A DNA stretch of 38,961 nt from an uncultured Bacteroidales bacterium. Lineage in GTDB: Bacteria; Pseudomonadota; Alphaproteobacteria; Rs-D84; CACZYB01. The stretch spans positions 1 through 38,961 of the forward strand of contig CAZHAL010000001.1 in NCBI GenBank assembly GCA_964530355.1. The letters are read 5' to 3'. Within the stretch, counting starts at the first letter, position 1. Every line of letters begins with the position of its first letter. Below are positions 1-38,961 of this stretch, in pieces. The notes below the pieces were generated by a model. It saw only the letters and a program-made list of their open reading frames with translations. It did no database searches and was not told where the DNA came from. The translations under genes were made by a program, and so were the position numbers.

Positions 1-583
1 AATCAACACCTAATGAAAGAGCAAATTCCAAATCGTCCAAATCTTTTTCTGTAAACACAGGAAGATTAACAACAGTATTTGGAAGATTGAATCCCTTTCT
101 GTCTGAAATCATACCGCCGACAATAACTTTTGTTTTAACGGCACCGGCTGATTTCTCAATAACTTGCACTTTGATTTTACCGTCGTTGATAAGAACGTAA
201 TCACCGACTTTTAATGCATCAAGAATTGCAACGTTTGGAAGTTGAACTCTTGTGTTATCACCAAGCTCTTCTTTGTTATCAAAAGTAAATTCTTGTCCGT
301 CAACAAGCATTTCTTTTTCATTTTTAAATTTACCGACACGAAGTTTTGGTCCCTGCATATCAGCAAGAATACCGATTTTCTTATTTAATTCCTTTTCAAT
401 TCTTTTAATATTATCAAATCTTTTTTTGTGATCTTCATGTGATCCATGTGAAAAGTTAAGACGGCAAACATTAACGCCGGCTTCAATCACAGCCTTTAAA
501 TTTTCATATTCTTCCGTAGAAGGTCCGATAGTTGCAACGATTTTTGTGAATCTGTAATTATTATCAAGATTTTTCAAATCCAT
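1..583 (-). CDS. pyk: Pyruvate kinase, N-terminal part (5' end inside window, ORF runs off the left edge)
   Basis: Reverse translation from ATG at 583 (RBS AAGAGGAAA upstream) reads MDLKNLDNNYRFTKIVATIGPSTEEYENLKAVIEAGVNVCRLNFSHGSHEDHKKR...ILADMQGPKLRVGK. This is the conserved pyruvate kinase N-terminus. It is absent from the ORF track because it is truncated by the window edge. Confidence 0.85.
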   Translation of the reverse strand, partial: MDLKNLDNNYRFTKIVATIGPSTEEYENLKAVIEAGVNVCRLNFSHGSHEDHKKRFDNIKRIEKELNKKIGILADMQGPKLRVGKFKNEKEMLVDGQEFTFDNKEELGDNTRVQLPNVAILDALKVGDYVLINDGKIKVQVIEKSAGAVKTKVIVGGMISDRKGFNLPNTVVNLPVFTEKDLDDLEFALSLGVD

Positions 584-627
584 TTTAATTTCCTCTTTGT
601 TATTTATTATTTTTTTTATTTTTTTAC

Positions 628-656
628 TTGTAGTTAAGTAATTTTATGGGTAATAT
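628..656 (+). promoter_or_regulatory. Candidate sigma70-type promoter for gapR (TTGTAG-N17-TAATAT)
   Basis: The hexamers and 17-nt spacer were read directly, about 65 nt upstream of the gapR ATG. AT-rich background makes chance matches common. Confidence 0.3.
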
Positions 657-719
657 AATACATTATATTTTAAGTTTTACAACTTATTTTTTATTAACTT
701 TTATAAAAAGGAGATACAA

Positions 720-962
720 ATGGCAAAAACCGACGGAATAGATGCAACACAACTTAAAAGTTTTATGGATAGAATTGAAAGATTGGAAGAAGAAATGGCA
801 AATATCAGAAGTGATATCCGTGAAATTTATGCAGAGGCAAAAAGCTACGGATATGATCCGAAAATTATGCGAGTAATCCTTCGTCTTCAAAAGCTTGATG
901 AAGCAGACAGAAGCGAACTTGATGAGCTAACCGAAACTTACAGAGTTGCTTTAAACGTATAA
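720..962 (+). CDS. gapR: DUF2312 / GapR-family nucleoid-associated DNA-binding protein
   Basis: 80-aa protein MAKTDGIDATQLKSFMDRIERLEEEMANIRSDIREIYAEAKSYGYDPKIMRVILRLQK matches the alphaproteobacterial GapR/DUF2312 pattern. RBS AAGGAG lies 6 nt upstream. Confidence 0.8.
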   Translation: MAKTDGIDATQLKSFMDRIERLEEEMANIRSDIREIYAEAKSYGYDPKIMRVILRLQKLDEADRSELDELTETYRVALNV

Positions 963-995
963 AAAAACGCCCCTCCAAAGAGGGGTTTTATTTTA
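961..995. terminator. Bidirectional rho-independent terminator between gapR and the DUF5131 gene
   Basis: Stem CCCCTC (970-975) / GAGGGG (980-985) with loop CAAA, flanked by an A-run on the left and a T-run on the right. Confidence 0.7.
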
Positions 996-1871
996 CATAT
1001 TACCGCATTTATTACAACCGCTACACCCGTTACAAATAAGCCTTCCTCCGCATTCCTCACAATTCTTACCAAACTTTTTTTGATAAAGGTTATTATTCCC
1101 GAACAAATCCCCCTTTGGTAAATTAAGTCTGAAATCAATGTCCTTACCTTCGAATTGCAATCCGGATTTATATGCCATCACTGACTGAATTCGCTTATTT
1201 TTCAAATGATACCTTTTCCCGTCTTTAAGGAAAACATTTCCCGTTTCCATAAAACAAAATCTTATATTCTCACCGACACATTCATCATACAACTTTTTCA
1301 CCCAATCATAATTGCACACCCGCGCACCGTCATAATTCTCACCACCGACAATCACTTCCTCAATCTGTCCAGTTTTTAAATAAGGCAAAAGAGAAACTTC
1401 CCCGATAAACGGTGCACAGATAACACCTTTATGTTTAAATGGAAGTGATAAAAGTATAGGGATTCGCTCATCAGCCCTTATTTGATTTTCCGCTGTTATA
1501 TGAAGGAAACAATTTTCCCAACCATCACCCCAATCAGACGGAAGACAAGCCTCGATTCGCTCCGGCCTTTTCGTGATAAAACGAAAGACAACATCACTAC
1601 GTTGCCTTATAATATCCCAAGCATCACTCCGCCACTCATCCGCTTCCTCCAAGAAAAAATCCGAGGTCATACACACACGCAAAGTTTCCCCGCTTTTTAT
1701 TTTATAGGAACCGTCCTTGTTTTTATGAAGCGGATAATCAAAATTATTCCTTACCTTATAAACTTTCGAACCGGCTTGCCCCCTTTGTTTATCAAGGTAA
1801 TACATATAGCAATTCTGACACCCTTCACTTTTTTTAAAACACCCGTGCCAGGGATTCCAAATATCGTGCAT
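993..1871 (-). CDS. DUF5131 (phage Gp37/Gp68-like) family protein with a Cys-rich C-terminal tail
   Basis: N-terminus MHDIWNPWHGCFKKSEGCQNCYMY matches the WNPW-GC-x-S-x-GC-x-x-CY signature of the Gp37/Gp68 (DUF5131) family. The C-terminus is CEECGGRLICNGCSGCNKCGNM. Confidence 0.7.
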   Translation of the reverse strand: MHDIWNPWHGCFKKSEGCQNCYMYYLDKQRGQAGSKVYKVRNNFDYPLHKNKDGSYKIKSGETLRVCMTSDFFLEEADEWRSDAWDIIRQRSDVVFRFITKRPERIEACLPSDWGDGWENCFLHITAENQIRADERIPILLSLPFKHKGVICAPFIGEVSLLPYLKTGQIEEVIVGGENYDGARVCNYDWVKKLYDECVGENIRFCFMETGNVFLKDGKRYHLKNKRIQSVMAYKSGLQFEGKDIDFRLNLPKGDLFGNNNLYQKKFGKNCEECGGRLICNGCSGCNKCGNM

Positions 1872-1874
1872 AAA

Positions 1875-2243
1875 CTACTCTTCCAAATCTTTTTTCACAT
1901 CATCAGAATTTAAAATATCATCGATTCGTTTTGCATAATCAAGACTCGTATCAAGTTTGAAAATCAATGTTGGAGTAGAACGAAACTCACTGTTATTTGC
2001 AAGCTCATATCTGACCTCCGAACTGATTTCATTTAACTTTTTTACAACTTCCTCATTCTTAGACGAGTCAAGTGCCGACACATACACAACCGCACTTTCA
2101 AACCCGCGCGAAGGAACAACCTCTAATATAGAAAACAAATCCTTTATTTTATATTCAAACCTGCCATCCAAAAAAAGTTGTGAAAGTTTCCGTTTAATGG
2201 CCTCACCAACCTGATAATGTCTTTTTGAAATTTCTTTTTTCAT
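1875..2243 (-). CDS. rbfA: Ribosome-binding factor A
   Basis: 122 aa. SKRHYQVGEAIKRKLSQLF...EVVPSRGFESAVVYVS...LNEISSEVRYELANNSEFRSTPTLIFKLD fits the RbfA KH-like fold pattern. Confidence 0.8.
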   Translation of the reverse strand: MKKEISKRHYQVGEAIKRKLSQLFLDGRFEYKIKDLFSILEVVPSRGFESAVVYVSALDSSKNEEVVKKLNEISSEVRYELANNSEFRSTPTLIFKLDTSLDYAKRIDDILNSDDVKKDLEE

Positions 2244-2316
2244 TTTTTACCTCTTAAAAAAACTGCTATAAAATATATAGCAGTTATAATACCTTACATC
2301 CGAAAAATCTGCAATA

Positions 2317-2940
2317 TTATTTTGAAAGTTTGTCACCTAATTTAATATTTGCTTTTTTAATTGTTCCGGCAGGAAGCTCTATCACATATCTGGTTGCTTT
2401 TTCTGAACCTGAAAACACTGCTTCACATTCATCAAAGAAAGCATCAATATCCCAATTTTTATCATCAGGATGTTTTACCGCTTCTGCCTCATATTCCAAA
2501 TTACAAGGATTGATATAATCTTCGGTCAATGGCTCTCTGTCATTTGCAAGAGCTACTACAACACCATCATTGTTAAGGAAAACCATATCCAAAGGAACAT
2601 AAGTATTTTTCATCCACATAGAATAGTAATCAGGCTTTCCAAAATCAAAAATCATACCTGTATTTTCTGGAACATCTTTTCTGTTCATTAAACCTGTAAG
2701 TCTTGCTTCATCATTATCCGCTACTTCCAATTTCAAATCAACCTTTTGCTTTTTTCCGTCCACAGACATAATTTTATAATTTTCTACTTTAAGGTTACTG
2801 TTTACCTTTTTACATGGGAAAAATGACTTTACTCCGAATGCAATGGCAACCACCAAAGCAACAAGGAAAATTATCAACCAAAGTTTTCCGTGTCCGCCCT
2901 TTTTAACATTAGATTTTTTTGCACTTTTTTTATTTACCAT
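2317..2940 (-). CDS. DUF192 domain protein, N-terminally membrane-anchored
   Basis: TM segment LWLIIFLVALVVAIAFGV, then GLMNRKDVPENTGMIFDF...SMWMKNTYVPLDMVFLNNDG, which matches the DUF192 core motif. Confidence 0.65.
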   Translation of the reverse strand: MVNKKSAKKSNVKKGGHGKLWLIIFLVALVVAIAFGVKSFFPCKKVNSNLKVENYKIMSVDGKKQKVDLKLEVADNDEARLTGLMNRKDVPENTGMIFDFGKPDYYSMWMKNTYVPLDMVFLNNDGVVVALANDREPLTEDYINPCNLEYEAEAVKHPDDKNWDIDAFFDECEAVFSGSEKATRYVIELPAGTIKKANIKLGDKLSK

Positions 2941-2976
2941 AATATCCTCCGATTTTTTATTATTAACAAATATATA

Positions 2977-3930
2977 TTACCGCAAAATAACAAAACTATC
3001 AACATTTACTTTTTTTTTATTTTTTAAAACCTCTGCACCGGTCACCACATCCAAAAGCTCATCCGTAATTTCCGTTTGCCGTCTTTGCTGATATTCAAGG
3101 TTCATTTGATCCAAATGTTCATCAATATTTTTCTCTGCATTTTGCATAGTCATCATCCGAGTAAAATGTTCCGCCGACAAACTTTGGGAAATCGCTTTAT
3201 ACACATTCACAAACAAAAGTTGTCTGATAAAGGAGGAAAACAATCCCGCCTCATCAAAATTATACATAGGGATTTGATTATCATCCCATTTCCTTTTTTT
3301 AATCTTTTTCAAAAATTCCGTATCCACAGGCAAAAGTTGCACCATATCTTGATCAAACGCGGTCGAGCTGACCTTTCTGTTGAAAAACAAAAGGACTTTC
3401 AAATCCCCCTTTGAAAAATTAAGATACGCATCATCTTCATCTTTCCCTTCTACGTGAAGCTCGGTCAAACGAAGTATTATTTTTTTCGCAACCGAAATCA
3501 TCATTTTCACCGAACTTGGCATAGAAAACAAAGTATTTACGTTCCAACCTTCCGCCAACACTTTAGATGAAAGACTTTTACCCGCAACAATCAAGGATAC
3601 GTCCTCTTTGCTTATCTCATTTTTTTTGAAATAGTCAAAAGCATAATTCACAATCATTTTATTAAATTTACCGACCAAGCCCTGATCCGAACCTATAAGA
3701 ACGGCAATCACCTTTTGATGTTTCGAATTTTTCTTTAAATCCGGAATATTAGTATCCCTTAAAACAGCCTGCAAAGCTTTTTCTATTATATCGGAATAAT
3801 TTTGAAGGGCACGGGTAGATTTTTCATACTGTCCCACACTTACCGCAGACAAAGTTTTCATACTGCTCACAATATCTTTAAGTGAGGAAGTAGTCTTTAT
3901 TCGCTTTTTTAATCCTTCAAGTGTTTGCAT
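2977..3930 (-). CDS. atpG: ATP synthase gamma subunit (last gene of an N-ATPase-type operon)
   Basis: N-terminus LKKRIKTTSSLKDIVSSMKTLSAVS and C-terminus RQTEITDELLDVVTGAE match the gamma subunit termini. It follows atpA with a 1-nt gap. Confidence 0.85.
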   Translation of the reverse strand: MQTLEGLKKRIKTTSSLKDIVSSMKTLSAVSVGQYEKSTRALQNYSDIIEKALQAVLRDTNIPDLKKNSKHQKVIAVLIGSDQGLVGKFNKMIVNYAFDYFKKNEISKEDVSLIVAGKSLSSKVLAEGWNVNTLFSMPSSVKMMISVAKKIILRLTELHVEGKDEDDAYLNFSKGDLKVLLFFNRKVSSTAFDQDMVQLLPVDTEFLKKIKKRKWDDNQIPMYNFDEAGLFSSFIRQLLFVNVYKAISQSLSAEHFTRMMTMQNAEKNIDEHLDQMNLEYQQRRQTEITDELLDVVTGAEVLKNKKKVNVDSFVILR

Positions 3931-3931
3931 A

Positions 3932-5446
3932 CTATTCCTCTATATACTTTTTTGCAACATCTTCCGCCAATGTTTTAATTGCATCTTTAAATTCATCTTT
4001 TAATGTCGCCCCGTTATCAATTTCCGTTAACACAGCCTTTATTTCCGCATTCGCCCGTTTAAGGAGTTCCGCTTCCGCATCAGGAATACGTTTAACATCA
4101 ATATCATCAAATACACCTACATTAGTTGCGTAAATAATAACAATTTGTTCCGACGCACGAAGAGGTTGATACTGAGGTTGTTTTAAAACCGCCCTTATCC
4201 GCTCACCTCTTAACAAAGTTTTTCTTGTATCTTCATCAAGCTGAGTTCCGAATTTCGAAAACGCCTCCAATTCTTCAAATTGAGAATACGAAATTTTCAT
4301 ATCGCCCGACACCGCTTTATAAGCCGGAAGCTGAGCCTTTGACCCGACACGGGAAACCGAAATACCTATATTTATCGCTGGTATAATACCCTTTGAAAAC
4401 AAAGTATTAGTTAAAAATATCTGACCGTCGGTAATGGAAATAAGATTCGTCGGAATATACGCCGAAACATTTTCCGCCAACGTTTCACAAATCGGAAGTG
4501 CGGTCAACGACCCCCCGCCATATTCTTTTTTAAGCCTTGTTGAACGCTCCAACAATCTGGAATGCACATAAAATATATCACCGGGGAAAGCCTCACGTCC
4601 AGGTGGGCGTCTTAAAAACAAAGACAACTGCCTGTATGCCTGTGCATGGAAAGTCAAATTATCATAAATAATAAGGACATCTTTACCTTCCTTCTCCATA
4701 AAATATTCAGCCATAGAAGTCGCCGCATACGGTGCCACATACAAAAGCCCCGGGGACTGTTCCCCGCCGGCAACAACGACAATGGTATTTTTCATACAAT
4801 CTTTTTTCTTTAAAACATCTATCACCTTTGCGACACTGTCCGCCCTGCTTCCTATTGCACAATAAACACAAATAACACCTGTATCTTTTTGTGCAAGTAT
4901 AGCATCAACCGCAATCGCAGTTTTTCCCGTCTGCCTGTCCCCAAGGATAAGTTCTCTTTGCCCCCTGCCGATAGGAATAATCGCATCTATTGCTTTAAGT
5001 CCGGTTTGAAGAGGAACCGACACTTCCTGCCTTTCCATAATCTGATGAGCTTCACGCTCTATATTATACCGCTCGGTCGCAACAATCTTTGCCCCGCCGT
5101 CCAAAGGATTCCCAAGGGGATCCACCACACGTCCCAAAAGCGCAGGTCCGACAGGCACATCCGCGATTCGCCCTGTTCTTTTTACCTTTTCCCCTGCCTC
5201 TATATTCTGAGGATTATCAAGAAGGACTATACCCACCGTATCTTCGTTAAGGTTTATAACTATACCAAGACTGTCCTTTATCTCAACAAGCTCATCCATT
5301 TTCACCGAAGACAGCCCCGTCGCTCTGACAATACTGCCTATGACTTCAACAACCTCACCAACCTCTTCCGATACAATATGAGCCTTTGTTTTTTTTGAAA
5401 CAGAACTTACCTCGTTCAAAGTTTTTTTAACCGTTTCCTTTAACAT
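3932..5446 (-). CDS. atpA: ATP synthase alpha subunit
   Basis: Walker A GDRQTGKT, plus ...[20 protein letters not shown]... and ...ITDGQIFL..., all diagnostic alpha-subunit motifs. Confidence 0.95.
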
Positions 5447-5455
5447 ACCCTCCTC

Positions 5456-6250
5456 CTACTTATCCTTTTTCTCAACAACTTTTTCTGTCTTAGTCAAATT
5501 TGCAATCGCATTATCCAAATTCGTTTTAAGTGCGGATATATAAGTATCCATTCCGTATCTGATAAGAAGAGAATCACAAATAACCTCTATCCCGCACAAA
5601 ATAGATAAATCAATTTTAAATTCAACATTACTAATCTTTTTACCGATAAGTTGAGAAAGTGCCGTTTTAATTTTCGCTTCCTCTTTACTCCCGATTTTAA
5701 AAGATGTCGCAACAACAATATGCTTGGATTTATTATAAAATTCATTGATAAGTTCGGATTTTTCAATTTTCCCCTTTGAAATCTTATCAATAAAATTTTC
5801 TAAAATAACCGTTTGAACATCTTCATTCGCCAAATCTTTAAGTGCAGCCGAAACAGTATTCACAATGACATCCCCTGCGATATCGGAAATCGACATACGA
5901 AGAGCTTCCCGCTCCTCTACCAACTGTTTATCAAAAGCCGACTTTTTCGCATTTATTTCGGAATTAAGATATTTCATCAAAAGAGCCTGTTCCTTTTCCG
6001 ACTTCTTATGTGCCTCTGCAATAACATCACTTTTTGCATTTTCCACCTCGGCTATTTTTTTAAGAAGCTGTTTTTTCTCTTTCTCAGCCTCAATCCTGGC
6101 TTCCTCCGCCTCTTTAAGTCGCGATTGTATAGCCTTTTCACGCTTATCCATAGAAGACAGCACCGGAGCAAAAAGATATTTTTTAAGTATCCATACAATA
6201 ACTAAAAAGTTTATAGTCTGAAAAAATACAGTACTCCAATTTATATTCAT
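5456..6250 (-). CDS. atpF: ATP synthase b subunit fused to a delta/OSCP-like C-terminal domain
   Basis: N-terminal TM plus long charged coiled coil typical of subunit b. The C-terminal ~100 aa (VVATSFKIGSKEEAKIKTALSQLIGKK...IDLSILCGIEVICDSLLIRYGMDTYISALKTNL) resemble the delta-subunit C-terminus (D-x-SLIGG...GD-x-x-D-x-S pattern). No separate atpH is present in the operon. Confidence 0.75.
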   Translation of the reverse strand: MNINWSTVFFQTINFLVIVWILKKYLFAPVLSSMDKREKAIQSRLKEAEEARIEAEKEKKQLLKKIAEVENAKSDVIAEAHKKSEKEQALLMKYLNSEINAKKSAFDKQLVEEREALRMSISDIAGDVIVNTVSAALKDLANEDVQTVILENFIDKISKGKIEKSELINEFYNKSKHIVVATSFKIGSKEEAKIKTALSQLIGKKISNVEFKIDLSILCGIEVICDSLLIRYGMDTYISALKTNLDNAIANLTKTEKVVEKKDK

Positions 6251-6281
6251 AATAAATCCCTTACTTTTTCAAAAGCATTTT

Positions 6282-6563
6282 TTATTTTGCAAGTTGTTCG
6301 ACACCATAGTTCCAAAACGGATTACTGAATATCAAAATCATTGAAACCAAAAGTGCATAAATCGCTGTTGATTCAAGCATAGCAAGAGCAACAAACAAAG
6401 TGCTTCTGATACTGCTTGCTTCATCCGGTTGTTGTGCCATAGAAGCCAAAGCCTGTCTAACGGAATTACCTTCCGCAAGTGAAGGACCCAAACCTCCTAT
6501 ACCAACCGCAAACGATGCTCCTAACACAGATGCAACTGCAATCCAAACTAATCCCATATCCAT
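6282..6563 (-). CDS. atpE: ATP synthase c subunit with a Na+-type ion-binding signature
   Basis: 93-aa two-helix hairpin. Loop QQPDEASSIR (compare RQPE). Helix 2 is LAMLESTAIYALLV, giving E64-S65-T66-x-x-Y69. Confidence 0.9.
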   Translation of the reverse strand: MDMGLVWIAVASVLGASFAVGIGGLGPSLAEGNSVRQALASMAQQPDEASSIRSTLFVALAMLESTAIYALLVSMILIFSNPFWNYGVEQLAK

Positions 6564-6598
6564 TTTATACCTTCCTTTCGTTTAGTTATTAAAATTTA

Positions 6599-7369
6599 TC
6601 AAATCCGTGAAAGTTGAAGTCTCATCAACTCTTCCTCCTCAGATTCCGTCGGATTCCCCATACCTGCACCGATATATACCATAGCAAGCACAGAAAATAT
6701 ATATGGCTGTATTGTTCCGGCCAAAAGCCCATAAATATTCACCAACCCCGGTATCACAAGCGGAGCAAGTGCAAATATAATAGTAGCCAACAATCCACCG
6801 CTCATTATGTTTCCGTAAAGCCTTATCGCAAGGGACACCCCGCTTGAAACTTCACTTAAAATATTTATAGGGAACATCACTATATAGGGTTCAAAAAATC
6901 TTTTGAAATAACGAATAACGCCAAACTTTTCCATACCAAAGGTAAACACCGAACACATAACAATAAGTGATAACGCCGCCGTTGTTGAAATTGACGCTGT
7001 CGGAGGTATATACCATTCTACCGCACCATCAACAAAAAACGGTATAGGAAGAAGAGCCGTCCAATTCGCAACCAAAATAAAAATAAATAAACTTCCGACA
7101 AGGGGGATAAACCTATCCGCCTTTCGTCCCATCATAGATTCTATTTGATCTCTGACAAACTTAACAATAACTTCCACACCGTTTTGAAACGGCGACATCA
7201 CAAACGAATAATTGAAATTCCGTGTAAGTCTTTTAAAGAAAATAAAAAGAAATAACATTATTGCCCAGGTTCCGACCAATGTCATATTGATATCAATCGT
7301 AACTTGTCGATTAAATATATTAAGGGGTATTTGATAAAATATTATTTCATCAGGACTAATCTTCATCAT
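6599..7369 (-). CDS. atpB: ATP synthase a subunit
   Basis: Polytopic membrane protein with GVSLAIRLYGNIMSGGLL (conserved Arg motif of subunit a). I moved the start to the ATGATG at 7369 (RBS AAAGGGGG upstream), giving a 14-nt overlap with atpR. The track ORF start at 7429 lies inside atpR. Confidence 0.85.
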   Translation of the reverse strand: MMKISPDEIIFYQIPLNIFNRQVTIDINMTLVGTWAIMLFLFIFFKRLTRNFNYSFVMSPFQNGVEVIVKFVRDQIESMMGRKADRFIPLVGSLFIFILVANWTALLPIPFFVDGAVEWYIPPTASISTTAALSLIVMCSVFTFGMEKFGVIRYFKRFFEPYIVMFPINILSEVSSGVSLAIRLYGNIMSGGLLATIIFALAPLVIPGLVNIYGLLAGTIQPYIFSVLAMVYIGAGMGNPTESEEEELMRLQLSRI

Positions 7370-7679
7370 CCGCCCCCTTTTGAGTTGCAAGTTTTTGTTT
7401 TTCCCGCCGAACGAAAAAATATTTAACAACCAAAAATGTTAAAACCATAAGGGCAAGTTCATCCAACGCCCTATAATATTTAAGCATTAAAAAGAAAAAT
7501 ATTCCCGCAAGTGTAAACCTTATTAAAAACGAAGTATAAAAATAAGTCAGATTACCGAACTTTGAATCATCTTCGGTCATAACTCTGTTCATACCGAATT
7601 TTAACATGGTAAAGTAAATAATACTGAACAAAGCCGTTACAAAAATCACAAATAAATATATATACAAACTTTGCATCAC
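7356..7679 (-). CDS. atpR: AtpR-like small membrane protein of N-ATPase operons
   Basis: 107 aa with three hydrophobic segments, one carrying an intramembrane Arg (FLIRFTLAGIFFFL). Its position between atpQ and atpB matches N-ATPase operon architecture. Confidence 0.55.
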   Translation of the reverse strand: MMQSLYIYLFVIFVTALFSIIYFTMLKFGMNRVMTEDDSKFGNLTYFYTSFLIRFTLAGIFFFLMLKYYRALDELALMVLTFLVVKYFFVRREKQKLATQKGADDED

Positions 7680-8013
7680 TTATACTCCTTATTTATCTTA
7701 TCATTTTCCCGTCTTATCCATAACATGGCATTATAACAACCGAGCAAAATCCCGAACAAAATAAAATATAATGTATAGGATAAATGTTCCGACGGATAAT
7801 GTTCATCAACATACATACCTAAATAAGCGGCAATAATCGTAGGAACCGCCACGCTCCAACCGACAAGTCCGAAAAGAGAAAACGCACTAATCACAAATTT
7901 CCTGCGTCCGCTTACAAAAACTTTTCTATCAATTTTTTTGGAAACATTAACTTGCATATCCTTATCTATTTTAGAACTTTTTTTATTTTCAATATTACCG
8001 CGTCTTACCATTT

Positions 8014-8017
<4 letters not shown>
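7676..8017 (-). CDS. atpQ: AtpQ (AtpI/AtpZ-like, ATPase_gene1 family) membrane protein
   Basis: FGLVGWSVAVPTIIAAYLGMYVDEHYP...YFILFGILLGCYNAMLWIRRE matches the two-TM AtpZ/AtpI-like pattern. It has 4-nt ATGA overlaps with both neighbours. Confidence 0.6.
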
Positions 8018-9865
<1,848 letters not shown>

Positions 9866-9882
9866 CTATAAATTATAAATTA

Positions 9883-9911
9883 AATATAACACCTTTTACA
9901 ATTCATATCAA
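9883..9911 (-). promoter_or_regulatory. Candidate promoter of the ATPase operon (TTGATA-N17-TATATT on the minus strand)
   Basis: Hexamers and spacing read directly. It lies about 30 nt upstream of the atpD start, which has RBS AGGGAAGGGG. Confidence 0.4.
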
Positions 9912-9954
9912 TTAAAAAACAATCCTAAAATCTGTAAAAAAAGTTTATATTTAC

Positions 9955-9983
9955 TTGAAATTTAATTTACATAACATTATAGT
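9955..9983 (+). promoter_or_regulatory. Candidate promoter of the virB8-B9-B10 operon (TTGAAA-N17-TATAGT)
   Basis: Hexamers and spacing read directly. It is divergent from the atp promoter, about 25 nt upstream of the virB8 TTG start. Confidence 0.4.
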
Positions 9984-10007
9984 ATAAATGAAATACGGAG
10001 AGGAAAA

Positions 10008-10655
10008 TTGAAAAAAATAGATGAACAAAGATACTTATGGATTTTAAGAGTCTTCGGGATTTTTATGGTATTAAGCGTAATACTGAATCTCATTCTTATC
10101 TTCTCATTTAACAAAATCGCTCCACAAACAAAATGGGAGGCATTTTTTGTTGAATCCCAAGATGACAACATAGACACCGTATATATACAACGTGCATCAA
10201 ATTTAAACATCTCACAAAATTCTATCGGAAGCCAAATCGCAAAAACTTACATCATTGAATATATTATAGACAGGGAAAGTTTATATCTTAATCCTATAAG
10301 GATGAAAAACCTTTGGGGTCCCGACAGCAACATTTTCTTTTTAAGTTCCGAACAAATTTACAGGGATTTTTACAACAGTCGCAATTTCAAAAACGGGATT
10401 TTAAATCCTAATAAACAAATAATAACCGTATCTGTAAATCCGGACGATGTGCAATACCATTCGACACTTAATTTGTGGGAGGCTTTTGCAACATTGACAA
10501 TAACGGATCAATTCGGACTTAACAAAAAATCCGAAATAAGGAAAATTCAAATAAAGGCAAAATTCCTTCAAACCCCGTATAAAAAGAACTCAAAATCAAT
10601 GTGGAAAAATCCTCTTGGCTTTGTAATTGAGGAGTATAAATATATGGGTATTTAG
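10008..10655 (+). CDS. virB8: Type IV secretion protein VirB8 (TTG start)
   Basis: Short cytoplasmic N-terminus, one TM (VFGIFMVLSVILNLILIF), a periplasmic domain with AKTYIIEYIIDRESLY, and the hallmark C-terminal WKNPLGFVIEEYKY (NPLGF-x-V-x-x-Y). RBS GGAGAGG lies before the TTG. Confidence 0.75.
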   Translation: MKKIDEQRYLWILRVFGIFMVLSVILNLILIFSFNKIAPQTKWEAFFVESQDDNIDTVYIQRASNLNISQNSIGSQIAKTYIIEYIIDRESLYLNPIRMKNLWGPDSNIFFLSSEQIYRDFYNSRNFKNGILNPNKQIITVSVNPDDVQYHSTLNLWEAFATLTITDQFGLNKKSEIRKIQIKAKFLQTPYKKNSKSMWKNPLGFVIEEYKYMGI

Positions 10656-10742
10656 TTCAAATTAAAAAAAATTAAAAAAATACTTGTATTATCAATAAAA
10701 AAAAGGCTAAATTATAGAAAGAGGAACAGGAAAGACATAAAA

Positions 10743-12278
10743 ATGAAAAATATTTTTAAAATTTTATCTTTAATAATGATGCTTTTAACCGCACCTGCAT
10801 ATTCTCAGGAAATAATTCCTGGTGTAGGATTCGGAACGCAAAACGCATGGGACAATCCTATGCAAAATATGGGTGAAAATCAAACCAAGCCGGGATTCCA
10901 ACGTATACAATGGGAACCTGGTTCCGTTATGCCGATAAAACTTCGCGACGGTATGTTGACCATTATAAACTTTCCGGAATGGGAAACTATAAAGGATGCC
11001 TATGTCGGGGATAAGGACTTCTTTGACGGTCGTCCGGTTGAAAAAAACACATTTATGATTTCACCTGTTGACGGTCGTGCAATGGCAGATACCAACTTAT
11101 TTATTTTTGGAAGCAGTGGAAATAAATACGTATTCTATTTAAAGTCAGAACCTCTTAACACCGAAAAAATTACCTCTTCTGTAATTGATGTTTCTGTTCC
11201 TTATAAATACAGAAAGGGAAGCAACGGTGGTGCCGCATCCGGCTCATCAAATAACTTTGCCTCATCAAAATCAATAATGGGCGGTCAAAGTTACAGGGAA
11301 ACCGGTGACAGTGATTGGGAAGGTGAAGATTTCGGCTGGATAAAAAGTATCAATGTTGACCCAACCGAATTCAGATTTGATTTGGACGTGTTCGTTCCAA
11401 ATCCTGATGATTACGTAATCGCACCTGAACGTGTATGGCGTGACCAAATCTTTACATACATAGATTTCGGAGAAAAGGCTTTAAATATGAATCAACGCCC
11501 TGTTGTATCCCTTCTTGTCGAAGGTGGCGAAACACCTGTCGGCTCCAGAACAGAAGGTCCGCAAAGCCGTCTTCTTGTAGTAGAAGCAATCGGCGATTTG
11601 GTTTTACGAAACGGTCAAAGAATTGTATGTATAAAACTTCGTTCAAAACCATACTTATTATCTAACCCACCACCTCCACAGGATTTGGTTGCTGTTGCGG
11701 GAAACATAGGCGGTAATGCAAATATGTCCGCAGGATATGGTATGGATATGTCACAATCCTACTATGGATATGATATGACCGGCGGAAGCTATATGTATCC
11801 GCAATCACTACCTTACGGTGCCGGCGCAATGCCAATGGGCTATCCTATGGCAGGCGGATATATGGGTAACGGTGCAATGGGAGGTTCTTCCTACCTAACC
11901 GGTGAAGAAAACGAAATAATATATAATTCACTTCAAGCAAAATCCAAAACAAATGCATCAGTTTTGCCAAACCACTATGTCCCTCTTGTAAAGCAAAACT
12001 CTCAAAATGTAAGTGTTGAAATATTCAAGGGTAAATCAGTATCCGATTTGGAAAACAAATGGCTTGAACTTACCGAAAAACTACCATGGCTTGACGAATA
12101 CACTCCATTCTATTCCGTTGAAACCAGCGGTGTTGATGAAATAGGACAACAAAGATATTATGGCGGAGAATTCTACCGTTTGCGTGTCGGACCATTCTCA
12201 CAGATAGAGGTTGCAGATGAAATTTGTCAGAAACTGTCTCTTCAAAATGTCCCATGTAATGTTGTAAGGACACAATAA
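10743..12278 (+). CDS. virB9: Type IV secretion protein VirB9/TrbG-like with a G/Y/M-rich linker and a C-terminal SPOR domain
   Basis: Signal peptide ...APAYSQE. N-domain QRIQWEPGSVMPIKLRDGMLTIINF...NLFIFGSSGNKYVFYLK. C-domain APERVWRDQIFTYIDFGEK...RPVVSLLVEGGETPV...LVLRNGQRIVCIKL, typical of VirB9. The final ~85 aa, ...FYRLRVGPFSQIEVADEICQKLSLQNVPCNVV, match the SPOR consensus. Confidence 0.75.
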   Translation: MKNIFKILSLIMMLLTAPAYSQEIIPGVGFGTQNAWDNPMQNMGENQTKPGFQRIQWEPGSVMPIKLRDGMLTIINFPEWETIKDAYVGDKDFFDGRPVEKNTFMISPVDGRAMADTNLFIFGSSGNKYVFYLKSEPLNTEKITSSVIDVSVPYKYRKGSNGGAASGSSNNFASSKSIMGGQSYRETGDSDWEGEDFGWIKSINVDPTEFRFDLDVFVPNPDDYVIAPERVWRDQIFTYIDFGEKALNMNQRPVVSLLVEGGETPVGSRTEGPQSRLLVVEAIGDLVLRNGQRIVCIKLRSKPYLLSNPPPPQDLVAVAGNIGGNANMSAGYGMDMSQSYYGYDMTGGSYMYPQSLPYGAGAMPMGYPMAGGYMGNGAMGGSSYLTGEENEIIYNSLQAKSKTNASVLPNHYVPLVKQNSQNVSVEIFKGKSVSDLENKWLELTEKLPWLDEYTPFYSVETSGVDEIGQQRYYGGEFYRLRVGPFSQIEVADEICQKLSLQNVPCNVVRTQ

Positions 12279-12292
12279 AAAGGGGTTCCCTC

Positions 12293-14407
12293 ATGGCAAT
12301 ATTTAAAAAACAAAAGGCAGGCGCAACTCAAACTTCATCACCATCAGATGAAAACGAACAAATGTTGCCTGCCAATAAAAAAAGTAAATCTGAAATTACA
12401 ACAAAACAAACAAATACAATATTGCTTATCATCGCATTCGTTATGCTTGGTATTTTTGTTGTCGGCGCAATATTTACAACAAATAAAAATCAAGCAGATA
12501 TACAGGCGATGGAAAACTCCATACCCGAAGAAACAACTACTACAACAACAACCGTTACAACAGAAACTTTTACATATATTTCACCTGTTGTAAGCTCTGA
12601 TCCGCAAACCGTAAAATTTGATAATATACTTGTCGGAACGGAAAGCTTTAACTCTATCATGATTTCCGTTGCAAACAGTCCGATAAAAATAACTGACATA
12701 AAATTCTCAACACAAGTTGACGGTCTTTCCTATGATGACGATTGCACACAAAGGGAATCTATCACACCGGAATCAAATTGCATAATAAACCTTATTTGGA
12801 CACCGACAAAAGTTGAAAACAAAAATATCTTTATGCTTCTTACCTATAATGATCCGGACAGCGAAGACATAACCACATCAGCACAAAGCGAACGTGGAAA
12901 ATCAAGAACGTATAAAATAAACATCTCTCTTTCCTCAATGGAAAACAAAACATCTGTTGAAACATATGATGAGGAAGAAGAGGACGAATTTTACGATGAT
13001 GACGAAGATGAAGAATACGAAGAAGAGGAGGAGGAAGAGGAAGATTTCCAACCTGCGACAAGACGTGACGTTCGAAATTTCACAAACACTGTTGCACCAG
13101 TAATGAATCAAGCACAGGAAACAACAAAAACAATATACCCTTCCGATTGCAAAAAATATGCAAGCAAGGCTTACGACTTTTCGGGAACATTCATAGGTTG
13201 GGTTCAAACAAATAACGATGTCTTTGCACCAAATTGTTCAAAGGTCATAGGTTCTCTTCAGGAGGACGGCATGGTCCTTGAAATAGGGACCGGAAAACTT
13301 ATCGGAAAGGGTGCCGTTTTTGATAAAAAGAAATCAGAGGAAAAAAGAATTGAACTTACTCTTCCGCTTTTAGAGGAGGTAATGGAAACCGTAACATCCG
13401 AAAACTTTAATCCCAGTATAGAGGATATATCCGCAAACCGTAGTGCAGTTAAAACAGAAGGATACGGCGGTAAAGATGCATCAAATTACAGTAACGAAGA
13501 TTTATACAAGGCCGACGATCCACTAAAAATAATCAGCCGACAGAAAAATTCCCTTATTCCGTTTACTATCACAGAGCCTACCCAACTGTCATCTATGCCA
13601 AAGGATGAACGTTATGTCCTTCGCCAATCAAAACCGATACCTGCGGTCCTTAACCGACCTATATATTTCGGAAGTGCGCGTGAAAATTCTCGTGCCGGCG
13701 AAGACGGGACTATATATTCGGCACATGAAGGAAACGCAGTTGCCACTGTCGAAAGGAATGTTTACGGCGGTGACGGTCGAACAATAATAATCCCTGCCGG
13801 ATCTCAACTGATTGGAACTGCTGATGAACCTGCCGGTACCGGATTACAGGAAACCGAAAAAATAAATATAACCTGGACAAGACTTATTCGTCCGGACGGC
13901 GCAGAATTCAACCTTGACGGTCTTACCGCATTTACTGGCGATGCCCAAGGTCGAGAAGGCGTCCCCGGAAAAAACGATACGGAATATATGCGTGATTTAT
14001 TCATAAAACCGCTTCTTTATTCTGCTCTTCCTGTTGCAATGGAAGCAATATTCCCATCAACATCATCCCTTGTTACCCGTGTCAAAAGGACTGACGGAAC
14101 ATATCAAACTATCGATGATGCAATAACAGAGGAGGAAGGAGATTACGGCTTTGATTGGAATGAATCAACCTATGATCTTAATATGTCATCAAAGGATAAA
14201 ATGAAAGCCGAAATCCAACAAAATTGGAAAACCGGTATGCAAAAACTTATTGACCAATCTGCAAACCAATCAATACCGTTTACAGTTGCAGCCGGAACCC
14301 GCATTATGGTATTTTTAAACAAAGATATTATGCTTCGTATCGAAGACGATATGACAGAAGCATTAAGCAATGCTTCTACTGAAGCAGAGGGCGGTGCCGG
14401 AGAATAA
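12293..14407 (+). CDS. virB10: Type IV secretion protein VirB10/TrbI-like with N-terminal insertions
   Basis: One TM (ILLIIAFVMLGIFVVGAIF). The C-terminal TrbI/VirB10 domain reads VERNVYGGDGRTIIIPAGSQLIGTADEP...INITWTRLIRPDGAEFNLDG...GDAQGREGVPGKNDTEY.... Confidence 0.8.
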   Translation: MAIFKKQKAGATQTSSPSDENEQMLPANKKSKSEITTKQTNTILLIIAFVMLGIFVVGAIFTTNKNQADIQAMENSIPEETTTTTTTVTTETFTYISPVVSSDPQTVKFDNILVGTESFNSIMISVANSPIKITDIKFSTQVDGLSYDDDCTQRESITPESNCIINLIWTPTKVENKNIFMLLTYNDPDSEDITTSAQSERGKSRTYKINISLSSMENKTSVETYDEEEEDEFYDDDEDEEYEEEEEEEEDFQPATRRDVRNFTNTVAPVMNQAQETTKTIYPSDCKKYASKAYDFSGTFIGWVQTNNDVFAPNCSKVIGSLQEDGMVLEIGTGKLIGKGAVFDKKKSEEKRIELTLPLLEEVMETVTSENFNPSIEDISANRSAVKTEGYGGKDASNYSNEDLYKADDPLKIISRQKNSLIPFTITEPTQLSSMPKDERYVLRQSKPIPAVLNRPIYFGSARENSRAGEDGTIYSAHEGNAVATVERNVYGGDGRTIIIPAGSQLIGTADEPAGTGLQETEKINITWTRLIRPDGAEFNLDGLTAFTGDAQGREGVPGKNDTEYMRDLFIKPLLYSALPVAMEAIFPSTSSLVTRVKRTDGTYQTIDDAITEEEGDYGFDWNESTYDLNMSSKDKMKAEIQQNWKTGMQKLIDQSANQSIPFTVAAGTRIMVFLNKDIMLRIEDDMTEALSNASTEAEGGAGE

Positions 14408-14421
14408 AAGGAAAAACATAA

Positions 14422-14784
14422 ATGAAAAAATTCTTAACATTAACTTTAACGATTTTTACATTACTTTCAACAAACGCAAACGCAACAACTTTTATGTCCG
14501 CGTTTGAGGAAATCCCTCTTCAAAACGGACTTAGCGAAGAAGAACCTTTTTCCTATGATACAGAGGAAATAAGGATAATTGAACAATATGTTTCAAGTGC
14601 CGATATGAGCATTGATGAATTTTTAAAATTTTACCGAACAACACTAAAATCATTGGGCTGGAATGAAATTTCCCATAATGATAAAAATACCGTTTTCAAA
14701 CGCGAAGATGAATCATTAACACTTACAATAGAATCAAGTTCTCCGCTTGTTGTTTTATTTTCACTTAAACCTTACGGTAAATAA
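14422..14784 (+). CDS. Small secreted protein of unknown function, last gene of the virB8-B10 operon
   Basis: Signal peptide MKKFLTLTLTIFTLLSTNANA and RBS AAAGGAAAAA. I recognised no family. Confidence 0.5.
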   Translation: MKKFLTLTLTIFTLLSTNANATTFMSAFEEIPLQNGLSEEEPFSYDTEEIRIIEQYVSSADMSIDEFLKFYRTTLKSLGWNEISHNDKNTVFKREDESLTLTIESSSPLVVLFSLKPYGK

Positions 14785-15750
14785 TTAAGCAATATCGGTA
14801 ATCATACGAATATTACCCTCTCTGCCTATTTGAACGACACGAAGTTTTTGCCTCATATTCTCCAAAGTCTTTTGCTGATCAAGTTCTGGAAACGTATGCA
14901 AAATCCGATCAATAAAAGCCTTATACGCCCCCTCAACCGATTCGGCATGAATTGTTGCATAGAAATGCTTATGCCCTGTTCCCATAAGCTCCCATATCGC
15001 ACCGGCATTTTCGGTTGAAATTTCCCCACCCATAATAGCATCGGGAGTCATACGCACAACCAAATCAATCACATCTTTATACGTGAACATATTTGTTTGC
15101 CCGGTTCGTGACAAAAGCAAATGAATATGATTCTTCTGCGGAACAATCAACTCCCTTGAATCTTCAATCGTAATCACACGAAGCGAAGGACTAAGTAACT
15201 TTAAAATATTATTTAAAAAAGTTGTTTTACCGGTCGACGTAGCACCGCTTATCAAAATATGATCACCCCTGGAGATAGCATCCATCAAACGCTGATACGG
15301 ATCACTTGCCAACTCAACATTTTCCGCTGACAGATGTTGAAGCTCCGCCCCCTTCACCAAACCGTAATCGGCAAAATCAAAATCCACTGTATCCTTTTTC
15401 GTTCTGATGGCAAGGGCAATTCCTCCCTCTATATCATCATTATCATAAAGGACATTTTTACCGGCAATTCCCGAAAATCTATGATCCCCTGGAAGTGTGG
15501 CATACACCACCGGAATACCGGTAGAAGGATCAAACGGCACTTCATAAGTATTTGCAATAATATTCATAATATCGGTTAAATAATCCTTTGATAAATGCTT
15601 ATCTTTTTCCATCACCCAAGGAATTTCACGCCGTCCGCGAAGTCTTAACCAAACCTCCCCGGCATGATTAACGGCGACTTCTTCTATATTGGATTGCATA
15701 TACCAATTTGCAAGATATTTAAGCGTTGAATTTAAAACCTCATTAGCCAT
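14785..15750 (-). CDS. virB11: Type IV secretion ATPase VirB11
   Basis: Walker A ISGATSTGKTTFLNNIL, plus ITIEDSRELIV and PDAIMGGEI motifs of the VirB11/GspE-like traffic ATPases. I placed the start at ATG 15750 (MANEVLNS, RBS AAGAGGAGAG). The longer track ORF extends into the upstream promoter region. Confidence 0.85.
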   Translation of the reverse strand: MANEVLNSTLKYLANWYMQSNIEEVAVNHAGEVWLRLRGRREIPWVMEKDKHLSKDYLTDIMNIIANTYEVPFDPSTGIPVVYATLPGDHRFSGIAGKNVLYDNDDIEGGIALAIRTKKDTVDFDFADYGLVKGAELQHLSAENVELASDPYQRLMDAISRGDHILISGATSTGKTTFLNNILKLLSPSLRVITIEDSRELIVPQKNHIHLLLSRTGQTNMFTYKDVIDLVVRMTPDAIMGGEISTENAGAIWELMGTGHKHFYATIHAESVEGAYKAFIDRILHTFPELDQQKTLENMRQKLRVVQIGREGNIRMITDIA

Positions 15751-15875
15751 TAACTCTCTCCTCTTTAAATAAATTACCTCAAATAAAGAAAATTTACAAT
15801 ACATTTTTATGATTTTATGCTTTCGCTTTCCCATTTTTTTTGATATAATAGCCTTTATAATATTAAGGGATAAAA

Positions 15876-16769
15876 ATGATTGCAAAAAGAACAAAAACTT
15901 TAACGGAACAGGAAATAAAGGAGATTCATTCTACTATTGATATAATTGACATATCACTTTATGACCTTATAAAAAAGCGATGCGAACTTATATCCGAGCT
16001 TAATAAAAACACAAACACAACCCTACATGATTTATCAAAATCCCTTTCCCTTACAATCGAAAAAATCACAAACGAAAGAAAATACGACAAATCAACTTTG
16101 TCAACGACCATAGGTTTAATAAAACTTCTTGAAATAACATCAAGGAATATGGAAATAGGCATTTCATTAAAAAAGGAAAAAGTATCCGAACTTGAATCCA
16201 TACTTTCACACATAAAAAACTTATTCCCGTTATTCGATAATATAAAGTATAGGGTTTTCCCGAAATACGGCGATATAATCAAAAACATAACCTCAACAAA
16301 TAACCTTATCGCATCGATTCCTGCTACACATACAACACCAAAGGACGTATGGTGGATGGGAATGCTTGCCCCGGAAAAACAAAACATAAAAATCATAAAC
16401 AAGATTCCGTTGACCGAAGAAAATGATAAAATACCGGAATACCTTATCACAAACACAAATAAATACTGGAATTTCGACCGAAGCGTAATAGTAATTGCGA
16501 CATCGGAAACCGTAACACATACATGGTTAAAGGGCGCCCTACACCGCCTTCAAATCCCATTATACGAGGTAATAGATTCCACCGCGGTATTCAATGGAAC
16601 CGTGCTACATCTTGTTGAAATATCATATCCTATACAATCGGAAACCGATAAAATCTTTTCACTTAACGAAACAATAAACGGAATAAATATCCAAATCGCA
16701 GGATATCTTGGCGGATATTTTCTATCCATCATTGACAAAGATAAGATACTATCTTTCAAAACAATGTAA
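15876..16769 (+). CDS. Hypothetical protein with weak chorismate mutase / prephenate dehydratase-ACT-like features
   Basis: The N-terminus LTEQEIKEIHSTIDIIDISLYDLIKKRCELISEL resembles the first helix of AroQ chorismate mutases. The C-terminus ...IQIAGYLGGY resembles the end of PheA ACT domains. The rest is highly diverged. Confidence 0.4.
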   Translation: MIAKRTKTLTEQEIKEIHSTIDIIDISLYDLIKKRCELISELNKNTNTTLHDLSKSLSLTIEKITNERKYDKSTLSTTIGLIKLLEITSRNMEIGISLKKEKVSELESILSHIKNLFPLFDNIKYRVFPKYGDIIKNITSTNNLIASIPATHTTPKDVWWMGMLAPEKQNIKIINKIPLTEENDKIPEYLITNTNKYWNFDRSVIVIATSETVTHTWLKGALHRLQIPLYEVIDSTAVFNGTVLHLVEISYPIQSETDKIFSLNETINGINIQIAGYLGGYFLSIIDKDKILSFKTM

Positions 16770-16810
16770 AAAAAACTTTATTTTCCCAAATAATATAGTA
16801 TAAATAAAGT

Positions 16811-17923
16811 ATGAAAATAAAGAAATATAATATACTATACAGATTTCTAAGCCTCCATTTCATAAAGTCATTTGGATTGGTATTTTGTTGTATTGCCGGA
16901 ATAATAGCTTTATTTTCCATAATAAAAAGCATTAAATCATTCGCGACAAAGGCTCGCGATATCCCGTTCAGCGTTACAATACAATACGCCTTACTTGATA
17001 TATCCTATACACTGACAACAACATTACCTCTTTCCGTATTACTTGCCGGCATACTGACATTTTGGAAATTATCAAGGACATCCGAACTTACCGTAATCCG
17101 TTCCATCGGTATATCGGTTTGGCAATTTTTAACTCCTATCCTCGGGGTCTGTATTGCCATAGGTTTCTTGAATATGTCGGTATTAAGCCCTATCGGCTCC
17201 GCCTTACAAAAACGCATTTCCAGACTTAATTACAAATATGAAATAAGCCATTCCAACCCGCTTTTATTCTCACAAAACGGTTTGTGGTTAAAGGAAAAAT
17301 CGGATCTTACACAATCATTTATCTATGCCGAATATATAAAAAAGGAACAAAATGTCCTAAATGCAAAAAATTTAACAATATTCGTAACCGATTTAAAAAA
17401 TAATTTTTTAAAAAGGATAGAGGCAGATTCGGCAACACTCCAAAACCACCGCTTAATTTTAAAAAACGTAAAAATAATAGACCCAAAACTTTTCATTGAT
17501 GAATTTGATATATACGATTATCCGACAGTTTTAACAGTTGATAAGATAGAGGAAAATTCATCAGAGCCTGAAAGCTTTTCATTTTGGGAGCTTCCAAGTT
17601 TCATAAAATTCTTTGAAAAGTCAGGTTTCTCCGCCAGAAAACATTTATCATATTTTTACACACTTTTATTTTTACCACTGACACTTTGTGCAATGCTTTT
17701 GATATCCGCAATATTTTCCATTTCACCGAAACGAAATCAGGCAAACCTGGTCTTCAAATTAACCGGCGGTATTTTAATAGGTTTCGGTGTATTTTTCATT
17801 GACCAGGTCGTTCGTGCAATCGGGACATCCGGCCGAATACCTATATTCATATCAAATATAACAATACCTGTTGTCGCAATACTTTTATGTATAACAATTT
17901 TATTGTATGAAGAGGATGGATAA
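16811..17923 (+). CDS. LPS export ABC transporter permease, LptF/LptG (YjgP/YjgQ) family
   Basis: 370 aa with three N-terminal TMs, a ~150-aa periplasmic beta-jellyroll-like insert and three C-terminal TMs. Motifs include LSRTSELTVIRSIGISVWQF. I cannot separate LptF from LptG by eye. Confidence 0.75.
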   Translation: MKIKKYNILYRFLSLHFIKSFGLVFCCIAGIIALFSIIKSIKSFATKARDIPFSVTIQYALLDISYTLTTTLPLSVLLAGILTFWKLSRTSELTVIRSIGISVWQFLTPILGVCIAIGFLNMSVLSPIGSALQKRISRLNYKYEISHSNPLLFSQNGLWLKEKSDLTQSFIYAEYIKKEQNVLNAKNLTIFVTDLKNNFLKRIEADSATLQNHRLILKNVKIIDPKLFIDEFDIYDYPTVLTVDKIEENSSEPESFSFWELPSFIKFFEKSGFSARKHLSYFYTLLFLPLTLCAMLLISAIFSISPKRNQANLVFKLTGGILIGFGVFFIDQVVRAIGTSGRIPIFISNITIPVVAILLCITILLYEEDG

Positions 17924-17926
17924 TAA

Positions 17927-18769
17927 ATGCAAAGAGGGGTCAAATTTTTATCAATCATATTTTCTGTTTTCCATTTTTCCTTAATGGGAAATGTATTATA
18001 TGCACAATCTTCAAAGATAAATATGTCCTATACCGCTCCGATAGGTATGCAAACATTAAACCCAAACACTCCGGAAAATAAAAACCTTTACAATAAAAAT
18101 TTTTCCGGCGCCGCACACAGCATTATCTCCGAAATCTTCAAAAATACTAATGTAAATTTAAACTACATCCCCTATGATAATTACAACTCTGCATTACAAG
18201 CATCTCAGTTACACCTGTCACAAAACACCCTCGATTTTATAATAGGCATAACATTTGATGAAAATACACTGAAATACCTGAACTATATCCCGCACCCTAT
18301 TTACACGGATAACATAGTCATCATAGTCGATAATTCCCACATAAAGGATAAATCCATACTGACAAAGGATTTATACGAAACTATATCCAACCTGTCACGA
18401 AACAACATTGCAATAACTATTGATAACTTGGATATGAACCTTCACCCCTTTCAATCATTTAAGGAAAAAGACGTCGCCACGGCAATGGAAACGGTATTTA
18501 ACAAAAATACATTCCTGATACTTCCTTTTGAAATGGCACTCAGTTATTTACAGGACAATAAATCAAATCCAAAGGTAAAGACCTTAAAGATTTTAAAATA
18601 CCCAAATCAGGTCAATTACTTTATCGCCCTTAATAAAAACAAAACACAGGAAAAAATCAAACACGAAGGAGAAATGTATCTGCCCGAAGATTTTATAAAA
18701 ACCCGATTAAACGATATGACCGATTCCGGACAACTCCAACAAATAATAGGCGAATTTAAAACAAAGTAA
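17927..18769 (+). CDS. Secreted hypothetical protein (possibly a degenerate family-3 solute-binding fold)
   Basis: Signal peptide ...MGNVLYAQS. It lies 3 nt downstream of the lptF/G stop. The resemblance to solute-binding proteins (LDFIIGITFDENTLKYLNYIPHPIY) is weak. Confidence 0.45.
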   Translation: MQRGVKFLSIIFSVFHFSLMGNVLYAQSSKINMSYTAPIGMQTLNPNTPENKNLYNKNFSGAAHSIISEIFKNTNVNLNYIPYDNYNSALQASQLHLSQNTLDFIIGITFDENTLKYLNYIPHPIYTDNIVIIVDNSHIKDKSILTKDLYETISNLSRNNIAITIDNLDMNLHPFQSFKEKDVATAMETVFNKNTFLILPFEMALSYLQDNKSNPKVKTLKILKYPNQVNYFIALNKNKTQEKIKHEGEMYLPEDFIKTRLNDMTDSGQLQQIIGEFKTK

Positions 18770-18820
18770 ACATTTTACTTTTAAAAAAAATATATTATAA
18801 TGTTTTCAAAGGAGAAGATT

Positions 18821-19609
18821 TTGCTTAAAAAGTTACTGACATGTCTGTTTATTCTAACAAGCTCCATCACCTATGCACAGGAAATAATGGAAATGGATTC
18901 ATACGAAGATGATGTCGAATTCATTGGTGAGGATGGAGAGGAAGAAGAATACGAAGATTATGTCGAAGAGGGACAAGAAGAATACGTTGTATCAAACTTA
19001 AACGAACGGGTAAAGGGTTTCGATATCGCCGGCGTAATGTTGGAAATGAACTATAAAAAGGTGCGTGAGGTATTAAAGGAACGCAAATACAAATTCATTG
19101 ATGTTGAATACAAAATTCCCGAATACTTTACTTTTAATTACGATTCTATCTGTCGTTCACATAACGTCTTCATCCCTGAAAATTTAAAGGCTTGTATCAC
19201 AGGTCTTGCAAAAAAGGATAAGATGCAATATGTCTATAAGGCATCATTTAAAAAACACGATACTAACGAAGATATCAATGTTTATTTCACAGGTCCTTTG
19301 ACCGATAACAAAGTTTATAAAATAGAATACACAAATGACGTAAATAAAAAATACGGTGATGCAAAAAATTTCCAATATCAAAGGGAGGAACGTCGCCGTG
19401 CATTTTGGTATTTCGTTCTTTCAAAATACGGCGAACCGAACGTAGAACCTAATCAATGGGTTTTGGATATGGAGGAAGAATTGCAAACAAGCCTTACCGC
19501 ACAATATGGTAAACTTACACTTGAAAACAAAAAACAATTCGCATTTGATGTATTGGAAACAAACAAAGAAGCTCGTCGCCAATTCAAATATACCAACTAT
19601 ACATTCTAA
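18821..19609 (+). CDS. Secreted hypothetical protein with an acidic N-terminal tract
   Basis: I prefer the TTG start at 18821 (AAGGAG 6 nt upstream), giving signal peptide MLKKLLTCLFILTSSITYAQE. The track ATG at 18800 is an alternative. An acidic run DDVEFIGEDGEEEEYEDYVEEGQEEY follows. Confidence 0.5.
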   Translation: MLKKLLTCLFILTSSITYAQEIMEMDSYEDDVEFIGEDGEEEEYEDYVEEGQEEYVVSNLNERVKGFDIAGVMLEMNYKKVREVLKERKYKFIDVEYKIPEYFTFNYDSICRSHNVFIPENLKACITGLAKKDKMQYVYKASFKKHDTNEDINVYFTGPLTDNKVYKIEYTNDVNKKYGDAKNFQYQREERRRAFWYFVLSKYGEPNVEPNQWVLDMEEELQTSLTAQYGKLTLENKKQFAFDVLETNKEARRQFKYTNYTF

Positions 19610-19610
19610 T

Positions 19611-19647
19611 AAAAAATCCCCGACAAAACGGGGATTTAATTTTTTTG
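19611..19647. terminator. Bidirectional rho-independent terminator
   Basis: Stem AAATCCCCG (19614-19622) / CGGGGATTT (19629-19637), an A-run before and a T-run after. It sits between convergent genes. Confidence 0.7.
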
Positions 19648-19665
19648 ATTACAAAAATAAATTTA

Positions 19666-20073
19666 CTAATCCCAACCTCGGGTATCTTGCAATCCTTTAT
19701 ATGTATCTTGTATATCATTTCCACGATTTGGATCTGCCAAATATGAAACGATAAATCCTGCAACACCAAGAAGAACAAGTGCAACAATAAGATAAAGTAA
19801 TTTTTTCCAATCAATAGAACCGTCTTGGATAGCAGTCCATGCATAAGCCAAGAAAGCGAATGCAGCACAAACGAACAAAGCATTTCTTGTCCATGCAAAT
19901 AAATTACTTCCGCGTTGTAAGAATTTTTGGAACGGACCGGTCAAACCTTCTGTAACAATTCTTTCACCATCTTGCTGCGCAAAAACATCAGCAGGAACAA
20001 CAAACATAAACGCACATAAAATAGCAAGACAAACAAGTGTTGATTTCTTTGTTAAAAAATTAAATAATGACAT
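19666..20073 (-). CDS. VirB2/TrbC-like T4SS pilin candidate
   Basis: 135 aa. It has a long signal peptide ending VFAQ/Q, then two hydrophobic helices (ALFVCAAFAFLAYAWTAI and YLIVALVLLGVAGFIVSYL) separated by a short polar loop. This is the VirB2/TrbC propilin architecture. RBS GGAGAAAAAG. Confidence 0.5.
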   Translation of the reverse strand: MSLFNFLTKKSTLVCLAILCAFMFVVPADVFAQQDGERIVTEGLTGPFQKFLQRGSNLFAWTRNALFVCAAFAFLAYAWTAIQDGSIDWKKLLYLIVALVLLGVAGFIVSYLADPNRGNDIQDTYKGLQDTRGWD

Positions 20074-20149
20074 CTTTTTCTCCTATAAATTAAATTACAA
20101 AAATATTATAGCAAAATTTCCGTATTAACGCAAGTTTTTTTTATTCACC

Positions 20150-20755
20150 TCATCTCTTCTTAATATTGGCATAATGAGGTTTTATATAAAGCGGTTCAAT
20201 CGGCTCCTGCACAAAAGTTTGCCTGTCAAATTTCTCCTCAACCGCCGATAACACAGCAACCGGAGAAATCTCTCCGCCTATAACATTTTGACCGACATAA
20301 AAATTACTTATCACCGGCACATCCGACAAAACAGCATCCTTTAAAACAATACTATACTCACCTACCTTACATCCGTCAGCATCAAGCCTTCCGTAATAAC
20401 AATCCTTTCCTGCCGCATCCAGATATATATTGTAATCCGACAATCCGGCATTTTTATATGTATAATACATTGCCTCAAAGTTAGAAAGACAAATCACCCT
20501 AACCCCTGTTGCAATCAAAAAACCCTTTATAACGGAAAGCCCTAACCGTATCCCAGTAAAAGAACCGGGACCGACTATCGCAACAACAAAATCCAAATCC
20601 GAAATTTTAACCCCGCCCAACACAGAAGAAATCGCATCAAAAATTTCCTCTGATTGGCTTTTCTCACCACTTGATAAAAAATTATGAACGCTATCCCCAT
20701 CCTTAAAACAAATCTGTAAAAAATTAAGCGCAGTATTGATATAAAGACTTTTCAT
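20150..20755 (-). CDS. tsaB: tRNA t6A37 threonylcarbamoyl-transfer protein TsaB (YeaZ)
   Basis: VAIVGPGSFTGIRLGLSVIKGF is the TsaB/YeaZ signature. The 201-aa size fits. Confidence 0.8.
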   Translation of the reverse strand: MKSLYINTALNFLQICFKDGDSVHNFLSSGEKSQSEEIFDAISSVLGGVKISDLDFVVAIVGPGSFTGIRLGLSVIKGFLIATGVRVICLSNFEAMYYTYKNAGLSDYNIYLDAAGKDCYYGRLDADGCKVGEYSIVLKDAVLSDVPVISNFYVGQNVIGGEISPVAVLSAVEEKFDRQTFVQEPIEPLYIKPHYANIKKR

Positions 20756-20825
20756 ATTTTTAAATTGACCTCAGTATTTTTTCTTATATAATAACAAAAA
20801 GAGACTTAAAAGACAAGAGGGAAAA

Positions 20826-21785
20826 ATGCTTTCAAAATTCTTAAAAACTACTACTCCAAAGGAAACATACAAACTTCCCGTTGTAACAAAGGAACTTGCC
20901 TCTTTTGCCACAACAATATTTGAATTTTCAACCGACGCAATGTTAATACTTGATTCGGTCGGCAAAATAGCCTCTGTCAACACCGCACTTTGCAACCTTA
21001 TTTCTGATGAAAAGGAAAACATAGTCGGACAAATTCCGGAATTCCTTTTCGGCGGACAAAGTGACATTTTATCATTCAAAAATTTCATCCGGGATTTAGT
21101 TTTAAACGGCTATTGGAACGGTCAGGTTTTAGCAAGGAGCAAATCCGGAGCCGTAGTCCCGATGGAAATCCGCTTTTCCGCAATCTATAATGATATAGGT
21201 GAGGCAAACCACTTTATCGGTATCTGCTCTTCCATCTATTCTTATATATCAAAGATGAACGAGCTTCCATTCGACCCTAACCTTGACCCGCTTACAAAAA
21301 CATATAACTACAATTCGTTCTTGCACCGCCTTGAACATAATATACATAAGATTGAAAAGGATATGTCAGTCCTTTCCGTATTGTATATTGATATTGACGG
21401 TTTTAAAAACCTTGATAACACACATAATTATTTAACCGGAGACACTGTCCTTAAAAACCTGGGCGCCCTTCTTACCGAAACACTTGAAAAAAGTGATACC
21501 GTAGCAAGATTAAAGGCGGACATTTTCTGCATAATACTTCTTGATATTTATACCCAGGAAAGCATTCAAAAAATGGCGGAAAACATTTTCAAAAAGATTA
21601 CCGCACCTTATGCGCTGCACCCTGATATAGAACATATATCTATCAGTATGGGTGTTGCGACTTATCCTATAAGCGGGGAAAATCCGCAAAGCTTAATCGC
21701 CTCCGCCGCAGAAGCAACCAAGAATGCAAAAAATGCAGGTGGTAATCAAATCAAATATCATAAAAGTTTAAATGAGATAGATTAG
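20826..21785 (+). CDS. PAS-GGDEF protein with a degenerate active site (KADIF instead of GGDEF)
   Basis: PAS-like N-half (FEFSTDAMLILDSVGKIASVN...GYWNGQVLARSKSGAVVPMEIRF). GGDEF fold: DPLTKTYNYNSF...VLYIDIDGFKNLDNTHNYLTGDTVLK...ARLKADIFCIILL...SISMGVATYP...AKNAGGNQ. Confidence 0.75.
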   Translation: MLSKFLKTTTPKETYKLPVVTKELASFATTIFEFSTDAMLILDSVGKIASVNTALCNLISDEKENIVGQIPEFLFGGQSDILSFKNFIRDLVLNGYWNGQVLARSKSGAVVPMEIRFSAIYNDIGEANHFIGICSSIYSYISKMNELPFDPNLDPLTKTYNYNSFLHRLEHNIHKIEKDMSVLSVLYIDIDGFKNLDNTHNYLTGDTVLKNLGALLTETLEKSDTVARLKADIFCIILLDIYTQESIQKMAENIFKKITAPYALHPDIEHISISMGVATYPISGENPQSLIASAAEATKNAKNAGGNQIKYHKSLNEID

Positions 21786-21805
21786 CTAAGAGCTGTTCAA
21801 ACCCA

Positions 21806-21831
21806 AACTCCCTGTTAAGGGAGTTTTTTTT
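21806..21831 (+). terminator. Rho-independent terminator of the GGDEF gene
   Basis: Stem AACTCCC / GGGAGTT with loop TGTTAA, followed by T8. Confidence 0.7.
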
Positions 21832-21937
21832 AGTCGCAATTTTTCAAGACCGATAGGCTCTCTGGAAAAATTTTTATGAAGGGAAATTTATATAAAGTAA
21901 ATACATCCACCAGAAAGGTTATTACGAAGTAATGACC

Positions 21938-21967
21938 GGCAACCCCCAGGGGGGCTCGGGGGTCGCC
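21938..21967 (-). repeat. GC hairpin with C-rich loop (minus-strand reading GGCGACCCCC-GAGCCCCCCU-GGGGGUUGCC)
   Basis: 10-bp stem. It is perfect (with one G.U) on the minus strand and has an A.C mismatch on the plus strand. Confidence 0.6.
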
Positions 21968-22073
21968 TTATAACAAGGAGGAGAGTATAAGGAATTTGAA
22001 GAGGAGGAAAAACATAAATGAAAACAATCAAACGCAATACATCTTCCAGTAGTAAGTTTTTTATAAAACTTAC

Positions 22074-22111
22074 GTCGCCCTCCCTTACCCCCCCCCTTGC
22101 GGGAGGGCGAC
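22074..22111 (+). repeat. GC hairpin with C-rich loop (GUCGCCCUCCC-UUACCCCCCCCCUUGC-GGGAGGGCGAC)
   Basis: Perfect 11-bp stem and a 16-nt loop containing C9, read directly. Confidence 0.6.
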
Positions 22112-22195
22112 ATTGACGAGGATAAAGATAAACAGATTGTTGAAGTTGTTTTTCATAAGTTTCCATATCCCTCAACCATATCCGGGTTGATAGCC

Positions 22196-22266
22196 CCAGT
22201 CTGCTCGGCACCCCCTCCGCCCCCTTTAGGGGGTGCCGGAAAACCACTTCGTGATTTTCGGACTGG
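22196..22266 (+). repeat. Nested hairpin element CCAGUC...CGGCACCCCC-UCCGCCCCCUUUA-GGGGGUGCCG...GACUGG
   Basis: A 6-bp outer helix encloses a perfect 10-bp GC stem with a C-rich 13-nt loop, plus a second small hairpin. It is collinear with the element at 37790-37845 on the opposite strand. Confidence 0.6.
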
Positions 22267-22354
22267 CAGATATGGTTAAGTAATTTTCTCCCAGAAAACC
22301 GAGCGAATGTCCGCACCCGCGGGCGGGCACAAAATAAAATAATTCATTATAAAA

Positions 22355-22388
22355 AACTCCCCAACAAAAAGGGGAGTTTACGCATCGA
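22355..22388 (-). terminator. Rho-independent terminator of glycine-rich protein gene 1
   Basis: Minus strand reads AACUCCCC-UUUUUGUU-GGGGAGUU followed by U6. The design is nearly identical to the terminator at 37935-37964. Confidence 0.7.
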
Positions 22389-22401
22389 TTCGGATTTATA
22401 A

Positions 22402-23151
22402 TCAGTTACAATCATAAAACTTATATATTTTAATCCAACCATCACCACCGGCACTTCTCGCAGAATTAGAATCACAGTCGGACCTTTTACCTCCTATACC
22501 TTTTGAACCACCTAAACCATTTCCCGCAGGAGCTTTATTTGCCGGATAATAGGAACAACCTCCCTTTTCTCCTCCGTCACCACCTGCAACATAAAGGTTA
22601 TAAGAACCTACCGTAATTTCTGAATGACCACCATTGCCACCATTTTCTCTTGCTCCTCCTCTAGAACCTCCCTTTCCTATTTTATAAGTAAGCTGTATGG
22701 CATCCGCAAAATGTAATATCTTTGAATATTGCAAATCACCTGCACCGCCATCTCCGCCGGGACCGGAACAACATCCTTTCAATCCGCGACCTTCTCCATG
22801 AGAACCGGCGCCACCACCTCCTGCACTGGCAACTTCAAATTGATAAATACCGGGATCTAAATTCCTAAAGCTAGTACTCTTAGCCCCCCAATCCCAAACA
22901 GGAACATTTGAATTGTAACTGTCATTCATTTCTGCAACAACCATTTTTCTACACCTTGACGGATCAAAAGGAGTCCCTGTATTCGCCGGACATACCTTCC
23001 CCTCCGGACATGTCGCACAAGACGTCAACGTCCCGTCACTATACGTTCCTAATCTACACGATAAACATTGATAAACCGCACTTCTGCCTACCAATGCCCC
23101 GGCAACTGACATCACCATCGCCCCTATTACTAACTTTTTCTTTTTTCCCAT
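22402..23151 (-). CDS. Secreted Cys-rich / glycine-rich domain protein (paralog 1)
   Basis: I prefer the start at the second ATG (23151), preceded by GGAGGA. Signal or anchor segment KKKKLVIGAMVMSVAGALVG. Cys module YQCLSCRLGTYSDGTLTSCATCPEGKVCP. Then PGIYQFEVASAGGGGAG and repeated GGxGG tracts (GPGGDGGAG, GGNGG, AGGDGGEKGG). Confidence 0.7.
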   Translation of the reverse strand: MGKKKKLVIGAMVMSVAGALVGRSAVYQCLSCRLGTYSDGTLTSCATCPEGKVCPANTGTPFDPSRCRKMVVAEMNDSYNSNVPVWDWGAKSTSFRNLDPGIYQFEVASAGGGGAGSHGEGRGLKGCCSGPGGDGGAGDLQYSKILHFADAIQLTYKIGKGGSRGGARENGGNGGHSEITVGSYNLYVAGGDGGEKGGCSYYPANKAPAGNGLGGSKGIGGKRSDCDSNSARSAGGDGWIKIYKFYDCN

Positions 23152-23251
23152 TTTTTCCTCCATTTCTTTTCTTGGGTTAATTATTTTTAATTTCGGGAGG
23201 GAGGAAGCAGAAGACTATGAACCAAAAAAACAACTTCCTCCCGCAAATTAA

Positions 23252-23545
23252 CTAATTTCTATACAGCCCCCTATACATACCGGGACTGCAATTATTAGTA
23301 TTATTGTTTAAACTTATATAAGTCCCTGCCGGACACTTTAATGCTAAACACTCACGGTCTACATACATTTTACCTGACGGACAACTACACGAAGCCCCAT
23401 CCCTATAAGTAGCCTTAGTATCGCACCTGCCGTTCTTCGGCACACAATACTTTATAAGCATTTTATCATACGCGCTTACCCCCGCCTTTGCAGACAGACT
23501 TAACCCTCCGACAAATATGCCAAAGATTATATATTTCTTTTTCAT
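23252..23545 (-). CDS. Small secreted Cys-rich protein (97 aa), upstream of glycine-rich paralog 1
   Basis: Start placed at ATG 23545 (RBS AAGAGGGAG), giving signal peptide MKKKYIIFGIFVGGLSLSAKA. The mature part is CVPKNGRCDTKATYRDGASCSCPSGKMYVDRECLALKCPAGTYISLNNNTNNCSPGMY, with 8 Cys. The longer track ORF start (23635) lies in the structured leader. Confidence 0.6.
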   Translation of the reverse strand: MKKKYIIFGIFVGGLSLSAKAGVSAYDKMLIKYCVPKNGRCDTKATYRDGASCSCPSGKMYVDRECLALKCPAGTYISLNNNTNNCSPGMYRGLYRN

Positions 23546-23611
23546 ATCATACTCCCTCTTTTTACCAGTTGATAAAATCAAATGGTGTGTTACAATAAAT
23601 CCTCTGCACAC

Positions 23612-23792
23612 GCGGGGAGTTGACAAATCACACATTATAAGATGACTCTACATAACCTTTAAGAACCGTCTGTTCTCTGAACATACGTTATGAGCTCCCC
23701 ACATACACAAAGATGTGGAGCACATAAAGTTCTTAAAGTATGCCTTTTTTAAAACAAACTTTATAATGTGTTAGGACTTGTCACAGTCCCGC
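23612..23792. ncRNA. 180-nt rod-like inverted-repeat element: candidate ncRNA (6S-like shape), structured 5' leader, or MITE-like element
   Basis: ~30-nt arms pair (23612-23640 with 23761-23792). A 10/18-nt internal bubble follows, then a 14-bp inner stem (23651-23666 with 23729-23742) and two apical hairpins. Promoter-like hexamers exist on both strands, so the transcribed strand is unresolved. Confidence 0.35.
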
Positions 23793-23865
23793 ATCCTACG
23801 AGGACGCCATAAATTTGGAAAGACTCCAAATTTATTTTCATAATACTATATTAAAAGATAATACG

Positions 23866-23894
23866 CAACAAAAAAGATGTTACAAAGTAACACC
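23866..23894 (-). terminator. Rho-independent terminator of fabZ
   Basis: Minus strand reads GGUGUUAC-UUU-GUAACAUC followed by U6. The G.U pair closes only on the minus strand. Confidence 0.65.
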
Positions 23895-23929
23895 TTTTCC
23901 CTATTCTAAAACAAAATTTTATTTAAAAA

Positions 23930-24385
23930 TTACAGTTTAGTTTTACCTGATTTCATAGCTGACAGAACGGCTGACACACAAAGTTTATCATCAACATAAA
24001 CAGCAGCCTTCCACTTTTCAAATGCACCACGTTGAGCACACTTTTCAACCTTTATATGAAGTTGATCCCCAGGGATAACTTGATTTTTAAACTTTGCTTC
24101 ATCAATACCTGTTAAAAAGACAATCTGTCCTCTTAAATCTTCCGACTCGGAAGTTGCCCCAACCAACACCGCAGTTTGAGCCATAGCTTCCAACATTAAA
24201 ACCCCCGGCATAACAGGAGAAGCCGGAAAGTGTCCCTGAAAAAATTCTTCATTCGCACTAACATTTTTAATACCGGTTCCCGATTGTCCGGGCACTATAT
24301 CAATTACTCTGTCAACAAGCAAAAAAGGATACCTGTGTGGTAAAATTTTTTTAATGTCATCAATATATAATATATTTTTTTCCAT
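23930..24385 (-). CDS. fabZ: 3-hydroxyacyl-ACP dehydratase FabZ
   Basis: LPHRYPFLLVDRV...FFQGHFPASPVMPGVLMLEAMAQ is the canonical FabZ hot-dog motif. Confidence 0.9.
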   Translation of the reverse strand: MEKNILYIDDIKKILPHRYPFLLVDRVIDIVPGQSGTGIKNVSANEEFFQGHFPASPVMPGVLMLEAMAQTAVLVGATSESEDLRGQIVFLTGIDEAKFKNQVIPGDQLHIKVEKCAQRGAFEKWKAAVYVDDKLCVSAVLSAMKSGKTKL

Positions 24386-24458
24386 GATGTTTTTCCCTAA
24401 ATTATTATCTTAATTAGGATACTACTTTGAAATAAAAAGACAAGTATTTTTTTATATC

Positions 24459-25523
24459 TTAATCAACTTTTTTCTTTTTAACCATACGACGCAAAATCGC
24501 CGCTTGTTTCAAGAAATCAGCAACCGGTTGAGCCGGATATCCGCTTACCACTGATTTAGGAGGCAAATTTTGTATGACTCCGGCACCTGCACCTATCTGT
24601 GATCCGGCACCGATTCGCAAATGCCCGGAAACACCGGCCGCAGCCCCGACCAATACCCAATCTTCAAGGATTGTCGAACCTGCAACACCGCTCATCGCAG
24701 CCAAGATACAGTTTTTGCCTATCTTACAGTTATGACCTATTTGAATTATATTATCGATTTTTGTTCCACTGCCTATAACGGTATCATCAATCGCCCCTCT
24801 GTCAATCGAGGAATTTATACCAACCTCAACATTATCCTCTAATATCACACGACCAAGTTGAGGCACCCAAATATGACCGAAGGAACCGCTGTGCCAACCG
24901 AATCCGTCACCGCCTATGCAACTGCCCTCACCTATTTTCACATTGTTACCCATAACGGTATGAGAAATAACCGCATTTTCTTTTATAACACAATTATCCC
25001 CCATTTTAACACCGGCCTTTATCTTTGCACCGCTTGCGATATAGCAACCTTTTCCTATCTCTACCCCTTCTTCAATAACGGCAAACGGACCAATATGAAC
25101 CGATTCTCTATCTACAAATTGAACACTGTCATCAATATACGCCTGCGAAGAAATCCCCTTCATTTGAAGGGCTTTATCTTTATAGAAAATACCGGTCAAT
25201 TTAATAAACGAAGCCTTCGGATCATCAACAACCACCGCAACAATAGAAGAAGGGAGCAAGTCTGCATTTTCTTCCCTTATCAAACAAGCACCTGCCTTGA
25301 TGGATTTCAACTTTTCCTTATACTCACCTGATTTATCAAGAAGAGCAGATGTAGCATTTCCCAATGCCAAATAAATAATACTGCCCTCATTTGAGTTTTC
25401 AAGAGAACCGAGATTCGTAATTGCCAAATCCTTCTTACTCTCATCCGCCAACTTTCCACCGACAAGCATTGCAATTTGTCCCAATGCCATAGATGTTTGT
25501 ATATCAAAAAATCTGCTATCCAT
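24459..25523 (-). CDS. lpxD: UDP-3-O-acylglucosamine N-acyltransferase LpxD
   Basis: Left-handed beta-helix hexapeptide repeats (IGPFAVIEEGVEIGKGCYIASGAKIKAGVKMGDNCVI...), 354 aa, positioned upstream of fabZ. Confidence 0.9.
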   Translation of the reverse strand: MDSRFFDIQTSMALGQIAMLVGGKLADESKKDLAITNLGSLENSNEGSIIYLALGNATSALLDKSGEYKEKLKSIKAGACLIREENADLLPSSIVAVVVDDPKASFIKLTGIFYKDKALQMKGISSQAYIDDSVQFVDRESVHIGPFAVIEEGVEIGKGCYIASGAKIKAGVKMGDNCVIKENAVISHTVMGNNVKIGEGSCIGGDGFGWHSGSFGHIWVPQLGRVILEDNVEVGINSSIDRGAIDDTVIGSGTKIDNIIQIGHNCKIGKNCILAAMSGVAGSTILEDWVLVGAAAGVSGHLRIGAGSQIGAGAGVIQNLPPKSVVSGYPAQPVADFLKQAAILRRMVKKKKVD

Positions 25524-25773
25524 ATAATCCCCTTTTTTTATTAGGCTTATCTTCCATTTGCTGCAACTGATAAATTATTATTAAGTTGCAATATTTTATT
25601 ATCAAACGAAGAAGCAACCTTATTTTTTCTATTTATAAACGACATAAGCATAATAATACGCACAATCTTCTCATTTAATAAAGGAAGATAAGGTAAATTT
25701 GGAAACTCACTGATATCTCTCATAATAACAACCTTTCTTTTTTTTGCTGATACCTAAAAAATAATGTTAAATT

Positions 25774-26322
25774 TTATCTGGTATGAGCATCAATTTCTTT
25801 TTTAATCTTAACCAAATCAAAAACTTTTTTATCATTCATATAATCATAAAATTTCTTATCAAGCTTTCCCGCCTTATTAAAATAAGAAGATGGTGTTTTA
25901 TATATTACATATTCACCATTTTCTCTTTTATAAGCAAGAGGCTTCTCTTCACCGACACCATCTATATAAACAACAGATTTAATATCCTTTGGCAGATAGT
26001 CGCCACGATTAAAAATAGAGAAATCCCTTTTATCAAATTTACCATTACCATCCACATCTAGTTTAATGTTATTAGTCCACCCATTCGACAAAACATTTGC
26101 TTCTTTTATAGAAGGATTAAATTTTCCATTTTCAAAATCTTTATTTTCCTTATACTTTAAACCCACAGTAATACCAAGCCACAACGCAGTAGCTCCCCAC
26201 AATGAAAGAATCGTTCCCAAAAGGATCTTTGCTACTATTGGTTTAGCTCTTTCACGATCATTTTCTAGGATCTCAAAGAATTTTGCATCAATTTCCTTTA
26301 ATTTTTTAACAGGATTTTTCAT
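25774..26322 (-). CDS. Membrane-anchored hypothetical protein with a DxDxNG Ca-binding-like loop
   Basis: One TM (ILLGTILSLWGATALWLGITVGL) and the loop KLDVDGNGKFDKRD (EF-hand or dockerin-like DxDxNGxxD). I recognised no family. Confidence 0.5.
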   Translation of the reverse strand: MKNPVKKLKEIDAKFFEILENDRERAKPIVAKILLGTILSLWGATALWLGITVGLKYKENKDFENGKFNPSIKEANVLSNGWTNNIKLDVDGNGKFDKRDFSIFNRGDYLPKDIKSVVYIDGVGEEKPLAYKRENGEYVIYKTPSSYFNKAGKLDKKFYDYMNDKKVFDLVKIKKEIDAHTR

Positions 26323-26359
26323 TTTTCATACCTTTCTTTTCAATAAAAGACATTATTAC

Positions 26360-27259
26360 CTATTTCAAACAATTATTCAAGACATTTGTAATATTCAAAA
26401 CCGTTTCATTTATATTATGTTCAACAACACGACCCTTTTTATCTTTAAACCTGTAAACCAAAGCTTCGTCAAACAATTCCGGCTTTTCATTATAAAGTTT
26501 ATAGAAGTTATTCAAATTTTTCCTTATGAACTTTGCATTATTACAGATACAATCATTTTTCACCTCTGTCACAATAGAAGACACCGCCCCGAAATTATAA
26601 ACATCAATCATATCCTTATTATTTACAAATAAACACATATTTTGAAGTGCGTATTCATTCGCATCCTTTGATAAAAATGACAATATAGAGTCCTGTGAAA
26701 CATTCGAGTTCTTCATTTTCTCCACAATATTTGCCACACAACAAGAATAAGAAGTTTTCAAAATATTTTTATAATTTTCCATCAACACCATAACAGCCTT
26801 ATCGTCATATTCGACACCATCTTCTAATTCACTTTCCTCTGAAATATTATCGACAAGCTCCTGAACCTGTTCTAATTGCAATTCAACCGGATTACTGCTT
26901 GTATTAACAACCGGTTTTATAAGAACCTTTTTAATTTCAACCTTTTGTATTTGATTTTCCAATTCCTTATAAAGTAATTTGCTGTCGTATTGAGGGATTC
27001 TTGAAAAATAGGAATTATCTTCCGGCTCATAATATTGTTCTTCATTATTATCGCTTTCTTCTATGACCTCCTCTTGATACAAAGTTTCATCACAACCTTC
27101 CCCATCACAATACGAAGAAGCATAAGCATTTTCATCAGAAGGAATAGTCACTTGTTGTTCGGTTGTAACAGTTTGCTCTGTCGCATATTTTTGTGATGAA
27201 CAAGCACTTATAAAAACCAACAACAACAAAACAAAAAATCTTTTAAAAGTATTAAACAT
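26360..27259 (-). CDS. Lipoprotein of unknown function with an acidic linker and a Cys-containing C-domain
   Basis: Lipobox LVFISAC, an acidic tract (EEVIEESDNNEEQYYEPED), and a C-terminal domain with 7 Cys including SYSCCVANI and NDCICNN. Confidence 0.55.
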   Translation of the reverse strand: MFNTFKRFFVLLLLVFISACSSQKYATEQTVTTEQQVTIPSDENAYASSYCDGEGCDETLYQEEVIEESDNNEEQYYEPEDNSYFSRIPQYDSKLLYKELENQIQKVEIKKVLIKPVVNTSSNPVELQLEQVQELVDNISEESELEDGVEYDDKAVMVLMENYKNILKTSYSCCVANIVEKMKNSNVSQDSILSFLSKDANEYALQNMCLFVNNKDMIDVYNFGAVSSIVTEVKNDCICNNAKFIRKNLNNFYKLYNEKPELFDEALVYRFKDKKGRVVEHNINETVLNITNVLNNCLK

Positions 27260-27333
27260 AAAAAATCCCCTTTTAATTTACTTGTTTAATTATAGCAAAT
27301 TTTAAAAGGGGACACAAGTATTTTATAAATAAA

Positions 27334-27876
27334 TTACTTTACTTTAAGTTCTATTTCACTTATTTGTTTATCAAGCTCGCTGATTACCAAATCGGTAATA
27401 TCAAAATCATTGTTAATAACAAACGCAGCCTGTGAATTAAAAACTAAATCCAAACCTTTTTCCTTACCTATTTTTTTAATAACGCCGTCCAAATAATCAC
27501 GTTGTATTTTTGCAAGAGCTTCCATATAAGCTTTTTCAACTTCATTTACTTTTGTTGCGAAAAGTTTATCATATTCCATAACGTCACGTTGAAAATTTGC
27601 AACTTCATTCATAAAATCCTTTTTCGCTTCTTCACTAAGCATAGAAGATTTTGTTTTCAACTCTGCTTCTCTTTTTTCAAAATCCTTACGTTTTGAAACA
27701 ACAGTTGTCTGGATATTTTTAAGTGCCTTATCCTTTTGTCCGTTAAGCGATTTCATAACCTTCGCCTTTTCGGTAATTTTAAGCATATCAATCACACCGA
27801 AATCAGCAGCATTTGATACATTTGATAATAAAACAGCAATGCTGAAAGCAAAACCGATTAAAAAATTTTTCTTCAT
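27334..27876 (-). CDS. skp: Periplasmic chaperone Skp (OmpH family)
   Basis: Signal peptide plus a ~160-aa coiled-coil-rich protein (FGVIDMLKI...KDFEKREAELKTK...), located immediately downstream of bamA. Confidence 0.8.
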   Translation of the reverse strand: MKKNFLIGFAFSIAVLLSNVSNAADFGVIDMLKITEKAKVMKSLNGQKDKALKNIQTTVVSKRKDFEKREAELKTKSSMLSEEAKKDFMNEVANFQRDVMEYDKLFATKVNEVEKAYMEALAKIQRDYLDGVIKKIGKEKGLDLVFNSQAAFVINNDFDITDLVISELDKQISEIELKVK

Positions 27877-27943
27877 GTTATTTTCTCCTTATTTATTAAA
27901 ACAAATTATATTATAAAACTTTTATTTTTTAATTCAATAGGTA

Positions 27944-30217
27944 TTAAAACGAGCTTCCTATCGAGAATCTGAATCTTTGAAGTTCATCATAGCTTTCATA
28001 TTCCAAAGCCTTAGCCCAAGAAAGATTTATCGCCCCTACCGGAGAATTCCACAAAATTCCATAACCGACGGACGTTCTGATTTTTCCGCTATACATTATA
28101 TTGGAATTATCCGTTAAATCAGGACTGCCAAGCTTTCCCCAATCATAAAATACATAACCGGAAACCTTGTATTTCTTTGGAATACCTATCGGAAAATTAA
28201 GCTGGAAAGTTCCGTTTACAACCCAATCACCGCCATAGGCATAAGTCGGATTAAGAGAACTTCTTGCACCAACACCACCGTAATCAAATCCCCTTAAATT
28301 ATCACCGCCTAATAAATACCTGTCGCTTCGACTTAACACCTTTCCTTTAAGGGAGTGTATTTCACCCATATTAACCAAAATACCGAACATCCATTCATTA
28401 TCCCAGAACGAAAAAGACTGTTTCAAATTCAAATCATTTTTAACAAAATACTTATCCCCTCCGAACCCGGCATAATCAGTCGAATACGTAATCACATAAC
28501 CGTTTTTGGTATCATTAACATAATCAATAATCTGATCCCTGTAAATCAATGTCTGACCAAATCGGAAAACGTTATAATCACCTATACCTTCCAAAAGACT
28601 GGACGGTAAATTCGAAGCAATATCCGTCATACGTTCATTTTTTGCGGTCCATCTTAATCTTTGGGCAAGGTTATCGGTATAACTCCAACCGAGTTTAAAT
28701 CCCAAACCAATGGTATCAATATTATAACCATAGGTCGAAGAATATCTGTATTGATTATAGTATGCATCAACACCACCCATCAAATCCCTATCAAACAAAT
28801 AAGGTTCCACAAACGAAAGGCTGAAATTATTCTGCCGTCCCGAAAAAGTGGATGTAAAGCCAAGGGTCTGCCCCTTACCCATAAAATTATTTTCCTTAAT
28901 TCCGAATTCGAAAAATCCCTTGTTAAGGCTGGACCAACCGGCACCCAACGAAAGCTCACCGGTGGATTTTTCCTTTACATTAACATCAACATTAACTTTA
29001 TCGGGCGTCCCGTGAACTTGCTTAGGCACAATTTTTACACTGTCAAAATACCCAAGTCCCATCAAATTTTGTTCCGATTGTTTTAAATCCGAAGTGCTGA
29101 AAATTTCCTGCTCGTCAAAAGCAAGATTCCTTCTTATAACATTTTCATACGTTCTTGTATTATTTTTAATTTCAATTTTATTCACAAAAGCCTTTGACGA
29201 ATTTTGAATATCAAAAATCACATCAACAACACCGGTTTCTCTATTCGGCTTTTTAACAATTTCAATATTAACAAAGGCGAACCCGTCTTCTCCCATTTTT
29301 GAAATCATAGAAGATACAGATTTTTTTGCCAAATTTTCATCATAAAATTTACCGACCGGAAGTATTATTTCCTTTTTTAATTTTTCAATATTAAGGTCCG
29401 GTATTTGCGAATTTATATCAACACTGCCAACCTTATAACGCTTACCCTCTTTTATATTAAAAGTAATATAAAAATCTCTCTGCGACAAATCCATTTTTGA
29501 ACTGTATGATAAAACATCAAAATCCAAAAATCCGTTAGAGTTATAATAGTTTCGCATCAACTCTGTATCATAAAGGATTCTGTCTTCGTCATAAGTATCA
29601 AACATTTCCATCAATTTCCACCAACCGTATTCCTTTGACATAATCACATCAAGAAGTTGAGATTTTGAAAAACTTTCATTCCCGTTTATTTGAATATTTT
29701 TTATATACGCCTTGTCACCTTCTTTTATTTCAAAGACAACATCATATTTATTATCCGGTTTTTTAACAACTTTCGCATCAACACTCGCCTTGAAAAAGCC
29801 AAGTCGCTTATACATAGTTTTAATATTTTCCGCATCTCGTTTTATAATGGACGAAGAAAAAACACCCTTTGCTCTTGTCGACATTTCCTTTTTAATATCT
29901 TCTTCTTTAAGGGTCGAATTACCCTCCAACGCAACAACATTGATAACCGGATTTTCCGAAACAGTTATATAGAGGATTCCGTCCCTTTCATCCATTGAAA
30001 CATCACTGAAAAAACCGGACCGATACAAGGATAGAATACTTTTGTTAAGCGAAGCATCATCAACATCATCACCAACCTTTACGGTCAAAAAATTCTTTAT
30101 CATATCAGGATGTATTCTTCCGTTACCGCTGACCTGAATATCAGTTATCACCTCCGCCATACAAGGGTTAAAGGCAATACCTGCACACAACAACAAAGAA
30201 CATAAAAACCGTTTCAT
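27944..30217 (-). CDS. bamA: Outer membrane protein assembly factor BamA
   Basis: 757 aa. It has a signal peptide, POTRA repeats (ITDIQVSGNGRIHPDMIKNFLTVKVGD...), and a C-terminal beta-barrel ending RFRFSIGSSF (aromatic terminal residue). Confidence 0.9.
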   Translation of the reverse strand: MKRFLCSLLLCAGIAFNPCMAEVITDIQVSGNGRIHPDMIKNFLTVKVGDDVDDASLNKSILSLYRSGFFSDVSMDERDGILYITVSENPVINVVALEGNSTLKEEDIKKEMSTRAKGVFSSSIIKRDAENIKTMYKRLGFFKASVDAKVVKKPDNKYDVVFEIKEGDKAYIKNIQINGNESFSKSQLLDVIMSKEYGWWKLMEMFDTYDEDRILYDTELMRNYYNSNGFLDFDVLSYSSKMDLSQRDFYITFNIKEGKRYKVGSVDINSQIPDLNIEKLKKEIILPVGKFYDENLAKKSVSSMISKMGEDGFAFVNIEIVKKPNRETGVVDVIFDIQNSSKAFVNKIEIKNNTRTYENVIRRNLAFDEQEIFSTSDLKQSEQNLMGLGYFDSVKIVPKQVHGTPDKVNVDVNVKEKSTGELSLGAGWSSLNKGFFEFGIKENNFMGKGQTLGFTSTFSGRQNNFSLSFVEPYLFDRDLMGGVDAYYNQYRYSSTYGYNIDTIGLGFKLGWSYTDNLAQRLRWTAKNERMTDIASNLPSSLLEGIGDYNVFRFGQTLIYRDQIIDYVNDTKNGYVITYSTDYAGFGGDKYFVKNDLNLKQSFSFWDNEWMFGILVNMGEIHSLKGKVLSRSDRYLLGGDNLRGFDYGGVGARSSLNPTYAYGGDWVVNGTFQLNFPIGIPKKYKVSGYVFYDWGKLGSPDLTDNSNIMYSGKIRTSVGYGILWNSPVGAINLSWAKALEYESYDELQRFRFSIGSSF

Positions 30218-31314
30218 TACTTAAACAACCTTAATACATCATTAACATTCGAAAGCAAAAGAAGGAATATGATAAACACAAATCCGATAAAGAACATTTT
30301 CTCCTTTACCTTTTCCGATAAATCACGTCTTATTATTCCCTCTATGATATAAATGAATAAATATCCACCATCCAAAACAGGTATAGGGAACAAGTTAAAC
30401 AATCCCAAACTTATAGATATAAGAGCCATTAAATACAAAAACGAATACAAACCGCTTTTCAATGCCGCACCGGAAATCTGTGCAATGGAAATCATACCGC
30501 CCAATTCCTTTGACGATCTTTTACCTACAATCATTTGACCTAAGGAAGAAAGAGTTTCCGTCACAATAGATGCCGTATCATCGTATGCCCCCTTCAACGC
30601 ACCTACAAACCCAACCTTTGTATATTCATTAAACGAAGATGAATACATAATACCTATTTTATAAATATCATTTTCCAACAAAGGTTTGATATCAACCGTT
30701 ACAACTTTTTCATCTCTTGATATTTCCATTTTAATAACCGAACCATCAGCCTTTCCCATAAACTTTGAAACATCTCTCGGCTTGGAAATATTAACATCAT
30801 TCATTTTCAAAATCTTATCCCCTGTTTTAAGTCCGGCCTTGTCCGCCACCGATTCCAAAACAACACCTTGAACAACAACCGAACTGTTCGGCACACCTAC
30901 AAAAAAGAAAAGCCCGAAAAATACCACCATTCCGAATATGAAGTTAAATACTGGACCCGCCACAACAATAGACGCCTTTTGATAACGTTTTTTAAATTCA
31001 AAACTCTGAGCTCTTTCTTTCGCACTCATCTTTTTTCTGTCTTCTGCTTTTTTTTCAGCAGATTCGGGAGTATCCGATTGCCCGAGCATTTTAACATATC
31101 CGCCCAGCGGGATAATACAAACTTTCCAATCCGTGCCATAGGAGTCACGCCATCCGAAAAGTTTTTTACCGAACCCTATTGCAAAAGCTTCAACTTTCAC
31201 ACCATTCATTCTTGCAAAAAGAAAGTGTCCTAATTCATGAACAAATACAATAATTGGAAGTAAAATAATAAACGCGATTATCGCATACAATAATGTTAAA
31301 AAACTCATTTCCAT
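30217..31314 (-). CDS. rseP: Site-2 zinc metalloprotease RseP
   Basis: HELGHFLFAR (HExxH) in TM1, a PDZ-like middle region, and a C-terminal NLFPIPVLDGG motif. Its stop overlaps the bamA start by 1 nt. Confidence 0.9.
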   Translation of the reverse strand: MEMSFLTLLYAIIAFIILLPIIVFVHELGHFLFARMNGVKVEAFAIGFGKKLFGWRDSYGTDWKVCIIPLGGYVKMLGQSDTPESAEKKAEDRKKMSAKERAQSFEFKKRYQKASIVVAGPVFNFIFGMVVFFGLFFFVGVPNSSVVVQGVVLESVADKAGLKTGDKILKMNDVNISKPRDVSKFMGKADGSVIKMEISRDEKVVTVDIKPLLENDIYKIGIMYSSSFNEYTKVGFVGALKGAYDDTASIVTETLSSLGQMIVGKRSSKELGGMISIAQISGAALKSGLYSFLYLMALISISLGLFNLFPIPVLDGGYLFIYIIEGIIRRDLSEKVKEKMFFIGFVFIIFLLLLSNVNDVLRLFK

Positions 31315-31408
31315 ACCTCTGTTTTAATAATCTTTAATTATACAAATATTTTTATTGATAATCAATACAAAAGAAAATTGCAAAAAATCCCTCTTAAAAA
31401 AGGAAAAA

Positions 31409-32116
31409 TTATTTTCTGATTTTTTCAATCCATTTGACATTAAATCCGAACACATACGAAGGCATAGGAGGAACCTCATCTCCCATTCGTCTTCCGCGAA
31501 GCTCACTGATTTCCATATTGATTTCCCAACGCTCTCTTTGTGCATCGGCAATAAAATTTGTATCCGGCATTTTATAAATAAATTCCACCAAAGTTTTCCA
31601 TCTGTCCTTATATCTGTAAGGTTCCGTAATAATTTTAACCGATCTTGTTATATTCTGAGCCATTAAATTCCTAATCTCATCCGCATCGTTATTTTTCCCG
31701 CTGATAAAAGAATTATACGCCAAAGTAAAAGAATTGGTCGCCGGTATATAACTTGGGAATTTAAGTATTGCCCCGTTTAACATATTATTAACATCCGAAC
31801 CTATACCTGTTGCCCTCATCATACTGAACTGAGAACCATTCACGGTATACCTGGTTGTTATATACTCCATAATAAGTTTTTTCGTAAAATCTTCCATCTG
31901 AGATTTTGTAATCACAGCCGATTTCATAGGAAACACCTGCATCAACTTATCCGAGTTTTGAAATTTTGGAATAACAACGGGATTTAATTTAAAAACTTTT
32001 TCATCCAACGAAGCATTTAAATTAAGCGCCGTAAACACGGCAAACAAAATACTTACTGTTGATACAACAGATAACAATATAATCATGGCAAGAGAGTTTT
32101 TAGAGGTTATTTTCAA
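31409..32116 (-). CDS. VirB8-like protein, paralog (TTG start)
   Basis: N-terminal TM followed by an NTF2-like-sized domain. It carries LIMEYITTRYTV (compare the VirB8 F-x-x-x-Y-x-x-x-RE-x-Y region) and a C-terminal PSYVFGFNVKWIEK (compare NPLGF-x-V). A strong SD AAGGAGGAG lies 7 nt before the TTG at 32116. Confidence 0.5.
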   Translation of the reverse strand: MKITSKNSLAMIILLSVVSTVSILFAVFTALNLNASLDEKVFKLNPVVIPKFQNSDKLMQVFPMKSAVITKSQMEDFTKKLIMEYITTRYTVNGSQFSMMRATGIGSDVNNMLNGAILKFPSYIPATNSFTLAYNSFISGKNNDADEIRNLMAQNITRSVKIITEPYRYKDRWKTLVEFIYKMPDTNFIADAQRERWEINMEISELRGRRMGDEVPPMPSYVFGFNVKWIEKIRK

Positions 32117-32984
32117 TTTTCATCTCCTCCTTTTGTTTTCTGTAATTTGCAAGTATAAGTTCATAGTTAGGATTAAACATATAGCTTACAAACACAACTT
32201 TTTTACTCCTTGGATATGATTTCAATCCCGATACAATAATAAACGCGGTCAAGACCTCTTGATTTATAACCTTGTTCATATTCACGGTTTCAACTATGAA
32301 ATCAACCTTATACTCACTTTGCACTTGCACTTCGCGTTCCGGCAAAAAACTTGATAGAAACGATTTCTTTCGTCCTATTTCCACCGTTCTGATTGGTTCC
32401 ATATTAAGTATCGTAATCATCTGATTCGAACCTTGCTGTATCATCAAATCAAAAGTCGCCTTTTGATTTTTAAGGAAGTTATTATATACCGATTGAGAGG
32501 AAAAATTACATATATAACATTTCTTAGTCACATTTAAAAAATCTGAATTTTGAAGTTTTTCATCCCTCATACAATCACACCAAACTTCCTCATTCTGAAC
32601 AAGTGTTGTTGAAAAGGAAAACGTCTTTGTTAAATATTCACGGATAAAAAATTCGGTCAGATAAGTATTTTCTGTAACCTTTCTTATCATTTCCTTAGGC
32701 TTCGATTCTTCTCTTGTTTTCAAATGAACAAATTTCGTTTCATATTTATCCCAATAAACAAAGTAAGGATTTATTTTCACCGAATATGCCTTTATTATCA
32801 AAACAAGCGAGAAAATTATAGCCATCAGCATACATACGAAAGACAGCTTTGAAATACTGTAAATACCCGATAAATATTTTCGTTCGGGCAAAGAGACAAT
32901 ATCAACCGAAAACGGATATACGGGCATATCCGCTTCATCATTTGATGATTTTTTAGATTTTATATTGTTGTTTCTATAAACCAT
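32100..32984 (-). CDS. VirB8-like protein, long paralog
   Basis: ~45-aa cytoplasmic N-terminus and one TM (LSFVCMLMAIIFSLVLII), then INPYFVYWDKYETKFVHL and YLTEFFIREYLTKTFSF, resembling the VirB8 periplasmic domain entry. The start is uncertain (ATG 32984 or 32927). Confidence 0.5.
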   Translation of the reverse strand: MVYRNNNIKSKKSSNDEADMPVYPFSVDIVSLPERKYLSGIYSISKLSFVCMLMAIIFSLVLIIKAYSVKINPYFVYWDKYETKFVHLKTREESKPKEMIRKVTENTYLTEFFIREYLTKTFSFSTTLVQNEEVWCDCMRDEKLQNSDFLNVTKKCYICNFSSQSVYNNFLKNQKATFDLMIQQGSNQMITILNMEPIRTVEIGRKKSFLSSFLPEREVQVQSEYKVDFIVETVNMNKVINQEVLTAFIIVSGLKSYPRSKKVVFVSYMFNPNYELILANYRKQKEEMKIENNL

Positions 32985-33142
32985 TCAGGTAACCCCGGCT
33001 TTGTTTCTACTTGTATGCAAGCACAAGGCGAAATTTTAAGTTCGTTTGCATCATATCCGACACCGACAGGATCAGTGTTATAAACAGATCCACTGCAACC
33101 TGAAATTATTATAGCTGTTAAAAACGCAAATATCTTTTTCAT
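32960..33142 (-). CDS. Small lipoprotein, VirB7-like by size, lipobox and position
   Basis: 60 aa with lipobox IISGC. It lies immediately upstream of two VirB8-like genes. I claim no sequence-level homology. Confidence 0.45.
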   Translation of the reverse strand: MKKIFAFLTAIIISGCSGSVYNTDPVGVGYDANELKISPCACIQVETKPGLPEWFIETTI

Positions 33143-33283
33143 TGTTCCTCCTGTTTTCTATTTATAAGGATATAAGAAGTTTTTTGGTTTAGCAAGTTTT
33201 TTCTTAACACCCGTTGCATATTTTCCTTTATTTTATAAAATTTTATACTAAACTTATTTATATTTGAATCACGAGGTCACATT

Positions 33284-33871
33284 ATGCAAAAATTATTACA
33301 CAAAATTTACAATTACGTTTTGTATTTAAGCAAGACAAACTACGCCATGGCTGTTTTGATTTTTATTTCGTTTTTCGGAAGCATATTTTTCCCGCTTCCT
33401 ACCGAAATAATTATGATACCTATGATTCTGGCTATCCCTAAAAAGGCATTATGGATTTCCTCCATCGCCCTTATTTTCAGTATATTAGGCGGAGGCGCCG
33501 CATACTTTGTCGGACGAGTTTTATTTGACAGCTTAGGTATTAAAATTTTGGAAACCCTTCATTATGTTGAAAGCTTTTATAAATTCGCCGATCTTTACAA
33601 AGAATGGGGATACTGGATTGTCTTTGCCGGCGGACTTACCCCTTTCCCATACAAGGTCATTACCATTGCAAGCGGATTCGTAAATATGAATTTCACTATT
33701 TTCATAATCGCCTCTGCCGTATCCCGCGCTATCAGATATTATTTCATCGCATTCCTTCTTTATAAATACGGTGAAAAGGCAAACACATTTATTGAAAAGC
33801 ATTTGGAAATTTTAACAATAGTTTTCTTCATACTGCTTTTCCTCGGATTTTATGTAATCAAATTTTTATAG
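33284..33871 (+). CDS. yqaA: YqaA / DedA-related (SNARE-associated) membrane protein
   Basis: 195 aa, polytopic. FFGSIFFPLPTEIIMIPMIL and GGLTPFPYKVITIASG match YqaA/DedA motifs. Confidence 0.7.
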   Translation: MQKLLHKIYNYVLYLSKTNYAMAVLIFISFFGSIFFPLPTEIIMIPMILAIPKKALWISSIALIFSILGGGAAYFVGRVLFDSLGIKILETLHYVESFYKFADLYKEWGYWIVFAGGLTPFPYKVITIASGFVNMNFTIFIIASAVSRAIRYYFIAFLLYKYGEKANTFIEKHLEILTIVFFILLFLGFYVIKFL

Positions 33872-33874
33872 GAT

Positions 33875-33915
33875 AAAAAAATACCCTCCGTTAAAAGAGG
33901 GTATTCAATTTTCAT
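33875..33915. terminator. Bidirectional terminator between yqaA and rubrerythrin
   Basis: Stem ATACCCTC (33881-33888) / GAGGGTAT (33897-33904), with an A-run before and a T-rich tract after. Confidence 0.65.
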
Positions 33916-33922
33916 AATCGCA

Positions 33923-34507
33923 TTATCTCCAACAATCACGCTTTCTTGCGAAATATGCTTGAGGATGAGCACATGCAGGACATACATCAGGAGCCTTTTC
34001 CCCAATATGTAAATATCCGCAATTCAAACATTCCCAAATAATACGTTCTGATTTTTTAAACATAGAATCTTCTTGCAATTCCTTTAACATGGAAAGAAAT
34101 CTTTCTTCGTGATGTTTTTCGGCAACCGCAATCGCACCCATAGCTTTTGCAATTTCTTCAAAACCTTCTTCACGTGCAATCTTTGCAAAAGTAGGATACA
34201 TTTCTGTATATTCTTCCTTTTCACCATTTGCAGAAGCAACAAGATTTTCCGCCGTATCCCCAATTACACCACAAGGGAACTGAACATCAACATTAATTGC
34301 GGACATACCGCCTTCTAAAAATTTAAAAAGACGTTCCGCATGTTCCTTTTCTTGATTCGCAGTTTCTTCAAAAAGCTTTGAAATTTGAACATAACCTTCT
34401 TTTTTCGCTTGTGAAGCAAAGAAAGTATATCTGTTTCTTGCTTGCGATTCGCCTGCAAAAGCGGTAAGTATATTTTTTTCGGTTTGAGAACCTTTTAAAC
34501 TTGGCAT
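33923..34507 (-). CDS. rbr: Rubrerythrin
   Basis: Four-helix diiron domain (TEKNILTAFAGESQARNRYTFFASQAKKEGY...EKEHAERLFKFLEG...EKHHEERF) plus a C-terminal rubredoxin-like CLNCGY...CPACAHP. Confidence 0.9.
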   Translation of the reverse strand: MPSLKGSQTEKNILTAFAGESQARNRYTFFASQAKKEGYVQISKLFEETANQEKEHAERLFKFLEGGMSAINVDVQFPCGVIGDTAENLVASANGEKEEYTEMYPTFAKIAREEGFEEIAKAMGAIAVAEKHHEERFLSMLKELQEDSMFKKSERIIWECLNCGYLHIGEKAPDVCPACAHPQAYFARKRDCWR

Positions 34508-34520
34508 TTTTAATCCTTTC

Positions 34521-34817
34521 TTATTTTCGAGATTTCACTTTTTCCAATTCACGAGTTATCTGTTTTTCAACATCCGCAAACGCATCATTGAAAGCAGCAT
34601 AAGCATCCCCGCCCTCTGATTTAGCAAAGAAATCGGAAAGCTTTAATTCAACTTTCACCGCCGCCTGAACTTTTTTATGCGGAGCATCGGTAAAAGTAAT
34701 ATTTGCAGAAATAAGTATTTGATTATATTTCTCAATTTTTTTTGAAATAGTTGACTTAACATATTCGGTCAAAGATTCTCCCACTTCAAAATTTTGCCCT
34801 ATAACTTGAATAGTCAT
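34521..34817 (-). CDS. hpf: Ribosome hibernation promoting factor (short HPF/RaiA family)
   Basis: 98 aa. MTIQVIGQNFEVGESLTEYVKSTISKKIEKY...AAVKVELKL...GDAYAAFNDAFADVEKQI matches the HPF/YfiA pattern. Confidence 0.8.
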   Translation of the reverse strand: MTIQVIGQNFEVGESLTEYVKSTISKKIEKYNQILISANITFTDAPHKKVQAAVKVELKLSDFFAKSEGGDAYAAFNDAFADVEKQITRELEKVKSRK

Positions 34818-34947
34818 TTGAAACCTCCGTTAGTTAGTTGAACACAATTTTATTTATAATAGATTTAAGGCATAATTTCAACATAAATTATTTTTGATTT
34901 TTCTCTCTTTATATGATATAATAAATATTATTCGGAGGATTTATATT

Positions 34948-36285
34948 ATGAAAAGATTTTTTTGTTTTTTAATTGCATTTACTTTTAGTATAGAGGTTTT
35001 AAGCTCTATTGCTCAAACATCTAAAAACACTAAAAGACAGGCAACCTCCAAATCTTCCAGAAAGGCCAGCACTTCCAATACGACAAGAAGGAACGCTGTC
35101 GCATCCTCCACAACAAAAACATCTGCCGACACATCCACCTTCGAAACCTGTATGGATAATATTTGCAAATCCGATACAGAGGAGGAAAAGGGTCGTTGTC
35201 GTTGCTCCTCTCAATTATCCCGAATTGAAAAAGTCCTTCGTGATATAGAAAAGGTTCAAAACCAGGCAGACGAGGAAAACAAAATCCTTGAAACTTTGAT
35301 GAACGTTTCCAATACCACTGCAATAACTGACGCAATGAGTTCCGTTTACGATAATATAAACAGTATCGAAAAGAAAGCCAAAACCGTAAACGCACAAAAA
35401 ATCGATGCAACCACCCTTGTGATGGAAGGATTACCGCTATACGAAGAATCTCTTAAAAAATGCGACAGCTCCCTTTCTTCTTTTTCAACCGAGGAAAAGG
35501 ATATAAAGATAAAGGAATATTCCAAATTAATAGAAAGCGACTGCGCCGCATATTCTACTATATTAAAGGAAAAAGCCGACAGTGCAAAAAATCTTCTTAT
35601 GCAGGCACAAAAAAATCGCGAAATGTTTGATGAGCAGGAATATAAAAAACTGAACCAACTTGATAATAATGCCTGTTATGTAGAATACGAAGCATGCGTT
35701 AAATCCGAATGTGGAACAAATTTTTCACATTGCAAGGATGATACTAATGTCCAAAGGGCCCTTAAAAAATGCCAGGCTGTCAACTACGGTAAATGCGAAG
35801 AAAACAAGGCTGTCGTAATGAAGGATATAAAGGCTTATATAGCAAAAGAACTTGAAAAGGTAAAATTGGCGGAATCTTGCAAATCCGCTTACGGACATCT
35901 TATCAACGGACAATGTTTATTCAAGGTTTTATATGTCGCCGATAAATGTAGCAGTGGAAAAGGTTGCGGATCCCAAGAAGAATATTGGGGAACTCCAAAT
36001 CAATCATATGTTTGTGAAGATACAAGAGGATCTTTCAAGGATCTTAAATCAGGATGTTGGGAAAGCTGTTACATCGAAGGTCCAAACGGCGAAAAATTTT
36101 TCAAAGGACATAACCAGGAAACCAATATGGTAAAACGTATCGGTATAGGTCTTCTTACCTCCGGCATCAGTGTTGCAACAGGAAACTGCACAACCTCCCC
36201 GGTAAAATTTTCAACACCTGCCGCACCTGAAGGTTGGGGCAACGATGGTTATCCGTTAAATCCTGAATTAAGAGGGACATTCTAA
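34948..36285 (+). CDS. Secreted protein with a basic S/T-rich tract and a Cys-rich body, unknown function
   Basis: Start at ATG 34948 (RBS GGAGGA), giving signal peptide MKRFFCFLIAFTFSIEVLSSIAQ. It has the tract TSKNTKRQATSKSSRKASTSNTTRRNAVASSTTKTS, then more than 25 Cys in patterns such as CMDNICKS, RCRCSS and CEENK. Confidence 0.55.
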   Translation: MKRFFCFLIAFTFSIEVLSSIAQTSKNTKRQATSKSSRKASTSNTTRRNAVASSTTKTSADTSTFETCMDNICKSDTEEEKGRCRCSSQLSRIEKVLRDIEKVQNQADEENKILETLMNVSNTTAITDAMSSVYDNINSIEKKAKTVNAQKIDATTLVMEGLPLYEESLKKCDSSLSSFSTEEKDIKIKEYSKLIESDCAAYSTILKEKADSAKNLLMQAQKNREMFDEQEYKKLNQLDNNACYVEYEACVKSECGTNFSHCKDDTNVQRALKKCQAVNYGKCEENKAVVMKDIKAYIAKELEKVKLAESCKSAYGHLINGQCLFKVLYVADKCSSGKGCGSQEEYWGTPNQSYVCEDTRGSFKDLKSGCWESCYIEGPNGEKFFKGHNQETNMVKRIGIGLLTSGISVATGNCTTSPVKFSTPAAPEGWGNDGYPLNPELRGTF

Positions 36286-37514
36286 TGACTAAATATTTAT
36301 TTATGTATTTTTTATCAATCACGACAATTTGTGTATCATTTTTTCAAAGCAAAATTGCAAACTCTGCTCCTAATAATAAAAGGGCTGCCACCGCAAACAA
36401 AAAACGCGCCGCAACCGCGGGCTCATCCGGCAAATCCGGGAACACAAAAAAAACTAATACCTCAACAAAAAAAAGCGTATCCAAATCTTACTCAAAAAGC
36501 TCATCTTCTTCCAAAAAATCCAATGATGAACCTGCCGGTTCCCTTTCAAAAGAACTTAAATGTTTACAGGGCAAACTTACCGAAATAATTGACGGACCTT
36601 GCAATTTTTTGGTTGATTCGGATATAAAGGACGGCCTTGGCGAAGAGGATTTATTCTGCCTGTATAATTATAAAGACTCCGGCAAAACTTCAAGCATTTT
36701 CAATTATTACTTAGGTGCATATTACGGCATCACCGAAAATGCAATCAAAGCCGACACCTCCATAGTCAATATTAAAAACAGTTCAAAAAATGCACTGAAA
36801 TATTATCAATACTTAATTGATGAAATCAACTATGACACATTAAAGGAAAGCAAAATCCTTGATAACGTAACCGACGCCGTCCTAAAAAACGCCGATTTGG
36901 ATACAAGTGTTCAAAACCCTATTGAAAGTAAAAATATCGATTCCGTTCCTATATCTATTGATATAGTTTCAAGCGATATTGAGGCCTGCACAAAGGCAAC
37001 CAAATCCGCAATGACCGAATGTAATGCCATAGGCGATTTAACAGTCAAAAGCAAAATTACCGAAAGTTGCACCAACTATAACGCTATCCTTATAAAATTG
37101 GCGGGTGCCAAAAAGGCCGAAGCCTTGGGCTATGAAACAGAAATTTTAAATGCCCTAAAACAAAGGGCAAACGCAGACTTCTATGATTACAAGGATATGG
37201 TCAATCTGGAAAAGGAAAAACTTGAACTTAAAAAAACATATACCGAAGTTGTAAATGAAACATCCGCCCTTGAATATAAGGAAAAAAGAGAAGAGGCAAT
37301 ACTAAAAATCGCCACCCTTACGGAAGAAATAAAAAATACAACTGATGAGGAAGTAAAAACTAAAAAACAAGCATCAATCAATACATACAAAGAACAAATT
37401 TGCTCTTATGACAAAACTATCAAAAAATATGATAAAACTTACACACCGGATGACGATTCCTCACATTGTAAGGACACTTCCTCATCTGATGACAAAGACA
37501 GCGACAAAGAATAA
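36285..37514 (+). CDS. Secreted protein with a basic S/T/K-rich tract, a Cys-containing middle and a coiled-coil/acidic C-terminus, unknown function
   Basis: Its ATG overlaps the upstream TAA (TAATG). Signal peptide ...SKIANSA, followed by the tract NNKRAATANKKRAATAGSSGKSGNTKKTNTSTKKSVSKSYSKSSSSSKK. The architecture parallels the upstream gene. Confidence 0.55.
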   Translation: MTKYLFMYFLSITTICVSFFQSKIANSAPNNKRAATANKKRAATAGSSGKSGNTKKTNTSTKKSVSKSYSKSSSSSKKSNDEPAGSLSKELKCLQGKLTEIIDGPCNFLVDSDIKDGLGEEDLFCLYNYKDSGKTSSIFNYYLGAYYGITENAIKADTSIVNIKNSSKNALKYYQYLIDEINYDTLKESKILDNVTDAVLKNADLDTSVQNPIESKNIDSVPISIDIVSSDIEACTKATKSAMTECNAIGDLTVKSKITESCTNYNAILIKLAGAKKAEALGYETEILNALKQRANADFYDYKDMVNLEKEKLELKKTYTEVVNETSALEYKEKREEAILKIATLTEEIKNTTDEEVKTKKQASINTYKEQICSYDKTIKKYDKTYTPDDDSSHCKDTSSSDDKDSDKE

Positions 37515-37550
37515 AAAAAGGACGGCAAACACCGTCCCTTAAATTTTTTT
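37513..37550. terminator. Bidirectional terminator between the secreted-protein pair and rpmJ
   Basis: Stem GGACGG (37520-37525) / CCGTCC (37532-37537), with A7 before and T7 a few nt after. Confidence 0.55.
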
Positions 37551-37561
37551 ACAGCAAGAAG

Positions 37562-37684
37562 TTATTGTTTTGCTTTAAATCTTGGATTCTTTTTATCAAT
37601 AGCATAAACACGTTTACCGCGACGAACTAATTGAACTGTACTACTTCTTTTTTTAGCTGATTTCAAAGAACTTAAAACTTTCAT
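37562..37684 (-). CDS. rpmJ: 50S ribosomal protein L36, non-zinc (YkgO-type) form
   Basis: [40 protein letters not shown] (40 aa) matches the Cys-less L36 paralog type. RBS GAGGT lies 6 nt upstream. The longer track ORF start is upstream of the promoter. Confidence 0.85.
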
Positions 37685-37714
37685 TTTTACCTCACATAAT
37701 TTTATTATTTGCAT

Positions 37715-37743
37715 ATCATATATAAAGAGTCGCAAAATGTCAA
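37715..37743 (-). promoter_or_regulatory. rpmJ promoter (TTGACA-N17-TATGAT on the minus strand)
   Basis: Perfect -35, a 5/6 match at -10 and 17-nt spacing, about 30 nt upstream of the rpmJ ATG. Confidence 0.55.
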
Positions 37744-37789
37744 GGAAAAAGTAGGTATCTCTATAAAATAACCAGCTTTTCAAAGCCGA

Positions 37790-37845
37790 CAGTCTTTATG
37801 GCACACCCGCGGGGGCGGGGATCCGGGTGTGCCATGCTCTGACTG
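37790..37845 (-). repeat. Second copy of the nested GC hairpin element (minus strand CAGUC...AUGGCACACCCG-GAUCCCCGCCCCCG-CGGGUGUGCCAU...GACUG)
   Basis: A 12-bp stem with a C-rich 14-nt loop lies inside a 5-bp outer helix. It shares CAGUC / GGCAC / CCGCCCCC / GUGCC / GACUG in collinear order with 22196-22266. Confidence 0.6.
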
Positions 37846-37934
37846 CACCACCTCCCGAGATATTGTTGAAGTTAAATGTTGTAATTTTGTTTTCTCTTTT
37901 TTTACAAATATTTTTTTATAGGTCTGATTCTCCC

Positions 37935-37964
37935 AAACAAAAAACTCCCCACACAGGGGGAGTT
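37935..37964 (-). terminator. Rho-independent terminator of glycine-rich protein gene 2
   Basis: Minus strand reads AACUCCCC-CUGUGU-GGGGAGUU followed by U6. Confidence 0.7.
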
Positions 37965-37977
37965 AATAATCCGCAAG

Positions 37978-38808
37978 CTAGTATTTAAATTTATAAAGCA
38001 CCGCACAACCGGTACTTGAACTAGTACATGCAAATTTCAATGATGTATTAGTCATATGAGTTGCTTTTCCGTCAGAACACGGATAACCTCCTACCAAAGT
38101 TCTAACAGATCCGGGATAAAGCTCCACACCGATAGCGTTACCGGCACAATTACCATTATGACCTCCGCAACCTCTATTATCACTATTGAAAGCCTGTCCC
38201 GCACAACCTACTCTATCACCGCAATTACCGGAAATTCCACCTTTATAACCTCCGACACTTCCACCATCTCCTCCTTTATCAGAAGATCCGGCATCACCAC
38301 CGCCTCCAGCACCTATTGCACCACCAAGACCTCCTTGACCAGATGTATTTTCGACTTTTCCACCGCCTCCGCCACCACCTACAACTAAATACATACTTCC
38401 AATGCTTAACCAAGATCCGGCACCACCTCCACCTTCTTTTTTTTCAGAGGATCCTCCATTACCTCCGGCACAAAGCATATAGCTAGTATCATTATATACA
38501 GTAAAAGAATAGGCCAAAAATCCGCCGACACCTCCTCCATAATCTTTACCGCTACCACCTTTGCCTCCGCGTAAGAATACAACATATTCTCCCGAAGGAA
38601 GGGCAGCCGCCTTACATTTTGAAGCCGAAGGGTTTGCTATAATATCATAATTACTTGATGATTCATAGCTATAGCACTGTCCGTTCAACCCCTTTGAATT
38701 TCTAGGACAAGCAACACATTGATAAAATGTTTCCGCCTTGGCCTCGGTTGTGGAAATGCCGGTAAGCAATCCCAATGCCGAGATAGAAAATAAAAATTTG
38801 TGGTTCAT
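37978..38808 (-). CDS. Secreted Cys-rich / glycine-rich domain protein (paralog 2)
   Basis: Signal peptide MNHKFLFSISALGLLTGISTTEAKA, an N-terminal Cys module FYQCVACPRNSKGLNGQC, then SGEYVVFLRGGKGGSG and many GGxGG tracts (VVGGGGGGGK, GGLGGAIGAGGGGDAG, GGDGGSVGG). RBS AAGGAGAAAAAA. Confidence 0.7.
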   Translation of the reverse strand: MNHKFLFSISALGLLTGISTTEAKAETFYQCVACPRNSKGLNGQCYSYESSSNYDIIANPSASKCKAAALPSGEYVVFLRGGKGGSGKDYGGGVGGFLAYSFTVYNDTSYMLCAGGNGGSSEKKEGGGGAGSWLSIGSMYLVVGGGGGGGKVENTSGQGGLGGAIGAGGGGDAGSSDKGGDGGSVGGYKGGISGNCGDRVGCAGQAFNSDNRGCGGHNGNCAGNAIGVELYPGSVRTLVGGYPCSDGKATHMTNTSLKFACTSSSTGCAVLYKFKY

Positions 38809-38961
38809 AGTTTTTTCTCCTTTTGTTTTTTTTATTAAATAAGTTTTTTTAGTGTGGAGCGTTTGGCTCCGTTATTAAATATTTTTTGTTGTTGTTACCT
38901 CCTTAGTTTTATTAGTTTGAGTTTTTAAATTCTTTGTGTTTGTTTTTTTATAAATGAATCA

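What the first reader, a model, noticed from the sequence alone, without database searches (positions are those of the whole stretch)
12006..12269. VirB9 fused to a C-terminal SPOR (septal peptidoglycan-binding) domain
Seen: after complete VirB9 N- and C-domains, the protein continues into ~85 aa ending ...GGEFYRLRVGPFSQIEVADEICQKLSLQNVPCNVVRTQ. This matches the SPOR consensus (y-r-v-r-v-G-p-f-x-s-x-x-x-A-x-x-x-x-x-x-L and a terminal hydrophobic strand).

Established knowledge:
- SPOR domains bind denuded glycan strands and target proteins to division septa.
- Canonical VirB9 ends with the domain that contacts VirB7 and VirB10 in the outer-membrane core complex.
- Peptidoglycan handling in T4SS is normally provided by a separate VirB1 transglycosylase.

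Inference: the fusion could anchor or position the core complex on peptidoglycan, possibly at septa or poles. It could also compensate for a missing VirB1 or VirB7 interaction. I am not aware of this fusion being a described feature of model T4SSs.
Basis: partly seen in the sequence, partly recalled or inferred. Interest (0 to 1): 0.65.

Follow-up and report, generated by a model that had tools for sequence, protein, structure and literature searches.

The report
VirB9 secretion-channel protein with SPOR tail
A core outer-membrane protein of a type IV secretion system (VirB9) in uncultured Alphaproteobacteria, many from animal guts, carries a conserved cell-wall-binding (SPOR-type) domain on a long flexible tether, which probably ties the machine to the cell wall, but a key sugar-contacting residue is changed, so it may not bind the usual septal target.

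Summary
ORF 10743-12278 (+) is one uninterrupted 511-aa protein. It has a signal peptide, VirB9 N- and C-terminal domains (Pfam CagX, E=7.6e-19), a ~115-residue poorly conserved G/A/P/S-rich linker predicted to be mostly disordered, and a C-terminal SPOR domain (residues 418-511).

Evidence for SPOR:
- Pfam PF05036 scores above its gathering cut-off, although only on the second half of the model.
- 33 of 35 diverse family tails hit SPOR and nothing else.
- The AlphaFold model is β-α-β-β-α-β, and its best PDB matches by TM-score are the RlpA, CwlC and DedD SPOR domains.
- The nearest non-VirB9 relatives are full-length Pfam SPOR proteins.

The fusion is not an artefact. All of the 120 best-scoring 90%-identity clusters listed carry it, down to 41% identity. 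The SPOR segment has dN/dS of about 0.02-0.03, as low as the VirB9 domains.

The fusion sits in chromosomal virB8-virB9-virB10 cassettes of uncultured Alphaproteobacteria and was found in none of 72,556 plasmids.

The main caveat is that the canonical glycan-contacting glutamine (FtsN Q251) is an invariant glutamate here, and Q251E is the laboratory mutation that weakens denuded-glycan binding. Anchoring to peptidoglycan is likely. Canonical septal targeting is doubtful. This is a new variant of a known kind, of moderate interest.

The parts
10743..12278 (+). virB9-SPOR gene, 511 aa plus stop codon, one uninterrupted ORF
   Evidence: ORF; Pfam CagX and SPOR; all 120 best-scoring clusters listed carry the tail, down to 41% identity
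10743..10805 (+). Sec-type signal peptide (residues 1-21, MKNIFKILSLIMMLLTAPAYS|QE), read from the sequence
   Evidence: sequence; N-terminal helix 2-16. The cleavage site is inferred by eye, not by a predictor.
10881..11195 (+). VirB9 N-terminal beta-sandwich domain (residues 47-151), the I-layer domain
   Evidence: pLDDT about 92-95; TrwF NTD 7o3t_B TMt 0.81, 8rt6_v TMt 0.85; Pfam CagX
11196..11327 (+). Low-complexity G/S/N-rich insert between the two VirB9 domains (residues 152-195), poorly conserved and low-confidence in the model
   Evidence: pLDDT below 50 for residues 160-221; mean column identity 0.39; length 36-49 aa across the family
11328..11651 (+). VirB9 C-terminal domain (residues 196-303), the O-layer domain that binds VirB7 and VirB10 in model systems; the most conserved part of the protein
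   Evidence: column identity 0.87; TraO CTD 2ofq TMt 0.74, Xanthomonas VirB9 CTD 2n01 TMt 0.66, 3jqo_B; dN/dS 0.012-0.014
11652..11993 (+). Flexible linker (residues 304-417). It is G/Y/S/M-rich in this protein and G/A/P/S/N-rich across the family. Length is 74-126 aa (median 107) in homologs. It contains one short predicted helix (387-397).
   Evidence: pLDDT about 30-40 for residues 302-383; column identity 0.34; composition; dN/dS 0.11-0.19
11964..11990 (+). Conserved LP-x4-P-[LI]-[VI] motif (residues 408-416; L408, P409 and P414 conserved in at least 90% of sequences) just upstream of the SPOR fold; function unknown
   Evidence: nearly invariant columns
11994..12275 (+). SPOR-family domain (residues 418-511; fold core 422-510), β-α-β-β-α-β. 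Invariant residues are E426, Y478, R479, L480, R481, P484, C495, C505 and R509.
   Evidence: Pfam; model, core pLDDT about 90; RlpA 6i09 TMt 0.72-0.74; CwlC 1x60 TMt 0.74-0.75; invariant columns; dN/dS 0.02-0.03
12018..12020 (+). Codon of E426, an invariant Glu at the position of the canonical SPOR glycan-contacting Gln (FtsN Q251, P. aeruginosa RlpA Q270)
   Evidence: alignments and counts; role of the Gln; effect of Q251E
12177..12185 (+). Codons of R479-L480-R481, the basic patch on strand 3. R479 aligns with FtsN R285, which the literature equates with P. aeruginosa RlpA R309. R481, two residues later, is taken as the equivalent of R311 by spacing alone.
   Evidence: hhalign; MAFFT with E. 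coli FtsN, DamX, DedD and RlpA; role of R302, R309 and R311
10008..10655 (+). virB8, directly upstream
   Evidence: Pfam VirB8, E=1e-9
12293..14407 (+). virB10 (704 aa), directly downstream. The TrbI domain covers residues 473-680. The long N-terminal half has poly-Thr and acidic tracts.
14422..14784 (+). 120-aa secreted ORF, conserved immediately after virB10 in all 18 gut-clade loci; no known domain
14785..15894 (-). VirB11-like T2SSE-family ATPase, convergent with the cassette
19666..20073 (-). TrbC/VirB2-type pilin gene, a separate islet about 4 kb away

Best explanation
The gene encodes the VirB9 subunit of a chromosomal, Rickettsiales-vir-homolog-like type IV secretion system. A SPOR-family domain has been fused permanently to its C-terminus through a poorly conserved tether of about 115 residues that is predicted to be mostly disordered.

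Shown here:
- the domain architecture;
- homology and fold of both parts;
- strong purifying selection on the SPOR part;
- conservation of the fusion across a deep family.

Inferred:
- VirB9 is present in 14-16 copies per outer-membrane core complex in model systems. The machine would therefore carry a ring of tethered SPOR domains hanging into the periplasm.
- These domains bind the peptidoglycan sacculus under the core complex and anchor or brace the channel on the wall. DotK and Dis1 in Dot/Icm and the AMIN domains of PilQ play this role in other machines.
- Binding probably uses the exposed face of the beta-sheet, where the invariant residues E426, R479, R481 and R509 lie.
- The binding chemistry is not canonical. 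The Gln that hydrogen-bonds the MurNAc lactyl carboxylate and the GlcNAc N-acetyl group in RlpA and FtsN is an invariant Glu here. The domain therefore probably has reduced or altered specificity for denuded glycan, and it is not safe to assume septal targeting.
- C495 (helix 2) and C505 (start of strand 4) probably form a periplasmic disulfide that stabilises the fold.
For: - Architecture.
- VirB9 fold: (6gyb_B E=1.5e-15; 8rt6_B E=2e-14; TrwF NTD TMt 0.81-0.85; TraO CTD TMt 0.74).
- SPOR homology: 26.7-30.1 bits against a cut-off of 21; 33 of 35 family tails hit SPOR only, best E=3.7e-9; the tail profile retrieves 360 proteins from 1.84 billion; ten of ten sampled non-VirB9 hits are full-length Pfam SPOR, E=1e-19 to 1e-30.
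- SPOR fold: (RlpA-glycan complex 6i09 TMt 0.72, CwlC 1x60 TMt 0.74, DedD 6ztg; other hits have TM about 0.3).
- Constraint: nine invariant tail residues across 43 sequences down to 41% identity; dN/dS 0.02-0.03 for SPOR against 0.11-0.19 for the linker.
- Tether.
- Basic patch retained:.
- Gln replaced by Glu: E in 16 of 18 aligned VirB9 fusions, against Q in 226 and E in 24 of 289 neighbouring SPOR domains; role of the Gln; effect of Q251E.
- Precedent for peptidoglycan-binding modules on envelope-spanning machines: DotK and Dis1; PilQ AMIN domains.
Against: - No binding experiment exists.
- The family profile finds no PDB SPOR sequence. hhalign against FtsN aligns only the second half, with 13% probability. 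Foldseek E-values are modest (7.7e-3), as is usual for a domain of about 80 residues.
- The E426 substitution could mean that the ligand is not peptidoglycan at all.
- The position of the VirB9 C-terminus relative to the outer membrane in this system is not known.
- R479 is replaced by His or Tyr in 7 of 22 representative fusions, including the divergent-clade member P0150; only R481 is universal.
- The disulfide was not checked, because no model coordinates were available.
Confidence: 0.6

Rival explanations
1. Canonical SPOR function. The tail binds denuded, amidase-processed glycan strands at the septum. This recruits VirB9, and hence the nascent core complex, to division sites, so that machines are built into new poles without needing a dedicated VirB1 hydrolase. 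This is analogous to PilQ AMIN domains in type IVa pili.
For: - SPOR homology and fold.
- The basic patch R479/R481, taken as equivalent to RlpA R309/R311 (R479 by alignment to FtsN R285, R481 by spacing), is retained.
- No lytic transglycosylase domain was found among the 45 larger window ORFs scanned.
- There is a precedent in PilQ.
- About 8% of ordinary SPOR domains near this family also carry Glu at the Gln position, so Glu may be tolerated. Q251E reduces FtsN binding but does not abolish it.
Against: - E426 replaces the most conserved glycan-contacting residue, and Q251E is the published loss-of-binding mutation.
- A carboxylate cannot donate the two hydrogen bonds made by the Gln amide, and it would repel the lactyl carboxylate that defines denuded glycan (inference).
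- The first half of the Pfam SPOR model is not matched.
Confidence: 0.2
2. A repurposed SPOR fold. The domain no longer binds peptidoglycan. It binds another ligand, such as a T4SS partner protein, an effector or chaperone, or a different envelope polymer, and the tether lets it reach that partner.
For: - The invariant Glu at the Gln position.
- The family-specific invariant set Y478, L480, P484, C495, C505 and R509, plus a conserved LP-x4-P-L-V motif upstream.
- No sequence hit to any solved SPOR domain.
- The RNP-like fold is generic; S6 and PII-like folds appear lower in the fold search.
Against: - The nearest relatives by sequence are all ordinary SPOR proteins, some of which share the Glu.
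- The Arg-rich sheet face typical of the glycan cleft is kept.
- No candidate partner is evident. The ORF following virB10 is conserved only in the gut clade, whereas the tail is conserved throughout.
Confidence: 0.13
3. A surface-exposed tail. The VirB9 C-terminus passes to the cell surface, and the SPOR domain acts outside the cell, for example as an adhesin for glycans on target cells.
For: Only the length of the tether, and my recollection that early work on pKM101 TraO suggested surface accessibility of the VirB9 C-terminal region. That recollection was not checked here.
Against: - In the matched core-complex structures, the VirB9 CTD is a periplasmic-side beta-sandwich under the outer membrane (established knowledge; fold matches).
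- The two conserved Cys and the SPOR family's universal periplasmic or cell-wall role favour a periplasmic location.
Confidence: 0.04
4. An artefact: a frameshift, a mis-assembly, or a read-through of two separate genes.
For: None found.
Against: - A single ORF here and in 18 species-representative genomes.
- All of the 120 best-scoring clusters listed, from four independent sources, carry the tail.
- Codon-level purifying selection runs across the whole frame.
Confidence: 0.01

Closest known systems
Canonical VirB9 / TraO / TrwF / CagX (outer-membrane core complex subunit of type IVA secretion systems; Pfam PF03524)
   Same: - Signal peptide.
- N-terminal (I-layer) and C-terminal (O-layer) beta-sandwich domains.
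- The gene lies between virB8 and virB10.
   Different: - About 210 extra C-terminal residues (linker plus SPOR).
- A 36-49 aa low-complexity insert between the two VirB9 domains.
- It scores far below the NCBIfam VirB9 equivalog cut-off (52 against 217.7 bits).
- No plasmid VirB9/TrbG has the tail.
SPOR-domain proteins FtsN, DamX, DedD, RlpA and CwlC (Pfam PF05036)
   Same: - β-α-β-β-α-β fold.
- The Y-R-x-[RQ]-x-G-P strand-3 signature.
- An Arg patch on the sheet.
- A Cys at the FtsN C312 position.
   Different: - The strand-1 Gln is an invariant Glu.
- The likely disulfide partner lies in helix 2, not in strand 1 as in FtsN.
- There is a longer loop between strands 2 and 3.
- It is attached to a secretion-channel subunit rather than to a divisome protein, hydrolase or amidase.
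DotK and Dis1 (Lpg0657) of the Legionella Dot/Icm type IVB outer-membrane core
   Same: A peptidoglycan-binding module that is part of a T4SS outer-membrane core complex.
   Different: They are separate proteins with OmpA-like domains, not a SPOR domain fused to the VirB9/DotH-type subunit, and the system is type IVB.
PilQ secretin AMIN domains (type IVa pilus machine)
   Same: The outer-membrane channel subunit itself carries a peptidoglycan-binding domain. That domain anchors the machine and recruits it to septal and polar peptidoglycan.
   Different: - A different domain family (AMIN).
- N-terminal rather than C-terminal.
- A different machine.
- Septal binding is shown experimentally for PilQ but not here.
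Rickettsiales vir homolog (rvh) T4SS
   Same: - Chromosomal, split into islets among housekeeping genes.
- The virB8-virB9-virB10 core is kept together.
- A divergent VirB9-SPOR clade shows virB8 - small ORF - virB8 - virB9, as in Rickettsia islet C.
   Different: - Gillespie et al. 2009 was consulted only for gene order, so whether RvhB9 carries any SPOR tail was not checked; from my own recollection none is described.
- In the window, virB8 is single and virB11 is inverted.
- Membership of the rvh lineage was not tested phylogenetically.

Membership tests
SPOR domain (Pfam PF05036) | Score above the Pfam gathering threshold | tested here: met
   26.7 bits for the full protein and 30.1 bits for the tail alone, against a cut-off of 21. 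33 of 35 family tails hit SPOR and no other family.
SPOR domain (Pfam PF05036) | Match over the whole ~76-position domain model | tested here: inconclusive
   Only model positions 36-76 are matched. hhalign against FtsN covers only the second half, with 13% probability. The PDB profile search finds no SPOR sequence. The first half is bridged through full-length SPOR relatives.
SPOR domain (Pfam PF05036) | β-α-β-β-α-β (RNP-like) fold with a four-stranded antiparallel sheet | tested here: met
   The AF2 model has strands 19-27, 52-58, 73-82 and 103-107 and helices 30-49 and 85-97 (tail numbering), with core pLDDT about 90. Best TM-scores are RlpA 6i09 (0.72-0.74) and CwlC 1x60 (0.74-0.75).
SPOR domain (Pfam PF05036) | Conserved strand-1 Gln that contacts the glycan (FtsN Q251, DamX Q351, RlpA Q270) | tested here: not met
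   Glu at this position: E426 is invariant in 43 of 43 sequences. In the 50%-identity representatives it is E in 16 of 18 aligned, with one D and one Q. MAFFT places it in the Q column of E. coli FtsN, DamX, DedD and RlpA.
SPOR domain (Pfam PF05036) | Basic patch on the sheet that receives the MurNAc lactyl carboxylate (FtsN R285; RlpA R302, R309, R311) | tested here: met
   R479 aligns with FtsN R285 (literature equivalent of P. aeruginosa RlpA R309); R481 is taken as the R311 equivalent by spacing. R481 is conserved in 22 of 22 representatives. R479 is R in 15, H in 6 and Y in 1.
SPOR domain (Pfam PF05036) | Binds denuded glycan strands and localises to septa | not testable with these tools
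   This needs sacculus pull-down, ITC and localisation experiments.
VirB9 / TrbG / CagX (Pfam PF03524) | Pfam score above the gathering threshold with full model coverage | tested here: met
   68.7 bits against a cut-off of 34.2, covering model positions 3-196 of 198.
VirB9 / TrbG / CagX (Pfam PF03524) | Two beta-sandwich domains matching the I-layer NTD and O-layer CTD of solved core complexes | tested here: met
   6gyb_B E=1.5e-15; 8rt6_B E=2e-14; 7o3t_B TMt 0.81; 2ofq TMt 0.74.
VirB9 / TrbG / CagX (Pfam PF03524) | Gene neighbourhood with virB8 and virB10 | tested here: met
   virB8 lies upstream and virB10 downstream in the window, in a distant family member and in the divergent clade.
P-type conjugative VirB9 equivalog (NCBIfam TIGR02781) | Score above the equivalog cut-off | tested here: not met
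   52 bits against a cut-off of 217.7. It is a divergent VirB9, not the conjugative-plasmid equivalog.
Rickettsiales vir homolog (rvh)-type T4SS | Chromosomal islets among housekeeping genes, with virB8-B9-B10 kept together | tested here: met
   In the window the cassette lies between an ATPase operon and lptF/G, with virB2 about 4 kb away. In L019 it lies between the rpoBC/ribosomal genes and yidC.
Rickettsiales vir homolog (rvh)-type T4SS | Duplicated virB8/virB9 with virB7 upstream of virB8b; virB6 expansion; virD4 after virB11 | tested here: inconclusive
   Not seen in the window. The divergent clade (L026) has virB8 - small ORF - virB8 - virB9. virB4, virB6 and virD4 lie outside the sequence available.

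The most novel reading that the evidence does not exclude
The Glu-for-Gln SPOR domain is a specificity switch. It would recognise a peptidoglycan chemotype other than classical denuded glycan, for example glycan carrying a positive or hydrogen-bond-donating group such as N-deacetylated sugars, or glycan ends made by a particular hydrolase. A ring of 14-16 such tethered domains would then pre-position or lock an rvh-like T4SS at a defined wall site, such as new poles or a hydrolase-opened gap. That would make wall chemistry a spatial cue for T4SS assembly in a large, uncultured alphaproteobacterial lineage.
Probability: 0.15. Interest if true: 0.7.

Novelty: new variant of a known kind. Interest (0 to 1): 0.45.

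Why it matters
How type IV secretion systems are fitted into and held in the peptidoglycan layer is only partly understood, and for type IVA systems it is usually attributed to a separate VirB1 hydrolase.

Here the core channel subunit itself carries a wall-binding module. Selection on that module is as strong as on the channel domains, across a deep family of chromosomal T4SSs in uncultured Alphaproteobacteria from human, ruminant and termite guts and from other metagenomes whose source was not determined.

This gives three things:
- a natural test case for peptidoglycan anchoring of a type IVA core complex;
- a natural Q-to-E variant of the SPOR glycan cleft for probing SPOR specificity;
- a simple sequence marker (VirB9 plus the YRLR-GP...C...C-VVR-Q tail) for this T4SS lineage in metagenomes.

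It does not overturn any model. It extends the known theme of peptidoglycan-binding modules on envelope-spanning machines to VirB9.

Tried and rejected
1. Profile search of the tail alignment against PDB sequences found no SPOR hit. The full-length family profile found no PDB hit at E<=0.01. The single-sequence VirB9 part gave only a weak TrwF hit (E=0.3). Sequence-level links to solved structures are therefore too weak, and I used fold comparison instead.
2. hhalign of the tail profile against the FtsN SPOR domain aligned only the second half, at 13% probability. I used it only for residue mapping, and corroborated the mapping with MAFFT plus bridging sequences.
3. Plasmid survey: 12 plasmid VirB9/TrbG genes match residues ~20-325 only, and the tail alone gives no hit. 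I rejected the idea that this is a conjugative-plasmid feature.
4. Literature searches returned no description of the fusion as far as I checked: 'VirB9' with 'SPOR domain' gave no paper, and for the other queries ('type IV secretion'/'T4SS' with 'SPOR domain'; 'VirB9' with 'peptidoglycan-binding domain') I judged hits by titles and abstracts and read three of them.
5. I looked for a VirB7-like lipoprotein ORF or a VirB1-like transglycosylase in the window. I found none, but a 39-kb window cannot show genomic absence.
6. The artefact or frameshift explanation is rejected.
7. Cluster look-up of the divergent fusions gave only the label 'Alphaproteobacteria bacterium', so no finer taxonomy was obtained.
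8. The C495-C505 disulfide could not be checked, because the tools do not return model coordinates.
Full report
**1. The observation**

Pfam places a CagX/VirB9 domain at residues 52-298. It covers model positions 3-196 of 198, with E=7.6e-19 and 68.7 bits against a cut-off of 34.2. Pfam places a SPOR domain at residues 471-509, with E=7.4e-6 and 26.7 bits against a cut-off of 21. The isolated tail scores 30.1 bits.

The SPOR match is above threshold, but it covers only the second half of the model (positions 36-76). The first half therefore needed separate evidence.

**2. Is the tail really a SPOR domain?**

Four independent lines say yes.

- **Pfam on relatives.** I aligned 35 diverse tails of the family, down to 35% identity to the query tail. 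33 of them hit SPOR on their own and hit no other Pfam family; the best E-value is 3.7e-9.
- **Predicted topology.** An AlphaFold2 model of residues 404-511 has core pLDDT of about 90. Its topology is β-α-β-β-α-β.
- **Fold search.** Against PDB, the matches with the best TM-scores are the P. aeruginosa RlpA SPOR domain bound to denuded glycan (6i09; TMt 0.72, rmsd 3.1 Å), the B. subtilis CwlC SPOR domain (1x60; TMt 0.74, rmsd 2.3 Å) and DedD (6ztg). The remaining hits (ribosomal S6, PII-like proteins) have TM of about 0.3 and rmsd of 7-10 Å. The same SPOR matches recur when the full-length model is searched.
- **Reverse search.** A profile of the tail searched against 1.84 billion representative proteins returns 360 hits at E<=1e-3. 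The non-VirB9 hits are multi-SPOR proteins. Ten of the ten I sampled are full-length Pfam SPOR matches, with E between 1e-19 and 1e-30.

Negative results are also on record. The family profile finds no solved SPOR sequence in PDB. hhalign against E. coli FtsN aligns only the second half, at low probability. This is therefore a divergent SPOR subtype, not a textbook one.

**3. Is the VirB9 part complete?**

Yes. The full-length model gives the following layout:

| Residues | Feature | Model confidence |
|---|---|---|
| 2-16 | signal-peptide helix | - |
| 47-151 | VirB9 N-terminal beta-sandwich | pLDDT above 90 |
| 160-221 | low-complexity insert | pLDDT below 50 |
| ~215-298 | VirB9 C-terminal sandwich | pLDDT about 70 |
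| 302-417 | low-confidence linker with one short helix (387-397) | pLDDT about 30-40 over 302-383 |
| 422-510 | SPOR fold | pLDDT about 90 |

Foldseek matches the first half to Xanthomonas VirB9 (6gyb_B, E=1.5e-15) and full-length R388 TrwF (8rt6_B, E=2e-14). It also matches the TrwF I-layer domain (TMt 0.81-0.85), the pKM101 TraO CTD bound to VirB7 (2ofq, TMt 0.74), DotH and CagX.

In a weak, non-significant alignment (E=0.3), R388 TrwF ends about 30 residues after the equivalent of residue 297. On that basis roughly 185 residues lie beyond a canonical VirB9 C-terminus.

NCBIfam's VirB9 equivalog model is matched far below its cut-off, at 52 against 217.7 bits. This is a divergent VirB9, not the plasmid-conjugation equivalog.

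**4. Is the fusion real and under selection?**

- A search of 5.8 billion protein clusters found 1,825 homologs. All of the 120 best-scoring clusters listed carry the conserved tail ...YRLR[IV]GP...A..[LI]C..L....C.V[VI]R.Q, down to 41% identity; 110 of them are 484-527 aa, and the shortest are truncated at the N-terminus. They come from four independent sources.
- Across 43 representatives, nine tail residues are invariant: E426, Y478, R479, L480, R481, P484, C495, C505 and R509.
- Mean column identity is 0.60 for SPOR, 0.34 for the linker, 0.87 for the VirB9 CTD and 0.68 for the NTD.
- Nei-Gojobori estimates against the three closest species give dN/dS of 0.02-0.03 for SPOR. This compares with 0.03-0.04 for the NTD, 0.012-0.014 for the CTD and 0.11-0.19 for the linker. 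dS is about 1, so these values are approximate.
- The linker varies from 74 to 126 aa (median 107) and is rich in G, A, P, S, N, T, M and Y.

A frameshift or mis-assembly explanation is excluded.

**5. Where does it occur?**

Eighteen GTDB species representatives carry close relatives. All are uncultured MAGs, most labelled Alphaproteobacteria or Rickettsiales bacterium (a few only 'bacterium' or 'proteobacterium', one 'Bacteroidales'). Those whose sources I recognise come from animal guts: Hadza human gut, rumen (RUG), water deer rectum and termite gut. My guess that these are the GTDB order RF32 and allied gut lineages comes from memory and was not tested.

A larger sister group at about 41-43% identity comes from other metagenomes whose environment I could not establish. 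There the gene sits in a virB8 - virB9-SPOR - virB10 cassette between rpoBC/ribosomal-protein genes and yidC.

A more divergent clade (484-621 aa) has the order virB8 - small Cys-containing ORF - virB8 - virB9-SPOR - two giant repeat proteins - virB11. That order recalls Rickettsia islet C, where virB7 lies immediately upstream of virB8b.

At 50% clustering, 22 of the top 150 tail-profile hits contain a VirB9 domain, and a further ~26 are short proteins, many of them probably fragments of such fusions.

None of 72,556 plasmids encodes the fusion. Twelve plasmid VirB9/TrbG genes match residues ~20-325 only, and the tail alone gives no hit.

In the window the cassette is chromosomal:
- An ATPase operon lies upstream.
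- lptF/G, fabZ, lpxD, skp, bamA and rseP lie downstream.
- A VirB11-like ATPase is convergent with the cassette.
- A VirB2-type pilin gene lies about 4 kb away.

**6. The key deviation**

In the RlpA-glycan crystal structure, the side chains that contact the glycan are Q270, R302 and R309, and R311 completes the basic patch with them. Q270 is the only one highly conserved among SPOR domains. It donates hydrogen bonds to the MurNAc lactyl carboxylate and to the GlcNAc N-acetyl carbonyl. It is equivalent to FtsN Q251, and R309 is equivalent to FtsN R285 (PMC6895207).

I mapped these residues onto the family as follows.

- **R479 and C505.** hhalign aligns R479 with FtsN R285, F477 with W283, the GP motif with GP, and C505 with FtsN C312.
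- **E426, first alignment.** I aligned authentic E. coli FtsN, DamX, DedD and RlpA SPOR sequences, translated from MG1655, with bridging SPOR domains and VirB9 tails. MAFFT puts E426 in the column of the conserved Gln in all four E. coli proteins.
- **E426, second alignment.** A reference SPOR HMM built without any VirB9 tails places FtsN Q251 at the same position. At that position the nearest ordinary SPOR domains have Q in 226 of 289 and E in 24 of 289. The VirB9 fusions have E in 16 of 18 aligned, D in one and Q in one.

Q251E is the substitution reported to reduce septal localisation and denuded-glycan binding of the FtsN SPOR domain. It is used as the binding-defective allele (bioRxiv 10.1101/2024.05.13.594014).

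The basic patch is retained. R481 is universal. R479 is R in 15, H in 6 and Y in 1 of the 22 representatives.

All 236 neighbouring non-VirB9 SPOR domains matched by the tail profile, and all the VirB9 fusions, share the two Cys. This defines a two-Cys SPOR subfamily. FtsN instead pairs C312 with C252 in strand 1. A C495-C505 disulfide (helix 2 to strand 4) is my inference.

**7. Mechanism**

- **Shown.** The architecture, the homology and fold of both parts, the selective constraint, the distribution, and the Gln-to-Glu change.
- **Inferred from established T4SS structure.** VirB9 is present in 14-16 copies per outer-membrane core complex. The CTD sits in the O-layer under the outer membrane.
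- **Inferred from the linker.** A mostly disordered tether of about 107 residues has a contour length of roughly 35-40 nm and a likely end-to-end distance of several nanometres. That is enough to reach the peptidoglycan layer beneath the complex.

The most economical function is a multivalent peptidoglycan anchor for the core complex. This parallels the OmpA-like DotK and Dis1 in the Dot/Icm core and the AMIN domains of the PilQ secretin, which bind peptidoglycan, anchor the secretin and recruit the pilus machine to division sites.

Because of E426, I do not accept canonical denuded-glycan or septal targeting as the default. I rank the explanations as follows:
- peptidoglycan anchoring with non-canonical or weakened glycan recognition: 0.6;
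- canonical septal targeting: 0.2;
- a repurposed, non-peptidoglycan ligand: 0.13;
- a surface-exposed tail: 0.04;
- an artefact: 0.01.

**8. VirB1 or VirB7 compensation**

This cannot be decided from the window. No lytic-transglycosylase domain was found among the 45 larger ORFs scanned, and no small lipoprotein ORF lies in the short gaps flanking virB8. However, such systems are scattered around the chromosome. The divergent clade keeps a VirB7-candidate ORF alongside its VirB9-SPOR gene, which argues against a simple replacement of VirB7.

**9. Novelty and verdict**

The two-domain architecture is visible in precomputed Pfam annotations, so databases contain it implicitly. I found no paper describing it as far as I checked: no paper holds both 'VirB9' and 'SPOR domain', and for the other four queries I judged hits by titles and abstracts and read three of them. 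It is also absent from the model T4SSs and plasmids checked.

It is a new variant of a known kind: a peptidoglycan-binding module on an envelope-spanning machine, here fused to VirB9. The natural Q-to-E cleft variant adds a further, unexpected feature. Interest is moderate (0.45).

Noticed in passing
window 2977-9853 (-): The ATP synthase operon has the gene order beta, epsilon, AtpI-like (PF09527, 113 aa), a 107-aa membrane ORF, a, c (93 aa), b (264 aa, with a weak OSCP/delta match), alpha, gamma. From memory, this is the order described for N-type (Na+-translocating) ATPase operons (atpDCQRBEFAG), not the standard F-type order.
   Followed up: partly
window 12293-14407 (+): VirB10 is unusually long (704 aa). 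The TrbI domain occupies only residues 473-680. The N-terminal half has a TM segment, a poly-Thr run and a long Glu/Asp-rich acidic tract. In a distant family member, VirB10 is 832 aa.
   Followed up: partly
window 14422-14784 (+): A 120-aa ORF with a signal peptide and no Pfam or NCBIfam hit is conserved immediately after virB10 in all 18 gut-clade loci (50-79% identity). It is absent from the sister clade (L019). It is a candidate lineage-specific T4SS accessory protein.
   Followed up: partly
L026 9075-9275 and 11452-21429: In the divergent VirB9-SPOR clade, a 62-66 aa Cys-containing ORF lies between two virB8 paralogs, the same position as the Rickettsia virB7 candidate. The gene after virB9 is a 1563-aa protein with a VirB10-like N-terminal TM segment. 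It contains dozens of G-x-[IV]-I-G-x-x-x-x-D-G-x-V-x-D repeats. A 1749-aa ORF follows it, and then virB11. Neither giant ORF has a recorded Pfam hit.
   Followed up: no
window 11196-11327 (+), residues 152-195 of VirB9: A G/S/N-rich low-complexity insert of 36-49 aa lies between the VirB9 NTD and CTD. It is present throughout the family and poorly conserved, and it has no counterpart in the matched model VirB9 structures.
   Followed up: partly
window 11964-11990 (+), residues 408-416: A nearly invariant L-P-x4-P-[LI]-[VI] motif lies in the otherwise unconserved linker, just upstream of the SPOR fold. Its function is unknown.
   Followed up: no
L019 20495-21539 (-): The same genome as a distant VirB9-SPOR also encodes a DD-carboxypeptidase (PF00768) with a C-terminal SPOR domain. 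SPOR is therefore also used in ordinary cell-wall enzymes in this lineage.
   Followed up: no
window 19666-20073 (-), 20826-21785 (+), 22402-23163 (-): A TrbC/VirB2-type pilin gene forms a separate islet. Nearby are a PAS-GGDEF diguanylate cyclase and a Gly_rich_2 domain protein. Several neighbouring ORFs have no Pfam hit: 15876-16769, 17927-18769, 18800-19609, 26360-27259, 31409-32984 and 34894-37514.
   Followed up: no

Follow-up and report, generated by a model that had tools for sequence, protein, structure and literature searches.

A cluster of GC-rich palindromic repeats, putatively a REP- or MITE-like DNA family, between two convergent genes of an uncultured gut alphaproteobacterium

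The hairpin-dense island at 21.8–22.3 kb of the window (here, the whole 38,961-nt stretch of DNA analysed) does not resemble one gene; on balance, we read it as a cluster of four to five copies of a lineage-specific, GC-rich palindromic repeat family. The similarities set out below lean towards a new family of palindromic DNA repeats resembling REPs/REPINs or MITEs. The island occupies a decayed, hypervariable spacer between two convergent genes, where the remains of the front of a lost surface-protein gene are found. This analysis established which hairpins belong to the family, the dispersal and variability of its units, their restriction to one lineage, and the presence of a gene relic among them. 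The first-pass annotation had offered three explanations of the island, an RNA with anti-Shine-Dalgarno loops, a REP/BIME-like cluster and a single new structured RNA class; together they are partly supported, with the second fitting best.

The spacer and its composition

The island is bounded by the neighbouring genes and their terminators as follows:

20826–21785: PAS-GGDEF gene, upstream neighbour, whose own intrinsic terminator bounds the spacer on the left
21805–21833, + strand: intrinsic terminator of the PAS-GGDEF gene (hairpin 21805–21826; 9-bp stem, then a T-run)
22354–22379, − strand: intrinsic terminator of the Gly-rich protein gene, right-hand limit of the spacer
22402–23151: Gly-rich protein gene, right neighbour, convergent with the PAS-GGDEF gene

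The convergent terminators described at first pass are real (21805–26 on the + strand, 22379–54 on the − strand), and every hairpin listed there is present, either exactly placed or 1–2 nt off. The region folds at −161.9 kcal/mol, with a z of −5.7 on the + strand relative to dinucleotide shuffles; its − strand also folds better than such shuffles (z −4.8). The description of the region as a GC-rich island holds at short scale, with four of the nine segments of ≥73% GC over 30 nt in the window falling inside 21931–22332, but not at 200 nt, where GC content peaks at 48.5% and does not exceed that of the coding DNA at 22700–22899 (window mean, 36.4%). Nor is the island unlike anything else in the window, as had been proposed, since a fifth GC-dense hairpin (37796–37841) belongs to the same repeat family. 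No promoter-like site was found in the island, against 1.9 expected, and neither strand is enriched in sites resembling promoters or terminators. Exact-protein look-ups returned no record for the products of the Gly-rich gene and of ORF 37978–38808.

Repeat units in the window

The basic module spans about 65–70 nt and comprises two hairpins. The first has a 9–11-bp GC stem and a 10–16-nt C-rich loop; the second, which follows directly, has an AU-richer stem and a CUUCG loop (C-GAA-G on the opposite strand). In some copies only, both hairpins are enclosed by a further stem, CAGUC(AGCA)/(UGCU)GACUG. Units A and B are assigned as inverted copies of the two-hairpin module and unit E as a one-hairpin variant:

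21906–21967, − strand: repeat unit A, two-hairpin module, inverted (alignment of A with the reverse complement of B)
21917–21937: unit A HP-II, GGUUAUUAC-GAA-GUAAUGACC
21938–21967: unit A HP-I, GGCAACCCCC/GGGGGUCGCC, one A.C mismatch
21966–21992, + strand: small AU-rich hairpin CCUUAUA/UAUAAGG with purine loop AAGGAGGAGAG (read directly)
22052–22073, strand unassigned: AU hairpin GUAAGUUUU-UUAU-AAAACUUAC, adjoining hairpin E
22074–22111, + strand: repeat unit E (type 2), single GC hairpin with a perfectly paired 11-bp stem and C9 loop UUACCCCCCCCCUUGC (perfect-stem scan)
22196–22266, + strand: repeat unit B (type 1), nested, closing stem CCAGUC/GACUGG (pattern common with unit C)
22206–22238: unit B HP-I, loop UCCGCCCCCUUUA
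22239–22259: unit B HP-II, CUUCG-type loop
22309–22328, strand unassigned: hairpin D, GUCCGC/GCGGGC (weak similarity to units C and E)
37790–37845 (hairpin 37796–37841), − strand: repeat unit C, dispersed copy at an unrelated locus (alignment with B, pattern)

Unit A aligns locally with the reverse complement of B with a score of 39 (shuffle mean 17.4, z 6.0), which bears out the earlier observation that one C-rich loop is inverted: the HP-I loop of A is G-rich on the + strand and C-rich (GAGCCCCCCU) on the − strand. The nearest relative of A is found in the sister genome L116 (5860–5892, plus its CUUCG hairpin). Unit B likewise aligns with unit C, 15.5 kb distant, in reverse complement (z 5.5), and a pattern of 23 specified bases matches exactly B and C in the window, with 0 matches in shuffles. 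Unit C, which is 89% identical to 6476–6527 of the sister genome L115, lies between the terminator of ORF 37978–38808 and the rpmJ promoter, outside any obvious transcript. The loop of unit E, which sits at the centre of a mirror-like arrangement, recurs on different stems in L115 (5856–5888) and L112 (20271–20304). Hairpin D is probably a degenerate or partial unit of uncertain membership (z 3.5 to C; z 3.4–4.1 to E), and the AU-rich hairpin at 21966–21992, for which no homologue was found, was counted as spacer material. In all, the 39-kb window contains at least three clear units at two loci, with a mutual likeness of ~70–75%.

The A–B spacer is 228 nt long, and the likeness between its two arms (z 2.1) is not significant; an inverted duplication of the whole island was accordingly rejected, as it holds for A and B alone. 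The inverted pair could also be read as an inverton, with A and B as the repeats between which site-specific recombination would turn over the 228-nt segment and its two opposed SD+ATG starts. A layout with one start signal per strand between inverted repeats, at a strain-variable locus next to genes for surface or secreted proteins, would suit such a switch. However, both flanking genes point into the element and each ends in its own terminator, so that a flipped promoter or start would have no downstream gene to drive. The repeats are also imperfect, their longest exact inverted blocks being 6–7 nt, the window holds no recombinase gene, and the island lacks a promoter-like site; we consider inversion very improbable. 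Several other candidates were considered unlikely and dropped. For a type I toxin-antitoxin system, the small ORFs do not look convincingly like hydrophobic toxins; the GTTRRRY/RYYYAAC boxes of integron attC sites are lacking; phase variation at the C9 tract would have no sensible ORF downstream to act on; and, unlike CRISPR repeats, the units are not identical.

Relic gene starts between the units

Two SD+ATG relics lie between the units and face inward, toward each other:

22001–22116, + strand: relic translation start with SD GAGGAGG, ATG at 22018 and a 32-codon ORF, MKTIKRNTSSSSKFFIKLT... (ORF list, SD/ATG scan)
22085–22156, − strand: lost-gene stub with ATG at 22156 and 23 codons, MKNNFNNLFIFILVNVA..., cut by hairpin E (signal-peptide likeness)

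The ribosome-binding context of the + strand relic is 84% identical to that of a real gene start at 14402–14433, and its ORF reads into hairpin E to a stop at 22114–6. The − strand stub is similar to signal peptides of the Cys-rich secreted proteins that sister genomes encode at the same position (MKINLNNKILLLTSLG... in L099, MKLNNKILYLTAAG... in L115 and MNKLKLSLIAIATF... in L112), where the downstream proteins carry Ephrin_rec_like/TNFR-like domains. This likeness identifies the stub as what is left of the signal peptide of a Cys-rich secreted-protein gene, which those genomes retain intact. It is the only recognisable protein remnant in the island, and covers 17 residues; a tblastx search of 21786–23930 against all relatives found nothing inside the island, and a large protein gene, real or decayed, was rejected. 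The 142-aa ORF called across the island has no homologue but itself among 5.8 billion proteins.

In L099, L115 and at both units (a and b) of L112, a unit lies 65–85 nt upstream of the start of a Cys-rich gene, in one orientation, which is also the orientation shared by most sister-genome units. Such placement may point to regulation in cis instead of selfish spread. Other clades retain homologous Cys-rich genes without the repeat units.

A spurious likeness to tmRNA

A divergent tmRNA (ssrA) or other housekeeping RNA gene was considered in view of a local match to RF00023 in Rfam E-value mode (+ strand, 21956–22144, E ~2e-4 in a 516-nt search). The match aligns an A-rich 'tag' stretch, a UAGUAA-bearing hairpin and a GC hairpin at the PK2 position, and this order of A-rich stretch, stop-codon hairpin and GC hairpin mimics tag-P5-PK2. 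Its pieces are accounted for by the ribosome-binding relic and repeat unit E: it arises from the AU hairpin at 22052–22073, E and the A-rich stretch, and is spurious. The score of 15.7 bits stands against a gathering score of 47 and covers model positions 50–312 only, and the supposed tag would end in ...YIFQ. The region has neither acceptor stem nor T-arm, and it lacks the tRNA-like domain of a tmRNA, in which the acceptor stem carries G3.U70 and which has a CCA end. ARAGORN detected no tmRNA with either its default or its relaxed thresholds. Nor is the region conserved: close relatives, one of them at 91% identity, lack it or have other sequence in its place, and no tmRNA match was obtained with the homologous L115 array. 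On these grounds the tmRNA reading is effectively refuted, and we attach next to no probability to any housekeeping RNA gene here.

The Rfam search suggested at first pass gave no family above threshold and no housekeeping-RNA match, with 0 matches at gathering score in the whole window, in L002–L006 and in the L115 array. RNase P, SRP, 6S and riboswitches were dropped, as Rfam returned nothing for them.

Variation among sister genomes and lineage range

Downstream (3′) of the orthologous GGDEF gene, L099 carries two units, L112 two units 9 kb apart, and L115 six to seven hairpins with a period of ~115–155 nt in a 940-nt spacer; counterparts of unit B are found at the same position and in the same orientation in all three. 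L116 and L117 encode the same GGDEF protein as L115, yet the number and identity of their units differ. Across the sister metagenome-assembled genomes the family takes the form of single units or of strain-variable arrays of 5–7 hairpins, and hairpin H6 of L115/L116 is inverted relative to its neighbours (H1–H5 in L115). This variation in number, order and orientation, together with copies at two loci of the window, is what a REP/BIME-like cluster of extragenic palindromes, the second of the three earlier explanations, would lead one to expect.

The third explanation, a single new ~400-nt structured RNA class, is not supported by the same comparison. The whole element is not conserved and has no homologue: blastn of the island against relatives gave no match. 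In L111, which is 91% identical at the nucleotide level over 5.3 kb, the element is replaced, with sequence diverging just beyond the GGDEF terminator and ending in a different, G9-loop hairpin. Units were found at synteny junctions at 21.8–22.3 kb and 37.8 kb of the window and at units a and b of L112, and the independent assemblies L001, L111, L099, L113, L116 and L117 break within or next to arrays.

Among more distant relatives, the L005/L100 clade (~94 kb) and L003, L004 and L006 were free of units, and 1.23 Mb of unrelated loci contained no perfect 8-bp GC hairpin with a C5/G5 loop. A plasmid or phage origin was rejected after blastn gave no match in plasmid and phage collections. A scan of viral contigs with the pattern gave one chance match, in coding DNA. 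A metagenome collection scanned with the B/C pattern yielded 27 matches, all at one unrelated locus of a ~50% GC human-gut organism; this collection does not contain the window organism, so the scan is uninformative on copy number. The distribution points to a repeat family restricted to a few uncultured gut Alphaproteobacteria.

Conserved loops, varying stems and a possible RNA element

The conserved parts of the units are their loops (CCUCCGCCC.., UUACCCCCCCC(C)UUGC and CUUCG), whilst the stems differ among units by paired changes. The P3 stem variants CGGCACCCCC, GCACCUGCCC, CGGUCACCCC and GUGGGCGCC(C) each have a perfect partner, and a stem-base swap between L115_H3 and L099_H1 exchanges A-T for G-C. 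These compensatory changes were judged by eye, not by a covariation statistic, and because some hairpins came from a hairpin search their perfect pairing is not independent evidence. Nonetheless, conservation of loops rather than stems, which is unusual among REPs, suggests selection on the loop sequence and, with the covarying stems, keeps a cuckoo-like RNA reading alive.

Each module would then be a structured RNA with functionally conserved loops, and the window copy a relic left after loss of the target gene. Two forms of this proposal share one appraisal, namely that it is unlikely but deserves to be taken seriously: a trans-acting sRNA with an anti-SD-like C-rich loop, as in cuckoo/alpha-r14/CcsR, or, on the opposite strand, a 5′-UTR element that has two loops, one G-rich and SD-like and the other GAA/GAAA, and that would control translation or stability of the mRNAs of Cys-rich secreted proteins. 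The distance and shared orientation of units 5′ of Cys-rich genes are consistent with the proposal, as is the U-run that follows the closing stem in some units. Cuckoo RNAs of Alphaproteobacteria, a family which includes alpha-r14, SmelC397, RSs0680/CcsR1-4 and NfeR1, likewise consist of several hairpins (2–4, adjacent, of 24–50 nt, with loops of 9–27 nt), combine a conserved C-rich loop motif, CCUCCUCCC, with highly variable stems, and recur several times per genome, with different neighbours and at times as tandem copies (PMC4615179). The units described here fit them in hairpin size and stem variability, and the alpha-type loop of B, CCUCCGCCC, is one mismatch away from the motif.

The defining motif itself is, however, absent from the window; most loops are simply runs of C, unable to pair with a GGAGG Shine-Dalgarno sequence, and only one of the two hairpins of a module has a C-rich loop. 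Both orientations occur within one cluster (A versus B and E; H6 versus H1–H5 of L115), and unit C is outside any obvious transcript. The conflict between G.U and A.C asymmetries noted earlier was confirmed, with informative positions disagreeing between hairpins of the same unit. Transcription signals are not enriched on either strand, neither the window nor the L115 array matches an Rfam family, and units are missing from clades that keep the Cys-rich genes. The first of the three earlier explanations, an anti-SD RNA, thus has in its favour the conserved loops, the covarying stems and the near-match in B, and against it the missing exact motif, one inverted unit and the place of the island, which has no promoter-like site and nothing in Rfam, between two terminators.

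A broader version of this idea, which we regard as rather doubtful, is that the module represents a new class of functional nucleic-acid element whose conserved loops are recognised by an RNA or protein partner, acting as a regulator or a recombination site. It could be an RNA regulator or 5′-UTR element of the fast-evolving Cys-rich, ephrin-receptor-like secreted proteins. Alternatively, it could serve as a recombination site, recognised by its structure in single-stranded DNA, at which the 5′ cassettes of Cys-rich genes are shuffled; this would account both for the tandem arrays of 'SD + ATG + few codons + hairpin' and for the way these turn over from strain to strain.

Proposed mode of spread and its consequences

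If the units are palindromic DNA repeats, as we favour, they would be non-autonomous, hairpin-forming elements of the REP/REPIN or MITE kind that gain and lose copies and are reshuffled by way of hairpin intermediates in single-stranded DNA. The agent of spread may be a transposase acting in trans, or recombination and template switching between copies. Reshuffling through such intermediates is proposed to lead to the accumulation of units at rearrangement junctions, which they may even cause. The copies in the window are presumably passive relics, serving at most as a structural barrier between two convergent transcription units.

Were the palindromic-repeat reading correct, it would add a REP/MITE-like family to a poorly known group of uncultured gut Alphaproteobacteria, explain the assembly breaks at this locus and flag the 142-aa ORF in the public annotation as spurious. 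The units would also mark rearrangement junctions and a hypervariable locus of Cys-rich secreted-protein genes, which are plausible host-interaction or contingency genes. Conserved loops and covarying stems could reveal the recognition logic of some hairpin-binding enzyme or, alternatively, a cuckoo-like regulatory RNA outside Rhizobiales and Rhodobacterales.

Comparison with known palindromic repeats

In AT-rich alphaproteobacterial genomes, MITEs and the Rickettsia palindromic elements spread as small palindromic repeats that are themselves non-coding; they can occupy coding regions or their starts and be read through by spurious or real ORFs. The present units are shorter (35–70 nt against 100–150 nt), and terminal inverted repeats and a target-site duplication, as in MITEs, could not be defined for them. 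The GC clusters of yeast and fungal mitochondrial genomes, which are short GC-rich hairpins in AT-rich intergenic DNA, strain-variable and associated with recombination and rearrangement, belong to another domain of life and have no sequence relation to the units; they serve as an analogy only.

REP/REPIN elements of the RAYT type, which RAYT transposases mobilise, number from tens to hundreds per genome and are highly identical to one another; a single-copy cognate RAYT gene, for an IS200/IS605-like Y1 transposase, accompanies them, and REPs of the RAYT group carry a conserved GTAG-type tetranucleotide beside the palindrome. A scan of 40 window ORFs revealed no RAYT and no transposase domain, Y1_Tnp or otherwise; the one GTAG of the island (22049–52) is not beside A, B or D, and there is none at unit C. 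The units also differ from REPs in that their stems vary and their loops are conserved, and in having a second, AU-richer hairpin with a conserved CUUCG/C-GAA-G loop. The window copies are ~70–75% alike, compared with 94–98% for the REPs inside REPINs of P. fluorescens SBW25, and the A–B spacer of 228 nt, with its dissimilar arms (z 2.1), exceeds the 34–110 nt reported for REPIN spacers (PMC3337134). The shared features are nevertheless those of the REP/REPIN/BIME group: short, GC-rich, imperfect palindromes that are extragenic, typically between convergent genes, grouped in clusters of alternating orientation, lineage-specific and different between close strains. The hairpins of the island family, at 30–38 nt and in intergenic spacers, agree in size and location with REPs, which measure about 20–40 nt and lie outside genes. 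In the MFE structure of the region unit A is paired with unit B, an arrangement that may correspond to the REPIN layout, in which an inverted doublet folds back on itself into one long hairpin (PMC3337134).

Composition and folding of the island

All hairpins listed in the first-pass annotation for 21917-22330 are present, with coordinates off by at most 1-2 nt, and the two convergent terminators described around them were both found as intrinsic terminators:

21805-26, + strand: intrinsic terminator, closing the PAS-GGDEF gene (20826-21785)
22379-54, - strand: intrinsic terminator, closing the glycine-rich protein gene (22402-23151)

Compared with dinucleotide shuffles, a 486-nt stretch folds with z-scores of -5.7 and -4.8 on the two strands, and none of 100 shuffles folded as well. 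The description of the region as a GC-rich island holds at short scale, where four of the nine window segments with at least 73% GC over 30 nt lie inside 21931-22332, but not at 200 nt, where GC content peaks at 48.5% (window mean, 36.4%) and nearby coding DNA is equally high. Another of the nine segments, 37796-37841, is related to the island hairpins, and the first-pass claim that nothing else in the window is like the island does not hold.

The Rfam search suggested at that stage matched no family over the whole window at gathering thresholds, and ARAGORN found neither tRNA nor tmRNA in it. The sole notable match in E-value mode was a local one to tmRNA on the + strand at 21956-22144, which scores 15.7 bits where the gathering score is 47 and is limited to model positions 50-312; an A-rich ribosome-binding stretch, an AU hairpin with UAGUAA and the C9 hairpin are aligned in it. 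This candidate was rejected because the acceptor stem and T-arm are absent, ARAGORN is negative even at relaxed thresholds, the region is not conserved among relatives, and the homologous array of a sister genome (L115) gives no tmRNA match. A publicly annotated 142-aa ORF, 21888-22316 (-), covers the entire island; it is almost certainly spurious, and 5.8 billion proteins include no homologue of it.

The units form a repeat family

The island hairpins resolve into units, with a further copy elsewhere in the window:

21906-21967: unit A
22074-22111: unit E, a single hairpin with loop UUACCCCCCCCCUUGC
22196-22266: unit B
22309-28: unit D, with weak likeness to C and E (z about 3.5)
37790-37845: unit C, flanked by the terminator of ORF 37978-38808 (-) and by the rpmJ promoter

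The rpmJ gene (37537-37660, -) has a near-consensus sigma-70 promoter, TTGACA-17-TATGAT, on the minus strand beside unit C. Unit A aligns to the reverse complement of unit B with a score of 39 (shuffle mean 17.4, z 6.0), and unit B to the reverse complement of unit C with z 5.5; a pattern that specifies 23 bases (CAGTCTNNNNGGCACMCCC...GGGKGTGCC) has B and C as its exact matches and none in shuffles. The shared module comprises a first hairpin (HP-I), in which a 9-11-bp GC stem carries a C-rich loop 10-16 nt long, and immediately following it a second (HP-II) with an AU-richer stem and a CUUCG-type loop (seen from the opposite strand, C-GAA-G or GAAA), enclosed in B, C and several relatives by a closing stem, CAGUC(AGCA)/(UGCU)GACUG. 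Since A repeats B in inverted form, the MFE structure joins the two as one long fold-back; the inversion also accounts for the one inverted loop noticed at first reading. A single structured RNA of 400 nt, as the proposal of a new RNA class would have it, is rejected; the island consists of pieces of a repeat family.

Occurrence in related genomes

LpxD of the window is 90, 90, 87, 81 and 70% identical to that of five MAGs of uncultured Alphaproteobacteria, mostly from the gut; in their LpxD loci (79 kb) the island had no blastn match and GC-dense 30-mers were absent. Closer genomes were retrieved via the adjacent GGDEF protein, and the hairpin family was then found downstream of the GGDEF orthologue in the following:

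L099 (GGDEF protein 89% identical): two units, the second at the very contig end
L112 (Mgla_MAG_18): unit a, whose loop is that of B (UCCGCCCCCUUG) but whose stem is not; unit b, at a distance of 9 kb, with the E loop type (UUACCCCACCCCUUAC)
L115: 6-7 hairpins, period about 115-155 nt, in a 940-nt spacer
L116, L117: strains with the GGDEF protein of L115; three gene-proximal units replaced by two different ones, one being the closest relative of unit A

The L115 array includes a near-copy of unit C (89% identical over 54 nt, in a non-homologous locus), a hairpin that combines the E loop with another stem, and one that is identical to the second L099 hairpin. Units were absent from the more distant L005/L100-L107 clade (GGDEF identity 80%, about 94 kb sampled), and none of 59 perfect 8-bp GC hairpins in 1.23 Mb of unrelated loci had a C5 or G5 loop run. 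A metagenome scan gave matches from an unrelated organism alone.

Gene order around the units is variable. Over 5.3 kb, L111 and the window share 91.4% identity, with divergence starting just beyond the GGDEF terminator and a different hairpin, with a G9 loop, at the L111 contig end; L001, another contig of the same cluster, stops 27 nt into unit A, and contigs also end in or near arrays in L099, L113, L116 and L117. The trbC(virB2-like)-tsaB-GGDEF block (19666-21785) is inverted relative to the L005/L100 clade, is oriented as in L099, L112 and L115, and carries hairpin units at one inversion junction. The neighbour of rpmJ is rseP in relatives and unit C in the window, where gene order differs from all relatives. 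Units lie at gene-order junctions at 21.8-22.3 kb and 37.8 kb of the window, and at units a and b of Mgla_MAG_18.

The window, a complete 38,961-nt contig of an NCBI MAG, encodes an F-type ATPase operon, type IV secretion genes, lptF/G, tsaB, a rseP-bamA-ompH-lpxD-fabZ cluster, rubrerythrin and rpmJ; no transposase or recombinase domains were found in it. The rubrerythrin gene (33923-34507, -) suggests an anaerobic or microaerophilic alphaproteobacterium. Acidic (Glu/Asp-rich) low-complexity repeats occur at 12957-13055, in a VirB10/TrbI-like ORF, and at 18897-18986, in ORF 18800-19609.

Gene relics within the island

In L099, L112 and L115 the strand opposite GGDEF encodes a small Cys-rich secreted protein, and a type-1 unit precedes the SD and ATG of its gene by 65-85 nt; these proteins have signal peptides (MKINLNNKILLL..., MNKLKLSLIA..., MKLNNKILYL...) and Ephrin_rec_like/TNFR-like repeats. 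In the window, an ATG at 22156 followed by MKNNFNNLFIFILVNVA stands 42 nt from unit B, with strand and order as in the sister genomes, and its frame is interrupted by hairpin E plus a stop. This frame is a signal-peptide stub of the Cys-rich gene, whose remainder has been lost. On the opposite side of E, a strong SD and ATG (22001-22020) open a frame of 32 codons, which likewise reads into E. The layout is mirror-like (A, start, E, start, B); inverted-copy similarity is significant for A and B alone, the intervening arms giving a non-significant z of 2.1.

The L115 and L116 arrays (L115 5680-6660; L116 5740-6436) are built of tandem modules that recur about every 115-155 nt, each reading on the gene's strand as SD, ATG, a few codons and a hairpin, with a 22-nt repeat (CTTTGTTAATTAATAAATTCTT) before each hairpin; on the minus strand, mini-ORFs opened by a strong SD and an ATG read into the GC hairpins. 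The L116 spacer also holds a 110-nt direct repeat, its copies 89% identical and 238 nt apart.

Small secreted proteins, some Cys-rich (Ephrin_rec_like/TNFR-like) and some Gly-rich (Gly_rich_2), form a fast-evolving set after the GGDEF gene and fabZ in the unit-bearing clade:

Window 22402-23635 (-)
L099 11004-11552
L112 11046-12135 and 19636-20785
L115 5006-5695

Gene content and length vary even among strains (216-248 aa in L115-L118), a variability resembling that of loci for contingency or host interaction. A 50-nt element of the window (23193-23242), located between the Gly-rich and the Cys-rich ORF, is 88% identical to L115 6580-6625; the 3' arm of its hairpin, GGGAGGAAG/CUUCCUCCC, is one mismatch off the cuckoo anti-SD motif.

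Nature of the element and comparison with known systems

The best supported reading, which we consider somewhat probable, is that the island is a cluster of repeats from a new, lineage-restricted family of palindromes that form hairpins, of the REP/REPIN or MITE type. This reading rests on units that share a family, are dispersed to non-homologous loci and occur in both orientations, on their strain-level turnover and restriction to a single sub-clade, and on their position outside obvious transcripts, associated with breakpoints and assembly breaks. Of the three possibilities raised in the first-pass annotation, the REP/BIME-like cluster has fared best. In the window the units cluster in the decayed upstream region of a gene; they may have spread by a trans-acting Y1 transposase, or by recombination and template switching.

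A cuckoo-like or 5'-UTR RNA module, close to the multi-hairpin regulatory RNA first envisaged, is a live but rather unlikely rival. The conserved parts of the units are their loops, CCUCCGCCC(CC)UU, UUACCCCCCCC(C)UUGC and CUUCG, and the stems of HP-I vary through paired changes (CGGCACCCCC, GCACCUGCCC, CGGUCACCCC, GUGGGCGCC) in a hairpin set drawn partly from a hairpin search and biased towards pairing; an A-T to G-C swap also separates the stem bases of L115_H3 and L099_H1. Sister-genome units are mostly in one orientation, upstream of Cys-rich genes. Against an RNA role, single clusters contain units in inverted orientation, unit C has a terminator on one side and a promoter on the other, there is no enrichment of promoter-like or terminator-like signals, and G.U and A.C positions conflict, as had been noted between hairpins, inside one and the same unit.

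In the cuckoo RNA family 2-4 hairpins share one fixed loop motif, CCUCCUCCC, while their stems vary (PMC4615179), and the window and sister units are like this family in conserved loops and variable stems. The B-type loop is one mismatch away from this motif, but the exact motif is missing, and the loops are mostly C-runs unable to pair with GGAGG. Under the repeat reading, conserved loops would be one unusual property of an otherwise known kind of element. A REPIN is laid out as an inverted doublet folding into one hairpin (PMC3337134). With their inverted orientation and their pairing in the MFE structure, A and B of the window partly resemble this layout, but 228 nt separate them and the two arms of this spacer are not significantly alike.

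Follow-up and report, generated by a model that had tools for sequence, protein, structure and literature searches.

Elements c and d, two GC-rich hairpins at 22196-22266 on the plus strand and 37845-37790 on the minus strand, are probably modules of a lineage-specific, non-coding, and non-autonomous family of GC-rich palindromic intergenic repeats. The hosts of this family are a few species of one genus of uncultured gut Alphaproteobacteria with small genomes (about 1 Mb, 35% GC), and the repeats represent selfish or semi-domesticated repeat DNA of an ordinary type. The window, i.e. the whole 38,961-nt stretch of DNA that was analysed, is the largest contig of an 860-kb draft genome (G000), which consists of 101 contigs, has a GC content of 35%, and is 74% complete.

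Both elements neighbour genes of a family of glycine/cysteine-rich secreted proteins, here named F1. The first of these genes encodes a 253-aa protein (22402-23163, minus strand; Pfam Gly_rich_2, 6.5e-7), and a terminator scan placed its intrinsic terminator at 22379-22354 on the same strand. The second encodes a 276-aa protein (37978-38808, minus strand) and has its own, near-identical intrinsic terminator at 37964-37943, also on the minus strand. The spacer of 616 nt that leads from a PAS-GGDEF gene to the first glycine-rich gene stands out by its high GC content, and a 480-nt stretch of it (21905-22385) is pieced together, as a mosaic, from four repeat modules named A, B, C, and D. When compared by BLAST with its own genome, essentially all of this stretch recurred in pieces on approximately 20 other contigs, where the modules were joined in varying combinations and orientations.

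Module A (21905-22021) is composed of a GC hairpin (21938-21967), whose loop is C-rich on the minus strand, and the ..ACAAGGAGG.. that follows it, and its BLAST copies were found on contigs C15, C20, C34, C44, C45, C53, and C5, and in two further genomes, G002 and G013. Module B (22022-22130), which is a variant of module E described below, contains CCAGTAGTAAG, an AT hairpin, a GC hairpin (22074-22111) with a poly-C loop, and ..GAC..; it has copies on C17, C8, C20, and C34 as well as in G002, G008, and G013, and 12 copies were aligned. Module C (22136-22290), which holds element c, comprises a small stem CAACC..GGTTG, the GC hairpin of element c, a small hairpin, and CAGATATGGTTA. It gave nine BLAST matches in G000 (C1, C53, C93, C47, C15, C30, C42, C45, and C17) and one in the sister species G013, between a peroxiredoxin-like gene and an unrelated gene, and seven copies were used for an alignment and a consensus fold. 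Module D (22300-22385, minus strand) runs from the terminator of the 253-aa gene through an AT spacer to a truncated GC hairpin (22308-22330). Its 3′ flank recurs behind family genes on C8, C45, C67, C42, C5, and C20, and full D-type hairpins are present on C34, C47, and C48. Six or seven family genes have this module, with its terminator, as a shared 3′ flank, which explains why the terminators of the two genes in the window are near-identical. Module E of the d type (37777-37905) holds element d and consists of a small hairpin (37782-37797), a GC hairpin with a C-rich loop on the minus strand, CTGACTG, and ATTGTTGAAGTT. This d-type module is present in one copy in G000, and E units with other hairpins were found on C14, C42, C47, C48, C8, C34, and C93.

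The sequences of c on the plus strand and d on the minus strand are exactly those given by an earlier sequence-only reading of the window. Element c has an 11-bp perfect GC stem (22206-22238) with the loop CCGCCCCCTTT and is directly followed by a small hairpin (22239-22259), element d has a 12-bp perfect GC stem (37798-37835) with the loop GATCCCCGCCCCCG, and CCGCCCCC is present in the C-rich loops of both. Compared with dinucleotide shuffles, element c folded with -35.9 kcal/mol (z -4.9) on the plus strand and -39.6 kcal/mol (z -4.9) on the minus strand, and element d with -27.4 kcal/mol (z -5.2) on the minus strand and -29.6 kcal/mol (z -3.3) on the plus strand. The reading had also placed both elements past near-identical terminators of two glycine-rich genes and in opposite orientation relative to these genes, and both statements were borne out, the distance beyond the F1 gene terminators being about 100-160 nt. 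Element d is located between the terminator of the 276-aa gene and a strong promoter downstream of d, the sigma-70-like promoter of rpmJ (37715-37743, minus strand; TTGACA-17-TATGAT, 11/12 matches), whose gene encodes L36 according to its Pfam match.

The same reading described c and d as one duplicated hairpin, which is misleading, since they belong to two different repeat modules and not to one element. The outer stem CCAGUC/GACUGG of that description is broken in five of the seven aligned module-C copies when the alignments are read by eye, and in element d it overlaps the conserved small hairpin. The sequence at 22308-22330, which had been taken for a third copy, belongs to a different type of hairpin, GTGCCCGCCCG..., of which it retains the 5′ arm and a portion of the loop, and this truncated form recurs at C8:6340-6382 and C45:1643-1694. 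In a direct comparison of c with d, the collinear chain of exact blocks of at least 5 nt amounted to 28 nt, which was reached by 0/2000 plain shuffles and by 6/2000 shuffles keeping d palindromic, with the caveat that this chain statistic was picked after the fact. The score of the gapped local alignment, in comparison, was equalled by 258/2000 dinucleotide shuffles. Because CAGTC/GACTG and GGCAC/GTGCC are mirror images inside each hairpin, the collinear blocks hold only three independent matches. The blocks therefore beat shuffled sequence as a chain but not by gapped local score, so that the shuffle check proposed with them has an outcome that depends on the statistic. Taken alone, the likeness of c and d is borderline; their resemblance is real, as shown by the wider repeat family rather than by the pair itself.

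That wider family has a common build. A GC stem of 10-12 bp ends in a C run and encloses a C-rich loop of 9-17 nt, in which a C run, often a homopolymer of variable length, is often closed by T's, and the GC hairpin is flanked by a small AT-rich hairpin and a CAGTC/CTGAC-like motif. A G-quadruplex on the G-rich strand was considered and dropped on inspection by eye, which showed only three runs of at least three G. The 57 hairpins of this build in the sampled loci carry 21 different 5′ arms. These 57, like the 26 GC hairpins counted in G000, were selected for pairing by construction, and the bias-free set is made up of 24 aligned E units that were found by their flanks alone. In this set, 19 of the 24 units had at least 10 pairs and at most two mismatches, the uninterrupted stem was at least 10 in 15 of 24, and the same slot was occupied by at least five quite different, fully complementary stems according to our own count from the listing. 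Thus the suggestion that the stem changes in sequence with its pairing kept was confirmed, and the loops remain similar as the stems differ. MAFFT lost the register of the big stems across E subfamilies, and formal pair counting was therefore confined to the small hairpin and to our own scripts. Covariation was seen at one pair of the small flanking hairpin (C-G in 14 units, A-U in 7, and other, unpaired combinations in 3), and its score was reached by 0/500 shuffles. In module C, the small hairpin has a G-U pair on the minus strand in 7/7 copies, and on the plus strand the same position would be an A-C mismatch.

The compensated stems are genuine, and they can result from arm-to-arm correction in a DNA palindrome as well as from selection. 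With two possible sources, the stems alone do not show an RNA function, even though they are also what a structured RNA would leave behind. The sequence-only reading had gone further and proposed a ~100-nt sRNA from element d. This proposal was not supported: no promoter-like site was found upstream of d, no Rfam match was obtained, and the proposed terminator (37790-37771) is weak and peculiar to the copy in the window, with the G008 copies differing there. At gathering score, Rfam 15 had no match in the whole window. The best sub-threshold matches around c and d were look-alikes of true terminators and a 15.7-bit tmRNA fragment (RF00023, 21956-22144). A divergent tmRNA was rejected as an explanation of the latter, the best E-value of the mosaic against real tmRNA being 0.24; the genus has a clear two-piece alpha_tmRNA in G002, G008, and G013, which is unrelated to the mosaic, and ARAGORN detected no tRNA or tmRNA in the window. 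No sigma-70-like site was found on either strand of 21700-22500, where 1.7 were expected. Elements c and d were not called by the intrinsic-terminator scan, and none of the 26 hairpins in G000 had at least four T's within 6 nt after the stem as delimited by our script. By eye, module-A copies read ..GTCGCCTTTT or ..GGGGGTCGCCTTTT, and the terminator result is less clear for this module.

Public sequencing runs contained only small shares of the region (0.05-0.09). In one RNA library, parts of modules A and C and a hairpin at 23199-23242 were represented among the contigs; such run-derived contigs come from relatives and other copies, cover part of the stretch, are blind to strand, ends, and transcription, and may reflect DNA carry-over. 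The occurrence of modules in an RNA library and the G-U pair on one strand of all seven module-C copies nevertheless speak for a broader RNA explanation, in which the hairpin, once transcribed, would act as a structured cis-acting RNA or sRNA that controls, terminates, or stabilizes the mRNAs of the neighbouring gene family via its conserved loop. We regard this explanation as unlikely, since the missing Rfam match, the lack of promoter-like sites in both regions, the position of d between a terminator and the rpmJ promoter, the scarcity of T's behind the stems, and the unconserved outer stem all argue against it. In our view, these elements do not serve the glycine-rich genes as a dedicated sRNA or riboswitch.

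The distribution of the modules among genomes is in accordance with a lineage-specific repeat family. The whole spacer had matches at E <= 0.01 in 11 of the 41 genomes searched, and multiple strong matches were restricted to G002, G008, and G013, all of the same genus as the window. The 69-nt d unit had 19 matches in the sister species G008, mostly 79-90% identical; 16 d units, those within the fetched loci, were examined there. A covariance model, R1, was built from the seven module-C copies and used to scan the 41 genomes. It matched 14 places in G000, 8 in G002, 8 in G013, and 4 in G008, several of which are module A or E, and it had no match in the other 37 genomes. All R1-positive genomes are thus within the genus of the window (3/13 other members), in comparison with 0/27 genomes of other genera. 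R1 matched module A in the opposite orientation (G000:C1:21886-22011, plus strand, E 1.2e-4) and one E unit weakly (C42, E 0.009), and it had no match to element d at E <= 0.01. Of the seven top R1 loci in relatives, a family gene was present within about 1.5 kb at three and absent at four. The scan with a covariance model, which had been suggested along with the original observation, thus showed that the motif does not occur at random but also that it is not a faithful companion of glycine-rich genes. The sister genomes compared all have sizes of about 0.5-1.1 Mb. Exact-pattern scans for module C and the d unit gave no match in metagenome contigs and viral contigs, and no relative of the glycine-rich protein was confirmed among the genome contigs searched.

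With regard to placement relative to genes, all 26 GC hairpins of G000 that have a C- or G-rich loop are outside credible genes; the location is strictly intergenic and for the most part downstream of genes. The sole ORF over the mosaic, a 142-aa frame on the minus strand (21888-22316), had no Pfam match and is spurious, a side effect of the GC-rich repeats. Small ORFs that overlap the modules (MKTIKRN.., MKNNFNN.., and MQQLAIT..) were rejected as candidates as well; they are not conserved, and their frame shifts with loop length. The 16 internal spacers that bear hairpins comprise 10 tandem, 5 convergent, and 1 divergent spacer, compared to 222 tandem, 71 convergent, and 100 divergent among all 393 spacers of G000.

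The genome of the window encodes 17 members of the F1 family, which are rich in Gly and Cys and carry Gly_rich_2 together with ephrin-receptor/TNFR-like Cys repeats, and 14 members of a second family, F2, of small 'LQKYCVP' proteins. A hairpin was present in 12 of 39 spacers adjoining F1 or F2 genes versus 4 of 354 others (odds ratio 39, Fisher p 2e-10), and in 18/45 versus 10/506 under a looser definition that also counts another conserved hairpin; the enrichment figure overstates independence, because spacers next to family genes have about twice the usual length and paralogues have flanks in common. This enrichment is a point in favour of the structured-RNA explanation. Copies of module C or E were also found at unrelated loci in G000 (C14, C15, C17, C30, C53, and C57), which is a point against it. 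In G008, 9 of 16 d units were located within 600 nt of a family gene detected by tblastn and 7 were not, with a tenth unit (at L049) adjoining a Cys-rich ORF that tblastn missed. The idea that the element travels with this gene family therefore holds as an enrichment, but the modules also occupy unrelated places, and no family gene accompanies four of the seven R1 loci or seven of the 16 d units in G008. The association with the glycine-rich genes amounts to a strong enrichment rather than a rule, and it probably arises via shared duplicated flanks and recombination.

The hairpins are also polar with respect to the genes. In tandem spacers of G000, the C-rich loop was on the antisense strand in 13 of 14 hairpins. 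In the family-adjacent d units of G008, it was on the sense strand of the gene in 8/9, with 6/9 upstream of the gene, and element d in the window has its C-rich loop on the sense strand of both neighbour genes. The polarity and the G-U pair of module C are the principal observations that would not be expected of plain junk DNA. Both could be explained if modules are inherited along with gene flanks, if insertion is strand-specific, or if some constraint acts at the RNA level, and fixed polarity is again something that the structured-RNA explanation would account for. Against that explanation, c and d face in opposite directions relative to their genes, and the loop is flipped among E units. 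Together with the contigs of the RNA library, polarity and the G-U pair leave room for an RNA-level or strand-specific role of the repeats.

Several traces of repeat-DNA dynamics were observed among the copies. On C45, a module-A hairpin is joined directly to the right half of module C, and judging from its sequence this junction fits a deletion between A and C hairpins at a shared GGGGGT(C)GCCGG. One arm has decayed in several units (C47, C42b, and G008 j-l), and the commonness of such truncated and decayed copies is a further argument against a structured RNA that acts on family mRNAs. The D-type hairpin on C53 is split by an insert of ~110 nt that is bounded by CCC and is itself repeated. 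E units with the same left flank have the loop in flipped orientation (C8b and C34 versus C14, C42, C47, and C48), and orthologous positions in G000 and G008, one behind an HTH gene and one behind a 365-aa gene, carry different hairpin types. An 'empty slot' test found no copy of an E or C flank lacking the hairpin, and target duplications of whole modules were likewise not seen. Loop runs vary between copies, roughly from G4 to G12 and from C6 to C11 by our own count, and metagenome contigs show indels at 21948, 22083-22097, and 22220.

For the repeat family that we favour, these observations suggest the following course. The modules would spread and be rearranged chiefly as the flanks of F1 and F2 genes recombine and are duplicated, and perhaps also via a trans-acting enzyme; since no transposase or other partner was found, mobility is something that we infer. 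The perfect stems could be kept by arm-to-arm correction (template switching in the palindrome), by selection for a stable hairpin, or by both. Where transcribed, the modules may behave as REP elements do and form stable hairpins with a passive role, either at the 3′ end of an mRNA or between cistrons, and they may supply homology for rearrangement among surface-protein loci.

The search for partner enzymes covered the window's genome and its three repeat-bearing relatives. RAYT (Y1 transposase, PF01797) had no match in G000, G008, G013, or G002, where G000 is only 74% complete and the same profile was positive in 6/14 known genomes as a control. No match to the IS110 transposase was found in these four genomes, and RVT_1 was absent from G000, G008, and G013, with one match in G002. 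GIY-YIG (PF01541) was represented by UvrC-size frames, by a 415-aa protein on a phage-like contig of G000, and by a 286-aa frame in G002, and a gene for a single-domain GIY-YIG protein (SsnA) was not found. Tyrosine recombinases numbered three to five per genome, the third one, located in G000 at C10:13096-13578, being conserved in G000, G008, and G013 as open frames of 389-398 aa, and none was located on the repeat-bearing contigs examined.

These enzymes bear on the possibility that the hairpins are recombination signals, namely single-strand-folded sites resembling attC or NTS/SRM, at which a recombinase or ssDNA nuclease would move or invert F1/F2 cassettes or restrict their exchange. Structure that is conserved while sequence varies, the conserved third tyrosine recombinase, and the fixed polarity of the units flanking F1/F2 genes (8/9 in G008) would all be expected from such sites. 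Moreover, one F1 gene of G008 is bracketed by inverted d units, and cassettes are at different chromosomal places in G000 and G008. A precedent exists in Neisseria, where hairpin arrays of NIME and dRS3/NTS likewise cluster at surface-protein genes and have the Ssn nuclease as a partner (PMC11893778). We still consider recombination signals quite unlikely. No attC-like core pair (RYYYAAC ... GTTRRRY) was present around c or d on either strand, the Ssn-related SRM pattern had 0 matches in G000 compared to 0-2 in 10 shuffles, and RAYT was missing. In addition, G008, the genome with the most copies, has UvrC as its only GIY-YIG protein, the other candidate of G000 being the protein on the phage-like contig, and the recombinases are not adjacent to the arrays as far as the contigs show.

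The variable loop runs raise yet another possibility, that slippage in the G/C homopolymer of the loop tunes the adjacent secreted-protein genes by phase variation. The range of run lengths between copies, the indels in metagenome contigs, and the upstream position of six of the nine family-adjacent d units in G008 would fit this idea. It is very improbable, because the length differences are between copies or strains and not within one locus, the loop of d itself has no long homopolymer, many copies are downstream of genes or at unrelated loci, and no promoter elements overlap the runs.

A role of the hairpins in recombination or switching of surface-protein cassettes is the most interesting of the alternative readings. 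In its boldest form, the strand-polar hairpins that bracket F1/F2 cassettes would be the cis sites of an undescribed system that diversifies eukaryote-like surface proteins (ephrin-receptor/TNFR-type Cys repeats and glycine-rich domains) via a host recombinase or nuclease or via loop slippage; we hold this to be a long shot. If the hairpins were indeed used for recombination or switching there, they would offer a way to study how such reduced genomes diversify their surface. The repeat family that we favour accounts for the long GC-rich spacers and the spurious 142-aa ORF, and also for many of the points at which contigs break in these metagenome-assembled genomes. It is also a caution for annotation, as each such hairpin need not be an RNA gene, and the hairpins mark where, in host-associated bacteria with genomes of ~1 Mb, a large and rapidly changing family of secreted Cys/Gly-rich proteins is encoded.

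Several known repeat systems can be compared with this family. The modules are REP/BIME-like, NIME/dRS3-like, and BOX-like in working terms, and none of these families' sequence and enzyme criteria apply to them. In AT-rich mitochondrial genomes, GC clusters and hairpin elements form GC-rich palindromic islands in AT-rich spacers; these are organellar, and their sequences and sizes are unlike those of the modules here. Rickettsia palindromic elements, as described in PMC10969869, are also palindromic repeat families in reduced alphaproteobacterial genomes. They are about 150 bp long, are often in frame inside protein genes, and encode a peptide (PMC10969869), whereas here 0/26 hairpins are in credible genes and changes in loop length break any frame. 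The clusters of pneumococcal BOX, RUP, and SPRITE and other prokaryotic MITEs consist of elements that, like ours, are modular, non-coding, bunched, nested into one another, and stably folded (PMC10969869). Unlike in those elements, no terminal inverted repeats or target duplications of whole modules were definable here, no related IS was found, and the sequences are unrelated. With regard to MITE criteria, module ends are not definable in the mosaics, a single nested insertion bounded by CCC was seen, and neither IS110, RAYT, nor empty sites were found.

REPs are located mainly between unidirectional or convergent genes and downstream of coding regions, and the CGTC REPs typical of Alphaproteobacteria are without a known transposase, with several REP families per genome (Di Nocera et al. 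2013, PMC3733652). Like the REPs of that account, our hairpins are rare between divergent genes (1/16 spacers versus 100/393 overall), and like E. coli REP/BIME the modules are small, palindromic, intergenic, multi-copy, and mosaic, with several families per genome (PMC3733652). CGTC REPs, as characterized there, have stems of 8-9 bp with A-T at the first two positions and loops of 4-5 nt, in contrast to the stems of 10-12 bp, GC-rich throughout, and the C-rich loops of 9-17 nt found here (PMC3733652). Of the 26 hairpins, one has a GTAG or CGTC tag at the foot of its stem or close to it, which together with the lack of RAYT in four genomes sets the modules apart from tagged REPs.

A parallel to the setting of the modules is that of the NIME/dRS3 arrays around Neisseria surface genes. 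The dRS3 motif had 0 matches, and our modules differ further from dRS3/NTS in that they have no SRM or single-domain GIY-YIG and have much longer loops. What the two systems share is mosaic arrays of hairpin repeats near variable surface-protein genes, oriented by non-palindromic flanks, in host-associated bacteria (PMC11893778).

Two families of secreted proteins are expanded in the 860-kb draft genome to which the window belongs: F1, with 17 members combining a glycine-rich domain with cysteine repeats that are ephrin-receptor/TNFR-like, and F2, the small 'LQKYCVP' proteins, with 14. Three of these genes lie in the window (22402-23163, 23252-23635 and 37978-38808), 28 more are found on other contigs of the genome, and two-gene units in which F2 is followed by F1 are recurrent. 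A perfect hairpin of 44 nt at 23199-23242 (GGGAGGAAG ... CTTCCTCCC) is present in six identical copies in the genome (contigs C1, C11, C42, C47, C67 and C93), all of which adjoin F1 or F2 genes. Related forms are present at loci of the sister genomes G008 and G013, and the hairpin is covered by relatives' contigs from an RNA library. It could serve as a leader or ribosome-binding-site-sequestering structure of the F1/F2 families.

The spacer at 21905-22385, a mosaic of GC-rich hairpin repeats, contains homopolymer runs in its hairpin loops (21945-21955 and 22088-22097), as do copies on other contigs. These runs vary in length from one copy to the next, as they do in relatives' metagenome contigs; the counts range from about G4 to G12 and from about C6 to C11. 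An open frame of 142 aa (21888-22316, minus strand) crosses the entire mosaic because the GC-rich repeats lack stop codons; it had no match in Pfam, and would be a trap for annotation.

On contig C53 (6241-6400), an insert some 110 nt long, with CCC at both borders, breaks a GC hairpin in two. This insert recurs beside phage-like genes at C7:12626-12716, where it is flanked on both sides by a 30-nt direct repeat, and at C13:14756-14849. C83, a short contig of phage-like genes, encodes a protein of 415 aa (C83:1199-2446, minus strand) that bears a GIY-YIG motif in its N-terminal part; the protein is probably a homing-type endonuclease and, as far as seen, has no relation to the hairpin repeats.

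Within the mosaic, positions 21956-22144 gave a weak, sub-threshold match to the tmRNA model RF00023. Alpha_tmRNA was not found among the contigs of the window's own genome, presumably because it is located in the 26% that is unassembled; the two-piece alpha_tmRNA is clear in three members of the genus, G002, G008 and G013.
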